Source of the DNA: an uncultured Alphaproteobacteria bacterium
Lineage (GTDB): Bacteria; Pseudomonadota; Alphaproteobacteria; RF32; CAG-239
Length of the DNA stretch: 64,000 bases
Direction: 5' to 3'
Assembly (NCBI GenBank): GCA_944391345.1
Contig: CALXTE010000002.1
Span: forward strand, 27,220-91,219
In this document: in pieces, positions 1 through 64,000 of the stretch
How the letters are laid out: each line of letters opens with the position of its first letter
Numbering within the stretch: the first letter of the stretch is position 1
Notes under the pieces: model-generated
Databases searched by the model: none
What the model saw: only the letters and a program-made list of their open reading frames with translations
What the model was told of the DNA's origin: nothing
Translations under genes and position numbers: made by a program

Positions 1-165
1 CTGCAAAATTTCCTGACAAACCTTCTCGGCAAAGTCTGGATAATCGACCGATTCGGCCGAATTTGTTCCCATATCGGCAACAGCATAGCCTTTATTTTTA
101 AGATAAGTAACGAGTTTTTCTTTGGCGTCAAAACCGCCGTGATCGGCACCGATAGCAACCTTCAT
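1..165 (-). CDS. rpiB: ribose-5-phosphate isomerase B, N-terminal part (gene runs off the left edge)
   Basis: Reverse translation from the ATG at 163-165 gives MKVAIGADHGGFDAKEKLVTYLKNKGYAVADMGTNSAESVDYPDFAEKV, the canonical RpiB/LacAB N-terminus. A GGAGGAG RBS lies at about 170-176. Confidence 0.8.
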   Translation of the reverse strand, partial: MKVAIGADHGGFDAKEKLVTYLKNKGYAVADMGTNSAESVDYPDFAEKVCQEILQ

Positions 166-185
166 AAGCTCCTCCTTTTCCCCTA

Positions 186-218
186 ACAAAAAAAAGACCT
201 TTCCGAAGAAAGGTCTTT
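186..218 (-). terminator. intrinsic terminator downstream of tRNA-Asn
   Basis: Perfect 9 bp hairpin AGACCTTTC-CGAA-GAAAGGTCT (195-216), followed on the minus strand by a T-run. Confidence 0.7.
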
Positions 219-221
219 GTA

Positions 222-296
222 TGGCTCCGACTGTTGGGATCGAACCAACGACCAATCGGTTAACAGCCGATTGCTCTACCGCTGAGCTAAGTCGGA
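222..296 (-). tRNA. tRNA-Asn (anticodon GTT)
   Basis: The reverse complement reads TCCGACTTAGCTCAGCGGTAGAGCAATCGGCTGTTAACCGATTGGTCGTTGGTTCGATCCCAACAGTCGGAGCCA. It has a 7 bp acceptor stem, a GGTTCGATCC T-arm, a CTGTTAA anticodon loop and an encoded CCA. Confidence 0.93.
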
Positions 297-304
297 ATAA
301 TAAC

Positions 305-378
305 TGGAGGCCGGTACCGGAATTGAACCGATATCAAAGGATTTGCAGTCCTCTGCATAACCATTCTGCCAACCGGCC
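305..378 (-). tRNA. tRNA-Cys (anticodon GCA)
   Basis: The reverse complement reads GGCCGGTTGGCAGAATGGTTATGCAGAGGACTGCAAATCCTTTGATATCGGTTCAATTCCGGTACCGGCCTCCA. It has acceptor pairing GGCCGGT/ACCGGCC, a CTGCAAA anticodon loop, a GGTTCAATTCC T-arm and an encoded CCA. Confidence 0.93.
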
Positions 379-525
379 AATCCATCAAGACCAAAGAAGC
401 TCGTAAACAACTTCACCTCACGGTCACTCAACAAGGAATATATATACAAATTTTTTTGTTAAGGTCAAGAAAAAAATTTATAATTTTTGCATTAATTTTT
501 GATTTTTTTGAAATATAAAGAAAAA

Positions 526-750
526 TCAAAAAGATGAGAGTTCTTGACGCAGTTTATTAATCCGCGCCAACCACTCCCAAAAATGTTCATAACCCTGATA
601 AGGCAGAGTCTCAAGCTCTTTAGCCACCTCTGTTCCGCCCACCGGATAAACAGCAGAGAGATTACAAGATTCCGTTGCACATGAGCTCAAGCAACTCCCC
701 GCGAGAAGCATTAGGCTGAGAATAAATCGCCGCTTTTTTCTTTTCCACAT
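526..750 (-). CDS. o-spanin-like outer-membrane lipoprotein (Rz1 analogue), overlapping the i-spanin gene in another frame
   Basis: The N-terminus MWKRKKRRFILSLMLLAGSCLSSCA carries a lipobox (L-S-S-C). The mature part is short, about 50 aa. The gene starts inside the 662-865 gene and extends past its end, which is the classic overlapped spanin architecture. Confidence 0.6.
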   Translation of the reverse strand: MWKRKKRRFILSLMLLAGSCLSSCATESCNLSAVYPVGGTEVAKELETLPYQGYEHFWEWLARINKLRQELSSF

Positions 751-865
751 ATTTCACCACCTCAACTTGTTCTTTAACAATTTTTAGCTCGCTATGACTG
801 CGACCAAGAAAATAAGCTCCAAGCAAAGAAGAAATAAAAAGAACAACAACCACCGCATATCTCAT
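662..865 (-). CDS. i-spanin-like protein (Rz analogue)
   Basis: N-terminal TM segment RYAVVVVLFISSLLGAYFL followed by a charged helical region. It is the last position in the lysis cassette, and its ATG overlaps the stop of the upstream small ORF (TGATG). Confidence 0.55.
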   Translation of the reverse strand: MRYAVVVVLFISSLLGAYFLGRSHSELKIVKEQVEVVKYVEKKKAAIYSQPNASRGELLELMCNGIL

Positions 866-993
866 CACACCCCCGCTACTATGAGCAAAAAAGCCCGAGC
901 TACATTTTCAGCATATTCGGGCTTAAAAACAGAAACGGCGGCTAACACCACCGCCGTTAAAATAATCAATCCGAAACGCAGCTTGTTTTTCAT
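865..993 (-). CDS. small hydrophobic protein (42 aa), possible holin/antiholin partner; not in the ORF track
   Basis: The ATG at 991-993 overlaps the lysin gene end. Translation is MKNKLRFGLIILTAVVLAAVSVFKPEYAENVARAFLLIVAGV, with two hydrophobic stretches. Its stop overlaps the next gene's start. Confidence 0.35.
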   Translation of the reverse strand: MKNKLRFGLIILTAVVLAAVSVFKPEYAENVARAFLLIVAGV

Positions 994-1403
994 GACAACA
1001 TCACTCCCGCCAGTTTTAAGCCCTCAACCAATTGTTCGGTTGAATAAGGTTGTATGCCGTTTTCATGGCGAATAATAGCGCGCAACAAAACTAAGAGCAC
1101 CGCCGGAGAAGACACATCAATCACCTCATCGGGCAATACCCCAAGCATACCGGCAACCGATTGAATATAAGATTCGGTTTCGTTTTCATTAGGCGGCGCA
1201 TAACGCCCGATAATTTTTTTAACCGTATTAAGCTGATATTTTTTATAATAAGTCAGCAATACTTTTACCAGCGCCCTGATTCCATATTCTGGAGAAACAA
1301 AGACACAAAAAGAGCTATCAGTTTGTTTATCCGATAGCCCTTTCCAATTTTCGCCTTTGCGAATATTCCCAGGATTATGATTCCGAATACCCCGTGGCAC
1401 CAT
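990..1403 (-). CDS. phage cell-wall-associated / endolysin-like protein (RNxNPGNIR-motif family)
   Basis: The N-terminal GIRNHNPGNIRKGENWKGL motif recurs in phage proteins of lysis or virion modules. The gene sits between a holin-like gene and spanins. The enzymatic class was not determined. Confidence 0.45.
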   Translation of the reverse strand: MVPRGIRNHNPGNIRKGENWKGLSDKQTDSSFCVFVSPEYGIRALVKVLLTYYKKYQLNTVKKIIGRYAPPNENETESYIQSVAGMLGVLPDEVIDVSSPAVLLVLLRAIIRHENGIQPYSTEQLVEGLKLAGVMLS

Positions 1404-1406
1404 GGC

Positions 1407-1640
1407 TCACCTTCCTTTCTTTTCGAGCATAAGTTCTATTTTGACCTTGAGCTCGGTTAAAATCTCATTATTTTCACGCAGAGCCTTATTAAGAACATCA
1501 AACTTTGTGAGCGTAATTGAAGAATCCCGTTCCAAAGCTGCAACTTTTGTTTCAATAATGCCCTGCCATTTTCCAAAGCGGATAAAATTAAACAACACAC
1601 CGCATAAGGATAAAATGACACCAGCTGCTTCCCAGTCCAT
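1407..1640 (-). CDS. holin-like protein
   Basis: 77 aa with a single TM (AAGVILSLCGVLFNFIRF) followed by a coiled-coil tail. It lies immediately upstream of the lysin-like gene. Confidence 0.45.
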   Translation of the reverse strand: MDWEAAGVILSLCGVLFNFIRFGKWQGIIETKVAALERDSSITLTKFDVLNKALRENNEILTELKVKIELMLEKKGR

Positions 1641-1646
1641 AGATTG

Positions 1647-2132
1647 CTACTCCCACTTAATTTCAGCCAGCGCCTCTTTGTTGTCACAGGCATCAATCTG
1701 TGCTTTGAGAGCCGTTGCCTTTTGATGGCAAGTATTAGACCATTGAGCCAAAGCCACAACAAGCCCCATAAGCTCTTGCGGATTAAGGTCTATTGTAGAG
1801 TTATCCTGACAAGTCCAAGTAATTGTCGGTGTTTCCTCACTCATGGCAACCATAGACATCGCCTGCGCTGCTGAAGAAATACGAATGCAACTCACTTGAT
1901 CGGAATCAAAGATTTTTCCCATATATTCAAACCCACTTTGCTCAGCCGCATCACGAGCTTGATTTATTTCAGCGCGCTTAGCAAGTTTTAATTCATCTAA
2001 ACTAGGACTAGGCAATTTTATAATTTTGTACCGTCCACCACTTAAATCTTGAATTGTTGTTCCTTCATTATTGCTAATAAATTCATAAGCTTCATCGTAA
2101 TCACTTAAATAAAAAATATCGTTTATCTGCAT
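1647..2132 (-). CDS. tail-fiber assembly/chaperone-like protein (DUF4376-like)
   Basis: It lies directly downstream of the tail fiber gene. The central region KRAEINQARDAAEQSGFEYMGKIFDSDQVS resembles the DUF4376 pattern. Confidence 0.5.
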   Translation of the reverse strand: MQINDIFYLSDYDEAYEFISNNEGTTIQDLSGGRYKIIKLPSPSLDELKLAKRAEINQARDAAEQSGFEYMGKIFDSDQVSCIRISSAAQAMSMVAMSEETPTITWTCQDNSTIDLNPQELMGLVVALAQWSNTCHQKATALKAQIDACDNKEALAEIKWE

Positions 2133-2143
2133 ATTTTATACTC

Positions 2144-3271
2144 CTAAACAAAATTCAAAGCATACCACCTGACATTTACGCCATCATATCCAATAGCAGT
2201 TACAGTAAAATTAGTTGTTGATACACTATTGGAACTAACTTCTCTTTCATGACAAGAGGCCGCTCTCGATGAAACAAAACCAAAACAAACCGTAGGAACA
2301 CTCGTAAATGGTTTTAAAAATGTTACAGTACCTGAATATCCAGCATTTAATAAACCTCCTTGTTCATATCTTCCACTTTTCCATTTTCTATACCATTTGT
2401 CATTATTACCGCCCTTTTCAATAACATAATCAATATTGCTTACAACATTACTCAAACTTGTGTTAGCATAAGAACCGGCAGCCTGTTTTGAGTTCAACTG
2501 TGTTTGAATGGAACTTGTCACACCATCCAAATAACCTAACTCAGTGCTAGTAACAGCCGAAACGGCAACCTTTCCGCTTCCGTTTGAAATTAAGGCTCGG
2601 TTAGCTGTCAAATTTGCAGAAGCAATCGTAGTCGCCGCACCGGTTATAGTGTTTTGCTTAGCGTTAAACTTGGCAGCCCCCACAGAGGATAAGTTATCTA
2701 AATCGACATTAGCCTTTCCGCCCGAAGCGCTGGACGCTTGCTCAGCAAATTCTTGGGCCTGAGAGGCGCTCGTTGCTGCACTATTTTGTGCCGCGACTGC
2801 CGATAATGAACTTTGTTCCGCCGCCGAGGCAAAAGCCTGCGCATTTTCTGCCAAAGAAGCCGACTCATTTTTTGCCGCAATAGCTGCTTCAGCTTGCTCT
2901 GTTGCTAAATTTGCTTGCTCCTGAGCAGAAGAGACATAAGCCTGAAGTTCCGGCTTTTTAGCTTCCACAAAAGCATCAAGCTCAGGCTTGCTTGTTTTCG
3001 TTACATAGTTATCAATCAGCGGCGTCACAACCCGCGATGATACATCAATCACAATCGGCTCTGCCTGTGTGTCAAGATAAGCATCAATCTCCGGCTTGGA
3101 AACATCATCAACATAAGATTGTATCTCTGCCTGCCCTGATTTTATATACATCAAATTCAAGTCAAGGTTGAGATTAACCTCATCTTGCCATAGGACATCA
3201 AAAACCGCCCCGTCTTGACAATAAATTTCAACATCCGCATCAGAAATAGTTACGTCTATAACATCACTCAT
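2144..3271 (-). CDS. tail fiber protein
   Basis: Ala/Ser/Gln-rich coiled-coil shaft, a TSTELGYLDGVTSSIQTQL motif, and a C-terminal WYRKWKSGRYEQGG motif typical of phage fiber tips. Confidence 0.7.
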   Translation of the reverse strand: MSDVIDVTISDADVEIYCQDGAVFDVLWQDEVNLNLDLNLMYIKSGQAEIQSYVDDVSKPEIDAYLDTQAEPIVIDVSSRVVTPLIDNYVTKTSKPELDAFVEAKKPELQAYVSSAQEQANLATEQAEAAIAAKNESASLAENAQAFASAAEQSSLSAVAAQNSAATSASQAQEFAEQASSASGGKANVDLDNLSSVGAAKFNAKQNTITGAATTIASANLTANRALISNGSGKVAVSAVTSTELGYLDGVTSSIQTQLNSKQAAGSYANTSLSNVVSNIDYVIEKGGNNDKWYRKWKSGRYEQGGLLNAGYSGTVTFLKPFTSVPTVCFGFVSSRAASCHEREVSSNSVSTTNFTVTAIGYDGVNVRWYALNFV

Positions 3272-3626
3272 GGGTCACCTGCTCCGTAATTCTAAAAATT
3301 GCCACCTTATTAACATCGGCAGGAAATATCGTGTTAATCTGCCCGTCTGCGGTCGAAAGTTGAATATCCGTTTTATAAGACCCCACATCAATACTTGTTT
3401 CCACAGGAGAAAGCAAAAGCGCAAACTCTCCTTTTTGAATATCTATCGGCTCTGCCGCCAAATCAAATTTCAAATCATTGCCTTCTATATTGCGCACTTG
3501 CATATTAACTTTAGCACCGGTCAAATCAAAATCTTTCTCTCCTTTATGGATTTTGAGCTTAATAGTAAAACTATCGCCCTGCCGAACCTCAATAATATTT
3601 GCATAAGGTAAAATACGACCTGTCAT
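3264..3626 (-). CDS. phage structural protein, small beta-rich (function unknown)
   Basis: The ORF is translationally overlapped with the fiber gene (3264-3271). Assigned by position between two fiber-type genes. Confidence 0.4.
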   Translation of the reverse strand: MTGRILPYANIIEVRQGDSFTIKLKIHKGEKDFDLTGAKVNMQVRNIEGNDLKFDLAAEPIDIQKGEFALLLSPVETSIDVGSYKTDIQLSTADGQINTIFPADVNKVAIFRITEQVTHE

Positions 3627-3628
3627 AT

Positions 3629-4405
3629 TTAAGCCTCCTCTTTAACTTTAATAAAGTAGTTCACTGCTTGGTTTATCGGCGTAACGTGAGATGACGCTCC
3701 ATAAATTTTAGAACTTCTTGAAGCATCGAACTTAATAGCTTTAACCAAAGGTGTATCCCCTCCCGTTCCTTCAGCATTAAAAGAACTATTTTCTGCATAA
3801 AAAGCCCCATCAGTAATAAGTGTTTGAGCATTTCTATACTGCAAAACATTTCCGCTGATATTCGGCAAACCTTCGGCTTGTGTTTTATAAATATCACTGG
3901 CAGAATCTCCCCCCAAGCCACGCAAGAATTTGCCTCGATAATCCGGCAGATTAAAAGTTGACGTCCCGTCACCCGTTCCAAACTTAGTTCCGATAAGGGC
4001 AAACAAGTCAGCATAAGTCACACGACTGATGGCCTGACCATTGCACAAAAACCAGTTGTCATGATTAGCATTTTTGACCGAAGCCTTAATATCACCGATT
4101 TTAAAACCTTGGTTAATATTGGCCAGCAAAGTCTTTTTCAAAGAAGCAATCTGATCATTCAGTTGGGTCAAATTCACCGCATCCGAGCTGATAGAACCGG
4201 CCTTGAGATTTTTAATCTGAAAATTTCCGGCATTAAAATTAGCTTCCATCGCCGCGCGCCCGTCACGCAACAAACATTGCGAAAGACCGGAAGCAAAATT
4301 ATCGTCTTCTTCATCATGATGATCTGTCACGATTTCAATATTATTCTGGCGATCATCTTCCCAGTTATGAATTCGCGAAAAAATTCCTTGACTATCAAAC
4401 GGCAT
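3629..4405 (-). CDS. tail fiber / tail-collar domain protein
   Basis: FNLPDYRGKFLRG is the signature of the phage tail-collar domain. The N-terminal DDDNFASGLS region is fiber-like. Confidence 0.7.
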   Translation of the reverse strand: MPFDSQGIFSRIHNWEDDRQNNIEIVTDHHDEEDDNFASGLSQCLLRDGRAAMEANFNAGNFQIKNLKAGSISSDAVNLTQLNDQIASLKKTLLANINQGFKIGDIKASVKNANHDNWFLCNGQAISRVTYADLFALIGTKFGTGDGTSTFNLPDYRGKFLRGLGGDSASDIYKTQAEGLPNISGNVLQYRNAQTLITDGAFYAENSSFNAEGTGGDTPLVKAIKFDASRSSKIYGASSHVTPINQAVNYFIKVKEEA

Positions 4406-4425
4406 AATACATCTCCCGAAAAGAA

Positions 4426-5109
4426 TTAAAACAAACCAAACAAGGCACCGGCAGCATTACCCAACAACTGATTACCGGCATTAAATTGCGCCTGAGAATT
4501 ATAGGCTTTGTTTTGGTTAATACGATTTTCCGCCTGATTTTGAATCGAATAAATATTCATATTGTTCTCGTAAGCACTGGGCGAATTTTTCATCAAAGAA
4601 TAAATTTCATTAATCGGCAGCTGACGAGCAGAATTGGTAAATCCGGCAGAAGAAATTGCGTCGCGCAAAGAATTGGAAAACGAGTTTTGCCCTGCATTAA
4701 CAGCCGTATAAGCCGCCTGATTCAGCGCCGAATTTTGAGAATCTTGCAAATCAGACATCGCACGCTGATAAGCCTCTGACCCAACCGACAATCCCTGGTT
4801 GGCCAAACGCGTCTGCAAATCCGAAGTCTGCTGCTCAAATTGCGGCGTCAGCTTGTCAACATAAGAGTTATAAACCGCGTTTTCCATACGTTGACGCGCT
4901 TCATCTGACCCATCAACCGAATAAATATAATCCGGACGATTATTAAGCGTTTGACTAAGATCATAACCATATTGCGCAAAATTATCATAAGTTTTATCCG
5001 CCATAGAAGTATCAATATTTTTCAAATAATTGAGCACATCATTTTCTGCTTGATTATAAGAAGTGCTGGCCCCGCCGGCACCCAAAAGTTTTCCGATAGA
5101 TTTACTCAT
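4426..5109 (-). CDS. phage virion protein, Asn/Gln/Ser-rich (unknown function)
   Basis: Low-complexity N/Q/S-rich 227 aa protein with a glycine-rich C-terminal hydrophobic tail. Assigned by position in the tail module. Confidence 0.35.
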   Translation of the reverse strand: MSKSIGKLLGAGGASTSYNQAENDVLNYLKNIDTSMADKTYDNFAQYGYDLSQTLNNRPDYIYSVDGSDEARQRMENAVYNSYVDKLTPQFEQQTSDLQTRLANQGLSVGSEAYQRAMSDLQDSQNSALNQAAYTAVNAGQNSFSNSLRDAISSAGFTNSARQLPINEIYSLMKNSPSAYENNMNIYSIQNQAENRINQNKAYNSQAQFNAGNQLLGNAAGALFGLF

Positions 5110-5113
5110 AACA

Positions 5114-5527
5114 TTAACTCCATAAAGATTCAGAATTTAAGATAGAAAGAACAAAAGCGTCCTCGCCGTTTTCACGAAAAGCACGAAGACGCCCCTCAAT
5201 TTTAAAACCCAGCCTTTTCACCAAGTTCAGACAGGCTTGGTTCGAAACACTCACCAAAAGGCTAATTCTTCGACATTTCAACACATTAAACGCCATATCA
5301 AAGATAAAACGTAAAACTTTTCGGCAGCACCAACGCTTGTCATTGGTATAGATTGTCCACCAAACATCATGATTGGGGCGATAATTATTAAAAATAAGCC
5401 CGCCGACAAGCTTTCCGCCTTCAACAAAACCAATGGTATAATTTTCACCGACCCAAGCATCACTTTCGCCCAAAGAAGAACAAACCCAATGGGCAATCAG
5501 CCCGCAGGAATCTTGAATAATTTCCAT
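5114..5527 (-). CDS. GNAT-family N-acetyltransferase
   Basis: The C-terminal RRISLLVSVSNQACLNLVKRLGFKIEGRLR is an acetyl-CoA-binding GNAT core. I place the start at the ATG at 5525-5527, preceded by GGAGGT. The longer track ORF (to 5632) would overlap the upstream gene. Confidence 0.65.
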   Translation of the reverse strand: MEIIQDSCGLIAHWVCSSLGESDAWVGENYTIGFVEGGKLVGGLIFNNYRPNHDVWWTIYTNDKRWCCRKVLRFIFDMAFNVLKCRRISLLVSVSNQACLNLVKRLGFKIEGRLRAFRENGEDAFVLSILNSESLWS

Positions 5528-5546
5528 ATATACCTCCCAAAAAACA

Positions 5547-7115
5547 TCAAAGGAAACCGGAACCTTGCTCAAAACGACAGTCTGTTCCATACCACTCAAT
5601 GGCATTTCCTTTGGTCTTTGTTTTGAATACAAGACTAAATTTCAGCCCCGTTGCCGAAGTTCCTATCCATTGGCTGCGAATAACACCTTTGAGCACCGCC
5701 CATTTGGTCCCTGAAGGTGCAGACAAAGAACTCCATTTGGCCTCATTCCAAAAAGTTCGATCCGTTGAATCATTGCCGATATTCTCCACAAAAGGCTGAG
5801 AATCATCAGCAAAATCAGCATTTGCATAAAGCGTTAATGCAAAGGGATTAAAGGCCTTTGTACGCGGATTAAGCAGTTGTAGCTTTTTCATCGCCGTTAT
5901 GCCGAGAGAAGAATAAGCCTGCTCAATATGCCCCTCAATAGGATTAAGCTCATCAGCATAACTTTCATCAAACAACATAATTCCGTCATGCATTCCGAAA
6001 TAAGCCCGATTCTGATACAGCCCCCAACAAAGCGCCGGAATATTTGTAAAGCGGCACCATGCACCGGTATTAAGATTCACCACATGTTGCTCAAAGCTCT
6101 GATTAATCGGAACATTAAACAAAGCATAGCCACCGCGATTATAGATAAACGGCTGCCACCCGAATTTATCCTGAGACAAAGCCGTCCGCTCCAAAACCAA
6201 ACCTCTTATTTTATCCGAAAAAGAAATCTGCGAGTTATTGGCACTGTTTAACGGCAAAGCCTTTGACAGAGGCAAATAACCGTCAACCGAAACCAGCACC
6301 ACATCCCCCTGATATTGCAAAATACAACGATACCCGATTGGCCGTCCGACCCGATAAACCCCGCGCAACTTCCAATCTTCGGCAGAATTAGGATTGGCAC
6401 CGCTGTATACCAATGCCTCTCCTTCTGAGGTAATAAAAACGGTTAAGTCATCTATGCCCATTCCGCCGTCTTGGGTCCAAGAAGCAATCGCCACCAAAGA
6501 CCCGCCATCACGCGCTATCGTCGACATATCAAAGCACAACAATTTTCCTTGCACTTCCGCCGCATTTTCGGAATACCAGGCTTTCATACTGTTTTTTTCA
6601 ACAAACCACAAACGCTGTTTGGAAGAAGTGACATTAACCAAAGACGCCGGAATAAGACCGTCACCGGTAAATTCAGCATTTTTCCAAACACCTTCACCAC
6701 TATCCTCAATCACATAAGTTTGAGGCACATCGGCACCGTTAACGGCAAACAAACGATTTTTAAATTGCACCGTCTGCCACTTGTCATTAGTAAAATTATC
6801 CGCTAATTTTTCAGGAGAAGACTTGGAAGTAACATCCCACAACTCATTATCACAAAAAGCAAAAAAACGGTTTAATCCGCTTTCGGCCTTATGCTCTACC
6901 AAAGTATGAACCGGCTTTCCGGTAACCACATAGCGCACATACCCTTTGCGCAAAGAAACCTTTGTCTCCCCCGGAAAATAATTATCCATAACAATAGCAT
7001 CGCTTTCCTTCATCTGGCCTAAGCTGTCACGCATATTTAACCCGCCGATAGGACAAGGCAGCGTATAGTTTAAGGAACGATTCTGACGATTAACTTTTCG
7101 ACGTTGCATAAACAA
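5547..7115 (-). CDS. large tail protein (tail tubular/nozzle-like by position)
   Basis: 522 aa ORF downstream of the capsid and adaptor-like genes and upstream of the fibers. No motif was recognised. Confidence 0.35.
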   Translation of the reverse strand: MFMQRRKVNRQNRSLNYTLPCPIGGLNMRDSLGQMKESDAIVMDNYFPGETKVSLRKGYVRYVVTGKPVHTLVEHKAESGLNRFFAFCDNELWDVTSKSSPEKLADNFTNDKWQTVQFKNRLFAVNGADVPQTYVIEDSGEGVWKNAEFTGDGLIPASLVNVTSSKQRLWFVEKNSMKAWYSENAAEVQGKLLCFDMSTIARDGGSLVAIASWTQDGGMGIDDLTVFITSEGEALVYSGANPNSAEDWKLRGVYRVGRPIGYRCILQYQGDVVLVSVDGYLPLSKALPLNSANNSQISFSDKIRGLVLERTALSQDKFGWQPFIYNRGGYALFNVPINQSFEQHVVNLNTGAWCRFTNIPALCWGLYQNRAYFGMHDGIMLFDESYADELNPIEGHIEQAYSSLGITAMKKLQLLNPRTKAFNPFALTLYANADFADDSQPFVENIGNDSTDRTFWNEAKWSSLSAPSGTKWAVLKGVIRSQWIGTSATGLKFSLVFKTKTKGNAIEWYGTDCRFEQGSGFL

Positions 7116-7812
7116 TCACCCCCTCATTAAGCACCTTCGGACAATTTTCGGCCAAAGCAATATCCTTGGTTGCCAAACCTGAAGCAAAAGCTTTTTTCAC
7201 TTCGGTTTGATACTCGTTAAACTCTTCTTCATAAGGCATACCGTTTCGTTTATACCAGCGCCAAATAATGCCGAGCTTAACCAAATAAGGATCAAAAAGC
7301 GGCACATCGGTATTTTTGGTAATTTCTGTTTTTTCCGGATTACCATAAAGCTCCAACTCCGGATCATAACAAACATTAGCCGAACGATAATTAAACACGA
7401 TTTTAAGACCGGCGGGCGGCTCGGTTAAAAACACAAAACGCCCCTGCTGAATTTTGAATTTTATGCCGATATCGGAAAAAGAAAAATAACGCTCACGCAT
7501 ATATTGTTCGGGCGAAAGCGCACCGATAACTTTTTCCGAATGATCTTTCACATAAACCGTATTATTCAGCAAACAATAAAAATCAGGGCAAAAATCCTGA
7601 ATATAATAAACCAGTCTGGACGGCTGCGTTCTAAGCTCACCTTCTTTGGTCAGCTCTTGCCAGTTGCCATAACGCTGAAGACTGTTCAGCGTAGACTTGG
7701 CAATACTCAAAAAAATAGCCTCTTGCTGAGAGTTTGAATCAAAAAGCCCCTGCGGCGCTTGCGTCGCCAACAAACTGGCCGCTTCCTGACAAATCTGCAA
7801 AATAGTCGCCAT
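7090..7812 (-). CDS. head-tail adaptor / tail tubular A-like protein (by position)
   Basis: 240 aa ORF in T7-like gene order (portal, scaffold, capsid, small tail, large tail). Confidence 0.3.
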   Translation of the reverse strand: MATILQICQEAASLLATQAPQGLFDSNSQQEAIFLSIAKSTLNSLQRYGNWQELTKEGELRTQPSRLVYYIQDFCPDFYCLLNNTVYVKDHSEKVIGALSPEQYMRERYFSFSDIGIKFKIQQGRFVFLTEPPAGLKIVFNYRSANVCYDPELELYGNPEKTEITKNTDVPLFDPYLVKLGIIWRWYKRNGMPYEEEFNEYQTEVKKAFASGLATKDIALAENCPKVLNEGVIVYATSKS

Positions 7813-7836
7813 AACACCTCCGAAAAAATAAAAAAG

Positions 7837-8394
7837 TTATTTTTTTGCGCGATTATTCAAACGGCGCAATTTTTCAATTTGGCTTTTAAGAAAATCAATT
7901 TCCGCCAGATAACGCTCTTCGCGTTTTTGGGCTTCGATTAAAGCTTTGTGCCCCTTTGCCTGCTGCAAAAAAAGTTTCGCCGCCTTATTTTCCGACGAAA
8001 CACCGATAAGCCGTGCTTTTTCCTCATCAAGCTCAGCCAAAGCCTCAACCGTAAAAATACCGCGAAATTTAAGCGTTTCGATTTCTGCGGCCGTCAGAAA
8101 AGCAAATTGATCCAAAGGAGCTCCTTTTTCGACTTGCTTTTTCGCCAGCAAATAGCGGTTATATTCGGTAGGAAAACGTTGAATTTTATCAGCATCGGCT
8201 GGCTGGTCAAACACATCGTGACAATCGCGCATTCTGATTTCCACAAAACAAACCGTATCAAACACGGGCAAACCGTTTTCATCAAGCTTGTCCGATTTTA
8301 TCAAACGGTCATAAAAACGCGCGGCCACCGTATTATCAGACTTATTTTTAGCACTGTCCAACAACTGCTGAAACATATCAAAATCCATATCCAT
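7837..8394 (-). CDS. phage protein, unknown function
   Basis: 185 aa ORF directly downstream of the capsid gene, with a C-terminal coiled coil. Confidence 0.3.
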   Translation of the reverse strand: MDMDFDMFQQLLDSAKNKSDNTVAARFYDRLIKSDKLDENGLPVFDTVCFVEIRMRDCHDVFDQPADADKIQRFPTEYNRYLLAKKQVEKGAPLDQFAFLTAAEIETLKFRGIFTVEALAELDEEKARLIGVSSENKAAKLFLQQAKGHKALIEAQKREERYLAEIDFLKSQIEKLRRLNNRAKK

Positions 8395-8479
8395 AGAAAT
8401 AACTCCCGAAAAATTAAATAAAAAGAACTCCTAAGGCATCAAAAAAGGCGGAGCCTTGAAGCGCTCCGCCTCCAAGCCG

Positions 8480-9448
8480 CTATGCGTTAATCAAAACACC
8501 CTGCAAAGAAGCATTAGACATGGTCAGATTACCGGCCCAACCGACGATTTTGTATAAAGCATCTTGGTTGACCGACATTCTGTCACCACCGATAACCTTC
8601 ATATTGCGGTCTTTGTGAGAACGCAGATAGAGATAACCGGTATTAAGAAAATACATGTGCTTTTCAGGGCAAAAGCCGCCTTGCCCACCATCACAAACCA
8701 CATCGGCACCTTTGAAACGCAATGTAGCAAAACCGCTGTCAGCCGCTTTAGGATCGGTATAACGCTGTAACGGGGTTAAAGAATCTTCATAAAGCGAATA
8801 CATATCATCACCGGTCACGATTAAGTCCGGCTTGTCGGTACCGCGACACAAAGAGTGATACATACTGTGCATTGCCTTGCCGATGGTTTCAGAAGTCAAA
8901 GCTTCTTCGGCGGTTGTGGCTTTATTACGCCAAAATTCATTGCCGGAAGTCGCACGATTAATACCGCCGACCGTACCGGTAGCCGGAGAATCAGCTACCA
9001 AGAAGCGCAATCCGCCGATTTCCTTACCGGAAGAACCCGTACCATCGCTGTAAATTGCCTTAGACATCTGGTTGCTCATGGTTTTCATGGCATTTTCAAC
9101 TCTTTTTTCAAAGAGGTCGACAATTTTTTCTTTACCGGAGTTTTTGAGCAAATCTTCACCGGAAATAGCAACCGGAACGGCACAAAGTTTCAAAGCATAT
9201 TCAGCCGCGGTAAAGAGCTGTTTGTTGGTATAAGAAATAGTATCATAACCACTATACCAAATCATATCGCCTTCGCCATATTCCAGTTCTTCCAAAATAG
9301 AAGAACCGCCGGAGATTTCGCGAATATTTCCTTTTTCCTGCAAACGTTTAAGCAAGGCATTGTTTTTGCTGACATTATCAGCAAGTTGCTTACTGCGATG
9401 AGCAAGAGAAGTTGTAAGTGCGTCATTATAATTAGAGTTAGCCATCAT
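8480..9448 (-). CDS. major capsid protein
   Basis: 322 aa ORF preceded by a scaffold-like gene and a strong RBS. The size and N-terminal helix are typical of HK97-fold coat proteins. A hairpin follows at about 8440-8470. Confidence 0.6.
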   Translation of the reverse strand: MMANSNYNDALTTSLAHRSKQLADNVSKNNALLKRLQEKGNIREISGGSSILEELEYGEGDMIWYSGYDTISYTNKQLFTAAEYALKLCAVPVAISGEDLLKNSGKEKIVDLFEKRVENAMKTMSNQMSKAIYSDGTGSSGKEIGGLRFLVADSPATGTVGGINRATSGNEFWRNKATTAEEALTSETIGKAMHSMYHSLCRGTDKPDLIVTGDDMYSLYEDSLTPLQRYTDPKAADSGFATLRFKGADVVCDGGQGGFCPEKHMYFLNTGYLYLRSHKDRNMKVIGGDRMSVNQDALYKIVGWAGNLTMSNASLQGVLINA

Positions 9449-9466
9449 AAAATCCTTTACGAAAGT

Positions 9467-10342
9467 TTAGTTTTCATTAATAACACGTTCCAAGATTTGG
9501 CGTGTCGTCAGCTGGTCTTCAGCCGGACGAAGCGCCCTACCTTTTGCCTCAAAAGCGGCCTGCTGAGCCTTTTGAGCATCAGCGGCTTTTTTCTTGAGAG
9601 CATCACTGAGCTGAGCCTCGATTAATTCTTGGCGAACCTCGGGGCTAAGCCACAAAGCCTGAGCATAAGCGTCTTCATAATTTCCGGCGAGATTATGACT
9701 CAGGAGCGCCGCCATAATCGGCCGCACTTTATAAAAATATTTATGCTTGGGAGAACCGTCTTCATTTTTCTCACCCATAAAGCGATCAAACAAAGAGCGA
9801 AACATCTGACGTTCTTTAGCATCAACTTGCGATTTCAGCTGTTGATACTGAGCTTCAAGCGCAGCCACTTTTGACTGCAAAGAAGTCACCGGCTGAGAGG
9901 CCGGCGCAAAAGCCACCCCATAAGCCTCTGCCAAAAAGCGCACGCCTTGAGACGGATTTTCTTCCAGCAAATCCTCAACCTTAGCCAGATATTCCAACCA
10001 CATCTGAGGAGAAGAAAGCCCATATTTGTTAATGCGCTCGGCATGAGCTTTAACAAAATCGTCAACCCACTTCAATCGCTCGACTTGAGCTGACAAAGCA
10101 GAAATTTTGTCTTCGGTTTCAGCATTTTTTTCGCACAAAAATTTGCGCCACTTTAAGGGTAGCAGCACAAAATCCTCAGCAAGCTCAGCCTCAAGGCCGG
10201 CCGGCGGCTCCGAAAAAGTATTTTCTTCTTCGGCCGGCACCACCAACAGAGCTTCTTCGTCGGGCAGAATGTCGCTGTTTGAAGGACCAGAAGCTTTTTC
10301 AAGCTCCTGCTCAATAATTTTTCGTGTTTCAGTTTTATTCAT
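9467..10342 (-). CDS. scaffolding protein
   Basis: Acidic, Ala/Glu/Gln-rich, predicted all-helical 291 aa protein between the portal and capsid genes. Confidence 0.5.
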   Translation of the reverse strand: MNKTETRKIIEQELEKASGPSNSDILPDEEALLVVPAEEENTFSEPPAGLEAELAEDFVLLPLKWRKFLCEKNAETEDKISALSAQVERLKWVDDFVKAHAERINKYGLSSPQMWLEYLAKVEDLLEENPSQGVRFLAEAYGVAFAPASQPVTSLQSKVAALEAQYQQLKSQVDAKERQMFRSLFDRFMGEKNEDGSPKHKYFYKVRPIMAALLSHNLAGNYEDAYAQALWLSPEVRQELIEAQLSDALKKKAADAQKAQQAAFEAKGRALRPAEDQLTTRQILERVINEN

Positions 10343-10565
10343 TCCAAATTAACCTCTTATACTGTTGCAAAAAAGCTGCAAAATTTTCATCTCGCAGCTT
10401 TTTTTCTTGTTGATAGCGGACTGACTTTCGAAAGTCGTCCGAATAATCGCTGGCCATTGCCAAATTATTCCGGCGCAGGTAGCGTTCAATATCATGAACC
10501 GAAGACGCATAAGACCCATCGGGCAATAGCAAATCTTCGCTCCACTCTCTTGAAAAATGAGCCAT
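10335..10565 (-). CDS. small phage protein, unknown function
   Basis: 76 aa ORF overlapping the scaffold gene start. Confidence 0.3.
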   Translation of the reverse strand: MAHFSREWSEDLLLPDGSYASSVHDIERYLRRNNLAMASDYSDDFRKSVRYQQEKKLRDENFAAFLQQYKRLIWNE

Positions 10566-10580
10566 ATTCCCTCCTTAGAC

Positions 10581-12479
10581 TCAAGCCTTGGACGGAGCTG
10601 ACTTTTGCGCTTCGGCTTGCAGTTTAAGCGCCTCTGCACGAAAATCTTTATCCGCCAAAATAAGCTTCACATTCTCAGATTTTTCCTTAAGGGCAAGTTC
10701 TCTGGCTTTAAGAGCATTTTGCTCTTTTTCAAGCTCATAAGTATTGCGCAGCTCCATAAGCTTTAGCTGATCGGAAAAACTCGGCTGTTGCGACGAGGCT
10801 GCCTGAGGCTTTGACGCCGGAGATGATGAATTGGAAGAAGACGCCTCCGGTTGAGCCAAATCGCGTGCAACATCATCAAACACCTTTGACAACACCGATT
10901 CAAAGGAGCGCGATTTTGGCATAGAAGCAGTCAAAGCCTCAGCCATAAGCTGATAAAGCGGCAACAACGCCGGTTGCGCCGACACAATCTGAAAAGCATC
11001 TTGAATAAGCTGAGAAACCGACTTAACCGCCGCACTAATCTGAGAAGCCTCGGCCTCTTGGTCAAACACGGCATCGGTCTCAATCGAAAGCACCATATTG
11101 CGCATTTTATCGGTTTTCAGCAAAGCAACCGCGGCCTGAACCAGAGCAGCATCATTTTTTTCTTCAGGAGATACAAAGGAAAGAACATGTTCAGGCGCAA
11201 ACTGCTCACAAATAATTTCGGCTTTCAACGCATATAAGTCACATAAGAACCGCTGCATATCATTTTGACGGTCTTGGTTGCGCAGTGTTCCGAAATTTGT
11301 TTTTTGTTTGACCGCGGTTGCTGTTTCGGACTGAGAGGAAGTCCCTCGCATAATGTCCGAAATTCCGGTAATACGATAAATATTCTCAATAATATCATCA
11401 CGGCGCAAAGCCAAAGCCTGCAAAGCAGAAATATATTGCTCAACCGGCATAAAGTCGACAATCCCTTTCAGCCCGCCGGCTGATTTAAGTTTGTCAAAAT
11501 CTTGCACCGCCACAAGGGAAACATCTTTGTTCAAAATATCGGCCAAATGAGGAAACGAGCTGTCATAAGCACCGGTCACTTTGAGCGCCTTCATGGTCAG
11601 GCTCATACGGTCGATAACGCCGGACAGCTCTTCCAAATCGGCTTTAATCATACAAAAATCCGGAACCGGAATGATTGAATCATTGGATTGTGTCGCAAAC
11701 ACCGGCTTCGGACAAGGGAAAAAGTTTTCCAACCCGAGCGGATCATCAACCTCTCGCAAAAAGGCATCGGGAAAATCCTTGCACCACCAACGAACTTTCT
11801 TGTCTTCTTTGTCCCAAATTTCATAAACACAATATTCTTTATAACAATCATCATCGGCAACCGGCACCGTCAACAACACCGGAGAAGAAGCAAAAGCCTC
11901 AAGCAAAGCCTTGGCGCTGAGAAAATGCTTGCGTGCCACCCAAGTCACGTCTTCCCAAATTCCGACATGGTCGGTATCGGCCAAAAAGTTTTTCGGATCC
12001 ACATATTCAGACACGACTTTTTCACCGGTTTTAACCAAAACCTCATGATTTTGCTCATCAAGCACAGTTGTAAATTCGGGCTTATAGCTTTCCCACAAAA
12101 TTCCGCAACCCGAGATTAAAAAGTCATTCCGCGCATATTTTGCGACCGAATCAAAATCAAACCGCGACAAATCCCAAGCCAATAATCGCTCCATCAAGCG
12201 ACAGGCCAAGGCCTCCGCCGGAGAATAATTTTTATTAATCCTATCAACACAGGGCTTTGGCTGTTTGAAATAAAGAAACGGCTTTTGCGTCTCGATTCCC
12301 GACCAAAAAATGCTGCACGCACTTCCGACCTTAAGCGTCGAACTCAGCCCTGACGCGGCCAGCTTATAGCTCTCGCGCGTTTCATCTATTAAGTTATAAT
12401 AAGATTGATAAGCCGCCTCTGCCGCACTGATTTTTTCTGCCCAAAGAGCCGGCTTTGACTCAAAAACTTTTTTTGACAT
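10581..12479 (-). CDS. portal protein
   Basis: 632 aa ORF immediately after the terminase genes and before the scaffold and capsid genes. It has an acidic, Ser-rich, coiled C-terminal tail. Confidence 0.6.
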   Translation of the reverse strand: MSKKVFESKPALWAEKISAAEAAYQSYYNLIDETRESYKLAASGLSSTLKVGSACSIFWSGIETQKPFLYFKQPKPCVDRINKNYSPAEALACRLMERLLAWDLSRFDFDSVAKYARNDFLISGCGILWESYKPEFTTVLDEQNHEVLVKTGEKVVSEYVDPKNFLADTDHVGIWEDVTWVARKHFLSAKALLEAFASSPVLLTVPVADDDCYKEYCVYEIWDKEDKKVRWWCKDFPDAFLREVDDPLGLENFFPCPKPVFATQSNDSIIPVPDFCMIKADLEELSGVIDRMSLTMKALKVTGAYDSSFPHLADILNKDVSLVAVQDFDKLKSAGGLKGIVDFMPVEQYISALQALALRRDDIIENIYRITGISDIMRGTSSQSETATAVKQKTNFGTLRNQDRQNDMQRFLCDLYALKAEIICEQFAPEHVLSFVSPEEKNDAALVQAAVALLKTDKMRNMVLSIETDAVFDQEAEASQISAAVKSVSQLIQDAFQIVSAQPALLPLYQLMAEALTASMPKSRSFESVLSKVFDDVARDLAQPEASSSNSSSPASKPQAASSQQPSFSDQLKLMELRNTYELEKEQNALKARELALKEKSENVKLILADKDFRAEALKLQAEAQKSAPSKA

Positions 12480-12490
12480 TCAGAAAACTC

Positions 12491-12760
12491 CTAAAATTTA
12501 AACAACAAGCTTTTATCACGTATCACAACAATATCGCCGTCCCAAACCGGCAGCTCGTCAAAACAGTGAAACATCACTCTGTCCCCAACGGCCACATCGG
12601 CTTTAACCTCGGGACCGATTGCCAAAACCGTTGCCACATTGCGCACGGCATAAGTATCATCGGCAAGGATAAGTCCGCCGGCGGTTTCCGAATTTTTTGG
12701 TTCAAGTTTTAAGACCAAACGATCGGTCACCGGCACAAAGTTCGGACAAGCTTCTACCAT
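12491..12760 (-). CDS. GroES/Cpn10-like co-chaperonin
   Basis: VPVTDRLVLKLEPKNSETAGGLILADD...VGDRVMF aligns with the GroES pattern (RPLxDRVLVK..E.ETKSAGGIVL...VGDxVxF), including the mobile-loop region. Confidence 0.6.
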   Translation of the reverse strand: MVEACPNFVPVTDRLVLKLEPKNSETAGGLILADDTYAVRNVATVLAIGPEVKADVAVGDRVMFHCFDELPVWDGDIVVIRDKSLLFKF

Positions 12761-14076
12761 TTGTCATCTCCTTGATTATACGAGTTAAACACATCTTCCC
12801 ATAAGAGCTGCTTGGGGCGATACATCTGCAGCGCCAGATTATCAAAAACCCGCTCGGCAAAAGTCAAAGCAAGCGCATCAGCCTTGTCCGGCGAACGTCC
12901 GAGCCTTTTTTTGATTTCATCTTTTTCTTCAAGCAGCAAGCGCCCGCGGCGGTCATATTTTTTGTTGACGCAACAAAGATCGGTCAGCAAATCCTCATCA
13001 TAAAACAAAGCCACCTGTGGCTCGGAGATAAGCCAATCATGCAGATTGTCCCACATCTCGGCACGCCGATTGGCATAACGCTCGGAAAGCAAGGCGCGCT
13101 CGCCAAAATTAACGGCTTTCACCACCTCGCCTAAGCCTCTGTCTTTAAGAATGTCATAAACACCGGCCCCCACGCCGCCAATATCAACAAACATCCGCTT
13201 GGGCTGATTTTCTCTGATAAAAAAAGTGGCCTGATTAGCCACTTCCACCACATCAAGCCCCGAAAAACTTTCTATTCGAAAACAACTTCGCCCCCGCCGA
13301 AAACAAAACACGGTTTTGTCATCACCAAAGCGCGCCACATCCACCCCGATAATCAAAGGCGAAGACGGCATCGGCAGCTGCTGTTGAAAAGCGCGCCGCA
13401 CATCTGTAGCCGAAATCAGCTTGGTATTTCCCTGCCGCCTTGGCTCACCGAGCCAAATATGCTCGTAATCTTCGGGAGAAGAAACCTTGCATTTTTCGGC
13501 CTGAAGCCTGATTTCTTCGGGACAAAAAGGATTATCGTAATAATTGACTTTAACCACCAAAGTGCGTGCATCCGGATTCGCCGCCACCAAAACCCACAAA
13601 GGGTCGTTTTCCTCTTCTCTGTTCATGGAAATCCAGATTTGCGACCCGTCTTTACGAATAGTCGGCTCCAAAATTTCCCAGCTTTTGCGCGTAATGGCCT
13701 GTGCTTCTTCAATCCAAGCGATATCAACGCCTTCAAGTGATTTTATTTTTTGACTGTCCTGATTACGCAAGCCTTTAAAAACAAAGCGCGAACCGGTTAT
13801 TTTGTTTTCGATTTTAGAATCCGAAACCGCATAATCATCAAGCCCATAAAAAGAGATTCGGTCGCATAAAAGCTTATAAACCGAATCTTTCATGCTGTTT
13901 TGAATCTCGCGCAGACAAGCAATAAACAGCCTTTTTTGCCGCCCCAAAAGAAGCAGACTATCGGCAAAGGCATAAGATTTTCCGCCGGCACGCCCGCCAT
14001 AAAAAAATTTGTTACGATAATCAGATGTCAAAAGCGGCGCAAAAATTTTAGGAATTTGCACTTCAACCTGTTTCAC
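12754..14076 (-). CDS. terL: terminase large subunit (PBSX/Terminase_3-like)
   Basis: N-terminal Walker A GGRAGGKSY, ATPase motif IAWIEEA, and a C-terminal nuclease region with VDVARFGDDKTV. Confidence 0.85.
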   Translation of the reverse strand: MKQVEVQIPKIFAPLLTSDYRNKFFYGGRAGGKSYAFADSLLLLGRQKRLFIACLREIQNSMKDSVYKLLCDRISFYGLDDYAVSDSKIENKITGSRFVFKGLRNQDSQKIKSLEGVDIAWIEEAQAITRKSWEILEPTIRKDGSQIWISMNREEENDPLWVLVAANPDARTLVVKVNYYDNPFCPEEIRLQAEKCKVSSPEDYEHIWLGEPRRQGNTKLISATDVRRAFQQQLPMPSSPLIIGVDVARFGDDKTVFCFRRGRSCFRIESFSGLDVVEVANQATFFIRENQPKRMFVDIGGVGAGVYDILKDRGLGEVVKAVNFGERALLSERYANRRAEMWDNLHDWLISEPQVALFYDEDLLTDLCCVNKKYDRRGRLLLEEKDEIKKRLGRSPDKADALALTFAERVFDNLALQMYRPKQLLWEDVFNSYNQGDDKW

Positions 14077-14088
14077 AAGACCTCCGCT

Positions 14089-14466
14089 TTATTCAACAAA
14101 TTTAACCAACACCTGAGGAACATCACTTTCTTTTTCTTCCTCATGTTCTTTTTGGGGCTTATCCAAACCAAGCAGCTTAGCCTTCCCCATTGAAGCCGAG
14201 ACGGCAGCGGCAGCCATTTCTTTATCAATGGCCACCTGTCGCGCCTCTTCCAGTTCTTCCAGCAGCTTTTCCAACGAGAGTTGAGCCCGCTGCATGGCTT
14301 TTTGTCGCAGACTATCGAGCTTTAATTTTATCTTAGGATTTTTCTTAAGGCGGGCGGCAGCTTTTTGCGGGCAGGAATAACCGGCAAGCCGAGCCGCTTG
14401 AGCACCGACGCCACACTTGATAAATTCCTCCACAAATCGTAATTGTCGAAAAGTTAAATCAGACAT
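14089..14466 (-). CDS. terS: terminase small subunit
   Basis: MSDLTFRQLRFVEEFIKCGVGAQAARLAGYS is the typical HTH N-terminus of Terminase_2-type small subunits. The start is set at the internal ATG at 14464-14466. Confidence 0.75.
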   Translation of the reverse strand: MSDLTFRQLRFVEEFIKCGVGAQAARLAGYSCPQKAAARLKKNPKIKLKLDSLRQKAMQRAQLSLEKLLEELEEARQVAIDKEMAAAAVSASMGKAKLLGLDKPQKEHEEEKESDVPQVLVKFVE

Positions 14467-14841
14467 AACACCAACAAACCTCAAAGAAAAAGGAGAGAAG
14501 CAAAAACTTCTCTCCGGAAAAGTAATGAACATTATATGGAATACAAATCACCGCTAGGTATTTACCACAAGACTGCTGAACACAACTTCGTCCAGCATAT
14601 AACAAGATATATCAAAAAAAAGCATTTTTGTCTTCTCCAAAAATGTCCCGACAAATTAAAACGCTCAAAATCCCCGTAAATATTGAAGAATCAATGTGTA
14701 AAAAAATCAAAAAAAACCAAAAATTTTGTAGGACGATGCGATAAGATATTGAAAATACTTAACAAAAAAAATTTTTGAACTATTATTTAAAAATTAAAAT
14801 TTAGGCTTATATCCTATAAAGGACTTGAAACGAAAGGATTA

Positions 14842-15447
14842 ATGATTATGGATAAAAGCTTTTATAACCTTCTGGTACAAAGACGTTCGATATATGCGAT
14901 TGACCACAAAATTTCCCAGTCCGAAGAAGAAGTTAAGGACTTAATCAAACAAGCTTTGAAATATTGTCCCACGGCTTTTAATTCACAGTCCGGACGAATC
15001 CTTGCTTTATTTAACGATAGCAATCAAAAATTCTGGAATCTGACTTATGCAGAACTAACCAAAGTCGCACCGATCGCCAAACACGCCGAGTTAAAAGCCA
15101 AGATAAATTCCTTTGCATCCGGATTCGGCACGGTTCTGTTTTTTGAAGATGAAGACGTTGTCCACGGGCTTGAAAAACAATATCCGGCCTATAAAGAACG
15201 ATTCGCCGACTGGTCGCTTCAATCAAGCGGCATGCTCCAATTTGCTTTGTGGTGCTTATTTGCCGACAACAATATTGGCGCCAGCTTGCAACACTATTCA
15301 CCTTTGGTCGAAAATTTTATCTATGATGAATTCAAGCTTCCCTTAAGCTGGAAACTCAACGCCCAAATGCCCTTTGGCCGAATTGTATCACCGGCCGATG
15401 AAAAAACATTTGTCAGCCTCGATTCGCGCTTCAAAACCGCCGATTAA
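14842..15447 (+). CDS. nitroreductase-family protein
   Basis: The LVQRRSIYAIDH N-terminus and overall pattern match the nitroreductase fold. Confidence 0.6.
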   Translation: MIMDKSFYNLLVQRRSIYAIDHKISQSEEEVKDLIKQALKYCPTAFNSQSGRILALFNDSNQKFWNLTYAELTKVAPIAKHAELKAKINSFASGFGTVLFFEDEDVVHGLEKQYPAYKERFADWSLQSSGMLQFALWCLFADNNIGASLQHYSPLVENFIYDEFKLPLSWKLNAQMPFGRIVSPADEKTFVSLDSRFKTAD

Positions 15448-15538
15448 AGCCCCTCTTTCCAACGAAAAAGCATTGTTTCATACAAAATTATCCCGTCGAA
15501 GGCAATCGGCGGGATTTGTGAAGCAAGGATGAAAGGAA

Positions 15539-15928
15539 CTATTTTGTCGCAGACATAGGCTGAGAAACTAAAGAAATGCTTTTAACATCAATTTCGGGCT
15601 CACCGAACCAATGCTTATCGACCTTCCCTCTGATATCAACCATATCTTGAGGCGTAACGGTCATACCGTCCCATTTCTTTTTATCAATTTCGACTTTTAT
15701 TGTTCCGGTAGAATCTTTAAACATATAGTCTTCATCACCCATACTGCTGATAATATTTCCCTGCAGCATAACGCGAGCATCATCCGACAAATTTTTAACT
15801 TCGGCAACCGTCGTGGGCGAATATTGCGTTTCCGGCCCGACAAAACCGCCATAATGCTTTTTTGCCTGAGCAGAAGCCGCAGAAAGCCCTGCCGCCAAAA
15901 GAGCCAGCGCCAAAAAATATTTTTTCAT
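15539..15928 (-). CDS. YgiW/YdeI-family periplasmic OB-fold (BOF) stress protein
   Basis: Signal peptide followed by TTVAEVKNLSDDARVMLQGNIISSMGDEDYMFKDSTGTIKVEID, the family hallmark. Confidence 0.7.
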   Translation of the reverse strand: MKKYFLALALLAAGLSAASAQAKKHYGGFVGPETQYSPTTVAEVKNLSDDARVMLQGNIISSMGDEDYMFKDSTGTIKVEIDKKKWDGMTVTPQDMVDIRGKVDKHWFGEPEIDVKSISLVSQPMSATK

Positions 15929-16092
15929 AAGGCATCTCCATAAATTAAATTAATACCATCCAAGATATAATTCCCCCAAAAGCAAAAACAAGTTTCGCAC
16001 CGCAAAAGAAATCTAATTTTAGACAATGCTAATCTCTTGAAGCGCTAATATAAAAGATTACATAAAGCTAAACGCAACAAAGGAGCAAAAAA

Positions 16093-17340
16093 ATGGAAGC
16101 ACCAATGTCTATTTACGAGCGACTTGACAAACTAAAATCCGGCATCATCTATCGCAAAAATCAAGAAGACAGAATCCAACTTGCCTTTGATTTAATCTAT
16201 TCCAAAATAGAAGAGATTGATTGCATCATCTGGATCAGCCGTGAACATATTATTCATTCCAAAACTTATAAAAAATATTTAGACAAATACTCCGAGGGCT
16301 TTCGCAGCAAGTTATTTGTCTTTCCGATAGAATGCGCCTCTTTTTCAACGCTAACGCTCTTACAAATACATGATTTAGTCGCCAACAAAAGAGCCTTTTG
16401 CGTTGTTGACAACTGCTTGATTATAAAAAATTCAAAATCAAAAAGAACCAAAGAGCTGATAAAACTCGGTCCTTTGTTCAAATATCGACTGATTTTAACC
16501 GAACTTCCGGTTTCCGGCGGTTTGGTCGATTTTTACGCTCAACTGCAATTTATCAATCCCCAAATTTTAAACATGACCAAAATTCAGTTTAATCACGCCT
16601 ACCTAAAAAAGCTAAAAAGCGCGTTTCAACAAGCCAAAAGATGGTCCTACCCCGAACAAGAAGTCTCCTTGATAGAAAAAATCAGACCCTATATTTTTGA
16701 AAACGAAACCGAATATCACGAATGTTTCAAAAATTATGACATTTACTGTGACCTCACGCCCAAAGAAGCCCGCTGTTATCAAGAAGAAAAAAATTTATAT
16801 CTTGAGCGCCGCGCCAAAGCTCCGTTTATTGAAATAATCCACCGATTCCAACATATGTATACCATCTGCCAAAACAAAGTTGAAAAACTTTTTGAACTCG
16901 TGAGTGATATCAAACTAAAAAAAGAAAAAGTCGTCATTTATGTAAAATTCAGAGATGAAATCAACTTTTTTGAAGAATGCGGCTGGTTCAAACCGGGAGA
17001 ATATTCCGTTTTAGCCGGAAAAATAAATAAAAATCGCGCCTTGAAAGAGTTCGAAAAAAAAACTAATATATTATTTAGCACATATGGTGTGGATAATTCG
17101 GGGTTAGATATGCAGAATTGTAATAATGTGATATTCTTTTCCCAAACCTTTGATTATAAGTTCAAGCATCAGGCCTTGAAGAATCTTCCGCAGCATGACC
17201 GGCAGCATGAGATAAAAATATATAATCTGTGGGTAAAAACAGGACTGGATGAAATGATGCGACAGAGCCTGCTGATGAAAGAAAACGTCGTCAGTAACTT
17301 GTGCAGCATGATTTCCAAAGAGGAGGCACTAAGATTATGA
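16093..17340 (+). CDS. SNF2-family helicase-like protein with degenerate ATPase motifs
   Basis: FCVVDNCLIIKNSKSKRT (motif II region), YRLILTELPVSGGLVDFYAQLQFINP (motif III region) and a helicase-C lobe (VVIYVKF...ILFSTYGVDNSGLDMQNCNNVIFF). There is no Walker A, DExH is replaced by DNCL, and the motif VI arginines are absent. Confidence 0.6.
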   Translation: MEAPMSIYERLDKLKSGIIYRKNQEDRIQLAFDLIYSKIEEIDCIIWISREHIIHSKTYKKYLDKYSEGFRSKLFVFPIECASFSTLTLLQIHDLVANKRAFCVVDNCLIIKNSKSKRTKELIKLGPLFKYRLILTELPVSGGLVDFYAQLQFINPQILNMTKIQFNHAYLKKLKSAFQQAKRWSYPEQEVSLIEKIRPYIFENETEYHECFKNYDIYCDLTPKEARCYQEEKNLYLERRAKAPFIEIIHRFQHMYTICQNKVEKLFELVSDIKLKKEKVVIYVKFRDEINFFEECGWFKPGEYSVLAGKINKNRALKEFEKKTNILFSTYGVDNSGLDMQNCNNVIFFSQTFDYKFKHQALKNLPQHDRQHEIKIYNLWVKTGLDEMMRQSLLMKENVVSNLCSMISKEEALRL

Positions 17341-18638
17341 AAAAATACCTCGATAAGAGTGTATATGAAGCAACAAATGAGAGAATAAAATATATATTTG
17401 ATAATTTTGACAATATATATGTTTCTTTTTCCGGTGGTAAAGACAGCGGATTGTTGCTAAATCTGGTATTAGACTATAAGCGCCGCAACAATATCAAAAG
17501 AAAGATAGGCGTTTTTCATCAAGATTTTGAGGCACAATACAAACAAACCACCGAGTTTGTCACCCGCATGTTTGAAAACAATCTGGCTGACATAGATCCT
17601 TATTGGGTCTGCCTGCCGATGGGCTCACGCTGTGCGGTCAGCAACTATCAAATGTATTGGTACACTTGGGATCCGGATGAAAAAGACAAATGGGTCAGAG
17701 AAATGCCCAGCATGCCTTATATTATCAACCTCAATAATAACCCGTTTGATTTTTACAAATACAAAATGGTTCAAGAAGACCTTTATGCCGACTTTGCAGA
17801 CTGGTTTTCTCGCCAACATAAAGGCAAATCAATCTGCCTGCTGGGCATAAGAGCCGACGAGTCGCTCAACCGATTCCGTGCTTATGCCAACGCGCGCAAA
17901 GACTTAATTGATAACAAACAGTGGACCACCAAGATGGGCAAAAACTGGTATAACGCCTACCCGCTTTATGACTGGACCACCAAAGATGTCTGGATCGCCA
18001 ACGGCAAATTCGGATTCGATTATAACAAAATTTATGACTTGTTCTATAAAGCCGGCTTGTCTATTCACCAAATGAGGGTTGCCAGCCCGTTTCATGAGGC
18101 TGCCAAAGAAGGCTTAAACTTATACCGCGTATTAGAGCCTGATACTTGGGTCAGAGTTGTCGGCCGCGTACAAGGCGCAAACTTCGGCGCCATGTATGGT
18201 AACACAAAATTACTCGGCAGCCGCCGCATCACTTTGCCCAAAGGGCATACCTGGAGATCTTACGTCAAATTTTTGCTGGCCACTTTGCCGGATGAAATGA
18301 GAAGAAATTATATTGAAAAGTTCAAAACCTCAATCAAATTCTGGTGGCGCAAAGGCGGCGTTGTCGATGAAAAAGCCATTCAGGAGCTTGAAGCCTGCAA
18401 CTATAACATTCGCCGCAACGGCCCCAGCCCTTATCACAGCGTCAAAGAACAAGTTCGTTTTTTAGGCACACCGGACAGCACCGATGACATCAAGTCAACC
18501 ATTGACATTCCGTCATGGAAGCGCATGGCCGTCTGCATTCTGAAAAATGACCACTTGTGCAAACACATGGGCTTTGCTCAGACCAAAAAACAGTCTGAAA
18601 GAGAAAAAGAATTACTCAACAAATATCGTAACTTATAA
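17337..18638 (+). CDS. ibrA: IbrA-like PAPS-reductase/PP-loop domain protein with DUF3440-like C-terminus
   Basis: PP-loop motif YVSFSGGKDSG. The C-terminal IPSWKRMAVCILKNDHLCKHMGF is typical of DUF3440. The ATG overlaps the upstream stop (ATGA). Confidence 0.75.
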   Translation: MKKYLDKSVYEATNERIKYIFDNFDNIYVSFSGGKDSGLLLNLVLDYKRRNNIKRKIGVFHQDFEAQYKQTTEFVTRMFENNLADIDPYWVCLPMGSRCAVSNYQMYWYTWDPDEKDKWVREMPSMPYIINLNNNPFDFYKYKMVQEDLYADFADWFSRQHKGKSICLLGIRADESLNRFRAYANARKDLIDNKQWTTKMGKNWYNAYPLYDWTTKDVWIANGKFGFDYNKIYDLFYKAGLSIHQMRVASPFHEAAKEGLNLYRVLEPDTWVRVVGRVQGANFGAMYGNTKLLGSRRITLPKGHTWRSYVKFLLATLPDEMRRNYIEKFKTSIKFWWRKGGVVDEKAIQELEACNYNIRRNGPSPYHSVKEQVRFLGTPDSTDDIKSTIDIPSWKRMAVCILKNDHLCKHMGFAQTKKQSEREKELLNKYRNL

Positions 18639-18648
18639 GGCAAACAAG

Positions 18649-19203
18649 ATGACAGAAAAAAAATCCACCACCGCCGACAAAACAACCACCGACAAAAATT
18701 TCGTCAGTCCGGTTTATAATGTTAAGGCCGTCCCGCTTGAGAAAATAAAAGCCAATGACTACAACCCGAACAGAGTAGCCCCGCCGGAGATGAAATTGCT
18801 TGAAACATCCATCTGGGAAGATGGCTTTACCCAGCCGATTGTCTGCTATCATGACAAAGAAAAAGACGAATATATTATCGTTGACGGCTTCCACCGTTAT
18901 ACAACCATGATGATATCCGACCGCATCCGCGAAAGAGAGCACGGCAAAATTCCGGTTGTTGTAATTGATAAAGACTTAGGCGAAAGAATAGCCTCAACGA
19001 TTCGTCACAACCGCGCCCGCGGTAGCCACAATGTTGACCTGATGAGCAACATTGTTAAGGAACTGCTTGAGCTTGAGAAGAGCGACGCTTGGATTGCCCG
19101 CAATATCGGCATGTCTGCGGATGAAATTTTGCGTTTGAAACAAATCACCGGCTTAGCCGCCTTGTTCAAGAACGAAGAATTCTCCCGCAGCTGGGAATTA
19201 TAA
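18649..19203 (+). CDS. ibrB: IbrB-like ParB/Srx N-terminal-domain (ParB-like nuclease) protein
   Basis: KIKANDYNPNRV, PIVCYHDKEKDEYIIVDGFHRY and TIRHNRARGSH are ParB/Srx core motifs. The start is set at the ATG at 18649, 10 nt after the ibrA-like stop. Confidence 0.7.
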   Translation: MTEKKSTTADKTTTDKNFVSPVYNVKAVPLEKIKANDYNPNRVAPPEMKLLETSIWEDGFTQPIVCYHDKEKDEYIIVDGFHRYTTMMISDRIREREHGKIPVVVIDKDLGERIASTIRHNRARGSHNVDLMSNIVKELLELEKSDAWIARNIGMSADEILRLKQITGLAALFKNEEFSRSWEL

Positions 19204-19210
19204 GATATAA

Positions 19211-19240
19211 TCAGAAAGACCTTTTTATAAGGTCTTTCTG
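19211..19240. terminator. bidirectional intrinsic terminator
   Basis: Perfect palindrome CAGAAAGACCTTTTTATAAGGTCTTTCTG between convergent genes. Confidence 0.7.
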
Positions 19241-19241
19241 A

Positions 19242-20234
19242 TTATTTACTAACACACCGACGAGCACTATAATCATAATAATACCCATATTCACAGGCAC
19301 AGCCTTTATATTTCCCATGACAAGAAGAACCCGTTGGCTCCATAAACAGAGAACAACTCTCGATTGTATATCCATCACAGCTTTCCGCATAATTTTCATT
19401 ATATGACTTTATCGGAAATTCCAAAACAGGATAAACATCAAAGACACTTGATTTTGGATAGTTTAGAATAGTTGGACTCGTATTATATCCGTTATCAATA
19501 GAATTTTTACTATAATCATAGAACCAAGCATATTGTTCATTATATTCAGTTGAAGACCATACATTACTGTTTTTAGCCGGCATAACACCAGCAGTCCTAC
19601 TAAAAGCACTATTTATTGCAGCCTGATTACTTACATAAGAATATAAAATTCCTGCTGCAGGTAAACACCAATCACCGGCATTTGTGCCTTCAGTGCTGTA
19701 TTCATGTGCAGCCCACGCTGCAGGGTAAATAGATTTATCTCCATTATCTAATATTTTCTTTGTATTAAGACAACTACTAAAATCTTTTCGAGCATCTTCA
19801 GCATCTAAATTATCTAATACAGCACGATCTTCATTTCCTCCCCAAGAATTCCCCCAAGCATAAGTTCCGATAGATTTTAATGCAAGGGCCTGCCCACCAC
19901 CTGTTTCATCTGCATAAACAACAATACCAATCGGTTCTTTTCCTACCAACATTGATATAGAGCAACTCATATCAGAATACAAAATACTTCCTATAGCACA
20001 GCTCTCTTTTTGTTGCTGTTCAATAGTATTTTTAAGTTCCGTAATCTCTGTTTTTATATCGTTAATACTGCAATTCCATGCTTCACCAAACGGGCATTTT
20101 ATACCATTGGTGCAGCTTGATGAACTGGTATAGCCCATTGCCGTACAGCTCGGGGTGGCGATGCAGGCCGCATTTGCTTGCACAATGCCGCCACAAAGAA
20201 CAAATGCTGTTGTTGTATAGAGTAATGTTTTCAT
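19242..20234 (-). CDS. secreted Cys-rich protein with DUF1566 (Lcl C-terminal)-like domain, copy B1
   Basis: Signal peptide MKTLLYTTTAFVLCGGIVQANA. DUF1566-like motifs are WCLPAAGIL and VWSSTEY...AWFY. The start is at the ATG at 20232-20234, preceded by an AAGGAGAAAG RBS. Confidence 0.65.
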   Translation of the reverse strand: MKTLLYTTTAFVLCGGIVQANAACIATPSCTAMGYTSSSSCTNGIKCPFGEAWNCSINDIKTEITELKNTIEQQQKESCAIGSILYSDMSCSISMLVGKEPIGIVVYADETGGGQALALKSIGTYAWGNSWGGNEDRAVLDNLDAEDARKDFSSCLNTKKILDNGDKSIYPAAWAAHEYSTEGTNAGDWCLPAAGILYSYVSNQAAINSAFSRTAGVMPAKNSNVWSSTEYNEQYAWFYDYSKNSIDNGYNTSPTILNYPKSSVFDVYPVLEFPIKSYNENYAESCDGYTIESCSLFMEPTGSSCHGKYKGCACEYGYYYDYSARRCVSK

Positions 20235-20253
20235 CTTCTTTCTCCTTTGTTTT

Positions 20254-21069
20254 TTACATTGCGCAATAGTCGCAATAATCGGTATAACCGCTTTTGCAGC
20301 CGGTGGCATACCACAAGCCCGAACAATCCTCATATTCGCAATTCATGCCTTGCGGGCAAGTTTCATATTTCCCCTGGTTCGGGCAAGGTTTGCAGTTGTC
20401 ATATTTGGTGGCCGTTCCCGACATACAAGTTGCCGCACCGGCTTCACCGCCCATTGAGCCGCAGTCTTGAAAACCGTCGCAAGGGTTGATTTTGACTTTA
20501 TATTTTGTTTGACCGTCACAATCGAGACAGGCTTCGCCGTCTTGAATATAGCCTTCGGGAATAGTCGTGTTGTCATATCCGGCGCCGCAAGGGGTGCAGG
20601 TGCAAGACGCGTATTTTCCGTCGCAAGGCTCCCCGACGCCGATATGCGGTTCTTCACAAGTGACGTAATCACTCGGGCAAGAAGCCACGCATTCCGAATA
20701 ATACGGACCATACGGACATTTCTTGCCGCCGAGTTCATACCACTCTGGACAAGAAGCATAAATAAAACCTTCATTAAAACAGCGTTCAGCGGGATTAAGA
20801 TCAAAGCTTGGGACATCAACACTTGTTCCGCCGCTAAACAAACTATCGGCACAAGCCGAAGCATCGTTAATAAAACAGACCGCCGCGGTTTTAATCTCAT
20901 CAGAAGAAGGCAAACTTGATGACCAAGCATAAAGGTGTGTGTGAAGTGTGTAGACAAGCTGCTCGTCACTTTTGATAACAGAATTATCAGCTCTCGCGCC
21001 GGTCGGTGAAATTCCTACCGCCAAACATAGCGCCGCGGTTATAACCGCCTTTTGCCGTGAGATAAACAT
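20254..21069 (-). CDS. secreted, extremely Cys-rich protein, copy A1
   Basis: Signal peptide followed by dense CxxC / CPxxY / CxCxPC patterns. It is a close paralogue of the 49611-50513 gene. Confidence 0.65.
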   Translation of the reverse strand: MFISRQKAVITAALCLAVGISPTGARADNSVIKSDEQLVYTLHTHLYAWSSSLPSSDEIKTAAVCFINDASACADSLFSGGTSVDVPSFDLNPAERCFNEGFIYASCPEWYELGGKKCPYGPYYSECVASCPSDYVTCEEPHIGVGEPCDGKYASCTCTPCGAGYDNTTIPEGYIQDGEACLDCDGQTKYKVKINPCDGFQDCGSMGGEAGAATCMSGTATKYDNCKPCPNQGKYETCPQGMNCEYEDCSGLWYATGCKSGYTDYCDYCAM

Positions 21070-21104
21070 AATACTTCTCCTATCTCGTTTGCCTTCACGA
21101 CTCG

Positions 21105-21133
21105 ATTATAGCATAATTTTGTTAAGCTTGCAA
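21105..21133 (-). promoter_or_regulatory. sigma70-type promoter of the A1-B1 cassette
   Basis: TTGCAA-N17-TATAAT on the minus strand. The same architecture and a conserved leader (TCGTGAAGRCAA) occur upstream of A2. Confidence 0.55.
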
Positions 21134-21223
21134 GATGATTTTCAAAATAAAATAGAATTATTGCGAAAAAAAGGCCTCTAGCTTATAAGCTAAAGGCCTT
21201 ATAAATAACTAAAAAAATAAATC

Positions 21224-21748
21224 TTACCATTTTTCCCAATGGACGCGCTCTTCTTTGTGGCGCTCTGGCTGTTTAGGCTCTTCTGCCGGATAACCGAGTA
21301 CAACGATTGAAAAAGGTCTGACATTTTCCGGCAATTCAAAATATTCTTTAATGGCATGAATCGGACCAAGCATCGGCGCTGCACCGCACCAACAAGCCCC
21401 AAGCCCCAAAGCATGAGCTGCAAGCAAAATATTCATTGTCGCAGCCGATCCGTCAATGTCAATATAACTCCAGCCTTCTTTTTCTCTGTGAAAAGCGACA
21501 TCTTCACGGCAACAAACCAAAACCACCGCCGCCGCATTTTCAGCAAACAAAGCCGAACGCTGCAACACTCTGAAATGTTTGAGCTTTTCTTTGTCTTGGA
21601 TAATCAAAAACTCCCACGGCTGAGTATTATGCGCCGACGGAGCAAACTCTCCAGCCTCAACAACTTTTTCTAACAATTCTTTCGGAATAGGTTTATCCTG
21701 AAATTTTCGAACCGAACGTCTGGTTAAAAGACCTTCCATAAGCTCCAT
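21224..21748 (-). CDS. nitroreductase-family protein
   Basis: LLTRRSVRKFQDKPIPKELLEKVVEAGEFAPSAHNTQPWEFLII is the canonical nitroreductase N-terminus. Confidence 0.8.
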   Translation of the reverse strand: MELMEGLLTRRSVRKFQDKPIPKELLEKVVEAGEFAPSAHNTQPWEFLIIQDKEKLKHFRVLQRSALFAENAAAVVLVCCREDVAFHREKEGWSYIDIDGSAATMNILLAAHALGLGACWCGAAPMLGPIHAIKEYFELPENVRPFSIVVLGYPAEEPKQPERHKEERVHWEKW

Positions 21749-21761
21749 AATTTTTCTCCTT

Positions 21762-22367
21762 TTAATTTACAACGCGTTTAAGGGACTCAATACGCGGCAG
21801 TACCGAATTTTCAATCAAAAATGCGATTGCTTTTTCCACCATTTTATCACTATGCTGAACAACCGGCAAAATAGCATCTAAACTGTCGCCGATTTCTAGC
21901 TTTTTGCACAAACTGGCGTAAACACCGGCCAAATCGCTCAAAGAATCAACCAACTCCGCCAGATAAGACGCAAGCTTTAAGTCTTCCTTGCCGCCCCAAA
22001 ATCCTTCTAAAAAACCCGATTCGAGCATATCAAAGCGCAAACGACAAGCAGCGCACAACTCTTCTTTATTTTCAGCCTTTAGTGATGGGAGCTTGACCTG
22101 ATTTTTTGCCACTTGCTCAAACAAAGCGTCCCATAATCCCATAAAAAACTTAAAAAACAGCTCAGCCTCGTTTTTGGTTTCAAGACGCGGCGCCTGCCCT
22201 TTGGGCCAAAAAGATGAAATCACATCAGACGGCCTAAGTTCCAAATTTGGCGAGCAAATAGAGCCGATAAACCGCATTTTAACAACCTCGAGCGGCATGT
22301 CGCAATGATAATGCTGCAACATTTTTACAAAATTATCATCACCGATATATTCATTTTTGCTTTTCAT
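21762..22367 (-). CDS. hypothetical protein (possibly UPF0149/YecA-N-like)
   Basis: The start is set at the internal Met (MKSKNEY). The longer track ORF overlaps the divergent lipoprotein gene. Only weak pattern similarity. Confidence 0.3.
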   Translation of the reverse strand: MKSKNEYIGDDNFVKMLQHYHCDMPLEVVKMRFIGSICSPNLELRPSDVISSFWPKGQAPRLETKNEAELFFKFFMGLWDALFEQVAKNQVKLPSLKAENKEELCAACRLRFDMLESGFLEGFWGGKEDLKLASYLAELVDSLSDLAGVYASLCKKLEIGDSLDAILPVVQHSDKMVEKAIAFLIENSVLPRIESLKRVVN

Positions 22368-22425
22368 TTTAAAAATCTTCATATATAAAGAAACAGATGA
22401 ATATAATTTAGCGGAGATTTTAAAA

Positions 22426-22785
22426 TTGGCAAGAGTAAAAATAACAATAAGCGCCATAATAATGCTTGGATTAAGCGCCTGCAGCATTTTTGACCCCTAT
22501 GTTGACCGACGACGAAACGCCGGCGCACCTCCGCAATATCTTTATGTCGGGCGCTCTTCCCCGACCAATCCGTCAATTTGCTATAACGGCCTGATAACCG
22601 ATGAACAAACCGTCCAGCAGATGGCCGACGACGAATGCAAAAAGTATAAAACCGGAGATCACGCCGAATTTTTGAGCGAGGATATCGTCAGTTGCAAACT
22701 CCTCCTCCCCAATCGAAAAACTTTTACTTGTGTAACAACAACAGAGAATAAAGATGACTCAAACACTGGAACAGAAAATAAATAA
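22426..22785 (+). CDS. small lipoprotein
   Basis: TTG start at 22426 with a GGAG RBS 10 nt upstream. Signal sequence with lipobox IIMLGLSAC. Confidence 0.5.
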   Translation: MARVKITISAIIMLGLSACSIFDPYVDRRRNAGAPPQYLYVGRSSPTNPSICYNGLITDEQTVQQMADDECKKYKTGDHAEFLSEDIVSCKLLLPNRKTFTCVTTTENKDDSNTGTENK

Positions 22786-24541
22786 AAAATTAGAACAAAC
22801 CTTTGAAAAATTAAATCTTAATCCTCAATACGCAACCGTAAAAACATCTGACCGCCCTGACTTAAGCGACTTTCAGTGCAACGGAGCTCTGGCTTTGGCC
22901 AAGTCTGAAAGAAAAAATCCACGAGAAATTGCTTCTCAAATTGCGGCAGAACTTGAACAAGATTCTTCTTTCAGCAAAATCTCGGTTGATGGCCCCGGCT
23001 TTATAAACCTCAGCGTTAGCGACAAACTCTTAAGCGATGTCATGGAAGACATGAGTCAAGACGAGCGCCTTGGTTGCGAAAAAACAAACACCCCAAAAAC
23101 CGTTGTTTTGGACTTTGGCGCCCCGAATGTTGCCAAGGATATGCACGTCGGACACTTGCGCTCTGCAGTTATCGGAGAATCGATCCAAAGATTAGAACGT
23201 TTTATCGGCAATAAGGTAATATCAGACACCCACTTAGGTGACTGGGGCACCCCGATGGGCATGATAATTTCAGAAATCATGCGAGCACACCCTGATTGGC
23301 CGTTTTTTGATGATAAAAAAACAGACGGTTTTCCGGACAGCATTCCTTATACGGTCGAAGATTTAACCGAAATTTATAAGGCAGCCAATGCACGTTGCAA
23401 AGAAGACGAAGCCGCCAGACAACAAGCAAGAATCATCACCGCCAAATTCCAAGACGGCCACCCCGGATATCGTGCTTTGTGGCAGCATTTGCGCCGCATT
23501 TCGGTTGATGCGGTCAAAAAAAACTTTGACGCACTTGATGTCCATTTTGATTTATGGCTGGGAGAAAGCGACGCCCACGAAACTTGCTATAAGATTATGG
23601 AATTAGCCCAAGAAAAAGGCATTTCGGAAAAAGACGACGGCGCCGTAATCATCCGCCTTGGCGAGAGCAACAAGCCCAAACCACCGGTCATTTTACAAAA
23701 GACCGACGGCGGCTTCACTTATCATATTACCGATATCGCCACCATAAAGATGAGAGTTGATGACCTGCATGCCGATGAAATCATTTACTTCACCGACAAA
23801 CGCCAAGCCCTTCACTTTGAACAAGTCTTTGAAGCCGCAGAAAAATTAGGCCTTGTTAATGACGTAAAATTACAACACATCGGTTTTGGCACGGTCAACG
23901 GCCCTGACGGCAAACCTTTCAAAACCCGTGACGGCGGCGTCATGAAGCTTGAAGCCTTAATTGACTTGTCAAAAGAAAAGGTTAAAGAATCTGTTCCGTC
24001 TGCCGAAGATGTTGCAAAAGACTTTGGCTCTGTGGAAGAAGCGCAAAAATATATAGATAATCTGGTTGACGAGATTGCGATTGCCGCCATAAAATTCCAA
24101 GACTTAAAAAACAACACCGCTTCGGGTTATATTTTTGAGGTTGATGATTTTGCAAAATTTGACGGCAAAACAGGGCCATATATTCAATATGCAATCGCGC
24201 GTATTAACTCTATCATGCGCAAAGCCGCTGCCGCAAACATTAAAGAAGGCCCCATCACTATCACAACCAAAGAAGAACGTGACTTAGCCTTAAAATTAGC
24301 ACAACTAAATACCATCATCTGGCGCACGCATAATGATAAAGAACCCAGCATCATTTCAGATTATGCTTATACTTTGGCACAAACTTTCAGCACTTTCTAT
24401 AACGCCGCTTCGATTATGAATGCACAAAGTCCTGAAATTGCCTCATCACGCTTGCGCTTAGCGCGCTTAACCAGAGATGTCTTAAAACTCCTGCTTTATC
24501 TCTTGGGCATCAAAGCCCCCGAGGTCATGCTGAAAAAATAG
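22754..24541 (+). CDS. argS: arginine--tRNA ligase
   Basis: Class I HIGH motif HVGHLRS, the ArgRS-typical N-terminal add-on, and a C-terminal DALR anticodon-binding region. Confidence 0.9.
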   Translation: MTQTLEQKINKKLEQTFEKLNLNPQYATVKTSDRPDLSDFQCNGALALAKSERKNPREIASQIAAELEQDSSFSKISVDGPGFINLSVSDKLLSDVMEDMSQDERLGCEKTNTPKTVVLDFGAPNVAKDMHVGHLRSAVIGESIQRLERFIGNKVISDTHLGDWGTPMGMIISEIMRAHPDWPFFDDKKTDGFPDSIPYTVEDLTEIYKAANARCKEDEAARQQARIITAKFQDGHPGYRALWQHLRRISVDAVKKNFDALDVHFDLWLGESDAHETCYKIMELAQEKGISEKDDGAVIIRLGESNKPKPPVILQKTDGGFTYHITDIATIKMRVDDLHADEIIYFTDKRQALHFEQVFEAAEKLGLVNDVKLQHIGFGTVNGPDGKPFKTRDGGVMKLEALIDLSKEKVKESVPSAEDVAKDFGSVEEAQKYIDNLVDEIAIAAIKFQDLKNNTASGYIFEVDDFAKFDGKTGPYIQYAIARINSIMRKAAAANIKEGPITITTKEERDLALKLAQLNTIIWRTHNDKEPSIISDYAYTLAQTFSTFYNAASIMNAQSPEIASSRLRLARLTRDVLKLLLYLLGIKAPEVMLKK

Positions 24542-24545
24542 CTGC

Positions 24546-24580
24546 AAAAAATCCGCTGAACCAATCAGCGGATTTTTTTT
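24546..24580. terminator. bidirectional intrinsic terminator (argS / fadL)
   Basis: Hairpin ATCCGCTGA-accaa-TCAGCGGAT flanked by an A-run and a T-run. Confidence 0.75.
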
Positions 24581-24592
24581 ACATTATTTAAT

Positions 24593-25843
24593 TTAGAAAC
24601 GATAATTAAAACCTAAACCAAACAGGTGAATATTTCCCTTATATTTGGCAGACAACTCATTACCTTTGTCTTGAAGATTAACTTTATTCTTTTCGGCGCG
24701 AATATAAGAATATCCGGCATTCAGAACTAAGTCATCATTGAGCTTATACTCAAATCCGGTTGAAAACCACAAGCGATCAGAATCAGGAATACGCGGTGTA
24801 CGAGTATAATCATTAACCGGTGTATTATCATAAGCAATACCGAAACGCAGCTTCAACTGGTTATTAACTTTATAAGATGTTCCAACGGAATAGAACCACA
24901 CATTTTTCCAATTTTCATTAGTCGTAGAAGTAAAACCATTGGTACCATTAATCACCAGCTTGTCAAACGATGACCAATAAGTTTTCTGAATTTCGGCCAT
25001 AACCGACCACTTGGTGTTCAAGTCATGATACGCACCAAAGGTCAAAAGTGCCGGCGTTTCAAGCTCAGCGGTAATATCCTGATTAACCAAATTAGCTCCG
25101 GGAATCGGTAGCGACATTTGCTGCCCAAATCTGATTTTACCTTTAAGCTTATGGCTTACTTCGCTGCGATAAGACACCCCAAAACGCGTGCGCGGAGAAT
25201 ATTCATACAAGGCCCCGAGGATATAACCGACATCGGTATCATCGCCCGACATTTTTGAGTTAGTACTCGGCAAACCATAGAAATTATTATGCAACACACC
25301 GTTTTTAAGGGTTGCATCAACATATTGAATAACCACACCGGCACCGAGTGTCAAATTACAGGTAGCACGATAAGCAGCCATTGGGGTAATATCATAAGTC
25401 GTCAAATCAGATAATGTACCATGATTAGCTCCGGCCCAATCGCGAGTATAATCTGTCACAAGGCCAAACGGCGCACTTAAAGACAAACCGACACTCATCC
25501 GAGAATTAAGCGCATGCGTAAAAACCGCCGACGGCAAAACCGACTTGTCCACCACATGGTCCATTTGTCTGGTATAACTTCCTTTTGGGCCATGAGCGTC
25601 ATAACCTTTGGCATCACCGACAATCGCCGTTGCACTGATTGAAGCTTGCGTTCCCATCTGGCGAATAATTCCTGCCGGATTATAAAAAGCATAAGTTCCG
25701 TCTTCCGCACCTGCGGTTGCACCGGCAAAAGCATTTCCCATGCCGGCCACAGATTGTTCACGCAGCAAAAAACCGGCAGAATACGCAGAAGAAGAAGCAA
25801 GTAAAATTGAGGCAAAAGCCGTAAGGGGTAAAAATTTTTTCAT
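24593..25843 (-). CDS. fadL: FadL/OMPP1/TodX-family outer-membrane long-chain fatty acid / hydrophobic compound channel
   Basis: Signal peptide MKKFLPLTAFASILLASSSAYSAGF, the LREQSVAGMGNAFAGATA motif and a terminal aromatic residue (NYRF). The start is set at the internal Met. Confidence 0.8.
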   Translation of the reverse strand: MKKFLPLTAFASILLASSSAYSAGFLLREQSVAGMGNAFAGATAGAEDGTYAFYNPAGIIRQMGTQASISATAIVGDAKGYDAHGPKGSYTRQMDHVVDKSVLPSAVFTHALNSRMSVGLSLSAPFGLVTDYTRDWAGANHGTLSDLTTYDITPMAAYRATCNLTLGAGVVIQYVDATLKNGVLHNNFYGLPSTNSKMSGDDTDVGYILGALYEYSPRTRFGVSYRSEVSHKLKGKIRFGQQMSLPIPGANLVNQDITAELETPALLTFGAYHDLNTKWSVMAEIQKTYWSSFDKLVINGTNGFTSTTNENWKNVWFYSVGTSYKVNNQLKLRFGIAYDNTPVNDYTRTPRIPDSDRLWFSTGFEYKLNDDLVLNAGYSYIRAEKNKVNLQDKGNELSAKYKGNIHLFGLGFNYRF

Positions 25844-26110
25844 AAGATAGTCACTTTTTTTGTTAATACACGAAAAGAAGCCACAAACAAACTCAAGCCG
25901 CCCCACCGGCTGCATGACTTCACAAATAAAATGATTATACAAATTTTTCGAAATAACAAGTAAAAATTATCCCATTGTGGACAATAAGAAAAATCAATAA
26001 ATTTCAATCAGATAGCAACATGAAGACACAACAGTAAAATTTTACTCTTTACAAAAGACAAAAATGCGGCTTTAATTTTTTTAATTTTAGAACTTCGGAG
26101 TTATAGGACT

Positions 26111-28291
26111 TTGCGTAACTTTATCAGATTTTGCTTAAGAATATTTTTCACAATATTCAAAACCAGATGCCACCTTGAATTTGACGAAAATGAACTCCCC
26201 GCAAAAGGTGTCTATGTTTCAAACCATGTATCATTTCTTGATCCGATATTGCTGTTTGCTTTTCTCCCCGGCAACCCGATTTTTGCCCTAAACGGACATT
26301 TATACCGCCGGCCTTTAATTCGCTTTTTAATGAAATCAGCCGAAATAATGCCGTTTAACCCGATTGAGCCGGGAGATATCAAAGAATTAATCAGCAAAGT
26401 CAACACCGGACGCCTATGCGTCATTTTTGCCGAAGGCCGAGTAACCGAAAACGGCGGTTTGATGAAGATTTACGAAGCCCCCGGATTGGTTGCAGACAAA
26501 GCGCAAGCACCGATAATTCCGGTTTGGATAAGCGGACCGCAGTATGGTTATTTTTCTAAAACCAAAGGCAAGTTGCCGCATCGCCCCTTACCTAAAATGA
26601 AAATCACGGTTGGAAAACCCAGAGCATTCAAGCTCAAAGACGCGCTCCGCCGCCAAAGAGATCACATCAGCAACGAAGTTTACATGATTTTGCGAGAAAT
26701 GTGCTTTGAGGTCAATTATAATCCCAATATTTCGCTTTTTGCCCAACTGATGAAAACCGCCAAAGTCCATTCCAAAAAAGGCTTGTTCAAACGTCCGAAA
26801 TTCATTGAAGACATTAACCGCCAACCAAATTCTTATAAAGATATCATTATCAAGTCTTTTGTTTTAGGACGATATTTTAAGAAAAAAAGCGGTCACGAAG
26901 AGCCGATAGGCCTGCTGTTGCCAAATTCAATCGCCACTTTGTGCACCTTTTTCGGACTCTCGGCTTATGAGCGCATTCCGGTCATGCTAAATTTCTCGGT
27001 CGGCGCACAAAATATGCTCTCAATGTGCAAAACCGCACAAGTCAAAAAGGTCATCAGCTCCATAAAGTTTATTAAAACCGCCAAAATGGAGAACGTGGTT
27101 GAAATCTTAAAGCTTAATGGCATTGAGGTGATATATTTTGAAAGCCTGGCTAAAAAAATCTCACTCTGGGATAAAATCGGCGCTTATTTAAGATATAAAA
27201 TAAAACGCGTGCCGCACCGCACCGGCGGCAACAAAAAGGCCGTAATTTTGTTCACTTCCGGCTCGGAAGGCGCCCCAAAAGCCGTTGTTTTATCACATGC
27301 CAATATCATGTCAAACATAAAACAAATGTCGGCAATTGAGACCATAAATATAACAGATACGGTATTTAATGCTTTGCCTATGTTTCATAGCTTTGGCCTA
27401 ACGGTCGGAACTTTATTCCCGATTCTCGAAGGCTCAAAACTGTTTTTATATCCCTCGCCGCTTCATTATCGTATTATTAATGAGCTGGTTTACGAAATCG
27501 GCGCCACAATTATGTTTGGAACCGACACCTTCTTCAGAGGCTACGGAAAATTAGCGCATCCTTTTGATTTTCATAACATTCGCTTTATGTTCGGCGGCGC
27601 CGAAGCCATCAAGCCCGACACCCGCAATATGTGGATGGAACGTTTGGGCATCCGTGTCTTAGAGGCTTATGGTTCAACTGAATGTTCACCGGTTGTATCG
27701 GCCAACAACCGCATTTTCAACCGCTTTGGTTCAATCGGCAAACTTCTTCCGGCCATTCAGTATAAAATCGAACCGGTTGACGGCATTGACAAAGGCGGCG
27801 AGCTGGTCATCAAAGGGCCTAACATCATGATGGGCTATATTATGCCGGATAACCCCGGAGTTTTGGTCAAACCCGAAGGCGGCTGGTATCATACCGGCGA
27901 TGTGGTTGATATTGATGAGATTGGCTTTGTTTACATCAAAGACCGCATTAAGCGCTTTGCCAAGATTGGCGGCGAAATGGTATCCTTAAACGCCGTACAG
28001 GAAATGGTTTGCAAAGCCTATGAATGGATGGGAGCAGATTTTCACTATGGCGTGGTTGCCATTCCGCATGAAAGCAAAGGCGAGCAGATTGTTTTGGTAA
28101 CCAACAACAATCAGGTCAAACAAGAGGTTTTGCACGATTATATCAAAAACAACGGCATGTCAGAGTTATTCTTGCCTCGAATAATTTTATTCAAAGACAC
28201 GCTGCCGATTTTTGCCACCGGCAAAATGGATAACGTCACCTTAAAGAAACAGGTGCTGGAAGAACTAAGCCAAGCCGCGGCAGCACAATAA
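26111..28291 (+). CDS. aas: bifunctional 2-acylglycerophosphoethanolamine acyltransferase / acyl-ACP synthetase
   Basis: N-terminal HX4D acyltransferase motif (NHVSFLD) and a C-terminal AMP-binding motif (TSGSEGAPKAV). It is divergent from fadL. Confidence 0.8.
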   Translation: MRNFIRFCLRIFFTIFKTRCHLEFDENELPAKGVYVSNHVSFLDPILLFAFLPGNPIFALNGHLYRRPLIRFLMKSAEIMPFNPIEPGDIKELISKVNTGRLCVIFAEGRVTENGGLMKIYEAPGLVADKAQAPIIPVWISGPQYGYFSKTKGKLPHRPLPKMKITVGKPRAFKLKDALRRQRDHISNEVYMILREMCFEVNYNPNISLFAQLMKTAKVHSKKGLFKRPKFIEDINRQPNSYKDIIIKSFVLGRYFKKKSGHEEPIGLLLPNSIATLCTFFGLSAYERIPVMLNFSVGAQNMLSMCKTAQVKKVISSIKFIKTAKMENVVEILKLNGIEVIYFESLAKKISLWDKIGAYLRYKIKRVPHRTGGNKKAVILFTSGSEGAPKAVVLSHANIMSNIKQMSAIETINITDTVFNALPMFHSFGLTVGTLFPILEGSKLFLYPSPLHYRIINELVYEIGATIMFGTDTFFRGYGKLAHPFDFHNIRFMFGGAEAIKPDTRNMWMERLGIRVLEAYGSTECSPVVSANNRIFNRFGSIGKLLPAIQYKIEPVDGIDKGGELVIKGPNIMMGYIMPDNPGVLVKPEGGWYHTGDVVDIDEIGFVYIKDRIKRFAKIGGEMVSLNAVQEMVCKAYEWMGADFHYGVVAIPHESKGEQIVLVTNNNQVKQEVLHDYIKNNGMSELFLPRIILFKDTLPIFATGKMDNVTLKKQVLEELSQAAAAQ

Positions 28292-28320
28292 ACAGCTTCC
28301 GCAAGACCTGCAATATCCAT

Positions 28321-28348
28321 AAAAAAACGGGGAAAACCCCGTTTTTTT
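28321..28348. terminator. bidirectional intrinsic terminator (aas / mrp)
   Basis: AAAAAAACGGGG-aaaa-CCCCGTTTTTTT. Confidence 0.75.
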
Positions 28349-29342
28349 ATGCAAGCTTCTGCAAAATTTTTTGCGCAATATCCATATAGGCTTGGGTATA
28401 AGGACTATCCGGCTCGGCAAAAACAATCGGTGTACCATTATCTGAGTTTTCACGAATGGCATAATGCAGCGGAATTTCGCCTAAAAAAGTTTCGCCCATT
28501 TGTTCGGCCGTTTTTTTAGCCCCTTCGTGACCGAAAATATCAGCCCGATGACCGCATTTTTCGCAAATATAATAACTCATGTTTTCAACCAAGCCGAGAA
28601 TGGGAACATTAACTTTTTTAAACATATTAATCCCTTTAACCGCATCAATTAAAGCAATATCTTGCGGTGTCGAAACAATAACCGCGCCGTCGGTTTTAAG
28701 CTTTTGAGCTAAGGTAATTTGAATATCACCTGTCCCCGGAGGCATATCTAGCACCATAATGTCAATGTCGCCCCAGTTAGTATCGCACAAAAGCTGTTGC
28801 AAAGCACCGCTGGCTTTTGCACCGCGCCAAATCAACGGTTGAGATTTATCAATCAGCGTTCCGACCGACATTGAGGCCAAACCGAAATTCATAAACGGCT
28901 CAAAGGTTTTGCCATCCATTGATGACGGCGGCACCCCGTCATATCCCAACATCGTCGGCAAGGACGGCCCATAAATATCGGCATCAAAAATAGCTGTTTT
29001 CTGGCCCAAATTTGAAAGCGCCAACGCGAGATTAACCGCGGTGGTCGATTTTCCGACCCCGCCTTTCCCCGAAGCAACAGCAATAATTTTTTTCACACCT
29101 CTAACCTGCCACATTTCCTCAGGTGTTTTAAGTCCGGTAAAACCTTTGGCTGCGGTAAAAATAATGGTTGCCTTCAACACGCCGTCAAGTGAGGCGATTT
29201 TTTGCTTAAGGCTTTCTGTCTTTTCGGGAGAATCAACCGCATTCATCAAAGTAACGATAACGCGCCCGTTCAAAATTTTAAGACTGTCAATAACCGCGGT
29301 CGGATAAACCTCGACCACAAACTGTTTAATTTGCTCTTCCAT
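28347..29342 (-). CDS. apbC: Mrp/ApbC/NBP35-family Fe-S cluster carrier ATPase
   Basis: Deviant Walker A SGKGGVGKST, a CxxC (CEKCGH) and an N-terminal DUF59-like domain. Confidence 0.85.
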   Translation of the reverse strand: MEEQIKQFVVEVYPTAVIDSLKILNGRVIVTLMNAVDSPEKTESLKQKIASLDGVLKATIIFTAAKGFTGLKTPEEMWQVRGVKKIIAVASGKGGVGKSTTAVNLALALSNLGQKTAIFDADIYGPSLPTMLGYDGVPPSSMDGKTFEPFMNFGLASMSVGTLIDKSQPLIWRGAKASGALQQLLCDTNWGDIDIMVLDMPPGTGDIQITLAQKLKTDGAVIVSTPQDIALIDAVKGINMFKKVNVPILGLVENMSYYICEKCGHRADIFGHEGAKKTAEQMGETFLGEIPLHYAIRENSDNGTPIVFAEPDSPYTQAYMDIAQKILQKLA

Positions 29343-29433
29343 GTTAATATATTCTCTTCTACAATTGCCAATGACTAGGGTTTATATTATAAAGAAAAAT
29401 AATGCAACAAAAATAAACTTTGGGAGTATAAAT

Positions 29434-30516
29434 ATGACCGACATACAAAACCCGTGGGAAGACAGCGATAACACGGGCAAAACCCAACGCTCTGCACGAG
29501 AAGAAGTGCAAAAAATCATCAGTATCAACACCACCAAAACCGCCACCGGAGACGAAAATTTTGAGTTTAAATTCGGATGGCTGATTGCTTTGGCGATTCT
29601 CTTATGGTGCTTAAGCGGCTTTTATCAGGTCCAACCGCACGAGCAAGGCGTTATTCTTCGCTTCGGAAAATATACCGAAACCACAGACGCCGGCTTGCAC
29701 TACCACCTTCCCTACCCGATTGAAGAAGTCTATAAAGTCAGCATGACTCAAGAACGCAGCATCAATCTCGGCGAAAACGAGGCTTATAACGCCTCCAATG
29801 TTGCCGGCATTAACGGGACCAATAAGCTAAAAGCTTTCACCGAAAGCCATATGCTGACCGGCGATGAAAATATTGTAGACATTAACTTAACCGTTGTCTG
29901 GAAAGTTAAAAACGCCAAAGATTATTTGTTTAACGTCCGCAATCCGGAAGGCACGGTCAGAGTCGCCGCTCAGTCCGTATTAAGAGAGATTGTCGGCCAG
30001 TCGGAAATGCAACCGATTATCACCGGCGACCGCGGCAAAGTAGAAGACGACACCAAGGAAGAACTGCAAAAATTGTTGGATGAATTTGGCTCCGGTGTTG
30101 AGATTGTCCGTGTTAAATTGCAAAAAGCCGATCCTCCGAAACAAGTTGTCGATGCATTTAACGAAGTTCAGCGCGCCAAGGCAGACTTAGAGCGCTTTAA
30201 GAACGAGGCCGAGGCTTACCGCAACGAAGTTTTGCCTAAAGCACGAGGCGAAGCCGCTCAGCTCTTACAAGATGCTGAAGCTTATAAAGCAGCCGTTGTT
30301 AATAAGGCACAAGGTGACGCCGCTCGTTATTTGTCTGTTTACAACGCTTATAAAAGCGGTAAAGATGTCACAATCAAAAGAATGTATCTTGAAACCATGG
30401 AAAACGTTTTGAGCAAAGCTCAGAAAGTCATTTTAGACCCTTCATCAAAAGGGAGCAACGTTTTGCCCTATCTGCCGCTTAACTCGGCAAAATCACAAGT
30501 AAAGGAGGGACAATAA
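29434..30516 (+). CDS. hflK: FtsH protease modulator HflK
   Basis: SPFH/band-7 domain with an N-terminal TM. It is paired with hflC. The start is the ATG at 29434 after a GGGAG RBS. Confidence 0.85.
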   Translation: MTDIQNPWEDSDNTGKTQRSAREEVQKIISINTTKTATGDENFEFKFGWLIALAILLWCLSGFYQVQPHEQGVILRFGKYTETTDAGLHYHLPYPIEEVYKVSMTQERSINLGENEAYNASNVAGINGTNKLKAFTESHMLTGDENIVDINLTVVWKVKNAKDYLFNVRNPEGTVRVAAQSVLREIVGQSEMQPIITGDRGKVEDDTKEELQKLLDEFGSGVEIVRVKLQKADPPKQVVDAFNEVQRAKADLERFKNEAEAYRNEVLPKARGEAAQLLQDAEAYKAAVVNKAQGDAARYLSVYNAYKSGKDVTIKRMYLETMENVLSKAQKVILDPSSKGSNVLPYLPLNSAKSQVKEGQ

Positions 30517-30517
30517 A

Positions 30518-31396
30518 ATGAGCAAATTAAAAATATTTTTAATCGGCATTATAGCTATTGCGGCTTTTGTCTTAGCCAACACCTTATATGTGGTTAATCA
30601 GGCCGAACAAGCAATTGTCCTCCAGTTTGGTGAGCCGGTACGTTTGGTTAAAGACCCTGGGCTTAAAATGAAAGTTCCGTTCATTCAAAACGTTGTGTTT
30701 TATGACACTCGCTTGTTGGATTTAGACCCGCCTGCACAAGAAGTCGTTTTGAACGATAAAAAACGTCTAGATGTTGATAGCTTCACCCGTTATCGGATTG
30801 TAGACCCATTGAAGTTTTATCAAACGGTTCGCTATGAATTTCAGGCCGAAAGCAAATTAAAAGAGATTGTCAACTCTTCGGTTCGCAAAATCTTAGGCCG
30901 CATAACCTTGCAAGAATTGCTCTCAAAGAAAAGAACCCAGATTATGAAAGACATCAGCGATGCGGTCAAAAAAGACGCCCAGCAAATTGGTGTCAGCGTA
31001 GCCGACGTCCGCATCCGCCGCGCCGACTTGCCGATAGAAGTCTTGCAGGCCATTAACGCCAGAATGAAGACCGAGCGTGAAAGAGACGCCAAGGAGTTCC
31101 GCGCCGAAGGTCAGCAACAAGCCCAGCAAATTCGCGCAACGGCAGACAAAGAAAGCACCATCATCAAAGCCGAAGCCAACAAAAAAGCACAAATTATCCG
31201 TGGTGAAGGCGATCAGCAAGCCATTGATATTTGGAACAATGCTGTCGGCCAAGATATCGAGTTCTACGGTTTCTACCGCTCGCTCGAAGCCTACCGTAAT
31301 GCTTTGGGCCAAGGCGACGCTTCAATGATTTTGTCGCCGGAAAGCGAGTTCTTTGAATATTTTTCTGCGCCGCTAAAGCAAGGAAAAAACCGTTAA
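30518..31396 (+). CDS. hflC: FtsH protease modulator HflC
   Basis: SPFH domain, immediately downstream of hflK. Confidence 0.85.
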   Translation: MSKLKIFLIGIIAIAAFVLANTLYVVNQAEQAIVLQFGEPVRLVKDPGLKMKVPFIQNVVFYDTRLLDLDPPAQEVVLNDKKRLDVDSFTRYRIVDPLKFYQTVRYEFQAESKLKEIVNSSVRKILGRITLQELLSKKRTQIMKDISDAVKKDAQQIGVSVADVRIRRADLPIEVLQAINARMKTERERDAKEFRAEGQQQAQQIRATADKESTIIKAEANKKAQIIRGEGDQQAIDIWNNAVGQDIEFYGFYRSLEAYRNALGQGDASMILSPESEFFEYFSAPLKQGKNR

Positions 31397-31411
31397 AGGA
31401 CAAAAGCAAAT

Positions 31412-32860
31412 ATGAGCGTTAAAAAGATGATAAAACAAACTTTGGCAGTTGCAATGGCGGCTTTTCTGACCGGAGAAGTCGCTGCCGCCGAACCGATAAT
31501 AAATCAAGGCCTCCCGAGTTTTGCCGATTTGGTCGAAGAACTTTCGCCATCGGTGGTCAATATCTCAACAACGACTAAGCCCGACGATAACGGACTTGAG
31601 CCTGAAGAAGATATGATGGAAACCGCCGCACCGGAATTCCGCCACTTTTTTGAAAACGGCAAAAAGCAAGAGGCTTTAGGCTCGGGCTTTATCATTGATA
31701 AAGAGGGTTTTATCATCACCAACGCTCATGTCATTAACGACGCCGAAAGCATTGACGTCACATTAAGCGACGAAACAGTACATGAGGCTAAGATTATCGG
31801 CAAAGACAACTTAACAGATATTGCCTTAATCAAAATAAACACCCAAAAAGAACTAAAACCGGTACGTTTTGGCGATTCGGACAAGGCGCGCGTCGGCGAT
31901 TGGATTTTAGCCATCGGTAATCCGTTCGGCTTGGGCGGCAGCGTCACCGCCGGCATTATCTCGGCTAAATCAAGAGATATTGAATCTGGGCAATATGACA
32001 ACTTCATTCAAACCGACGCCTCTATTAATCAAGGCAGCTCCGGCGGCCCGATGTTTAACATGGCCGGAGAAGTCATTGGAATTAACAGCGTCATTTTTTC
32101 CACCAACGGTGCCAGCATGGGCATCGGCTTTGCCATACCGATAAATTTGGCCGATTGGGTGGTCAAACAGCTTAAAGCCGACGGCACGGTTCACCGCGGT
32201 TGGATTGGCATAAAGATTCAGCCCAACAGTCCGGAAACAGCCTTAGCCTTTGGGTTAGAAAAAACAGACGGCGTTGTTGTGTCTGATGTCACAATTGACG
32301 GACCGGCACAAAAAGCCGGATTAGAAGCCGGAGATATTATCAGCAGTTTTAATCAAGAAGACATCACCTCACCCAAAGATTTTTCAACCCGCGTTGCTGA
32401 GGCCAAAATCGGCAGCACCGCTGAGGTCAAAATTATCCGCAATGGCAAGCCCCAAAGCGTTAAAATTAAAATTGAGGAATTAAAAGCAGAAAAGCCCCTT
32501 CCCTCAACGCCTAAAACCGCTGAAATCAAACAATTAAATGAAGACGAGTTCTTGGTTGAAGAATTAGGCTTCAAACTAAAACCGATAACCGAAGAAACCA
32601 TAAAACAATATCACTTGTTGCCTAACACCAAAGGCATGATTATCAGCGAGGTTTTAGCAGGCAGCGACGGAGCTGAAAAAGGCTTAAAGGCTGGCAATGT
32701 TATCGTTAAAATGGATAAACAAGACATTATCGACATCGATTCGGTCAAAAATTGCTTAAACGAAGCAAAAATGGAAAACAACCGCCCGATTCTGCTTCTG
32801 CTCCAAAATGGAGAAAGCATAAACTTTGTCGCCGTAAAATTAGCCACGGAGAATAAATAA
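31412..32860 (+). CDS. degP: periplasmic serine endoprotease DegP/HtrA (Do family), two PDZ domains
   Basis: Signal peptide, TNAHV (His), DIALIKI (Asp), GSSGGPMFN (Ser), and two PDZ-like segments. Confidence 0.9.
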   Translation: MSVKKMIKQTLAVAMAAFLTGEVAAAEPIINQGLPSFADLVEELSPSVVNISTTTKPDDNGLEPEEDMMETAAPEFRHFFENGKKQEALGSGFIIDKEGFIITNAHVINDAESIDVTLSDETVHEAKIIGKDNLTDIALIKINTQKELKPVRFGDSDKARVGDWILAIGNPFGLGGSVTAGIISAKSRDIESGQYDNFIQTDASINQGSSGGPMFNMAGEVIGINSVIFSTNGASMGIGFAIPINLADWVVKQLKADGTVHRGWIGIKIQPNSPETALAFGLEKTDGVVVSDVTIDGPAQKAGLEAGDIISSFNQEDITSPKDFSTRVAEAKIGSTAEVKIIRNGKPQSVKIKIEELKAEKPLPSTPKTAEIKQLNEDEFLVEELGFKLKPITEETIKQYHLLPNTKGMIISEVLAGSDGAEKGLKAGNVIVKMDKQDIIDIDSVKNCLNEAKMENNRPILLLLQNGESINFVAVKLATENK

Positions 32861-33315
32861 TGGCGCAAATTGACTTTTACCATTTGCAAAAACAAACACT
32901 GGAGGCTGTTTTGCCCAAACTGCTGGAAAAAGCCTATGGCACGGGAAAAAAAATAAAAGTAAAAATCGGCAACCCAGAACGCGTAGAGTTTATAAACAGT
33001 ATCTTATGGACCTATGAAGATGAATCATTTTTGCCCCACGGCAGTAAAAAAGACGGCTCAGCCGAAGATCAACCGATATGGCTGACTTCAGGCGAAGATA
33101 ATCCCAACAGCGCCGAATTTTTATTTTTGGTTGACGGAGCGGATATCAGTGCGGAAGAAGAAACATCTTTTGAGCGGGTATTCAACATTTTTGACGGCAA
33201 TGACGCCACGGCGGTTGACCACGCCCGCAAGATGTGGAAAGACTTAAAAACCAAAGGCCACCAACTCCGCTATTGGCAGCAAGAAGACAACGGCCGCTGG
33301 AAACAAGCGGCATAA
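32860..33315 (+). CDS. holC: DNA polymerase III subunit chi
   Basis: N-terminal IDFYHL and overall chi-subunit pattern. Matches the alphaproteobacterial gene order. Confidence 0.7.
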   Translation: MAQIDFYHLQKQTLEAVLPKLLEKAYGTGKKIKVKIGNPERVEFINSILWTYEDESFLPHGSKKDGSAEDQPIWLTSGEDNPNSAEFLFLVDGADISAEEETSFERVFNIFDGNDATAVDHARKMWKDLKTKGHQLRYWQQEDNGRWKQAA

Positions 33316-33342
33316 AAAAAGCGCCCCGAAAGGCGCAATTTT

Positions 33343-34035
33343 TTAGAGCTGAATATTGATTTCTGGATAATACCTTCTTAAGCAATAATCGACCAGAAAA
33401 TCTATTTGACTGGCAAACATTTTCTGAATTGCTTCATCTTCCCAATAAGCTCCTGAAGCTAAAACTGTCCGCATCAATTTTTCTGAAATTATTCCCTTCA
33501 AAAAAGCATCAACCAACGAACACTTCAAAGAACATTCTCTTGGCTTTGAAAAAATATAGAGAAGCAAATCTTCTGAAATCCTCCGATTAATGGTTAATTG
33601 AATAAATTCAGGTAAATACGCGTTAAGACACAAAGGCCCATGAAGAGAAGTCAACCTATCAAGAGCATCAACAATAAAAAACATTGTTTCATCCTTGATT
33701 TGCTCAGCCGCATACCGAACAGCTATAACATGAACCACCTCAGAAGAAAGCAAATACACTCGCAAAGTTGTGCCATACAAATGTGCCCACACTTCGTCCG
33801 AAAGTTTTTTCTGAACAATTGCTTCAATAACAGAAATCGTATCATTTGAGTTCTTTAACACATCATCTTCGCAATCAAGCAGTTGAATAACTTCCTTTTC
33901 TTTACCGGCTTGGGCATAAAAAGGCAAAGCATTTCGTGCCTGTTCAAATTCCCATTGTCTTTTGGCTCGTAGTTCTTCAGCTTTTTCAACGGCTTTACGA
34001 ATCTTAGCCATTTTTTTATCTGATATTCTTTCCAT
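33343..34035 (-). CDS. helical-repeat protein, paralogue P1 (short form)
   Basis: N-terminus MERISDKKMAKI and C-terminus YYPEINIQL are shared with P2-P4. Confidence 0.6.
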   Translation of the reverse strand: MERISDKKMAKIRKAVEKAEELRAKRQWEFEQARNALPFYAQAGKEKEVIQLLDCEDDVLKNSNDTISVIEAIVQKKLSDEVWAHLYGTTLRVYLLSSEVVHVIAVRYAAEQIKDETMFFIVDALDRLTSLHGPLCLNAYLPEFIQLTINRRISEDLLLYIFSKPRECSLKCSLVDAFLKGIISEKLMRTVLASGAYWEDEAIQKMFASQIDFLVDYCLRRYYPEINIQL

Positions 34036-34171
34036 AATAAAAAAATATTTAATAGTTTGACATAATTTTTACGTTAACAGCCCTTTTATATCACACAAAA
34101 CAAAATATTACAAGCGTTTTTGTCAATTTTGATAAAAATCATAAAAAAAGCGCCCCGAAGGACGCATTTTT

Positions 34172-35149
34172 TTAGAGCTGAATATTGATTTCCGGATAAT
34201 TATGTTCCAAATAGGCCTGAACCAAAAAGTCATAGCCGCTATCAAACATTTTTTTCTGAAGATGCCCTTCAAGGTCAAAATCAAAGTCATTGAGAACGAG
34301 ATTCCGCAAGATATCTTCTGAAATCCGACCATCAACCGTTGCATCAAAAATGGCTGACACTAAATCTGAAGTAAAGACATATTTTCGTTCAACCATAGCC
34401 CGTAGCAGCTTTTCAGAAATTTTACCCTCTCTAAGACCACACGCCAGCAAATCGTCGTTATCTGCACTAAAAGCATAACCGGCCTTAACCAAAACAATCA
34501 GAATATCCTCTGAATTTTTATAGTTTGCATCGGAATCAATAACAGATTTAATAACATCAACTTCATAAGAACCAAAGTCAAAGCCGTTGCAAACAATCTT
34601 TGAGATAATTTCTTTCGGAAGTTTTCCCTCGATGTAGGCTGAAGCCAACAACTCGGCCTCATCACTCAAAGAATAATTATTATTGTTTTGCAAAAGGGGC
34701 AAAACCTCCATGGGTAACGCCTCTCTTAAAACCGCCCGAACAACCTTGTGATAAAAATGTTTCGGAATAAAGATATCCACACATCTCACAAACAAATCAT
34801 AAGATATTTTCTTATCACAAACGGCTATCAAAAACATTTTCCAAACGCCATCCGGACAACTGCACTGACAAAATTTAACGAAATTAAAGAACTGATCATC
34901 CGAGATTTTTTTAGCAATGAGCAGATTAACCGCCGTATAACAGTGCTCATCAAGAACAAAGCCTCCATCCCGAATACTACGAACAAGTTTGTCTCCGGCA
35001 GAAGCATCTCCCTCCCATAACTGGTAAAAAATTTTTTGAAGCCTTATTGCAAAGACATAATCATCTCTGCAATCATCAGGTCTTGAGGCATCGACGTTTA
35101 GAATTGCCTGGCAAATTTCAGCCATTTTTTCATTGGATAATTTTTTCAT
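34172..35149 (-). CDS. helical-repeat protein, paralogue P2
   Basis: MKKLSNEKMAEI ... NYPEINIQL. About seven 30-35 aa repeats with the (D/E)GK(I/L)(S/P)xxxL signature. Confidence 0.6.
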   Translation of the reverse strand: MKKLSNEKMAEICQAILNVDASRPDDCRDDYVFAIRLQKIFYQLWEGDASAGDKLVRSIRDGGFVLDEHCYTAVNLLIAKKISDDQFFNFVKFCQCSCPDGVWKMFLIAVCDKKISYDLFVRCVDIFIPKHFYHKVVRAVLREALPMEVLPLLQNNNNYSLSDEAELLASAYIEGKLPKEIISKIVCNGFDFGSYEVDVIKSVIDSDANYKNSEDILIVLVKAGYAFSADNDDLLACGLREGKISEKLLRAMVERKYVFTSDLVSAIFDATVDGRISEDILRNLVLNDFDFDLEGHLQKKMFDSGYDFLVQAYLEHNYPEINIQL

Positions 35150-35284
35150 AATAAAAAGTATTAATAGTTTGACATAATGATAATTAATTATCTTTCACTT
35201 AACACACAAAACCAAATATTGCAAGCTTTTTTGTCAATTTTAATAAAAAAAGTATAAAAAAAGCGCCCCGAAGGACGCAATTTT

Positions 35285-36244
35285 TTAAAGTTTAGCAACA
35301 AGTTCGGGATAAAATTTTTGCAGATAAGCCCGAACCAGAAAGTCAACACCGGACTGAAAGAATTTTTTCCAAACCTCTTCACCAATTGTGATAGCTTGAT
35401 CTTCCACCACATAGGCCAAAATTTCTTCAGGAATTTTCTTGGCCTCAACTGCATCATACAAAGTATCAAGAGCCGCATTTGCCCATGGATAATGATAATC
35501 AACTTGTTGCCACAGCAAATGAAGCGGAATTTTTCCATCAGCAACCGCATTGATGAACATGCACTGAGAAGACGCCATCAAACGATTATTTTTCTCAAAT
35601 AACGGAACCAAAATAAAATCCGAATTTTGTCCATCAACGACCGAAGAAATAATAAGCTGTTCTTCTTTAGCCGTAAATCTTTCGCCTTTTGCATACATTT
35701 TTCGCAAATCAGTTGCCGAGAATAGACCTTCTATATAAGCTTTGGCAATCAACGGCCGCACCGAATAGAAGCTATAACGATTTAACAACACCGAAAAAAC
35801 ACTTGTCGGAATTTTTTTATCCAACACCGCCTGCACAATTTCTTCCAAAATCGCTTCAAAGAAATATACGCCAAGCTGTATCAAATCAAAGAACAGAGCC
35901 AAAGAAATTTTTCCATCACATACAGCCTGCAAAATACGCAGAAGCTGCACCCGATCCAAAGGACAACCATAAATACGCATGGCCTCCAAAAAATCTTTTT
36001 CAGACAATCGCCGAGCAAGCAAAGCATCAACAAGGAGTTTTTCGTCATCACAATCAAGAGTATACCCCTCGTTAAAAAAGGCTATCAAATCTCTACTGGC
36101 TTCAGGATAATCAAAAGCCAAAATCTTTTGAATCCGCATTTCAAAAGCGTAAATAGCAGCATTCTGCTTCATAAGCATTTCATCATCTGCCTGCTGTATG
36201 GCCTCTTTCAATTCCAGCATTTTTTCATCAGATAATTTTCTCAT
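35285..36244 (-). CDS. helical-repeat protein, paralogue P3
   Basis: MRKLSDEKMLEL ... FYPELVAKL, with the same repeat signature. Confidence 0.6.
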   Translation of the reverse strand: MRKLSDEKMLELKEAIQQADDEMLMKQNAAIYAFEMRIQKILAFDYPEASRDLIAFFNEGYTLDCDDEKLLVDALLARRLSEKDFLEAMRIYGCPLDRVQLLRILQAVCDGKISLALFFDLIQLGVYFFEAILEEIVQAVLDKKIPTSVFSVLLNRYSFYSVRPLIAKAYIEGLFSATDLRKMYAKGERFTAKEEQLIISSVVDGQNSDFILVPLFEKNNRLMASSQCMFINAVADGKIPLHLLWQQVDYHYPWANAALDTLYDAVEAKKIPEEILAYVVEDQAITIGEEVWKKFFQSGVDFLVRAYLQKFYPELVAKL

Positions 36245-36370
36245 AAAAATAAAATATTAATAGTTAAACATAATAAGGATTAATCACGGCATAACTAGCA
36301 TAAAAAATTAAACATTGCAAGTTTTTTTGGTCAATTTCAATAAAAAAAGCGTCCTAAAGGACGCAATTTT

Positions 36371-37327
36371 TTAGAGTTTTGATAAAAGCTCCGGATAAAA
36401 CTTTCGCAAATAATGCTCAACACAAATGTGATTTCCGGTACTAAAAAGTTTTTCCCAAACATCCTCACGAATATCGGCATTCACGTCTTCGAGAATATTT
36501 TGTAAAATACTCTCCTCAAATTTACCGGCATTAACAGCTTCACTTATTGGAACAACCAAATAATTACACCAATCAGAGTATAAAGCCGCTTGTTGCAAAA
36601 GTGGATATAAAGACAGTTTTCCTTCAATAAGCGCATTTTTAATCAACTCACAGGCTTTTTCCTTAAACTGATAGCTGTTTCTAAAAAACGGCAACAGAAT
36701 TTCCTGAGTTTTTTTACCATCAATAACCGCAGTAATTATTTTTATTTCACCGGAGGAAAAGAAAACGAGCCCCTTTTTAATCAATAAATCCATATCGCTA
36801 AGCGAAAATTTACCAGCTAGATACTTGTTTACAATCAAGTATAAATCTTTGCGCAGCAGCACCCCGTTCATCAACAAGATTAGCAAAACTGTCAACGGTA
36901 ATTTTTTTCTTGCAACAGCAAGAATAATTGGTTTAAAAGAAGCATGATTAACAAGACATGAAAGAGACAACTCTTTATAAAAAAAGTCTAAAGAAAGCGA
37001 GCCGTTGGCAACTGAGTTTATAATTTCATCGTTAAGCCTCTCTCCAAAATCAATCCTATAATGTCCGGTTATTCTGATGAAATCACCTTCTGATAATTTT
37101 TTATCAAGAAGAGCCCGTACAATAATTTCTAACTCCGTACTGGAAAAAATCCAATTTTCTTTTCGAGCAAAGCTAACCAAATCGCTTATGGCATCAGGAG
37201 AGCGAAAGGTCAAAATTTTCTCCAATCTTCTGACCGGCTTTTCTCTCATTTTTTTAATTTCAGCTTTATCAATTGCAAGAATGTCATTTACCAGTTCTTG
37301 CATTTTTTCTTCGGATAATTTTTTCAT
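36371..37327 (-). CDS. helical-repeat protein, paralogue P4
   Basis: MKKLSEEKMQEL ... FYPELLSKL. The start is set at the Met homologous to the paralogues (37325-37327). Confidence 0.6.
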   Translation of the reverse strand: MKKLSEEKMQELVNDILAIDKAEIKKMREKPVRRLEKILTFRSPDAISDLVSFARKENWIFSSTELEIIVRALLDKKLSEGDFIRITGHYRIDFGERLNDEIINSVANGSLSLDFFYKELSLSCLVNHASFKPIILAVARKKLPLTVLLILLMNGVLLRKDLYLIVNKYLAGKFSLSDMDLLIKKGLVFFSSGEIKIITAVIDGKKTQEILLPFFRNSYQFKEKACELIKNALIEGKLSLYPLLQQAALYSDWCNYLVVPISEAVNAGKFEESILQNILEDVNADIREDVWEKLFSTGNHICVEHYLRKFYPELLSKL

Positions 37328-37430
37328 AATAAAGATATTTAATAGTTTCATAATTATAATTAATTATCTTTCTCTTATCACACAAAATCAAAGATTGCAA
37401 GCATTTTTTGTCAAATTCAACAAAAGAGTA

Positions 37431-37458
37431 CAAAAAAAAAGCGCCCTGCAGGGCGCCT
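37431..37458 (-). terminator. intrinsic terminator of the flgE-like gene
   Basis: GCGCCC-tgca-GGGCGC hairpin with a T-run on the minus strand. Confidence 0.7.
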
Positions 37459-37474
37459 TAAATAAAACAAAAGC

Positions 37475-38695
37475 TTAGGATTTCAAATCAATCGCCACCG
37501 ATGTCATCTCATTCGCCACGGTAAAAGCATTTGAATTAAGATTATAAGCACGCTGCACCTGAATAAGCTCTGAAAATTCTTGCTCCAAATTAACATTAGA
37601 ACCTTCCAACGACTGCGTACGAAGCAGATTATTTCCGACGGTATCCGGCCCGATAACATAGCTGGTATTACCGACATCACTATAAGCTTCAAACAAAGTT
37701 CCTGAAACCGGCACCAAATTTTCGGGTGCTTGAAAACTAACGACGGCCAGCTTTGCCACATTCAGAGTACGATTATTTGTATATTCGGCTTTTAAGATAC
37801 CATCGCTGTCAATATAGCTTCCGACCAAATCGCCACCCTGAGCACCGTCTTGAGAAACATAAACCTCGCCGTTACTGCCGTCATATTGCGTCATATTCGA
37901 AACATCAATAGCAATAGTGTTTGAGGTTCCGTCTTCCCAATTAACGGTCACATTCATCACCTGCGGAGAAACAAGTTTTCCGTCAGTGGAAAATTTTGCC
38001 TCTATCGGCTCAGCAACAACTTCCGCCCCATCAATGGCAAAACTGACATTCCATGTATTAACGGCGTCCTGACTTTTGTTAAAAATCATATTCATCGTCG
38101 CTTCATTATCTTCCGCGCCATAAACCGTAATACCATAAGTACTGGTATCGACACCTGTTGCCGGCACATTAGCCGTAATCTCCACATCTGTTGTCGGAAC
38201 AGAAGGCATATGATCATCAAAGGCTAAGATAATATCAGAAGGTGTCTGCGCAAAAGTTCCGTCCTCTTGTACCTGAAACCCTTGTACCGCATAGCCATTG
38301 TGATTAACCAGCGCTGTCTGCCCGTTAATTGGCAAAGTGTCAAAATCACCGGCACGAGTATAATAAGTCTGCCCATATTCATCTGTCACCATAAAAAAGG
38401 CATTACCATCTTCAAGCGCCACATCATAAACATTACCGGTACTGCTGATTTCACCGGCTTGCAAAATATTATATCTTGTATAAGTGCCGACACCTGAAAT
38501 ATCTGCTCGAGAAGAACTCAACCCCGCAGCACTGTTTTTAGAAATCGGCTGTGACCCGAGTAAAGTATAAAAGAGCGTATCGGCGGCCTTATAACCTGTG
38601 GTCCGCATATTGGCAATATTATCACTAACCGAGCCCAGAGCAACACTTTGCGCATCAAGACCGGTAACGGATGGAAAGAAAATACTTAAAGCCAT
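37475..38695 (-). CDS. flgE: flagellar hook protein FlgE-like (flagellar basal-body rod/hook family)
   Basis: N-terminal SDNIANMRTTGYK and C-terminal LEGSNVNLEQEFSELIQVQRAYNLNS signatures. The start is set at MALSIF. Confidence 0.75.
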   Translation of the reverse strand: MALSIFFPSVTGLDAQSVALGSVSDNIANMRTTGYKAADTLFYTLLGSQPISKNSAAGLSSSRADISGVGTYTRYNILQAGEISSTGNVYDVALEDGNAFFMVTDEYGQTYYTRAGDFDTLPINGQTALVNHNGYAVQGFQVQEDGTFAQTPSDIILAFDDHMPSVPTTDVEITANVPATGVDTSTYGITVYGAEDNEATMNMIFNKSQDAVNTWNVSFAIDGAEVVAEPIEAKFSTDGKLVSPQVMNVTVNWEDGTSNTIAIDVSNMTQYDGSNGEVYVSQDGAQGGDLVGSYIDSDGILKAEYTNNRTLNVAKLAVVSFQAPENLVPVSGTLFEAYSDVGNTSYVIGPDTVGNNLLRTQSLEGSNVNLEQEFSELIQVQRAYNLNSNAFTVANEMTSVAIDLKS

Positions 38696-38921
38696 GTCAA
38701 GCTCCATAAAAAAACAATCTTTACAAACAATATGCAAATATCGTGCCATTTTTGTATAATTGCGATTCGCCTAAAAAATTACAAAAATCTGTGCAAAAAA
38801 GCGCAAAAAACGGCATTTTTAGGCTTTTTTGAACAAGAATTGCAGATTTTTGTTGTTTTAAATACAAATAGGAAGTAAAAGAAGAAATGAATTTTGTACT
38901 AATAATAAAGAGAGATAAATA

Positions 38922-39413
38922 ATGTCAAACCCATTGGATACGAAAATCATCGGCCGTCTGGCTGAAATTTTAGATAAAACCAATCTGACCGGCATCGAAT
39001 ACGAAGACGAATCTTGCCGCATTAAATTAAGCCGTGAAGTCAGCGGAGCCACAGTCATAGCCGCACCGGCAGCCCCCATTGCGCCGACAGCCCCTCTTCC
39101 GCCAGTAGCACCGGCGGCAGCAGCTCCGACAGCACCGGCACAACCGACCAGTAATGCACCGGAAGATTACAGCAAACATCCTGGAGCCGTTAAATCACCG
39201 ATGGTTGGCGTTGTCTATCTTTCAAGCGACCCCAACAGCCCGAACTATGTTAAAGTCGGCGACACCGTTGCCGAAGGCGACACCGTCTGCTTGATTGAGG
39301 CCATGAAAACCTACAATCCGGTTAAAGCGCACAAAGGCGGCCGCGTCAGCAAAATTTTGGTTGAAAGCGGTGATCCGGTAGAATACGGCGAACCTCTGGT
39401 CATTATTGAATAA
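38922..39413 (+). CDS. accB: acetyl-CoA carboxylase biotin carboxyl carrier protein
   Basis: Pro/Ala linker and the biotinyl-lysine motif IEAMK. Confidence 0.9.
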   Translation: MSNPLDTKIIGRLAEILDKTNLTGIEYEDESCRIKLSREVSGATVIAAPAAPIAPTAPLPPVAPAAAAPTAPAQPTSNAPEDYSKHPGAVKSPMVGVVYLSSDPNSPNYVKVGDTVAEGDTVCLIEAMKTYNPVKAHKGGRVSKILVESGDPVEYGEPLVIIE

Positions 39414-39445
39414 AGCAAGCACCAAACAATCAGGAAGTTATCTAT

Positions 39446-40789
39446 ATGTTTGAAAAAGTTTTAATTGCAAACCGTGGAGAAGTCGCACTGAGAATCCACC
39501 GTGCCTGCCGAGAAATGGGCATCAGAACCGTTGCCGTACACTCTGAGGCAGACGCCAACGCCATGCACGTTCGTCTGGCTGATGAGGCCGTTTGCATCGG
39601 ACCGGCGCGCTCCTCTGACTCATATTTAAATAAGTCAGCCATCATCTCTGCAGCTTTAATCACCGGCGCAGATGCCATTCACCCCGGATTTGGCTTTTTG
39701 TCAGAAAACGCTGACTTTGCCGAAATGGTTGAAGAACACGGCATCACCTTTATCGGCCCAACCGCAGAACAAATGCGTTTGATGGGAGATAAAATTACGG
39801 CGCGTCAAGCCGCCATCAAAGCCGGCATTCCGGTCACACCTGGATCACCGGCACTTGAAAGTGTTGAACACGCAATTGAATGGGCACACAAAATCGGCTA
39901 TCCGGTCATTGTCAAGGCCAAAGACGGCGGTGGCGGAAAAGGCATGAAAACCGCCTTTAATGACGAGGAAATGCGCGAAGCTTATACCATGGCCAAAGCC
40001 GAGGCCAAAGCCTCTTTTCCGAGCGATGTGGTTTACATGGAAAAATATTTGCAAAAACCGCGTCATATTGAAATGCAGATTTTAGCCGACAAATACGGCC
40101 ATGTTGTTCATCTGGGTGAAAGAGATTGCTCTATCCAAAGAAAAAACCAAAAAGTCATTGAGGAGAGCCCTTCTCCGGCCTTAAACCAACAACAACGTCA
40201 AGAGATTGGCGAAATCGTCCGCAAAGCGATTGAACAGATTGGATACACCAATGCCGGAACGCTTGAGTTTTTGTATGAAGACGGCAAGTTTTATTTTCTT
40301 GAGATGAACACCCGCTTGCAGGTTGAACATCCGATTACCGAAGCCGTAACCGGTATTGACATTGTCCGTGAGCAGATTCGCATTGCCAGCGGTGCAGAGC
40401 TCGGCTACACCCAGTCAGACATCAAATTCAACGGCCACGCCATTGAATGCCGCATCAATGCCGAAAATCCGGAAACTTTCACACCTTGCCCCGGAAAAAT
40501 CACCGAATGGCATGCTCCTGGGGGATTAGGCGTCCGTGTTGATTCGGAAATTTATTCCGGTTACAGCATTCCGCCGTTTTATGACAGCATGATTGCTAAA
40601 CTGATTGTCCATGGCAAGACCAGAAACGCTGCTTTAATGAGATTACGCCGTGCACTGGAAGAATTTGTGATTGATGGTGTCCAAACCACCATTCCTCTGC
40701 ATCAGGAAATCATTTCACAACCGGAATTTATTGACGGACAATATAATATTCACTGGCTTGAACATTATATGGAAAGTCGCAAAAAATAA
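39446..40789 (+). CDS. accC: acetyl-CoA carboxylase biotin carboxylase subunit
   Basis: MFEKVLIANRGEVALRI N-terminus, ATP-grasp GGGGKGM, and EMNTRLQVEHPITE. Confidence 0.95.
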   Translation: MFEKVLIANRGEVALRIHRACREMGIRTVAVHSEADANAMHVRLADEAVCIGPARSSDSYLNKSAIISAALITGADAIHPGFGFLSENADFAEMVEEHGITFIGPTAEQMRLMGDKITARQAAIKAGIPVTPGSPALESVEHAIEWAHKIGYPVIVKAKDGGGGKGMKTAFNDEEMREAYTMAKAEAKASFPSDVVYMEKYLQKPRHIEMQILADKYGHVVHLGERDCSIQRKNQKVIEESPSPALNQQQRQEIGEIVRKAIEQIGYTNAGTLEFLYEDGKFYFLEMNTRLQVEHPITEAVTGIDIVREQIRIASGAELGYTQSDIKFNGHAIECRINAENPETFTPCPGKITEWHAPGGLGVRVDSEIYSGYSIPPFYDSMIAKLIVHGKTRNAALMRLRRALEEFVIDGVQTTIPLHQEIISQPEFIDGQYNIHWLEHYMESRKK

Positions 40790-40902
40790 TCCGCCAACAA
40801 CCCTGCCGACAAGTAGGGTTGTTTTTTTTCAAGCTGTTAAAAAAATAAAAAGCCTTTGCAAAAGCAGGGAAAGTGTTTTATACCTGAAAAGAGAAAATAA
40901 GG

Positions 40903-41172
40903 ATGACGAAAATGAGCAAAGACCCTGTCAGCGAAAACAATTTAGGAAATAACATAAACATAGAATTATCCGTAACCCTCGGAACAGCAAGCTTGCGCAT
41001 CAATCAGTTGCTGAAACTCGGTCGCGGAGCCGTTGTCGAACTCGACCGCGGCGTTAATGATTATGTTGACATCTATGCCAATGACATCCTCATCGGTCAT
41101 GGCGAAGTCATTATCACCAATGACGAAACAATAGGCATCTCAATCACCGACATTGTAGGCAAAAATGGCTAA
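40903..41172 (+). CDS. fliN: FliN/SpoA-domain protein (flagellar motor switch FliN-like)
   Basis: LRINQLLKLGRGAVVELDRGVNDYVDIYANDILIGHGEVI is the SpoA (FliN/YscQ) C-terminal domain. Confidence 0.7.
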   Translation: MTKMSKDPVSENNLGNNINIELSVTLGTASLRINQLLKLGRGAVVELDRGVNDYVDIYANDILIGHGEVIITNDETIGISITDIVGKNG

Positions 41173-41908
41173 AGGAATCAAAAAAGTTACCCGCAAATTA
41201 CTCAAGTCCAAATTTGCCTCGGCAATAATGGGCTACATTGTGTATTTATATACCAAGCTCGTCGGCCTGACAACCCTCTGGAAAAAAGACTCATTACAAG
41301 AATTTTATAAAGTCTGGGAAAAAGAAAAAAGCATTATTATCATCATCTGGCACGGCCGCGCCACCATGATACCTTATTTCTGGAACAAGAAGCGCCCATT
41401 GAATGCACTGGTTTCAATGCACAATGACGGCATGCTCATGGCCCGCTTATTAAAACACTATGGCCTCGGCATTATCGGAGGCTCAACCACCTCAAACGCC
41501 GCCCAAGCCGCGATTGGCCTTATGAAAAAAATCAAATACGACAATGAAACCATTGCCATCATCCCCGACGGACCGATAGGCCCCTCAATGAGCATGAACA
41601 TGAGCCCGCTCTATTTTGCCCAAAAAAGCGGCAAACCCATAATCGGCATTACATACAGCACCAAAAGGGCCAAGATTTTTCACAAAAGCTGGGACGAGAT
41701 GATGTTTCCTTATCCATTCAACCGCGGTGTGATAAACTTTACACAGCCTTTTTACATCAAAGAAGACCTAACTGCGGAAGAACTTGAGGCCGAACGCAAA
41801 AAAATAGAAGCCGCCATGCGAGAGCTTAGCATTGAGGCGGACAAATCTCTCGGCCGAAAGCCCATCCTCCCCGGAACCAGAGTCAAAAAGAAAAAACCCG
41901 CCGCATAG
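41165..41908 (+). CDS. DUF374-family lysophospholipid-acyltransferase-like protein
   Basis: The IIIWHGR...IIPDGPIGP pattern, plus its conserved position upstream of waaA in alphaproteobacteria. Confidence 0.65.
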   Translation: MAKGIKKVTRKLLKSKFASAIMGYIVYLYTKLVGLTTLWKKDSLQEFYKVWEKEKSIIIIIWHGRATMIPYFWNKKRPLNALVSMHNDGMLMARLLKHYGLGIIGGSTTSNAAQAAIGLMKKIKYDNETIAIIPDGPIGPSMSMNMSPLYFAQKSGKPIIGITYSTKRAKIFHKSWDEMMFPYPFNRGVINFTQPFYIKEDLTAEELEAERKKIEAAMRELSIEADKSLGRKPILPGTRVKKKKPAA

Positions 41909-41925
41909 AAAACAGGAACCCCAAA

Positions 41926-43191
41926 ATGTTTATCAAAATATATAACGCCTTAATTTATCTCCTCTACCCTTTGGTCATCCGCGGATATATTAATAAAAGA
42001 AAAGAAAAAGGCAAAGAAGACCTAAAACGCTTTAACGAAAGAATTGGTCGCCCAAAGCTAAAACGTCCGGAAGGCAAATTAATCTGGTTTCACGGCGCCT
42101 CGGTTGGCGAATCAATTTCCATGCTGCCGCTGATAAACAAACTGCTTGAGGCGCACCCAGATGCGCATGTCATGGTCACCACCGGCACCACAACTTCTGC
42201 CGAAATCATGGGCAAAAGACTGCCGGAAAGAGCCTTTCATCAATATATCCCGATAGACAATCCGGCCTTTGCCAAACGTTTTTTAAAACATTGGCAACCG
42301 GACCTGATTTTGTGGTTTGAATCCGACTTTTGGCCGGCCATGCTTTCGAATATCAAAAAAAGAAACATCCCGCTGATTTTGGTAAACGGACGCATTTCTA
42401 ATAAATCATTCAAGCGCTGGCAGCAATTTGACTTCATCAGCAAAGAGCTTTTGGGCTGCTTTAGCTTTTGCCTTGGCCAGTCTGAAGAAGACGCTTATCG
42501 CCTGCGCGTTTTAGGCGCCAAAGACGCCGCCTGCCTCGGCAATCTGAAATACGCCGGTCTTCCCATGCCGATTGATGAAAAAGAAAAAAACGAGATTGAA
42601 AAAGAAATCGGCTCACGTCCGGTTTGGCTTTATGGCTCGACTCATAGCGACGAAGAAATCAAGCTCGGCCGCTTTCTGAAAGAAATAGAGCAAGCCATTC
42701 CGAATATTTTAACCATAATTGTTCCCCGCCATCCGCAAAGAGGAACAGAAATAAATCAAGCGCTGAAAGACTTAGGTCTAAAGACGGCACTGCGCTCTGC
42801 CAAAGAAAAGATAACCGATAAAACACAGGTTTATATTGCCGATACCATTGGCGAAATGGGACTATGGTATTCAATCTGCCCGTTGGTATTTGTCGGCGGC
42901 TCGCTCATTCCGCACGGCGGCCAAAACTTTATTGAGCCCTCCAGAATGAGAGACGCGGTAATTGTCGGTCCTCATATGCACAATTTCACCGACGCCATGA
43001 ACCGCGCCAAAAAAGCCGATGCCATCATTCAAGTCAATGATATTGTTGAGTTAAAAGACACCGTCATTCAGCTCATGAGCAACAAAGAATTGCTTGAAGC
43101 CAAAAGAAGCTTAGCCTATAACTGGGCCACTGCCGAAAACAAAGTCCTTGACGGCATTCTCGCAAAAATAAAAGGATATATACAGGAATGA
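41926..43191 (+). CDS. waaA: 3-deoxy-D-manno-octulosonic acid (Kdo) transferase
   Basis: The WFHGASVGE motif and overall KdtA pattern. Overlaps the lpxK start. Confidence 0.9.
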   Translation: MFIKIYNALIYLLYPLVIRGYINKRKEKGKEDLKRFNERIGRPKLKRPEGKLIWFHGASVGESISMLPLINKLLEAHPDAHVMVTTGTTTSAEIMGKRLPERAFHQYIPIDNPAFAKRFLKHWQPDLILWFESDFWPAMLSNIKKRNIPLILVNGRISNKSFKRWQQFDFISKELLGCFSFCLGQSEEDAYRLRVLGAKDAACLGNLKYAGLPMPIDEKEKNEIEKEIGSRPVWLYGSTHSDEEIKLGRFLKEIEQAIPNILTIIVPRHPQRGTEINQALKDLGLKTALRSAKEKITDKTQVYIADTIGEMGLWYSICPLVFVGGSLIPHGGQNFIEPSRMRDAVIVGPHMHNFTDAMNRAKKADAIIQVNDIVELKDTVIQLMSNKELLEAKRSLAYNWATAENKVLDGILAKIKGYIQE

Positions 43192-44144
43192 AAACCCCGC
43201 GTTTCTGGAAGAGCAAAAACCTCATTTCGACCACCCTGTTGCCTTTGGGCTGGATATATTCCGGCCTAACCGCCGCGCGCCTAAAATTCAAAAAAAGCGG
43301 CAAAGTAAACATTCCTGTCATCTGCCTCGGCAACATCACGGCAGGCGGCAGCGGCAAAACCCCGACCGCGGTAACTTTAGCCAAGCTTTTACAAAAAAAA
43401 GGCTATCATCCTTATTTTGTATCCCGCGGCTATGGCGGAAAATTATCCGATATTATTTTAACCAAAGACAGCACCTACACCGCAGCTGAAGTTGGAGACG
43501 AACCACTGATATTAAGCCGCACGGCACCGGTTTCGATTAACCCCGACCGCTACCAAGCCGCCCTAAAAGCCCAAGAACAAGGCGCTGACATAATCATCAT
43601 GGACGATGGCTTTCAAAATCCGTCACTAAAAAAAGATATTTCGATTCTGATAATTGACGGCGGCTTTGGCTTTGGCAACCTGCGCCCTCTGCCCGCCGGC
43701 CCGTTAAGAGAAAATTTGCAAAGCGGCTTAAAAAGAGCCAACGCCGCCCTGATTATCGGAGCAGATAAAACCAACTGCGCCCAAGAGATGAAAAATCTGC
43801 CGCTTTTTTATGGCAAAATTAAAGAAATCGAGCCACCAACCAAACCGACAAATGTCATAGCTTTTGCCGGCATCGGCCGCCCCGCAAAATTTTATCAGTC
43901 TTTAGAAAATTGCGGAATAAACATCATCAGCCGCCACGATTTTCCCGACCATCATTTTTATACCGAAAAAGAGCTCCGGAGCTTATTAAATGAAGCCCAA
44001 GAAAAAAAGGCCGAGCTTTACACCACGGCAAAAGATATTGTAAAAATTCCCCTGCCCCTGCGCCCGAAATTTAAGGTTTTGGAAATCGAAATAGAAATCG
44101 AGAAAGAACAAGAACTTATATCATTTATTTTATCAAGATTATGA
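43188..44144 (+). CDS. lpxK: tetraacyldisaccharide 4'-kinase
   Basis: P-loop GNITAGGSGKTP and the SRGYGG motif. Confidence 0.9.
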   Translation: MKTPRFWKSKNLISTTLLPLGWIYSGLTAARLKFKKSGKVNIPVICLGNITAGGSGKTPTAVTLAKLLQKKGYHPYFVSRGYGGKLSDIILTKDSTYTAAEVGDEPLILSRTAPVSINPDRYQAALKAQEQGADIIIMDDGFQNPSLKKDISILIIDGGFGFGNLRPLPAGPLRENLQSGLKRANAALIIGADKTNCAQEMKNLPLFYGKIKEIEPPTKPTNVIAFAGIGRPAKFYQSLENCGINIISRHDFPDHHFYTEKELRSLLNEAQEKKAELYTTAKDIVKIPLPLRPKFKVLEIEIEIEKEQELISFILSRL

Positions 44145-44153
44145 GGAAAAGAA

Positions 44154-44552
44154 ATGGAAGAATACGAAAATCAGGTTTTAGAATGTCATAAAGCCATGGA
44201 AGTTGCCGTCAATGAACCTTACAGCGTTGAACTGCTTAAATTAAGACAAAAGCTCCTGCACGAAGAAATGAGCGAACTTGATGCCGAGATTAACAGCCTC
44301 ATCAGCGAGATAGAAAACCAAGGCCAAACCACCAAAACCACGCGTATAAAAATGCTAAAAGAATTGGCGGATTTGCAATATGTTTTAAGCGGCACGGTCG
44401 TTGCCTTTAACCTACCGATGCAAGAGGCTTTTCACCGTGTTCACCAAAGCAATATGTCCAAGCTTGTTAATGGCAAAGCCCTAAAGCGTGAAGACGGAAA
44501 ATTCTTAAAAGGCCCGAATTACAAGCCGCCGTTTTTAGATGATTTGGCTTAA
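44154..44552 (+). CDS. MazG-like all-alpha nucleotide pyrophosphohydrolase
   Basis: The EExxE-type helix (LLHEEMSELDAEI) and LKELADLQYVL resemble the MazG/HisE-like NTP-PPase pattern. Confidence 0.45.
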   Translation: MEEYENQVLECHKAMEVAVNEPYSVELLKLRQKLLHEEMSELDAEINSLISEIENQGQTTKTTRIKMLKELADLQYVLSGTVVAFNLPMQEAFHRVHQSNMSKLVNGKALKREDGKFLKGPNYKPPFLDDLA

Positions 44553-44556
44553 AGAT

Positions 44557-45795
44557 TTATTCATAGCGCAAAGCATTAATCGGATTCAGCAAAGAGGCTT
44601 TATAAGCCGGATAGAAGCCGAAGAAAAGCCCGACAAACCCCGCAAATGAAAACGGCAGCAAAACATAAAGCGGAGAAATCATCGGCGTCAACGAGGTGAA
44701 ATGCGCGACTAATTCAACGCCGATAAATCCTAAAATAATGCCGACAATGCCACCGATTAAAGACAGCACCAGCGCCTCGGTCAAAAACTGCCAGCGAATA
44801 TCCCAAGACTTTGCGCCGATAGCCATACGAATACCGATTTCACGCGTGCGCTCGGTAACCGACACCAGCATAATGTTCATAATACCGATACCGCCGACCA
44901 AAAGAGAGATTGAAGCGATTGAACCGAGCAAAATCGTCATAACTTGCGTAGAGCTTTCCATCATCTCCATCATCTGTGTCATGTTGCGGATAACAAAATC
45001 GTCTTCCTTATAGCGGCCGAGATTATGGCGTTGGCGTAAAAGCTGGCGGATTTCCTCTTGCGCGGTATAAGTACTTTGCGCATCAACCGCTTGCAGGATA
45101 ACCATTTTCACCTGGTCAGGAAATTGAATACCCATAACTTTTTTCTGCGCGGTCGTAATAGGGATAAACACGACATCATCTTGATCCATTCCCATACTGT
45201 TTTGCCCACGCTCATCCATCACGCCGATAACCTTAAACGGTTGTCCTTTAATACGAATGGTATGATTAAGCGGATCAACATCACCAAACAATTCATTAAC
45301 CACGGTTTGACCGAGAATAGCCACTTTGGCCGCATTTTTAATATCAGCATCGCTGAAATTTCGCCCATAACCGATATCCCACTCTTTAATCAAAAAATTA
45401 CGATTATCCGTACCGGTAATTCCGGTTGACCAGTTAGCGTTGCCATAAACGACTTGAGCGGTTTCTTCCAAGATAGGCGCGGCTAAAGATATGGCAGAAA
45501 TTTTTTCCTGAATGGCATCACCGTCGCCTTTTTTCATGGTTGGCTGAGAACCATGCCCACCGCGCGCTCCGCTGGAAGTTGCCACACCGGAGCGAATAAT
45601 AATCAGATTCGAGCCCATGGATTGCATATCGTTTTTAATAGAGATTTGCGCCCCATGTCCAACGGCCAGCATGATAATAACCGCTGCCACACCGATAATA
45701 ATACCGAGGCTGGTCAAAATCGAGCGCATTTTATTGGCTTTAATAGCCCGAAAGGCAATGCTTGAAATCATCGGAATATTAATCATCTCATTCAC
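44557..45795 (-). CDS. MacB-type ABC transporter permease (MacB_PCD + FtsX domains)
   Basis: N-terminal TM, a large periplasmic domain and a C-terminal FtsX-like 3-TM bundle. Overlaps the ATPase gene. Confidence 0.8.
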   Translation of the reverse strand: MNEMINIPMISSIAFRAIKANKMRSILTSLGIIIGVAAVIIMLAVGHGAQISIKNDMQSMGSNLIIIRSGVATSSGARGGHGSQPTMKKGDGDAIQEKISAISLAAPILEETAQVVYGNANWSTGITGTDNRNFLIKEWDIGYGRNFSDADIKNAAKVAILGQTVVNELFGDVDPLNHTIRIKGQPFKVIGVMDERGQNSMGMDQDDVVFIPITTAQKKVMGIQFPDQVKMVILQAVDAQSTYTAQEEIRQLLRQRHNLGRYKEDDFVIRNMTQMMEMMESSTQVMTILLGSIASISLLVGGIGIMNIMLVSVTERTREIGIRMAIGAKSWDIRWQFLTEALVLSLIGGIVGIILGFIGVELVAHFTSLTPMISPLYVLLPFSFAGFVGLFFGFYPAYKASLLNPINALRYE

Positions 45796-46495
45796 CTCCC
45801 GAACTACGGTTTAAGACCGGCTCATCAGATTGAATTTCCCCATCCACAACTTTAATAATACGCTTGCTGTAAAGGGCAATATCCTCTTCATGGGTCACAA
45901 GAATGATTGTTTTTCCGGTTTCTTCATTAAGCTTGGTAAAAAGCTTCATAATCTCGATACTCATTTTCGTATCCAAATTTCCGGTTGGCTCATCGGCAAA
46001 AATAATCGGCGCATCATTCACCACCGCACGCGCAATCGCCACACGTTGCTGTTGCCCGCCGGAAAGCTGGTTAGGCAAATGATCCATACGTTCTTTCAAC
46101 CCGACCTTTTCCAAAGCCTTTTTCGCACGCTGAAAACGCTCTTCGGCAGGTATACCGGCATAAACCATCGGCAGCTCCACATTTTCCAAAGCCGAGGTTC
46201 GGGAAAGCAGATTAAATCCCTGAAAAACAAAGCCTATTTTTTTATTACGGATTTCGGCTAATTGATCAGGCTTCATCTTGCTGACATCAATACCGTCAAG
46301 CAGATATTTGCCCGAAGACGGAATATCCAAACAACCGAGAATATTCATCAAGGTCGATTTTCCCGACCCGGAAGGTCCCATAATCGCCACAAACTCACCG
46401 GCCTCAACCGACAGATTAATCCCCTTAAGAATATTAAGGTTCAAATCACCGAGAGGATAGCTTTTTTTAATATTTTTAACATCAATCAGGGACAT
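45788..46495 (-). CDS. ABC transporter ATP-binding protein (MacB/LolD type)
   Basis: Walker [10 protein letters not shown], signature LSGGQQQR and Walker B IIFADEPT. Confidence 0.9.
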
Positions 46496-47649
46496 TAAAG
46501 CCTCATCCTCATTTTAGATTTTTTATCATCACCGACATTATTTTTTTCAAGAATAACGGCGGTATTTTCATTAATTTCGGGAGAAGAGACCTCGGTCTGA
46601 TCATCATCGGCCACACCGGTTGAAATAGAAATGCGTTGCGGCTGCCCGTTTTTCAAGATCCACAGCCCTTTGTCTTTATAGCGCTTTACTTCGCCGTTTT
46701 CATCTTGAATAAACACGCGCAAGGCTTTGTTCGGAACTAAAAACACGCCCTGCTTTTCGGCGGTAATAATCTGAACATTGGCTGTCATACCGGGCTTAAG
46801 CTTAAGGTCATGATTATCAATTTCAATAATCACTTCATAAGTCACAACATTTGAGGTCGTAATCGCTTCATTGCGCACTTGGGTTACGATACCATAAAAA
46901 ATTTCATCAGGATAACTGTCAACAGAAAATTCAACGGTCTGCCCTTCTTTAACCTTGGCAATATCGGCCTCAACGACAGATGTTTCGATTTGCATTTTAG
47001 TCAAATCTTCCGCCACATTAAAGAGGGTTGGCGTTTGAAAGCTCGCCGCCACGGTCTGTCCGACTTCCACTTCTTTGGAAACGACAATACCATCAACCGG
47101 AGAAACAATCTTGGTATATTTCAAATCAATTTCAGCAGAATCGAGTGCCGCTTGAGCTTGCTGAACTTCGGCTTCGCGCAGTTTTTTCTGCACTACGGCA
47201 TTATCATAATCACGTTGTGCCGATTCGAGCTCGGAGTCGGCCGAATATTTTGAGGTATTGAGTTTTTTAATACGGGACAAATGTTTTTTGTAATAAACAA
47301 TATCATTATCAACCACATTGACTTGTGCCTTGGCAATATCAAGAGCCGCCCGTCGCTGTGCGACGGTGGCTTCGAACAAGGCCGGATCAATCTGTGCCAA
47401 GAGCTGTCCCTTGGTAACTTTCGTGTTATAATCAACCAAGATTTCGGAGATTGTACCGGAAACCTGTGTACCGATATTAACGGTCGAGATAGGATTAATC
47501 GTACCTGTTGCGGTAATTTTTTCGGTAATATCGCCTTTAGCAACCTTTTGCGTCACATAAACATCAACTTGCTTATCCGGCTTAAGCGCCCAATAAGAGA
47601 CTCCGACCAACAAAACACCAACCGCCGCAACTTTAAAAATACTTTTCAT
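46495..47649 (-). CDS. macA: HlyD/MacA-family periplasmic adaptor
   Basis: N-terminal anchor, coiled-coil hairpin and beta-barrel pattern. First gene of the efflux operon. Confidence 0.8.
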   Translation of the reverse strand: MKSIFKVAAVGVLLVGVSYWALKPDKQVDVYVTQKVAKGDITEKITATGTINPISTVNIGTQVSGTISEILVDYNTKVTKGQLLAQIDPALFEATVAQRRAALDIAKAQVNVVDNDIVYYKKHLSRIKKLNTSKYSADSELESAQRDYDNAVVQKKLREAEVQQAQAALDSAEIDLKYTKIVSPVDGIVVSKEVEVGQTVAASFQTPTLFNVAEDLTKMQIETSVVEADIAKVKEGQTVEFSVDSYPDEIFYGIVTQVRNEAITTSNVVTYEVIIEIDNHDLKLKPGMTANVQIITAEKQGVFLVPNKALRVFIQDENGEVKRYKDKGLWILKNGQPQRISISTGVADDDQTEVSSPEINENTAVILEKNNVGDDKKSKMRMRL

Positions 47650-47782
47650 TTTTCAGCCAATTCAACAGGTTAATCCAAATAAAAGAAAAAAAAACGACTT
47701 TTTAGAAAAAAGTCCTTGCCACAAACCGTTTTTTTGTCTATAATCCATATGATAACGTATAATTCTTAAAAATTTTATAATT

Positions 47783-48409
47783 ATGAAAGAAAAAAAATCA
47801 CAGACAGAGTTGCAACATGAAAAAGAAATTCAGGAAAAGAAGAAATATCTTTTTGAATTAAACTCAAAACTGAGTTTAGCTCTAAAAGATTATAAGCTTC
47901 TGACACCGGAATTGATTTCTCAAGTAACGGAAGCCCTAAAAATTGATGACTATGAAGAATGCCGCGATGCCTACCTTCATGTTATCAACACTTGCTTCCA
48001 GTTCGAAGCAACCAAAATTAAGGCCTCAGTTGGCATCAACAAAGACGAAAGAATTGACAACATCATCAAGACAACCGCAGGATTTTTCTTGATTGATGTC
48101 ATCAAAACATTAAAAATCGTCGAATTCGGCCTGATTTTATCAATAACGACCACCGGACAATACATCAGCAACACAATGCTGAATGTACTGGAACAAGTTG
48201 CCGATGAAATCAAGAGCAAAGGCTACAATGAGATAATAGCTCGAGAACTCAAGCATTATCTCGAAATTGGCGGCATGATTCAGCCGGGTGATAAGGAAAT
48301 GACACCTTTTACCCCGCAGAAAAAAGAAAGGCTCAAAAAGCTGGTAAAACTCTACTCCTCCGAATTTGACGGACGCTTGTTATCCGACATGAGTGGAGAA
48401 GAAGTCTAA
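47783..48409 (+). CDS. hypothetical protein (orphan, AT-rich)
   Basis: Long ORF with its own AT-rich upstream region and a hairpin terminator (about 48418-48455). No motif was recognised. Confidence 0.4.
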   Translation: MKEKKSQTELQHEKEIQEKKKYLFELNSKLSLALKDYKLLTPELISQVTEALKIDDYEECRDAYLHVINTCFQFEATKIKASVGINKDERIDNIIKTTAGFFLIDVIKTLKIVEFGLILSITTTGQYISNTMLNVLEQVADEIKSKGYNEIIARELKHYLEIGGMIQPGDKEMTPFTPQKKERLKKLVKLYSSEFDGRLLSDMSGEEV

Positions 48410-48531
48410 AGCACAAAAAACCTTGACCTTTGACACAACAAAGCTCAAGGTTTTTTGTATTTAAATTTTGTTTGCAAAAAGCACCAAAACATGCTAAAAA
48501 AGAAAAAGCTAAATATTAAAAATATATAATT

Positions 48532-49473
48532 ATGGAAAAAACATTAAAGTTAAAAAACGTAACGCGAAGAATATTCCGTTATCTGGAGTTAGAAAAAAAC
48601 TATACGCCGGATGAATTGTTCAGCTTTTTGCTGGAAGCAGACAACAAAGAAAAAACAATTATTAACGAGATTAAGACTCGCCTGAGCAAAGTAAAGCTTT
48701 ATAAACGCGTGCAGGATATGACCCAAAGAATTGGCTCTGAAGCTCCCGAGATTTTAGTGCACGCCGCCAAAGAACAGTGGAAAAAAATTGTCAACAATAC
48801 GGAAACCATCCCCAGCAATAAAGCAATTAAAACCTCGGCCGACTTTCACTTGTTAATAAAGGCGCTAAGCTCTTATGAAACTTTGTTTCCGCGAATGCTG
48901 AACAGGCTCTACCAAGATGTAGACTTTGAGGCCGCCCTGCATGAAATGGATAAAACCATACTTGTAGGCAGGATATATGACGAACGGCGTCTTTATCTGC
49001 AACAAACCATCAAGCATCTGCAATTCATCCAAAAGCACAAGCTCAATCTGCGCTATGACCATTTGCTACAGTTAAAACTGGCACTTAATCCGGAATTTTC
49101 GGATGAGATTGAGATTTTTCAAGCCCAGACGGATTTGCTCATCGGCACCTACGGCGCAAGTAATGACCCGCGAATAACCACCGCTTCAAAAGATATTTGC
49201 TACAAATTCATTGAAGCCATATTCAACAAACATAACTTGCTCTCAGGAAAACTGATTATCTTCCCGTTTTTAGGCGGATGGATAAGCTTGGAAACGCATG
49301 ACTTGTTGATTCATAACAAAGCGGCGCTAACCAAATACGGTTTGAACGAACTTGTCTTTTACCAGACTCTACCTTTGTATAAAGGGGTAGAAAAAAAGAT
49401 TGCTCAAGGAAAAGAGCTTTCATCATCCGACAAATACGTTCTTTCGCTTTACAAACACTTCCGCAAGGATTAA
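48532..49473 (+). CDS. hypothetical protein (orphan, AT-rich)
   Basis: Long ORF followed by the terminator GAGCTCAGTTT-ttga-AACTGAGCTC plus a T-run (about 49483-49515). Confidence 0.4.
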   Translation: MEKTLKLKNVTRRIFRYLELEKNYTPDELFSFLLEADNKEKTIINEIKTRLSKVKLYKRVQDMTQRIGSEAPEILVHAAKEQWKKIVNNTETIPSNKAIKTSADFHLLIKALSSYETLFPRMLNRLYQDVDFEAALHEMDKTILVGRIYDERRLYLQQTIKHLQFIQKHKLNLRYDHLLQLKLALNPEFSDEIEIFQAQTDLLIGTYGASNDPRITTASKDICYKFIEAIFNKHNLLSGKLIIFPFLGGWISLETHDLLIHNKAALTKYGLNELVFYQTLPLYKGVEKKIAQGKELSSSDKYVLSLYKHFRKD

Positions 49474-49547
49474 ACAAAAAAAGAGCTCAGTTTTTGAAAC
49501 TGAGCTCTTTTTTTTCACCACACTTTCACCTTTCTTAAAAATGCCTG

Positions 49548-49576
49548 TTGCAAGTAAATTGAATTTATGATATATT
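49548..49576 (+). promoter_or_regulatory. sigma70-type promoter of the A2-B2 cassette
   Basis: TTGCAA-N17-TATATT. The leader is conserved with the A1 cassette. Confidence 0.55.
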
Positions 49577-49610
49577 AGATTCGTGAAGACAAGCTAAGAA
49601 AGGTGATATT

Positions 49611-50513
49611 ATGTTAAATTCGCGGAATTATGCGGTTTTGACCGTAATGCTGTCGGCGGCGGGATTGTTGCCGATGAGCGCAATGGCTAATATTTCTTTT
49701 GCCGAGGGTGGAGAACGACTTATCAACACACTTCACACACACCTCTATTCTCCGTCCTTGGGCTTGTCTTCTTCTGATGAGATTAAATTAGCGGCAGTCT
49801 GTTTTATTAATGATACGGCGGCTTGTTCTGATGCGATGTTCGGCGGCAACGGCAATGTCAATGATATGCCGAATTTTAATATGAATCCCCAAGAGCGTTG
49901 TTTTAATGAAGGTTTTACCGTCAGCGAATGTCCTGAGTGGTATGCCCCTAGGGGAAAGAAATGTCCATACGGTCCTTATTATTCAGATTGTATTTCAACT
50001 TGCCCAAGCAGTTATGTAACTTGCGAAGAACCTTATGTCGGTGTTGGTGAGGCTTGTGACGGCAGATATGCGTCTTGCACCTGCACCCCTTGCGGCTCGG
50101 AATATACCGAAACCGAGATTCCTGCCGGATATGAACAACTTGGCGAGCCTTGTTTGGATTGTGACGGACAAACCAAATATCAGGTTGTGGCGGCAGCTTG
50201 CGAGGGCTTCCAAATTTGCGGAGATTTAGGACCAACCACGGGGACGGAAACTTGTTTGTCCGGCACTACAACCCTTTATAAAGAATGTAAAACTTGCGAC
50301 AACAACGGCACATTATCAAGCTGCCCCGAAGGCTATGATTGCGCCTTTGAGGACTGTTCGGGTAAATGGTATATCACCGGCTGTGCGGTGAATTATGACA
50401 ATTATTGCACTGCCCCGATAACTGATTGCGCGACATTGGGCTATAAGTCGACGAGTTGCAGCGGCAGAGCTTTGAAATGTCCATATAACAGCGCGTTTAT
50501 GCTGTGCTTATAA
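49611..50513 (+). CDS. secreted, extremely Cys-rich protein, copy A2
   Basis: Signal peptide. It is collinear with A1 (LHTHLY, AAVCFIND, ERCFNEGF, KKCPYGPYYS, CDGxYASCTCTPCG) and carries an extra C-terminal CATLGY module. Confidence 0.65.
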   Translation: MLNSRNYAVLTVMLSAAGLLPMSAMANISFAEGGERLINTLHTHLYSPSLGLSSSDEIKLAAVCFINDTAACSDAMFGGNGNVNDMPNFNMNPQERCFNEGFTVSECPEWYAPRGKKCPYGPYYSDCISTCPSSYVTCEEPYVGVGEACDGRYASCTCTPCGSEYTETEIPAGYEQLGEPCLDCDGQTKYQVVAAACEGFQICGDLGPTTGTETCLSGTTTLYKECKTCDNNGTLSSCPEGYDCAFEDCSGKWYITGCAVNYDNYCTAPITDCATLGYKSTSCSGRALKCPYNSAFMLCL

Positions 50514-50529
50514 CAAGAAGGAGGAGAAA

Positions 50530-51459
50530 ATGAGAAAATTAATCTTAATGACAAGCGCGGCAGTTATTGCGCCGATAAGCGCCATTGCCCAAACCCCGAC
50601 TTGTACCGCCACACCGGATTGCGCAAGCCTTGGCTATACCGAAGCTTCTTGCCCAAACGGCGGCGTTAAATGCCCTTGGGGAAACACGTGGTTTTGTTCC
50701 TCAAGTGAAACAGAAATCTGTTCAAAATATGGATTTAAATACACCTGCACCGGCAACGGCTATTCCGGCGGCACTGGGGGAGCTTGTATGGGCAAATATG
50801 CTTCTTGTACTTGTGCCGACGGATATGAATGGAAAAATGGAAGCTGCAGCGAACTGCAGTGGGGGAAGTGTACCGGACTAGCTGCTAACTGCTCGCTTGG
50901 AGATATCTTATTCAGCGACGGTACTTGCAGCGCGAATAAAGTATCGGGCAAGACGCCGATAGCGGTTGTGGTTTATAAATCCGGCAAATGCGGACAGGCG
51001 ATGGCATTAAATCCGGTCTATGGCGGCACGTGGTATCAGTGGTCAACGGAATATGTCAATATCTCGAGCTTGACGGACTATACATCAGAAACAGAGGCAT
51101 CACAAGACTTTGCAAGTTGTGAGAATAGTGCAAAGATAAGAGCACAAGGAGATAGCAGTACCTATCCGGCAGTATGGGCAGCGTATAATTATACAACAAC
51201 AGGAACGAAGGTCGGAGTTTGGTGCTTACCGGCGGCAGGAATATTGACCTCAATAAAGAATAACCAAAGCACTATAAACACGGGATTCAGCCGAGCCGGT
51301 GGGATACAATTCACATCTATCTCACCCGAAACCTACGCTTGGTCGTCGTCTGAGTACAGCTCTTACACCGCGTGGTACTCACATTTTGGCGATAGCTACG
51401 GTTTGGGCACTAGCTATAAGAGCATTGAACAGGTGGTCCGCCCCGTAATTGAGTTTTAG
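50530..51459 (+). CDS. secreted Cys-rich protein with DUF1566-like domain, copy B2
   Basis: Signal peptide, WCLPAAGIL, and YAWSSSEY...AWY...VVRPVIEF (DUF1566-like C-terminus). Confidence 0.65.
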   Translation: MRKLILMTSAAVIAPISAIAQTPTCTATPDCASLGYTEASCPNGGVKCPWGNTWFCSSSETEICSKYGFKYTCTGNGYSGGTGGACMGKYASCTCADGYEWKNGSCSELQWGKCTGLAANCSLGDILFSDGTCSANKVSGKTPIAVVVYKSGKCGQAMALNPVYGGTWYQWSTEYVNISSLTDYTSETEASQDFASCENSAKIRAQGDSSTYPAVWAAYNYTTTGTKVGVWCLPAAGILTSIKNNQSTINTGFSRAGGIQFTSISPETYAWSSSEYSSYTAWYSHFGDSYGLGTSYKSIEQVVRPVIEF

Positions 51460-51536
51460 GTTTTAATCTCGTTTGACGAAACAAAGAACCTCCGTTGGAA
51501 TAATCCAACGGAGGCTCTTTCACTTAAACAAAAACT

Positions 51537-51677
51537 TTATTGCAGTTCAAACATATCTTTGCCGACACCGCACAATGGGCAGAGCCAGTCTTCCGGCAGT
51601 TCCTCAAACGGAACATCGCCGTCATAAACATAACCGCACACCGTGCAGACCCATTTTTTTCCAGCATTATCAGCCAT
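51537..51677 (-). CDS. rub: rubredoxin (46 aa; below the ORF-track cutoff)
   Basis: Translation is [46 protein letters not shown], with two CxxCG knuckles. The start overlaps the upstream gene's stop (ATGGCTGA). Confidence 0.85.
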
Positions 51678-52200
51678 TTTGCTTCTCCTTTTCTTGCTGT
51701 TGACGATAATTGTTAAAACTTTTCATAACCTCATCTTTGAAATAAGCACGATATTCGCCATAAGTCAGCGGCTCACCGATTTCGCATTTTTGACAATCTT
51801 CAACCTCCGCCAAAAACAAAGTATTACTTTCATAAACCTTTGTTTCAATCACGCGCGCTTTTACCTCGGCCAAATTCCCTTTCAGATAAGGCAAACCATC
51901 TTTTGCAATATAATCAACCAAAGCCCATTTATCAACCGTTCGACTGGTCTGAAAACCAAAATCAGCCACCACAAAAGGGTCAACATTTTTGCTGATGACC
52001 GAGATTGAAAATTCTTTGGTCTTTTCGATACATTCTTTGGTATAACTGCGATTATGACAAGACAAAGCAATAATCAGCGGCTTATTGGCAACCTGCATAA
52101 CCCCGTCGACAATACTGCCGCAAAACCGATTCTGCGCCTCATCTTTCGCGCCCAAAACATAAATCCCGTGGGTTAAGCAGAATAACGCTGTCTCATCCAT
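51670..52200 (-). CDS. flavin reductase-like FMN-binding domain protein
   Basis: The pattern [11 protein letters not shown]...[12 protein letters not shown]...ALSCH is typical of the flavin reductase-like domain. It is coupled to rubredoxin. Confidence 0.55.
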
Positions 52201-52221
52201 TGTCTTCCTCCTTTTGATAGA

Positions 52222-52431
52222 TTAATAATGCGGCGGCGGAGTTTCTTCGCTCAAAGGCTTGACCGTATCTTGCGCCATGCTTTCAAGCATAAGCTTAAGC
52301 TGACGACAAAGAGCATCAATCTCCTTCCCCTGAGCGATGACAACTTGATTCAAGTCATCAAGCTCTTTTTCCTGACAAGCAAGAGCCGATTCAATATTTA
52401 TCAGCCGCTCTTCTAATTCTTCTTTAATCAT
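52222..52431 (-). CDS. slyX: SlyX-family protein
   Basis: 69 aa coiled coil, LEERLINIESALACQEKELDDLNQVV, matching the SlyX pattern. Confidence 0.6.
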   Translation of the reverse strand: MIKEELEERLINIESALACQEKELDDLNQVVIAQGKEIDALCRQLKLMLESMAQDTVKPLSEETPPPHY

Positions 52432-52504
52432 AAAAAAAACCTGTTATAATCAGTTCATCAATGTTTTTTAATATAATATATGATTTTAGATTTTACAACA
52501 AAAT

Positions 52505-54061
52505 ATGACTTCGGAAATTGAAATAACGCCTGAATTTCAGCAAGCACTTGATATCATTAACAAAACCGACAAGCACTTGTTCATAACCGGAAAAGCCGGC
52601 AGCGGAAAGTCAACTCTTTTAGACTATTGCTACAAGCATTGCCCCAAAGATTTGGTTTTGCTGGCACCGACCGGCGTTGCCGCTCTGAATATCAAGGGCC
52701 AAACAATTCACCGCTTTTTTAATTTTCCGATAAACGTGACGGTAGAAAAAATTCAAAGCCTTGAGGTAAAACCCCGCAGCTTAGGAATCTTCCGCAATCT
52801 GGATACGATTTTTATTGATGAAGTTTCCATGCTGCGCGCCGACTTGCTGGATTGTATTGACGCTTTTTTACAAATCTATGGCCCCAAGCCCGAAAGCACC
52901 TTTGGCGGCGTGCAAATGGTTTTTGTCGGAGACATGTTTCAGCTACCTCCGGTTGTAACCAATGACGAACAAACTTTATTTGCCAGCCGTTACCGCTCGC
53001 CTTATTTTTTTGACGCCAAGGTGTTTCAACAAATTGAACCCGAGATTGTCGAGCTCAAACACATCTACCGCCAAAAAGATACGGAATTTATCACTTTGCT
53101 CAACCGCATCCGCAACAATTTGGCAGACAGCACCGACCTCGCCCGACTAAACCAACAAACATCAGCCTCGCTAAACGACGACATTTTTTCAATCCACTTA
53201 ACCACCACCAATGCCCAAGCTGATGAAATTAATCAAACACGGCTTGACGCCCTGCCCAGTCCGCAGCATACAGCAAAAGCCAATATTGAAGGAACATTCG
53301 GCAAAGAATATTTTCCGACGGCAGAAGATTTGACTTTCAAAATCGGCGCTCAAATCATGTTTTTGAATAACGACGCCAAAAACCGCTGGGTCAATGGCTC
53401 TGTCGGCCATATTGAGGATATAAAAACCGATTCGGAAGGCAACACAACGCTCAAAGTCCGCCTGAAAGAAAATGCCAAATCCGTACGCGTCCAGCCCTAT
53501 ACCTGGGAGATTTTTCAATACAAAAAAGATGGCGACCGCATTATATCGGAATCTGTCGGCTCTTTCACACAGTTTCCGTTTCGCTTGGCTTGGGCGATTA
53601 CCATTCACAAAAGCCAAGGAAAAACCTTTGACCATGTTGAAATCGACATGGGGCGCGGTGCATTTTCTGCCGGACAACTTTATGTCGCCTTAAGCCGTTG
53701 CACTTCCTTAAACGGTATAAGGCTGACCCGCCCGATAAAACCGCAAGACATTTTCACAGACTTCCGCATTTTAGAATTTATCAACCGCTATACACCGCTG
53801 GAACAACAAGAACCATTATCCGCCTACAACAAACACCAAATGCTGGAAGACGCCATTCGCACCCGCCAAAAACTTGAGGTATTATACCAGCGCGCCGACG
53901 GCAACAAAACCCGACGCGTTATTGTTCCGCTGCATATAAGAGGAGAGCTTCTGTTAGCTTATTGCACCGAGCGCGGCGCACAGCGGTCGTTTATGATTGA
54001 CCGCCTGCTTGCCTTACGCCCGAATAATGAAGCAATCCCTGCGGAAGCAATTAAGCTTTGA
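52505..54061 (+). CDS. Pif1/RecD-like SF1B helicase with C-terminal WYL domain
   Basis: Walker A GKAGSGKST, DEVSM, FVGDMFQLPPV and AITIHKSQG. The C-terminal LEVLYQRADGNKTRRVIVPLHI...SFMIDRL is WYL-like. Confidence 0.8.
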   Translation: MTSEIEITPEFQQALDIINKTDKHLFITGKAGSGKSTLLDYCYKHCPKDLVLLAPTGVAALNIKGQTIHRFFNFPINVTVEKIQSLEVKPRSLGIFRNLDTIFIDEVSMLRADLLDCIDAFLQIYGPKPESTFGGVQMVFVGDMFQLPPVVTNDEQTLFASRYRSPYFFDAKVFQQIEPEIVELKHIYRQKDTEFITLLNRIRNNLADSTDLARLNQQTSASLNDDIFSIHLTTTNAQADEINQTRLDALPSPQHTAKANIEGTFGKEYFPTAEDLTFKIGAQIMFLNNDAKNRWVNGSVGHIEDIKTDSEGNTTLKVRLKENAKSVRVQPYTWEIFQYKKDGDRIISESVGSFTQFPFRLAWAITIHKSQGKTFDHVEIDMGRGAFSAGQLYVALSRCTSLNGIRLTRPIKPQDIFTDFRILEFINRYTPLEQQEPLSAYNKHQMLEDAIRTRQKLEVLYQRADGNKTRRVIVPLHIRGELLLAYCTERGAQRSFMIDRLLALRPNNEAIPAEAIKL

Positions 54062-55031
54062 GCCTGATTTTATCACCGTAAATTGCGGCAAATCCGCCAA
54101 CCGGAAGGGTCAAAAGCGGAGTAGAATGCCCGAAATCGACATTGGCAACGGCCGGCAGTTTTGACAACGGAGCAACATTCTTCAAAATATATTCTAATTG
54201 ATCGCGCGTTACCTTTGAGCCTTTCTGAAAACGCCCGATAATTAAGCCCTTAACATTTTTGAAATCCGGCTGATAGCTCAAGGCAGTTAAATTACGCATA
54301 AAGGTAAAAATGCTAGCCTCAGACGTATCTTCAACAAACAAAATCGTATCTTGTTCAAAAGCCGGACGATACTCTGTTCCAAGCAAAAGATTAAATGTTC
54401 CGAGGTTGCCGCCAAGCAATGTTCCTTCGGCTTTGCCTTCGTTCAACACCCAATAGCCCTCATTTTTAATAAATTCGCGCTTTTCTTGGTCAATAAACCA
54501 CAAATCATCGCTCCATTCGGCAGACGGCACAACCTCATTCTGCCCGTCTTTCATCAGCATTTTAACCATATTTTCAATCGTGTATTCACAACCTTTGAGC
54601 ATACCGATAGAGCTCAAATGCGGCCCTGAAAATGTGACCAGTCCGGTCTTTGCATAAATCGCATCAAGCAAAGCCGTAATATCAGAAAAACCGCAAAAGA
54701 TTTTCGGATTCTGCTTAATCACCTCAAAATCCAGATAAGGCAAAATCTGATTGCTGTTAAACCCGCCGATCATGGTAAAAATCGCTTTAACCTTGTTATC
54801 TTTGAAAGCTTCCATAATATCGGCAGCTCTTTTTTCGGGAGAGGTTGTTCCGAGCATATCAAAATTTTCATCTATGGCATTCGTTGCATAAGTAACTTTA
54901 AGCCCCAAATCGGCAAAACGCTTTTCAGCAATTTCGCGCACATCTTTTCCAATAATTTTAATACCGCGTGACGGCGCCACGATTCTAATTTCATCTCCGG
55001 CCTTCAGTCTCTCGGGAACAATTTTTTGCAT
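54051..55031 (-). CDS. ldcA: LD-carboxypeptidase (peptidase S66, LdcA/MccF-like)
   Basis: GDEIRIVAPS N-terminus, the GFSDITAL nucleophile-Ser motif, and a C-terminal FGH. Confidence 0.8.
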   Translation of the reverse strand: MQKIVPERLKAGDEIRIVAPSRGIKIIGKDVREIAEKRFADLGLKVTYATNAIDENFDMLGTTSPEKRAADIMEAFKDNKVKAIFTMIGGFNSNQILPYLDFEVIKQNPKIFCGFSDITALLDAIYAKTGLVTFSGPHLSSIGMLKGCEYTIENMVKMLMKDGQNEVVPSAEWSDDLWFIDQEKREFIKNEGYWVLNEGKAEGTLLGGNLGTFNLLLGTEYRPAFEQDTILFVEDTSEASIFTFMRNLTALSYQPDFKNVKGLIIGRFQKGSKVTRDQLEYILKNVAPLSKLPAVANVDFGHSTPLLTLPVGGFAAIYGDKIRLKA

Positions 55032-55069
55032 AACTTTCTCCTCCGATTTATAAAAAACTTTTTTAACGC

Positions 55070-55097
55070 TTGCAATTTTTCAGAATGAAGATATTAT
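55070..55097 (+). promoter_or_regulatory. umuDC promoter
   Basis: TTGCAA-N16-TATTAT, immediately upstream of the SOS box. Confidence 0.5.
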
Positions 55098-55099
55098 AA

Positions 55100-55114
55100 G
55101 AACAAAACAAGAAC
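55100..55114 (+). promoter_or_regulatory. alphaproteobacterial-type LexA (SOS) box GAAC-N7-GAAC
   Basis: GAACAAAACAAGAAC lies between the -10 box and the umuD RBS. Confidence 0.6.
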
Positions 55115-55134
55115 CTTGTCAAGGAGAATTTGCA

Positions 55135-55485
55135 ATGTCCTTCGGCTCTCCAGCTGAAAATTATGCCGAGGCGGCGCTTGACCTCAACCGCCTTCTGATT
55201 AAGCATCCGTCCGGCACCTACTTTTTGCGAATGGAAGGCAACGCCATGGAAAAAGAAGGCATTTTTGACGGCGATATCTTGATTGTCGATCGCGCCCTTG
55301 ACGCCGGCCACAACAAGATTATTATCGGCGAGCTTAATAATTCCCTAACAATCCGCAAGTTTTTAATCAAAGACGGCAAAAGTTATTTGACAAACGGCGA
55401 TACCCCACCCCAGCTCATCAAACCAAACGATAACTTTTCGCTTTGGGGCGTGGTAACTTATACGATTCGGAGCTTTGAAAAATAA
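55135..55485 (+). CDS. umuD: UmuD'-like protein (S24 fold; N-terminally pre-truncated; Ser/Lys dyad not conserved)
   Basis: MSFGSPAENYAEAALDLNRLLIKHPSGTYFLRMEGNAMEKEGIFDGDILIVD aligns with E. coli UmuD from Gly25 onward. GDSM is replaced by GNAM, and VKK by IRK. Confidence 0.75.
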   Translation: MSFGSPAENYAEAALDLNRLLIKHPSGTYFLRMEGNAMEKEGIFDGDILIVDRALDAGHNKIIIGELNNSLTIRKFLIKDGKSYLTNGDTPPQLIKPNDNFSLWGVVTYTIRSFEK

Positions 55486-56735
55486 TGCACCGCTTTCTGC
55501 TGTTTGATTGTGATAATTTTTTTGTATCTTGCGAAAGGGCCTTTAATCCGTCACTTAAAAACCGCCCGGTGGTCGTCTTGTCAAACAATGACGGTTGTGT
55601 GGTTGCACGCTCTAATGAGGCTAAGGCTGAAGGCATTGCCATGTGCGCGCCGTTTTTCAAAATCGCCGACAAATTTAAGGCACTGGGCGGCGTGGCCCTT
55701 TCTTCCAATTATGAGCTTTATGCCGATATGTCAAACCGCGTTATGGCGCTTCTGAGAAACGCTTTTGATGAAATTGAAATTTATTCGATTGATGAGGCTT
55801 TTGCCCATTCGGATAGCGAAAATTTGTTTGAAAAAGGACTAAGCGTCCGCAATACCATTTTGCGTCAGACCGGAATTTCGGTTTCGGTAGGAATAGCCCC
55901 GAGCAAAACGCTTTGTAAAATTGCCGGCGAAACCGCCAAAAAATTTCCTTCCGATAAAGTGCTGGAAATTAAAAACGCCGCAGACGCCCTCCCCTTATTG
56001 CAAAAAATTGATATCAATGATGTCTGGGGCGTCGGGCGAAGTATTACACCAAAGCTGAATTATCTCGGCATTTTTACCGCAGCCGAACTTGCCACCATGC
56101 CCCGTTCGTTAGCCCGCAGCAAATTCGGGATTAATCTTGAAAAAACAATTTTGGAATTAAACGGCTTTCCCTGTTTGGAAGGAGATTCGCACAGCTGCCA
56201 ACAAAGCCTGATTTGTTCCCGCAGCTTTGAGCACGAAATTTATCAGTTTTCAGAACTAAAAACAATTCTTTCCGAATTCACTGACAAAGCCTGCCAAAGG
56301 CTAAGGGCACAACAAGCAACTGCCTCAGGAATTGCCACCATGGTTGAGACCAATCGCTTTAAAGACGCGCGCTTTTATCAAAACTCTTGTTTGATAAGCC
56401 TAGCGGAAAATTCAACCAACACCGCCCGCTTTATTAAAGCCATGAATCAAGGATTAGAGCGCATTTTTCGCGCCGGATTAGGCTATAAGCGCGCCGGCAT
56501 CACCCTTGTCGGCATAACCCCACTCAGCGAAAGCCAAAACTCTTTGTTTTCAAATGCTCAAACCAGCGAAAAAGAACAAAAACTCATGACTGCCTTTGAT
56601 GAAATTAATAAAAAACTCGGCAGCAAAACGCTCTACTTCGGCGCTCAAGCCGCCGGCATCAATCATTACATTCGCCGCGCCCGCAAATCTTGTGCCTATA
56701 CCACCAACTGGAACGATTTGCTCAAAATCTCCTAA
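55485..56735 (+). CDS. umuC: Y-family translesion DNA polymerase, UmuC-like
   Basis: FLLFDCDNFFVSCERAFNPSLKNRPVVVLSNNDGCVVARS is the UmuC N-terminus. Coupled to umuD. Confidence 0.9.
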   Translation: MHRFLLFDCDNFFVSCERAFNPSLKNRPVVVLSNNDGCVVARSNEAKAEGIAMCAPFFKIADKFKALGGVALSSNYELYADMSNRVMALLRNAFDEIEIYSIDEAFAHSDSENLFEKGLSVRNTILRQTGISVSVGIAPSKTLCKIAGETAKKFPSDKVLEIKNAADALPLLQKIDINDVWGVGRSITPKLNYLGIFTAAELATMPRSLARSKFGINLEKTILELNGFPCLEGDSHSCQQSLICSRSFEHEIYQFSELKTILSEFTDKACQRLRAQQATASGIATMVETNRFKDARFYQNSCLISLAENSTNTARFIKAMNQGLERIFRAGLGYKRAGITLVGITPLSESQNSLFSNAQTSEKEQKLMTAFDEINKKLGSKTLYFGAQAAGINHYIRRARKSCAYTTNWNDLLKIS

Positions 56736-56795
56736 ATATCTCTTTAAAATTTTTTCAAATAGACTAGATTAATAAAAAAACATAAGGAGAATACC

Positions 56796-57554
56796 ATGGA
56801 CAATAAACTGCAAGATGAAAGCATAAAGTTCAAAAATATATTTCCGCGGAGTTTTAATATCTGCATTTTCATCAGCCTGATTATTTTATCGGCGCATCAC
56901 CGCGTATTGGTAACCAAACTTTCCGCTTTTCTTGATCCATGGAAAACATATTTAATTATTCCCCTCACCAACGGCATCTTAACCGGCATTGTCTTTGTTA
57001 TTCTGAATTACTACTTTTCAAAATATCGCTATACGGCTCACAGCTTTTCCAAAGAAAACAAAACCGCCCTGTTTGCCACCGGTGTTATTGCCGGATTTTG
57101 CAGTATCTACATTGCCTTAGACGAATGGGCAACTTATACCGTCAGTTTGCTGATTTTATACGCCACCTTCAAACAGGTAAAAAACTTTTTATCAAAACTC
57201 TCGGGATTATTACGGCCAAGCACCCGCGCCACAACCGGAGATTTGGCAGAATTTGCGGTTTTCTTCATTAATTTAGTTGTGGCTTTTACGGTGATTAATA
57301 TTTCGCTAAACACGATTCACCGCAGCCTAAATACCGATATCGCTTTCAATTTTGGCACAGACATTGAAGGCATTTTAGACGCTATCTACTTTGTGCTGAT
57401 TACCATGACCACGGTTGGTTACGGCGATATCTTTCCGCATACGCCTTTGGCCAGAATTGTGGTTGGTTTAGAATGTTTAACCAGCTATATTTTGCTTGGT
57501 ATCATGATCGGCATTATCAGCCGCGGCGTAAAATTTCCGCCCATCAAAGACTAG
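56796..57554 (+). CDS. potassium channel (ion_trans_2 pore domain) protein
   Basis: Selectivity filter TTVGYGD flanked by TM helices. Confidence 0.75.
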   Translation: MDNKLQDESIKFKNIFPRSFNICIFISLIILSAHHRVLVTKLSAFLDPWKTYLIIPLTNGILTGIVFVILNYYFSKYRYTAHSFSKENKTALFATGVIAGFCSIYIALDEWATYTVSLLILYATFKQVKNFLSKLSGLLRPSTRATTGDLAEFAVFFINLVVAFTVINISLNTIHRSLNTDIAFNFGTDIEGILDAIYFVLITMTTVGYGDIFPHTPLARIVVGLECLTSYILLGIMIGIISRGVKFPPIKD

Positions 57555-58456
57555 GCTAAGCTTCCTTCAAAAGTCATTCCGCGCAAAAGCTCATCAATCG
57601 GCATGGCTTTTTTGCCTTGCCGTTGGATTTCCAAAACTCTTAGCGCCCCTTGCCCGCAAGCGATAATCAGATTTTTTTCGCCTTCCAAAATTTTTCCGGC
57701 CGGAGCAGATTGGGCCAAGCTCTCGGCTCTAAAAACCTTAAACCGCTCACCGTTATATTCAAAATACATCGCCGGATAAGGATTAAAAGCTCTGATTTTG
57801 CGTTCCAAAGTTTCTGCCGGAAGAGAAAAATCAATTTTGCTTTCCGCCTTATCGATTTTTGCCGCATAGCATGAAAGTGAATCATCTTGCTTTTGCGGCG
57901 GAAAACTCTCGGGATTATCCAAATATTGCACAATCAATTCTGCCCCGATTTCAGCCAAAGCATCATGCAGACTTCCGCCGGTTGTGTCCTTGGTAATTGC
58001 AACTTCGCCTTTGAGCAGCATATCGCCGGTATCAAGCCCTTCATCCATTTTCATAATCGTGATTCCGGCAGAAGCATCTCCGGCCTCAACCGCACGCTGG
58101 ATAGGAGCCGCACCGCGCCACCGCGGCAAAAGAGAAGCATGAATATTAATACACCCCATCGGAAAGGCCTCTAAAATCGGCTTAGGCAAAATCAACCCAT
58201 AAGCCGCCACCACCGCCACGTCAGCATTGAGAGCTGCAAATTCCGCCTGTGCTTCGGCCGAACGCAAGGTCTTAGGCGTCCGAACTAAAAGCTGCTTTTT
58301 TTCGGCAAAAATCTGAACCGGTGACTTTGTGAGCTTTTTGCCTCTTCCGGCTTCTTTCGGAGCCTGAGTATAAACGCAAACAACCTCATGTTTTTCAGCC
58401 AAGCGGCTTAAGGCCGAAACGGCAAAATCCGGCGTTCCCATAAAAACAATTTTCAT
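57551..58456 (-). CDS. fmt: methionyl-tRNA formyltransferase
   Basis: MKIVFMGTPDFAV and HASLLPRWRGAAPIQ. The start is the ATG at 58454-58456 after an AGGAGAAG RBS. Confidence 0.9.
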   Translation of the reverse strand: MKIVFMGTPDFAVSALSRLAEKHEVVCVYTQAPKEAGRGKKLTKSPVQIFAEKKQLLVRTPKTLRSAEAQAEFAALNADVAVVAAYGLILPKPILEAFPMGCINIHASLLPRWRGAAPIQRAVEAGDASAGITIMKMDEGLDTGDMLLKGEVAITKDTTGGSLHDALAEIGAELIVQYLDNPESFPPQKQDDSLSCYAAKIDKAESKIDFSLPAETLERKIRAFNPYPAMYFEYNGERFKVFRAESLAQSAPAGKILEGEKNLIIACGQGALRVLEIQRQGKKAMPIDELLRGMTFEGSLA

Positions 58457-58589
58457 AAAACTCTTCTCCTTCATAAATTTTGCACCCAGTTTATCCTTTT
58501 TTTACAAATAGGCAAGATATAATAACAGTTGCGAGAATTTCAAAAAAAGGCTATACTTTAGCTTATAGAAGCAAAAGCGGAGACAGAAA

Positions 58590-60440
58590 ATGCAAATCGT
58601 AAAAATCGGCAATGTTTATCTGGCAGTCAAACAAGGCACCAAACTCACACCGGAGCAAATCAAAGCTTATCAAAACAAACCTGAACCGGATCTGACTTTA
58701 GCCATATGGAGTGACTTTCCCGATTTTGCCCCTGAACTGTCTCGCGAATTAAACAAACTCAGAAAACAAACTTATACCCCCAAACAAGGCGCTCTGCAAA
58801 ATGAGCTTTCTAATAATAAAAAACTCAGCGCCGAAATTACCGCCCGCAAACAAAAAGACAATAAAAAATATGTTGTGGCCGATTACACAATTCCCGATTC
58901 GGAAATTCCTGCTGATTTGCAAAATGCCGGTATTGTCATCAAAAGAGATATCGAGTTTTACGAACTCAAATATGATGAAAAGAATAAAAAAGCTTATTGG
59001 GCCGATGAAAATGGCAATAAAAAAAGATTCAACAACACACGCGCCGAATGCGACAAGGGCGAAATAACCATTTTTGACTCAGTCTTGGTGCTCGATAAAG
59101 AAATGTCAGATATTATCAAAAACATTGAAGCCAGCTTGAAGAGAATTTACAAAAGAGAAGACATCAAAAAGTTTTTTGATAATTTGCCTGAAAAAGAAAA
59201 AACAATTTATAGCGAATATCACTACCGCCGTGATAACTTTCAGTCCGGCAACCAAAAACATTTTTCTCTTGCGCATGAATTAAAGCATATCCGCAATAAA
59301 GACGCCCTCAAACACAAAGCGCCGCATTTAAGCCTTGAAAGCCGCTTAAAACTCATGGAGCATGACGAAAAATCTGCCCATATTGAAGAAGCTCTGCGCG
59401 CAATCGAAGTTTTTTATAAGAAAGACCGCAACTTAAAAGTTTTTCCTAAGAAATGCGACTGGCTTGTGCAAGAAATCAAAAAACTCAAAAAAGATGAGCA
59501 AGACAAACTCTTGCAAGATCTGGAACATATCATCAACGGCGTTTCCCAAAATTGGGATAATGAATTCGGCAAAGGCTACCGCAAAAAAGGAAAACAATTT
59601 AACCTGCAAATTCAAGATATGGCCTATGATATTCCTTTGCCAGAACTACAAAACAGCGATGAAGATTATAAATCTATGCTGTCGGAATATTATCGCTTTG
59701 AGGTCTATAATCCCCAAACCGGAAAAACCGAAAGCAAAGACTTATCCTCTTTGATACACAAAGATGTTGAGATAACGAACGAACAAAGAAACAACTACCT
59801 TAACCTTGCAGAAAAAACCGTTTCCGCCCGTCAGAAAAGATTCAAGACCGCCGGCTTGTCAGATGAAAATGTCGAGGCTATTTATAACGGCACCTTGCCC
59901 GAGGTATATGAAACCAAAGAAACCCAAGTTGTGACGGAAAACACACCGGCGCCGGTAAAAACCGAAGACCAAAGCTTCAAAGACGCTTATCGAACATATT
60001 ATCAAGACATCGCTAAAAGAGATAAATCCAAATTTATTGAAGATAAAAAGGCCGAAAACTTTTCTGCGGCGCTGATTAGAGAAAACGGTGATAGATTAGA
60101 GATTAATGCTTCGGCCGATAATCATGTTTCTCTAGGCGCCAAAGACCGCCAGAAAAACACCAAACTTCCGGACTATAAAGATTTTGATGATTTGGTAAAA
60201 CTCTTCAAATCACAGGGAAAAACCATTTCCTTTGGCAATATCCGCACACCGGAATACAAAGCAAGATTAATGCTGGCGTGTATTAAGGCCAAAGCCGATG
60301 TTGAAAATATGCCTGACTTTGAAAAAATGGAAGGAATAGAACCAGAAACCCTAAAACGTTTGAAAATAGAAAAAAACAAACAAGATAACGGCAACCGCCC
60401 CACCCCACCACGATATTTCAATCAAAACGGCGGCAGATAA
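58590..60440 (+). CDS. large Lys-rich hypothetical protein with an HExxH motif
   Basis: 616 aa, highly charged, no signal peptide. It has a single HExxH (LAHELKHIRNK). The gene is AT-rich. Confidence 0.4.
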   Translation: MQIVKIGNVYLAVKQGTKLTPEQIKAYQNKPEPDLTLAIWSDFPDFAPELSRELNKLRKQTYTPKQGALQNELSNNKKLSAEITARKQKDNKKYVVADYTIPDSEIPADLQNAGIVIKRDIEFYELKYDEKNKKAYWADENGNKKRFNNTRAECDKGEITIFDSVLVLDKEMSDIIKNIEASLKRIYKREDIKKFFDNLPEKEKTIYSEYHYRRDNFQSGNQKHFSLAHELKHIRNKDALKHKAPHLSLESRLKLMEHDEKSAHIEEALRAIEVFYKKDRNLKVFPKKCDWLVQEIKKLKKDEQDKLLQDLEHIINGVSQNWDNEFGKGYRKKGKQFNLQIQDMAYDIPLPELQNSDEDYKSMLSEYYRFEVYNPQTGKTESKDLSSLIHKDVEITNEQRNNYLNLAEKTVSARQKRFKTAGLSDENVEAIYNGTLPEVYETKETQVVTENTPAPVKTEDQSFKDAYRTYYQDIAKRDKSKFIEDKKAENFSAALIRENGDRLEINASADNHVSLGAKDRQKNTKLPDYKDFDDLVKLFKSQGKTISFGNIRTPEYKARLMLACIKAKADVENMPDFEKMEGIEPETLKRLKIEKNKQDNGNRPTPPRYFNQNGGR

Positions 60441-60508
60441 CAAGTATATTACAATTTGCAAATAAATATATGTAAATCTGTATATGTTTCCATTATACAA
60501 ACTTTTTC

Positions 60509-60537
60509 TTGCAATCTCTTTTGTTGCTGTCTATACT
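60509..60537 (+). promoter_or_regulatory. sigma70-type promoter of a structured RNA
   Basis: TTGCAA-N17-TATACT. Confidence 0.6.
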
Positions 60538-60543
60538 GAAACT

Positions 60544-60701
60544 GTCGGTTAGAGGTAACCGACGGTGCCTCAAAAACACCTTTTACACAATAAATTCCTC
60601 CGCTTGTATTGGGCGGAGTACCGCTAATATATTGAATAACGGTGACTGTGTGTAAACAGTTTTTGAGCTCCGCCTGCCTAAATTTAAGGCAGGTATTTTT
60701 T
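60544..60701 (+). ncRNA. unclassified structured RNA (sRNA or cis-regulatory leader) with an intrinsic terminator
   Basis: 5' hairpin at 60542-60565. A 9 bp long-range helix (CTCAAAAAC 60569-77 / GTTTTTGAG 60659-67) encloses three hairpins. The terminator CCTGCCT..AGGCAGG plus a T-run lies at 60672-60701. Confidence 0.5.
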
Positions 60702-60735
60702 ATAAACTATAACAAAAATAAAAGGAGCTGAAAAA

Positions 60736-60979
60736 ATGGGAATAAAAAAAAGAACAAATCATTTATTTAGAAGACAACCGTGCCGAAGTTGGGAAGAGAT
60801 TGTATGAACTTCGACAAGAACATAAATTAAGCATCGATGATATATCAAAAATAAGCGGATTATCACGCCGCCGGATTAAAAATGTCGAACAAGGTCGCTC
60901 TTTCGGACTAAGACGTGTCGCCGTCATCGCCGCTATTTATAACTATAAACTAAAATTTGAACTCGTCAAAACTTCTTAA
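60736..60979 (+). pseudogene. XRE-family HTH protein gene interrupted by a frameshift in an A8 tract
   Basis: An AAGGAG RBS and the ATG at 60736 open a frame that stops at 60805-60807. The HTH frame (EQIIYLEDNRAEVGKRLYELRQEHKLSIDDISKISGLSRRRIKNVEQGR...) runs 60752-60979 and would be joined by deleting one A from 60744-60751. Confidence 0.6.
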
Positions 60980-60985
60980 ACAAAA

Positions 60986-61009
60986 AAAGAGAGATTGTAA
61001 AAACAATCT
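60986..61009 (-). terminator. intrinsic terminator (probably the ancestral lon terminator)
   Basis: On the minus strand, GGGAGATTGT-tttt-ACAATCTCTC is followed by TTTTTTT. It directly abuts the duplicated lon 3'-end sequence. Confidence 0.6.
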
Positions 61010-61022
61010 CCCGTTATACGAG
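61010..61022. repeat. direct repeat copy 1 (CCCGTTATACGAG)
   Basis: Exact 13-mer, identical to 61274-61286, which encodes the lon C-terminus. Confidence 0.9.
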
Positions 61023-61266
61023 TTTCAAAAAAAATTCAGATAGTGAGCCAAATAGAGTAATTTCTAGGATGGCAAAAAATTTTAGTGTACATAGCAGTAC
61101 ATGAATTTTTCGAGACAGCGTAAAATGCCTCTAGATGTGCTGTTATACACAGTTTTACCTTTTTTCAAAAAGCTCGGAGAACGCGGCAAGTAATAAGATT
61201 TTAGGGCGACGACACCGCAGCGTACAAAACAGTACGTGAGGATGGCGGAGACCCGCTAAATCTGTA

Positions 61267-63612
61267 TTAGTTGCCCGTTATACGAGCTTTTTTGCGGAGC
61301 GCTATCTTCAACACTTCAGCCACTTCCTCCACCGGAATGATTTTCATACCTTCGGTAACGATTGAAGGAATTTCGGCTAAGTCCTTCTCGTTGTCTTTCG
61401 GAATGATAACGGTTTTAATTCCGGCACGCAGAGCGGAAAGCAGCTTTTCCTTGAGCCCGCCGATTGGCAGAACGCGCCCTTGCAAGGTGATTTCACCGGT
61501 CATGGCCACATCTTTGCGTACAGGGGTTTTGGTAAAGACCGAAACCAAGGTCGTATACATGGCAATTCCGGCAGAAGGCCCGTCTTTCGGCGTTGCACCT
61601 TCCGGCACGTGAACGTGAACATCTGTCTTTTCAAAAACCTCAGGATCAATACCCAAGTCTTTTGAATGAGCCCGAACAACGGAAAAAGCAGTCTCAATAG
61701 ATTCTTTCATCACATCGCCAAGCTTACCGGTCTGAATAACTTTTCCTTTACCCGGCATATCCACCGCTTCAATAAAGAGGATATCACCACCAACTTCGGT
61801 CCAAGCCAAACCGGTTGTAACCCCGATATGATCTTTTTCCTCAGCCTCACCATAACGAAAACGTATCACACCAAGATAATCCGACAGACTTTTCGGTGTT
61901 ACCTCAACTGCTTTTTTCTTGGCAGACTTTTTCTTTTCCTTAGTCAAGATAATGTCTTTAACCGCCTTACGCGCCACCTTTGAAAGCTCGCGTTCAAGAT
62001 TACGCACACCGGCCTCTCGCGTATAATAACGAATAATATCACGAATGGCGGCATCAGTAATTTTGAGTTCGCCTTTTTTCAAAGCGTTTTCTTCAAAAAT
62101 CTTTGGCACCAGATGACGCTTAGCAATTTCGATTTTTTCTTCTTCGGTATAACCCGACAGGCGAATAATCTCCATACGATCGAGCAGCGGCCGCGGCATA
62201 TCCAACGAGTTTGCGGTTGTAATAAACATCACATCCGACAAATCATAATCAACTTCCAGATAATGGTCATTGAAGGTTGAATTCTGCTCCGGATCAAGCA
62301 CTTCGAGCAAAGCCGAGCTTGGATCACCGCGCCAATCATTGCCGAGCTTGTCGATTTCATCAAGCAAGAACAGCGGATTTGAGGTGCCGGCCTTTTTCAT
62401 GCCTTTGATAATTTTTCCCGGCATAGACCCGATATAAGTACGACGGTGCCCTCTGATTTCGGCTTCATCGCGCATTCCGCCCAAAGAGGCACGCACAAAC
62501 TTACGTCCGGTTGCCTCGGCAATCGAGCGCCCCAAAGAGGTTTTACCAACGCCCGGAGGCCCGACTAAACACAGAATAGGACCTTTAACCTTATCCGCAC
62601 GAGATTGCACGGCCAAATATTCCAAAATGCGCTCTTTAACCTTGTCCAAACCATAGTGATCTTTATCCAAAATCTCTTTGGCTTTTTCCAAGTCTTTATT
62701 AACCTTAGACGGTGCCTTCCAAGGAATATCCAGCAACCAGTCAAGATAATTGCGCACAACCGTTGCCTCGCTGGACATCACACTCATGGTCTTAAGCTTT
62801 TTGGCCTCAGCAACGGCTTTTTCTTTGGCTTCTTTCGAGAGTTTTACCTTCTCGATTTTTTTCATATAATTGGCATATTCTTCTTGCTCATCATCGCCGA
62901 GCTCTTTCTGAATAGCCTTCATCTGTTCATTGAGGTAATATTCTTTTTGGCTTTTTTCCATTTGCTTTTTAACGCGTGATTTGATTTTATTTTCAACCTC
63001 AAGCACGGTCATTTCAGCATTCATAAAGCCCAAAATTTTTTCAAAACGAGTTTTAAGCGTTTGCGCCTCAAGCAGCTCTTGTTTTTCCGAAACCTTCAAA
63101 GACAAATGAGAAGCAATGGTATCGGCCAACTTGCCATAATCTTCAATCTGATTAATCGAGACCAGAACCTCGGGCGGAGTCTTACGAGAAAGCTTAACAT
63201 ATTCTTCAAACTGAGAAACAACGGCACGCGCCAAAGCCTCTTGTTCCATAGACTTAATATCGCTTTCGGGCAAAAGCTCGACTGCAGCCTCCATATAGGC
63301 GTCATTATCAACAAAGTTGCTGACCTTAACCCGACGAATTCCCTCAATCAAAACCTTAAGCGTTCCGTCCGGCAGCTTTAACATCTGCAAAACCGTGGCC
63401 AGTGTTCCCACATGATAAACATCATCGCTTTTCGGATCTTCTACCGAAGCATCTTTCTGCGTGAGCAAGATGATATTATCATCAGTATCGACCACTTCCT
63501 GCAACGCACTGATTGACTTACTTCTTCCGACAAACAAAGGAACAATCATTTTCGGATAAACGACAATATCGCGTAACGGAAGCACCGGATGAATTTCTTT
63601 TTTAGCAGCCAT
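61267..63612 (-). CDS. lon: ATP-dependent Lon protease
   Basis: LON N-domain, Walker A GPPGVGKTS, and the catalytic PKDGPSAG serine motif. Confidence 0.97.
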   Translation of the reverse strand: MAAKKEIHPVLPLRDIVVYPKMIVPLFVGRSKSISALQEVVDTDDNIILLTQKDASVEDPKSDDVYHVGTLATVLQMLKLPDGTLKVLIEGIRRVKVSNFVDNDAYMEAAVELLPESDIKSMEQEALARAVVSQFEEYVKLSRKTPPEVLVSINQIEDYGKLADTIASHLSLKVSEKQELLEAQTLKTRFEKILGFMNAEMTVLEVENKIKSRVKKQMEKSQKEYYLNEQMKAIQKELGDDEQEEYANYMKKIEKVKLSKEAKEKAVAEAKKLKTMSVMSSEATVVRNYLDWLLDIPWKAPSKVNKDLEKAKEILDKDHYGLDKVKERILEYLAVQSRADKVKGPILCLVGPPGVGKTSLGRSIAEATGRKFVRASLGGMRDEAEIRGHRRTYIGSMPGKIIKGMKKAGTSNPLFLLDEIDKLGNDWRGDPSSALLEVLDPEQNSTFNDHYLEVDYDLSDVMFITTANSLDMPRPLLDRMEIIRLSGYTEEEKIEIAKRHLVPKIFEENALKKGELKITDAAIRDIIRYYTREAGVRNLERELSKVARKAVKDIILTKEKKKSAKKKAVEVTPKSLSDYLGVIRFRYGEAEEKDHIGVTTGLAWTEVGGDILFIEAVDMPGKGKVIQTGKLGDVMKESIETAFSVVRAHSKDLGIDPEVFEKTDVHVHVPEGATPKDGPSAGIAMYTTLVSVFTKTPVRKDVAMTGEITLQGRVLPIGGLKEKLLSALRAGIKTVIIPKDNEKDLAEIPSIVTEGMKIIPVEEVAEVLKIALRKKARITGN
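61274..61286. repeat. direct repeat copy 2 (CCCGTTATACGAG), inside the lon 3' end
   Basis: Exact 13-mer. On the minus strand it encodes ...RITG of Lon. Confidence 0.9.
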
Positions 63613-63647
63613 AATACCCTCGATTCTGAGATGAAACGAACCATAAT

Positions 63648-63680
63648 GATTATATAAGCCCTCCCCTCATATGATGCAAG
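63648..63680 (-). promoter_or_regulatory. possible RpoH (sigma32)-type heat-shock promoter of lon
   Basis: The minus strand reads CTTG-N18-CTTATATAAT, close to the alphaproteobacterial sigma32 consensus CTTG-N17-CYTATNT. Confidence 0.3.
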
Positions 63681-63758
63681 AGGGCAAGACACAGAATGGC
63701 ACAGAAGAAAGATTCGGGCAAACGTCAAAACCATTTAATCCACAGTCATAAAAAAAGA

Positions 63759-64000
63759 TTAAGTTTTATTGACAAACGACTGCATTTTTAACAAAGCCTG
63801 TTGATATCTTTGATACAAGGTTGAACGATGATGCTTAAACCTAACGCACAATAACTTCCAAGAAACATTGCACGAGCGCTTCCACACCAACTTGGTTTCA
63901 AAAGCATTAAGGCACTGATACCAATCCAAAATTTTTTCCATACGCGAGATTTCTTCCGGCGTCGGCCGATAATAATAAGATTGCAGCTTTTGCGCCGAAA
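63759..64000 (-). CDS. hypothetical protein, C-terminal part (open frame continues off the right edge); possible HTH
   Basis: The frame is open from the window edge (…YYYRPTPEEISRMEKILDWYQ…KHHRSTLYQRYQQALLKM…). Function is unknown. Confidence 0.3.
   Translation of the reverse strand, partial: SAQKLQSYYYRPTPEEISRMEKILDWYQCLNAFETKLVWKRSCNVSWKLLCVRFKHHRSTLYQRYQQALLKMQSFVNKT

Follow-up and report, generated by a model that had tools for sequence, protein, structure and literature searches.

Among the closest described counterparts of the operon analysed in this study are the IbrA/IbrB pair, encoded by an island of Escherichia coli ECOR-9, and its core paralogues, the YbdN/YbdM pair of E. coli K-12. 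They have the same two-protein core as the operon, in the same order and usually encoded by overlapping genes. Neither pair is accompanied by an SNF2 protein, and the ybdNM genes adjoin the gene of a LysR-type regulator (citR/ybdO). Acting together, IbrA and IbrB reportedly activate the prophage eib genes of E. coli ECOR-9 (Sandt et al. 2002, J Bacteriol), the phenotype from which they take their name, and the two proteins are labelled "co-activator of prophage gene expression" in the sources consulted. No biochemical activity of any IbrA or IbrB protein was found in the literature.

Similar proteins are combined in several systems that modify DNA. In the DndB-DndC pair of DNA phosphorothioation, and also in the case of SspD and of BrxP of BREX type 4, a PP-loop enzyme of the PAPS-reductase superfamily acts on DNA beside a protein of the ParB/Srx superfamily (PMC12839542, PMC10164549); the pairing of DndB with the PAPS-reductase-like DndC provides a precedent for a ParB-like partner of a DNA-modifying enzyme (PMC12839542). 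BREX type 4 consists of a BrxP-like PAPS reductase, fused to or encoded beside DUF4007, together with BrxC, PglZ and BrxL (PMC12839542). The Dpd system for 7-deazaguanine modification includes a ParB-like ATPase, DpdB, which is needed by the transglycosylase DpdA on dsDNA (PMC10164549). The phage thymine dioxygenase 5mYOX176 requires its cognate activator ParB176, a small phage-encoded ParB homologue, specifically on dsDNA, in a post-replicative modification, and the NTP-binding residues of the ParB of this system are dispensable (PMC13229309).

Structure of the operon and its products

The window, i.e. the whole stretch of 64,000 nucleotides that was analysed, contains three genes, designated g1, g2 and g3, which together with their flanking elements are arranged as follows.

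15929-16092, plus strand: leader, an intergenic segment of 164 bp with a GC content of 0.32; putative promoter region
16093-17340, plus strand: g1, 415 aa; minimal SNF2-fold protein, predicted to be catalytically dead, dedicated partner of IbrAB
17337-18638, plus strand: g2, 433 aa; IbrA/YbdN-like PP-loop ATP pyrophosphatase with PAPS_reduct and C-terminal DUF3440 domains
18649-19203, plus strand: g3, 184 aa; IbrB/YbdM-like ParB/Srx-fold protein with DGFHR and RHNRARG motifs
19207-19245, no strand: hairpin with a perfect 17-bp stem, located between g3 and a convergent minus-strand gene (19242-20333)

A ribosome-binding site (AAGGAG), read from the sequence, is located 7 nt 5′ of the ATG of g1. 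The stop codon of g1 overlaps the start codon of g2 within the sequence ATGA (17337-17340), which suggests translational coupling, and g2 is separated from g3 by 10 nt. The ORFs, their overlap and their spacing were all seen as in the preliminary description, which had treated the three genes as one unit. The hairpin (-23.4 kcal/mol, z = -7.9; none of 200 shuffled sequences gave an equally stable RNA fold) is probably a bidirectional terminator, and it extends slightly beyond the positions (19211-19240) originally given for it. The leader is indeed AT-rich and we infer that it contains a promoter, but a consensus scan of its 164 bp placed no sigma-70-like sequence. The whole island had also been considered more AT-rich than the neighbouring genes. 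This is the case for g1 (GC content of 0.365), but not for g2 and g3 (0.432 and 0.461), whose values are close to the mean of the window (0.427). A phage-derived cluster, with TerS at positions 14089-14532, ends 1.5 kb 5′ of the operon, as previously reported. This cluster recurs beside the three genes only in the closest relatives, and was not found next to them in the loci of more distant ones.

The product of g1 matches the Pfam domains SNF2-rel_dom (E = 2.5e-7) and Helicase_C (E = 2e-6), and its sequence matches in the PDB include Ino80 and a Sulfolobus Rad54-like protein. In a Foldseek search, its AF2 model (pLDDT 79.6) superposed on the motors of ISW1, CSB, INO80 and Mot1, with TM values of 0.65-0.77. 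Taken together, these comparisons support a protein of two RecA-like lobes with SNF2-specific insertions. The family comprises proteins of about 416 aa, with an intact ORF and a length that is conserved across more than 60 clusters.

The g2 protein carries an SGGKDS PP-loop (residues 32-37) within a PAPS_reduct domain (PF01507; E = 1.7e-10, residues 27-237), followed by DUF3440 (PF11922; E = 3.5e-77, residues 240-421), in line with its initial identification. It belongs to the family phrog_2302 and can be aligned end to end with E. coli YbdN (35% identity, with conserved motifs common to both proteins). The PP-loop is invariant among the IbrA sequences aligned and the dN/dS value of g2 is 0.015; this invariance, combined with such extreme constraint, points to a catalytic rather than a structural role of IbrA. 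Four cysteines (C92, C167, C400 and C408), considered as possible Fe-S ligands or sulfur carriers, recur in 78-83 of the 84 IbrA sequences, each of them being absent from some members (YbdN, phage CR28). No solved structure matching IbrA by sequence was found in the PDB, and the pLDDT of the predicted structure (50) is too low for reading the DUF3440 fold, the substrate pocket or any clustering of the cysteines. Assignment of g2 to CysH was rejected, with scores of 18.7 for TIGR00434 (cut-off 165.1) and 14.3 for TIGR02057 (cut-off 254.2), and the catalytic motif ECG[LI]H absent from the protein.

The g3 protein, correctly recognized from the outset by its ParB/Srx motifs (DGFHR and RHNRARG), matches ParB_N (E = 8e-7) and phrog_2159 (E = 9.6e-80). 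It aligns with YbdM and with the phage copies, and shares NPN, DGFHR and RHNRARG with YbdM. Among named proteins it is most similar to Noc and Spo0J, its C-terminal helical segment may be helix-turn-helix-like, and its dN/dS value is 0.035. It was not accepted as the partition ParB of a ParABS system: the score for TIGR00180 is 26.5 (cut-off 58.45) and no parA gene was found at the locus in the window or at those of relatives. With PAPS_reduct and DUF3440 in one protein, ParB_N encoded downstream, and full-length homology to the E. coli proteins, g2 and g3 belong to the IbrA/IbrB type. The window differs from the E. coli pairs in an extra, dedicated and apparently dead SNF2-fold subunit, whose stop codon overlaps the start of the IbrA gene.

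Linkage, phage cassettes and loss of the ATPase motifs

Among 79 viral contigs retrieved by g1 alone (23-38% identity), 77 encode IbrA, and 72 IbrB as well. At only two of the 67 viral loci with enough flanking sequence are both partners missing. Three gene orders were observed in the viral contigs (g1-g2-g3, g2-g3-g1 and g1-g3-g2), and this permutation argues for functional coupling over inherited synteny. In cellular genomes, IbrB is encoded directly 3′ of IbrA at all 80 loci, the full triad is present in each of the 19 gut alphaproteobacterial genomes in which IbrA was detected, and it occurs in varied housekeeping contexts at 32-52% g1 identity. The SNF2 gene is missing at 59 of the 80 IbrAB loci (Firmicutes) and at E. 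coli ybdNM, so the core pair does not need the motor; since nearly all g1-bearing viral contigs nevertheless encode IbrA, the SNF2 protein is an optional yet dedicated partner of IbrAB. Of 5426 E. coli genomes, 5421 carry ybdNM as a core pair, and the pairs of the IbrA/IbrB type that were found fall, at 90% identity, into at least 8000 clusters. Homologues of the three genes co-localise across phyla and in permuted orders, which passes the co-occurrence test set in the preliminary description, and the trio is one conserved functional unit.

Phages and prophages are the main carriers of the module, as a cassette with a predicted active SNF2 protein, a point missing from the preliminary description. 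The same triad adjoins the lysis and lysogeny modules of Streptococcus phage PY3, Lactobacillus phage CR28 and one integrase-bearing prophage. The short SNF2 gene is also accompanied by phrog_2302 and phrog_2159 in S. thermophilus phage CHPC1148 and in phages of Flavobacterium psychrophilum, and the cassette is found, too, in phages whose examined region has no annotated integrase. In phages, one or two small genes (of phrog_27058 and a related family) usually lie ahead of the SNF2 gene. In some cassettes the genes of IbrA and IbrB are separated by one for an EctC-like cupin; embedded enzymes of this kind suggest chemistry on a substrate. In GenBank the cassette is annotated piecemeal, as an SNF2 helicase, a "PAPS reductase" and a "ParB-like partition protein". 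It is evidently the source of the operon in the window. The alphaproteobacterial triads consist of the same three linked families as the phage cassette, but they have lost the SNF2 motifs and the small upstream genes, the latter being missing in the window and at all alphaproteobacterial loci.

In g1, motif I (Walker A) reads NQEDRI where active relatives carry GTGKT (consensus GxGKT), motif II reads VVDNC, in which DN replaces DE, and motif VI reads HQALKNLPQHDRQ in place of EQSxxRxxRxGQ, with loss of the arginine fingers (QxxxRxxRxGQ). Judged by these motifs, the protein is ATPase-dead, as had been proposed. At the position of the catalytic glutamate in motif II, 47 of 73 family members have E, 23 have D and three have N. 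None of the 20 alphaproteobacterial copies examined (those of the window, of its relative L098 and of 18 further loci from genomes or metagenomes) carries GxGKT or R..R.GQ, whereas both are kept by every phage, Firmicutes and Bacteroidota copy compared, those of phages retaining GTGKT, DES and R..R.GQ. The dead ATPase appears to be a derived state throughout the alphaproteobacterial clade, a point likewise absent from the preliminary description. Despite the loss of its motifs, g1 is, like g2 and g3, under purifying selection, with dN/dS values of 0.085 (against L098) and 0.030. It evolves much faster than its partners: the identity to the relative L007 is 51% for g1, 93% for g2 and 91% for g3.

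Comparison with DNA-modifying systems

None of the partners of the Dnd, Ssp and BREX type 4 enzymes (DndA/IscS, DndD, DndE, SspB/C, BrxC, PglZ and BrxL) is present, and no cysteine desulfurase, DndD/SspC ATPase or DndE/SspB was found within 10 kb in the contig of the window or 8 kb in those of relatives. IbrA has DUF3440 in place of the C-terminal region of DndC; g2 scores 21.7 bits with the DndC model TIGR03183 (cut-off 290.4) and its PADLOC match to DndC (E = 1.7e-6) is confined to about 100 residues. The link to phosphorothioation drawn in the preliminary description is therefore weak. BREX type 4 was rejected: DUF4007, BrxC, PglZ and BrxL neighbours are missing, and the match of g2 to BrxP (E = 2.8e-5) is limited to 30 residues of the PP-loop.

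The Dpd system resembles the operon in having a ParB-like NTPase and an SNF2-like protein, DpdE, the latter among its restriction genes. The DGFHR motif of IbrB sits where DpdB and ParB carry the nucleotide-binding motif DGQQR/GxxRxxA, and may be aligned with it in concept. However, the operon comes with no TGT-family enzyme, preQ0 pathway or restriction genes, and the resemblance of g1 to DpdE is weak (E = 3e-5). Unlike the operon, the 5mYOX176/ParB176 system is built on an Fe(II)/2OG dioxygenase instead of a PP-loop protein, and it has no SNF2 partner. Because the ParB of that system can dispense with its NTP-binding residues, nucleotide use by IbrB is not assured. No published paper or named system covering the SNF2/IbrA/IbrB triad was found in the literature, which agrees with the original view that the combination is unnamed.

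Possible functions of the triad

There is, in our estimation, about an even chance that the operon derives from an accessory cassette of phages or prophages, has been domesticated and acts on DNA, the ParB-like partner directing the PP-loop enzyme. The short SNF2 motor that accompanies IbrAB in many phages as an obligate partner is strong contextual evidence for the pair working on duplex DNA. Enzymes of the PP-loop superfamily also act on tRNA or small molecules, so that DNA is a presumed substrate of IbrA. In such a mechanism, (i) IbrA would adenylate an oxygen of the substrate in an ATP-driven reaction and thereby make it replaceable, (ii) IbrB, a putative nucleotide- and DNA-binding partner of the ParB/Srx fold, would bring IbrA to dsDNA or activate it there, and (iii) the SNF2 motor belonging to the cassette, an active translocase in phages, would make duplex DNA accessible to the enzyme, the proteins perhaps forming a physical complex. 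In the gut alphaproteobacterial lineage, where the small upstream phage genes are gone, the motor would have lost ATP binding and hydrolysis, and g1 may persist in a DNA-binding or scaffolding role, without catalysis, in a complex around an IbrA/IbrB core that is still active and highly constrained. Such a complex would probably produce a covalent DNA mark altering gene expression or protecting the DNA. No modification-dependent nuclease or reader was linked to the triad at the loci examined, which leaves such a mark with no obvious purpose.

A more specific form of this proposal is tentative and rather doubtful. According to it, the alphaproteobacterial triad would be a fixed, phage-derived epigenetic machine, in which the PP-loop enzyme installs a novel modification of a DNA base or the backbone (by adenylation and substitution), a ParB-like clamp directs it and the dead SNF2 protein has been repurposed as a fast-evolving targeting subunit. 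E. coli ybdNM and hundreds of phages, the latter with a motor that is active, would share this chemistry.

The triad might instead be a transcription co-activator that does not modify DNA. IbrB would then bind its sites like ParB, KorB or Noc, and IbrA with the SNF2-like protein would remodel nucleoid proteins or RNA polymerase (cf. the bacterial SNF2 protein RapA), switching on silenced or horizontally acquired genes. The activation of the prophage eib genes, the only published phenotype known to us, is consistent with this, as are the label given to IbrA/IbrB in the sources and the best named matches of g3; a dead, binding-only SNF2 protein would suit a regulatory scaffold, and the lineage-wide, core-like distribution would suit a regulator. 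We nevertheless consider it unlikely, as the constraint on IbrA and its PP-loop points to catalysis, the SNF2 motor of the phage copies is predicted to be fully active, and the extra enzymes of some phage cassettes suggest substrate chemistry.

Anti-phage defence, e.g. superinfection exclusion by a prophage, appears improbable. Infection would in this case be blocked by IbrAB and the SNF2 protein through recognition or modification of the incoming DNA, the chromosomal copy serving to protect the gut alphaproteobacterium. In prophages the cassette does lie where morons are typically found, flanked by lysis genes on one side and by the integrase or early genes on the other; components of the PP-loop, ParB-like and SNF2-like types are found repeatedly among the systems Dnd, Ssp, BREX-4, Dpd, DISARM and Zorya; and fast evolution, as seen in g1, is frequent in arms-race genes. 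However, no system in PADLOC-DB 2.0.0 was matched by all of its components when the three proteins were searched: g1 gave weak matches to ZorD (E = 4e-12), DpdE and DrmD, confined to the C-terminal motor part, g2 matched only DndC and BrxP, marginally, and g3 had no match. No nuclease, toxin or other effector was linked to the triad at any locus examined, and its relatives lie amid housekeeping genes rather than in defence islands, with no integrase or known defence genes nearby. The presence of the triad in all of the alphaproteobacterial genomes found, and of ybdNM in nearly all of those of E. coli, is the opposite of a patchy distribution, the cassette also occurs in the phages lacking an annotated integrase, and a g1 dN/dS well below 1, together with the loss of catalytic motifs, fits relaxed constraint. 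The idea of a defence or anti-defence islet, put forward in the preliminary description, finds no support here.

It is highly improbable that g2 is a PAPS/APS reductase of sulfur assimilation (an "auxiliary metabolic gene"), with the other two genes unrelated or g1 a decaying pseudogene: the family is annotated as "phosphoadenosine phosphosulfate reductase, host metabolism" in GenBank, in PHROG and in several papers, and g1 is AT-rich and has lost its catalytic motifs, but g2 falls far short of CysH and is always paired with IbrB, and g1 is intact, conserved in length, under purifying selection and overlaps the start of g2.

IbrA/IbrB pairs are very common and, through ybdNM, are present in nearly every E. 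coli genome, while those of phages are routinely mislabelled as sulfur-metabolism and partition genes. The phages of Streptococcus, Lactobacillus and Flavobacterium provide tractable models for IbrAB. The alphaproteobacterial clade represents a natural experiment, in which the ATPase has apparently died and the protein is still selected, so that any structural or targeting function of the SNF2 subunit may be distinguished from its function as a motor.

Organization of the operon and its surroundings

The operon consists of three co-directional genes, preceded by an AT-rich gap and closed by a hairpin:

16093-17340 (+): g1, ORF of 415 aa, SNF2-fold protein (Pfam SNF2-rel_dom and Helicase_C)
17337-18638 (+): g2, ORF of 433 aa, IbrA-like protein (Pfam PAPS_reduct and DUF3440, E value 3.5e-77)
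18649-19203 (+): g3, ORF of 184 aa, IbrB-like protein (Pfam ParB_N)
Gap before g1: 164 bp, GC 0.32, containing an AAGGAG ribosome-binding site
19207-19245, end of the operon: perfect hairpin with a 17-bp stem (-23.4 kcal/mol, z = -7.9)

The stop codon of g1 overlaps the start codon of g2 (ATGA), and 10 nt separate the stop of g2 from the start of g3; the ORF coordinates agree with the three-gene unit proposed in the preliminary description, whose domain assignments were all confirmed by Pfam. The terminal hairpin was likewise recovered, with the span and the perfect stem listed here. The gap upstream of g1, which had been described as an AT-rich promoter region, is indeed AT-rich, but a consensus promoter scan of these 164 bp placed no promoter. 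Similarly, the AT-richness ascribed to the whole island applies to g1 (GC 0.365) and not to g2 (0.432) or g3 (0.461), which are close to the window mean of 0.427. Recent transfer of an entire AT-rich island was rejected, since only g1 is AT-rich, and this is also the case in all 18 alphaproteobacterial loci compared, where the GC content of g1 is below that of g2, g3 and the locus average.

Two adjoining genes for cysteine-rich proteins of 363 and 271 aa, read from the sequence as secreted, converge on the terminator hairpin from the opposite strand (19242-21069, -), the first having its stop codon within a hairpin arm. Neither has a solid Pfam match, the sole (weak) match being to the Lcl C-terminal domain. 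The region is flanked by nitroreductase-family genes at 14842-15447 (+) and 21224-21748 (-). The stretch between the first of these and g1 is variable in close relatives: it contains a BOF gene in the window, which is missing from the relative L099, while the relative L098 has the BOF gene plus an additional gene encoding a 260-aa protein.

A phage structural cluster is also located nearby:

990-14532 (-): TerS, TerL, Cpn10-like, portal, major head and tail proteins, amidase and tail fibres

The Cpn10-like gene lies between the TerL and portal genes. No replication or lysogeny genes were seen within this cluster, which is syntenic in the closest relatives (50-83% protein identity to L098) and may represent a defective prophage or a gene-transfer-agent-like element. 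The proximity of the triad to phage-derived genes, pointed out in the preliminary description, is real, but the association does not extend to more distant relatives. The triad was rejected as a part of the cluster, because the nitroreductase and BOF genes intervene and the triads of distant relatives are without phage genes.

Conservation of the triad in genomes and phages

The three genes form a genuine unit. The g1 family comprises proteins of approximately 416 aa (75 clusters), and members with 52%, 41% and 32% identity to g1 are found in the same order of overlapping genes (SNF2-like, IbrA-like, ParB_N), each triad being placed between different housekeeping genes. The window derives from an uncultured gut alphaproteobacterium. 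Proteins identical to g1 occur on metagenome scaffolds, and among genome records the nearest are MAGs that carry the labels Alphaproteobacteria, 'Azospirillum sp. UMGS63', Proteobacteria bacterium CAG:495 and Candidatus Scatocola.

One genome per species was searched with an IbrA profile and the best 80 loci were retained. In all 80, IbrB directly follows IbrA. In 21 of these best loci, IbrA is preceded by a homologue of g1: all 19 loci from gut Alphaproteobacteria and one MAG each from Clostridiales and Draconibacterium. The remaining 59 loci all belong to Firmicutes and hold only the IbrA-IbrB dyad; they lack an SNF2 gene within 6 kb as well as any further conserved neighbour. In the reverse test, viral contigs were retrieved using the g1 family alone (23-38% identity, n = 79): IbrA is present in 77 and both partners in 72, and among the 67 viral loci with enough flanking sequence, only two lack both. 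The co-localisation that the preliminary description proposed to check is found in viruses as well as in genomes. Three different gene orders occur among the viral triads, which argues for functional coupling of the genes.

The IbrAB dyad itself is already known. The ybdN-ybdM genes of Escherichia coli K-12 (NC_000913.3 634747-636569; locus L017), encoding the counterparts of IbrA and IbrB, constitute such a dyad. It was matched in 5421 of 5426 complete E. coli genomes, making it a near-universal core pair of this species, with up to five matching places in some genomes, 83 places on plasmids, and approximately 75% DNA identity to a fragment labelled as Salmonella phage. Published phage annotations show the triad as 'helicase / PAPS reductase / ParB-like partition protein'. 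As the preliminary description had supposed, no name or analysis of the triad was found in the literature and defence catalogues searched; an earlier mention in comparative genomics is possible.

In GenBank phages (e.g. Streptococcus phage PY3 and Lactobacillus phage CR28) the cassette sits between the lysis genes and early or lysogeny genes, and in one prophage between the endolysin and integrase genes. Plasmid carriage is negligible (only three matching records). The phage cassettes usually open with one or two small genes (approximately 85-160 aa), belonging to phrog_27058 and a related family, both without a Pfam match and each found in about 35 loci. Examples from the survey of viral loci L105-L183 and other compared loci are L106:1764-2036, L106:2039-2299, L015:4362-4751, L016:5685-6014 and L013:7775-8023. 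A third small family is present in 11 loci. At a threshold of E ≤ 0.01, neither the window nor the alphaproteobacterial loci yielded a homologue of these families (c3, c4 and c6).

Further genes are inserted in some viral cassettes. In one group, an EctC-like gene (ectoine-synthase-like cupin, PF06339, E value 8.7e-44) separates the IbrA and IbrB genes (L107:4093-4470; same position in L108, L109, L111, L112 and L116), a hint that the module is linked to small-molecule chemistry. A conserved protein of approximately 130 aa, with a W[IL]GQxxCC motif and without a Pfam match, is encoded beside IbrA (L105:715-1113, L124:6829-7215), and similar genes occur in L106, L127, L134 and L137. A variant prophage cassette (L101:8001-10790), immediately following tail genes, has the order SNF2, ParB_N and then a 352-aa protein truncated by the contig end.

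A clade-wide pseudo-ATPase

The AF2 model of g1 (pLDDT 79.6) contains a full SNF2 motor core, which superposes on ISW1, CSB/Rad26, INO80, SNF2h and Mot1. The description of g1 as ATPase-dead proved correct: motif I reads NQEDRI instead of the GTGKT of active relatives, motif II is DN instead of DE, and the arginines of motif VI are gone. None of the 20 alphaproteobacterial copies examined has motif I or motif VI, both of which are kept by every copy from phages, Firmicutes and Bacteroidota. This clade-wide pseudo-ATPase is the new element of the system.

The possibility that g1 is a truncated gene or pseudogene was rejected: its length is conserved, both lobes of the predicted fold are complete, and dN/dS against the syntenic relative L098 is 0.085 (0.015 for g2 and 0.035 for g3). 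Divergence is much more rapid in g1 than in g2 and g3; in the comparison with L007, g1 has 51% identity, compared with 93% for g2 and 91% for g3. Judging from the sequences, this divergence and the low GC content probably reflect relaxed constraint after the loss of catalysis, with a binding or scaffold role retained.

Predicted function of the module

The PP-loop is invariant in the aligned IbrA sequences, and four cysteines (C92, C167, C400 and C408) are highly conserved but not invariant. The CysH catalytic motif was not found in IbrA, and its profile scores are far below the CysH, DndC, TilS and LarE cut-offs. A PDB sequence search with IbrA gave no matching entry. Its AF2 model (pLDDT 50) was discarded; the alignment was shallow, with homologues all at least 76% identical, and a search for diversity with a seven-sequence profile returned the same close set. 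In IbrB, DGFHR stands where DpdB and ParB have their nucleotide-binding motif.

A defence or anti-defence role, suggested in the preliminary description, is a weak reading. PADLOC gave only marginal, partial matches for g1 and g2 and lacks a model for g3. None of the loci has a linked effector, the neighbours are housekeeping genes, and the distribution spans the lineage instead of being patchy.

The best-supported reading is ParB-directed chemistry on DNA. DpdA requires the DpdB ATPase (PMC10164549), for a phage thymine dioxygenase the cognate ParB protein is required solely on dsDNA (PMC13229309), and DndB is encoded together with the PAPS-reductase-like DndC (PMC12839542). In each of these pairs a ParB-like partner accompanies a DNA-modifying enzyme, as IbrB accompanies IbrA. 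By analogy, IbrB would direct IbrA to DNA, where IbrA would carry out ATP-dependent covalent chemistry, the substrate and product of which we infer; in the phage form, the cassette includes a dedicated dsDNA motor (the SNF2 protein). This mechanism is proposed because of the ParB-partner precedents and the presence of that motor. Prophage genes are reportedly activated by IbrAB, in work attributed to Sandt et al. 2002. Chemistry performed on DNA by IbrA could account for this activation.
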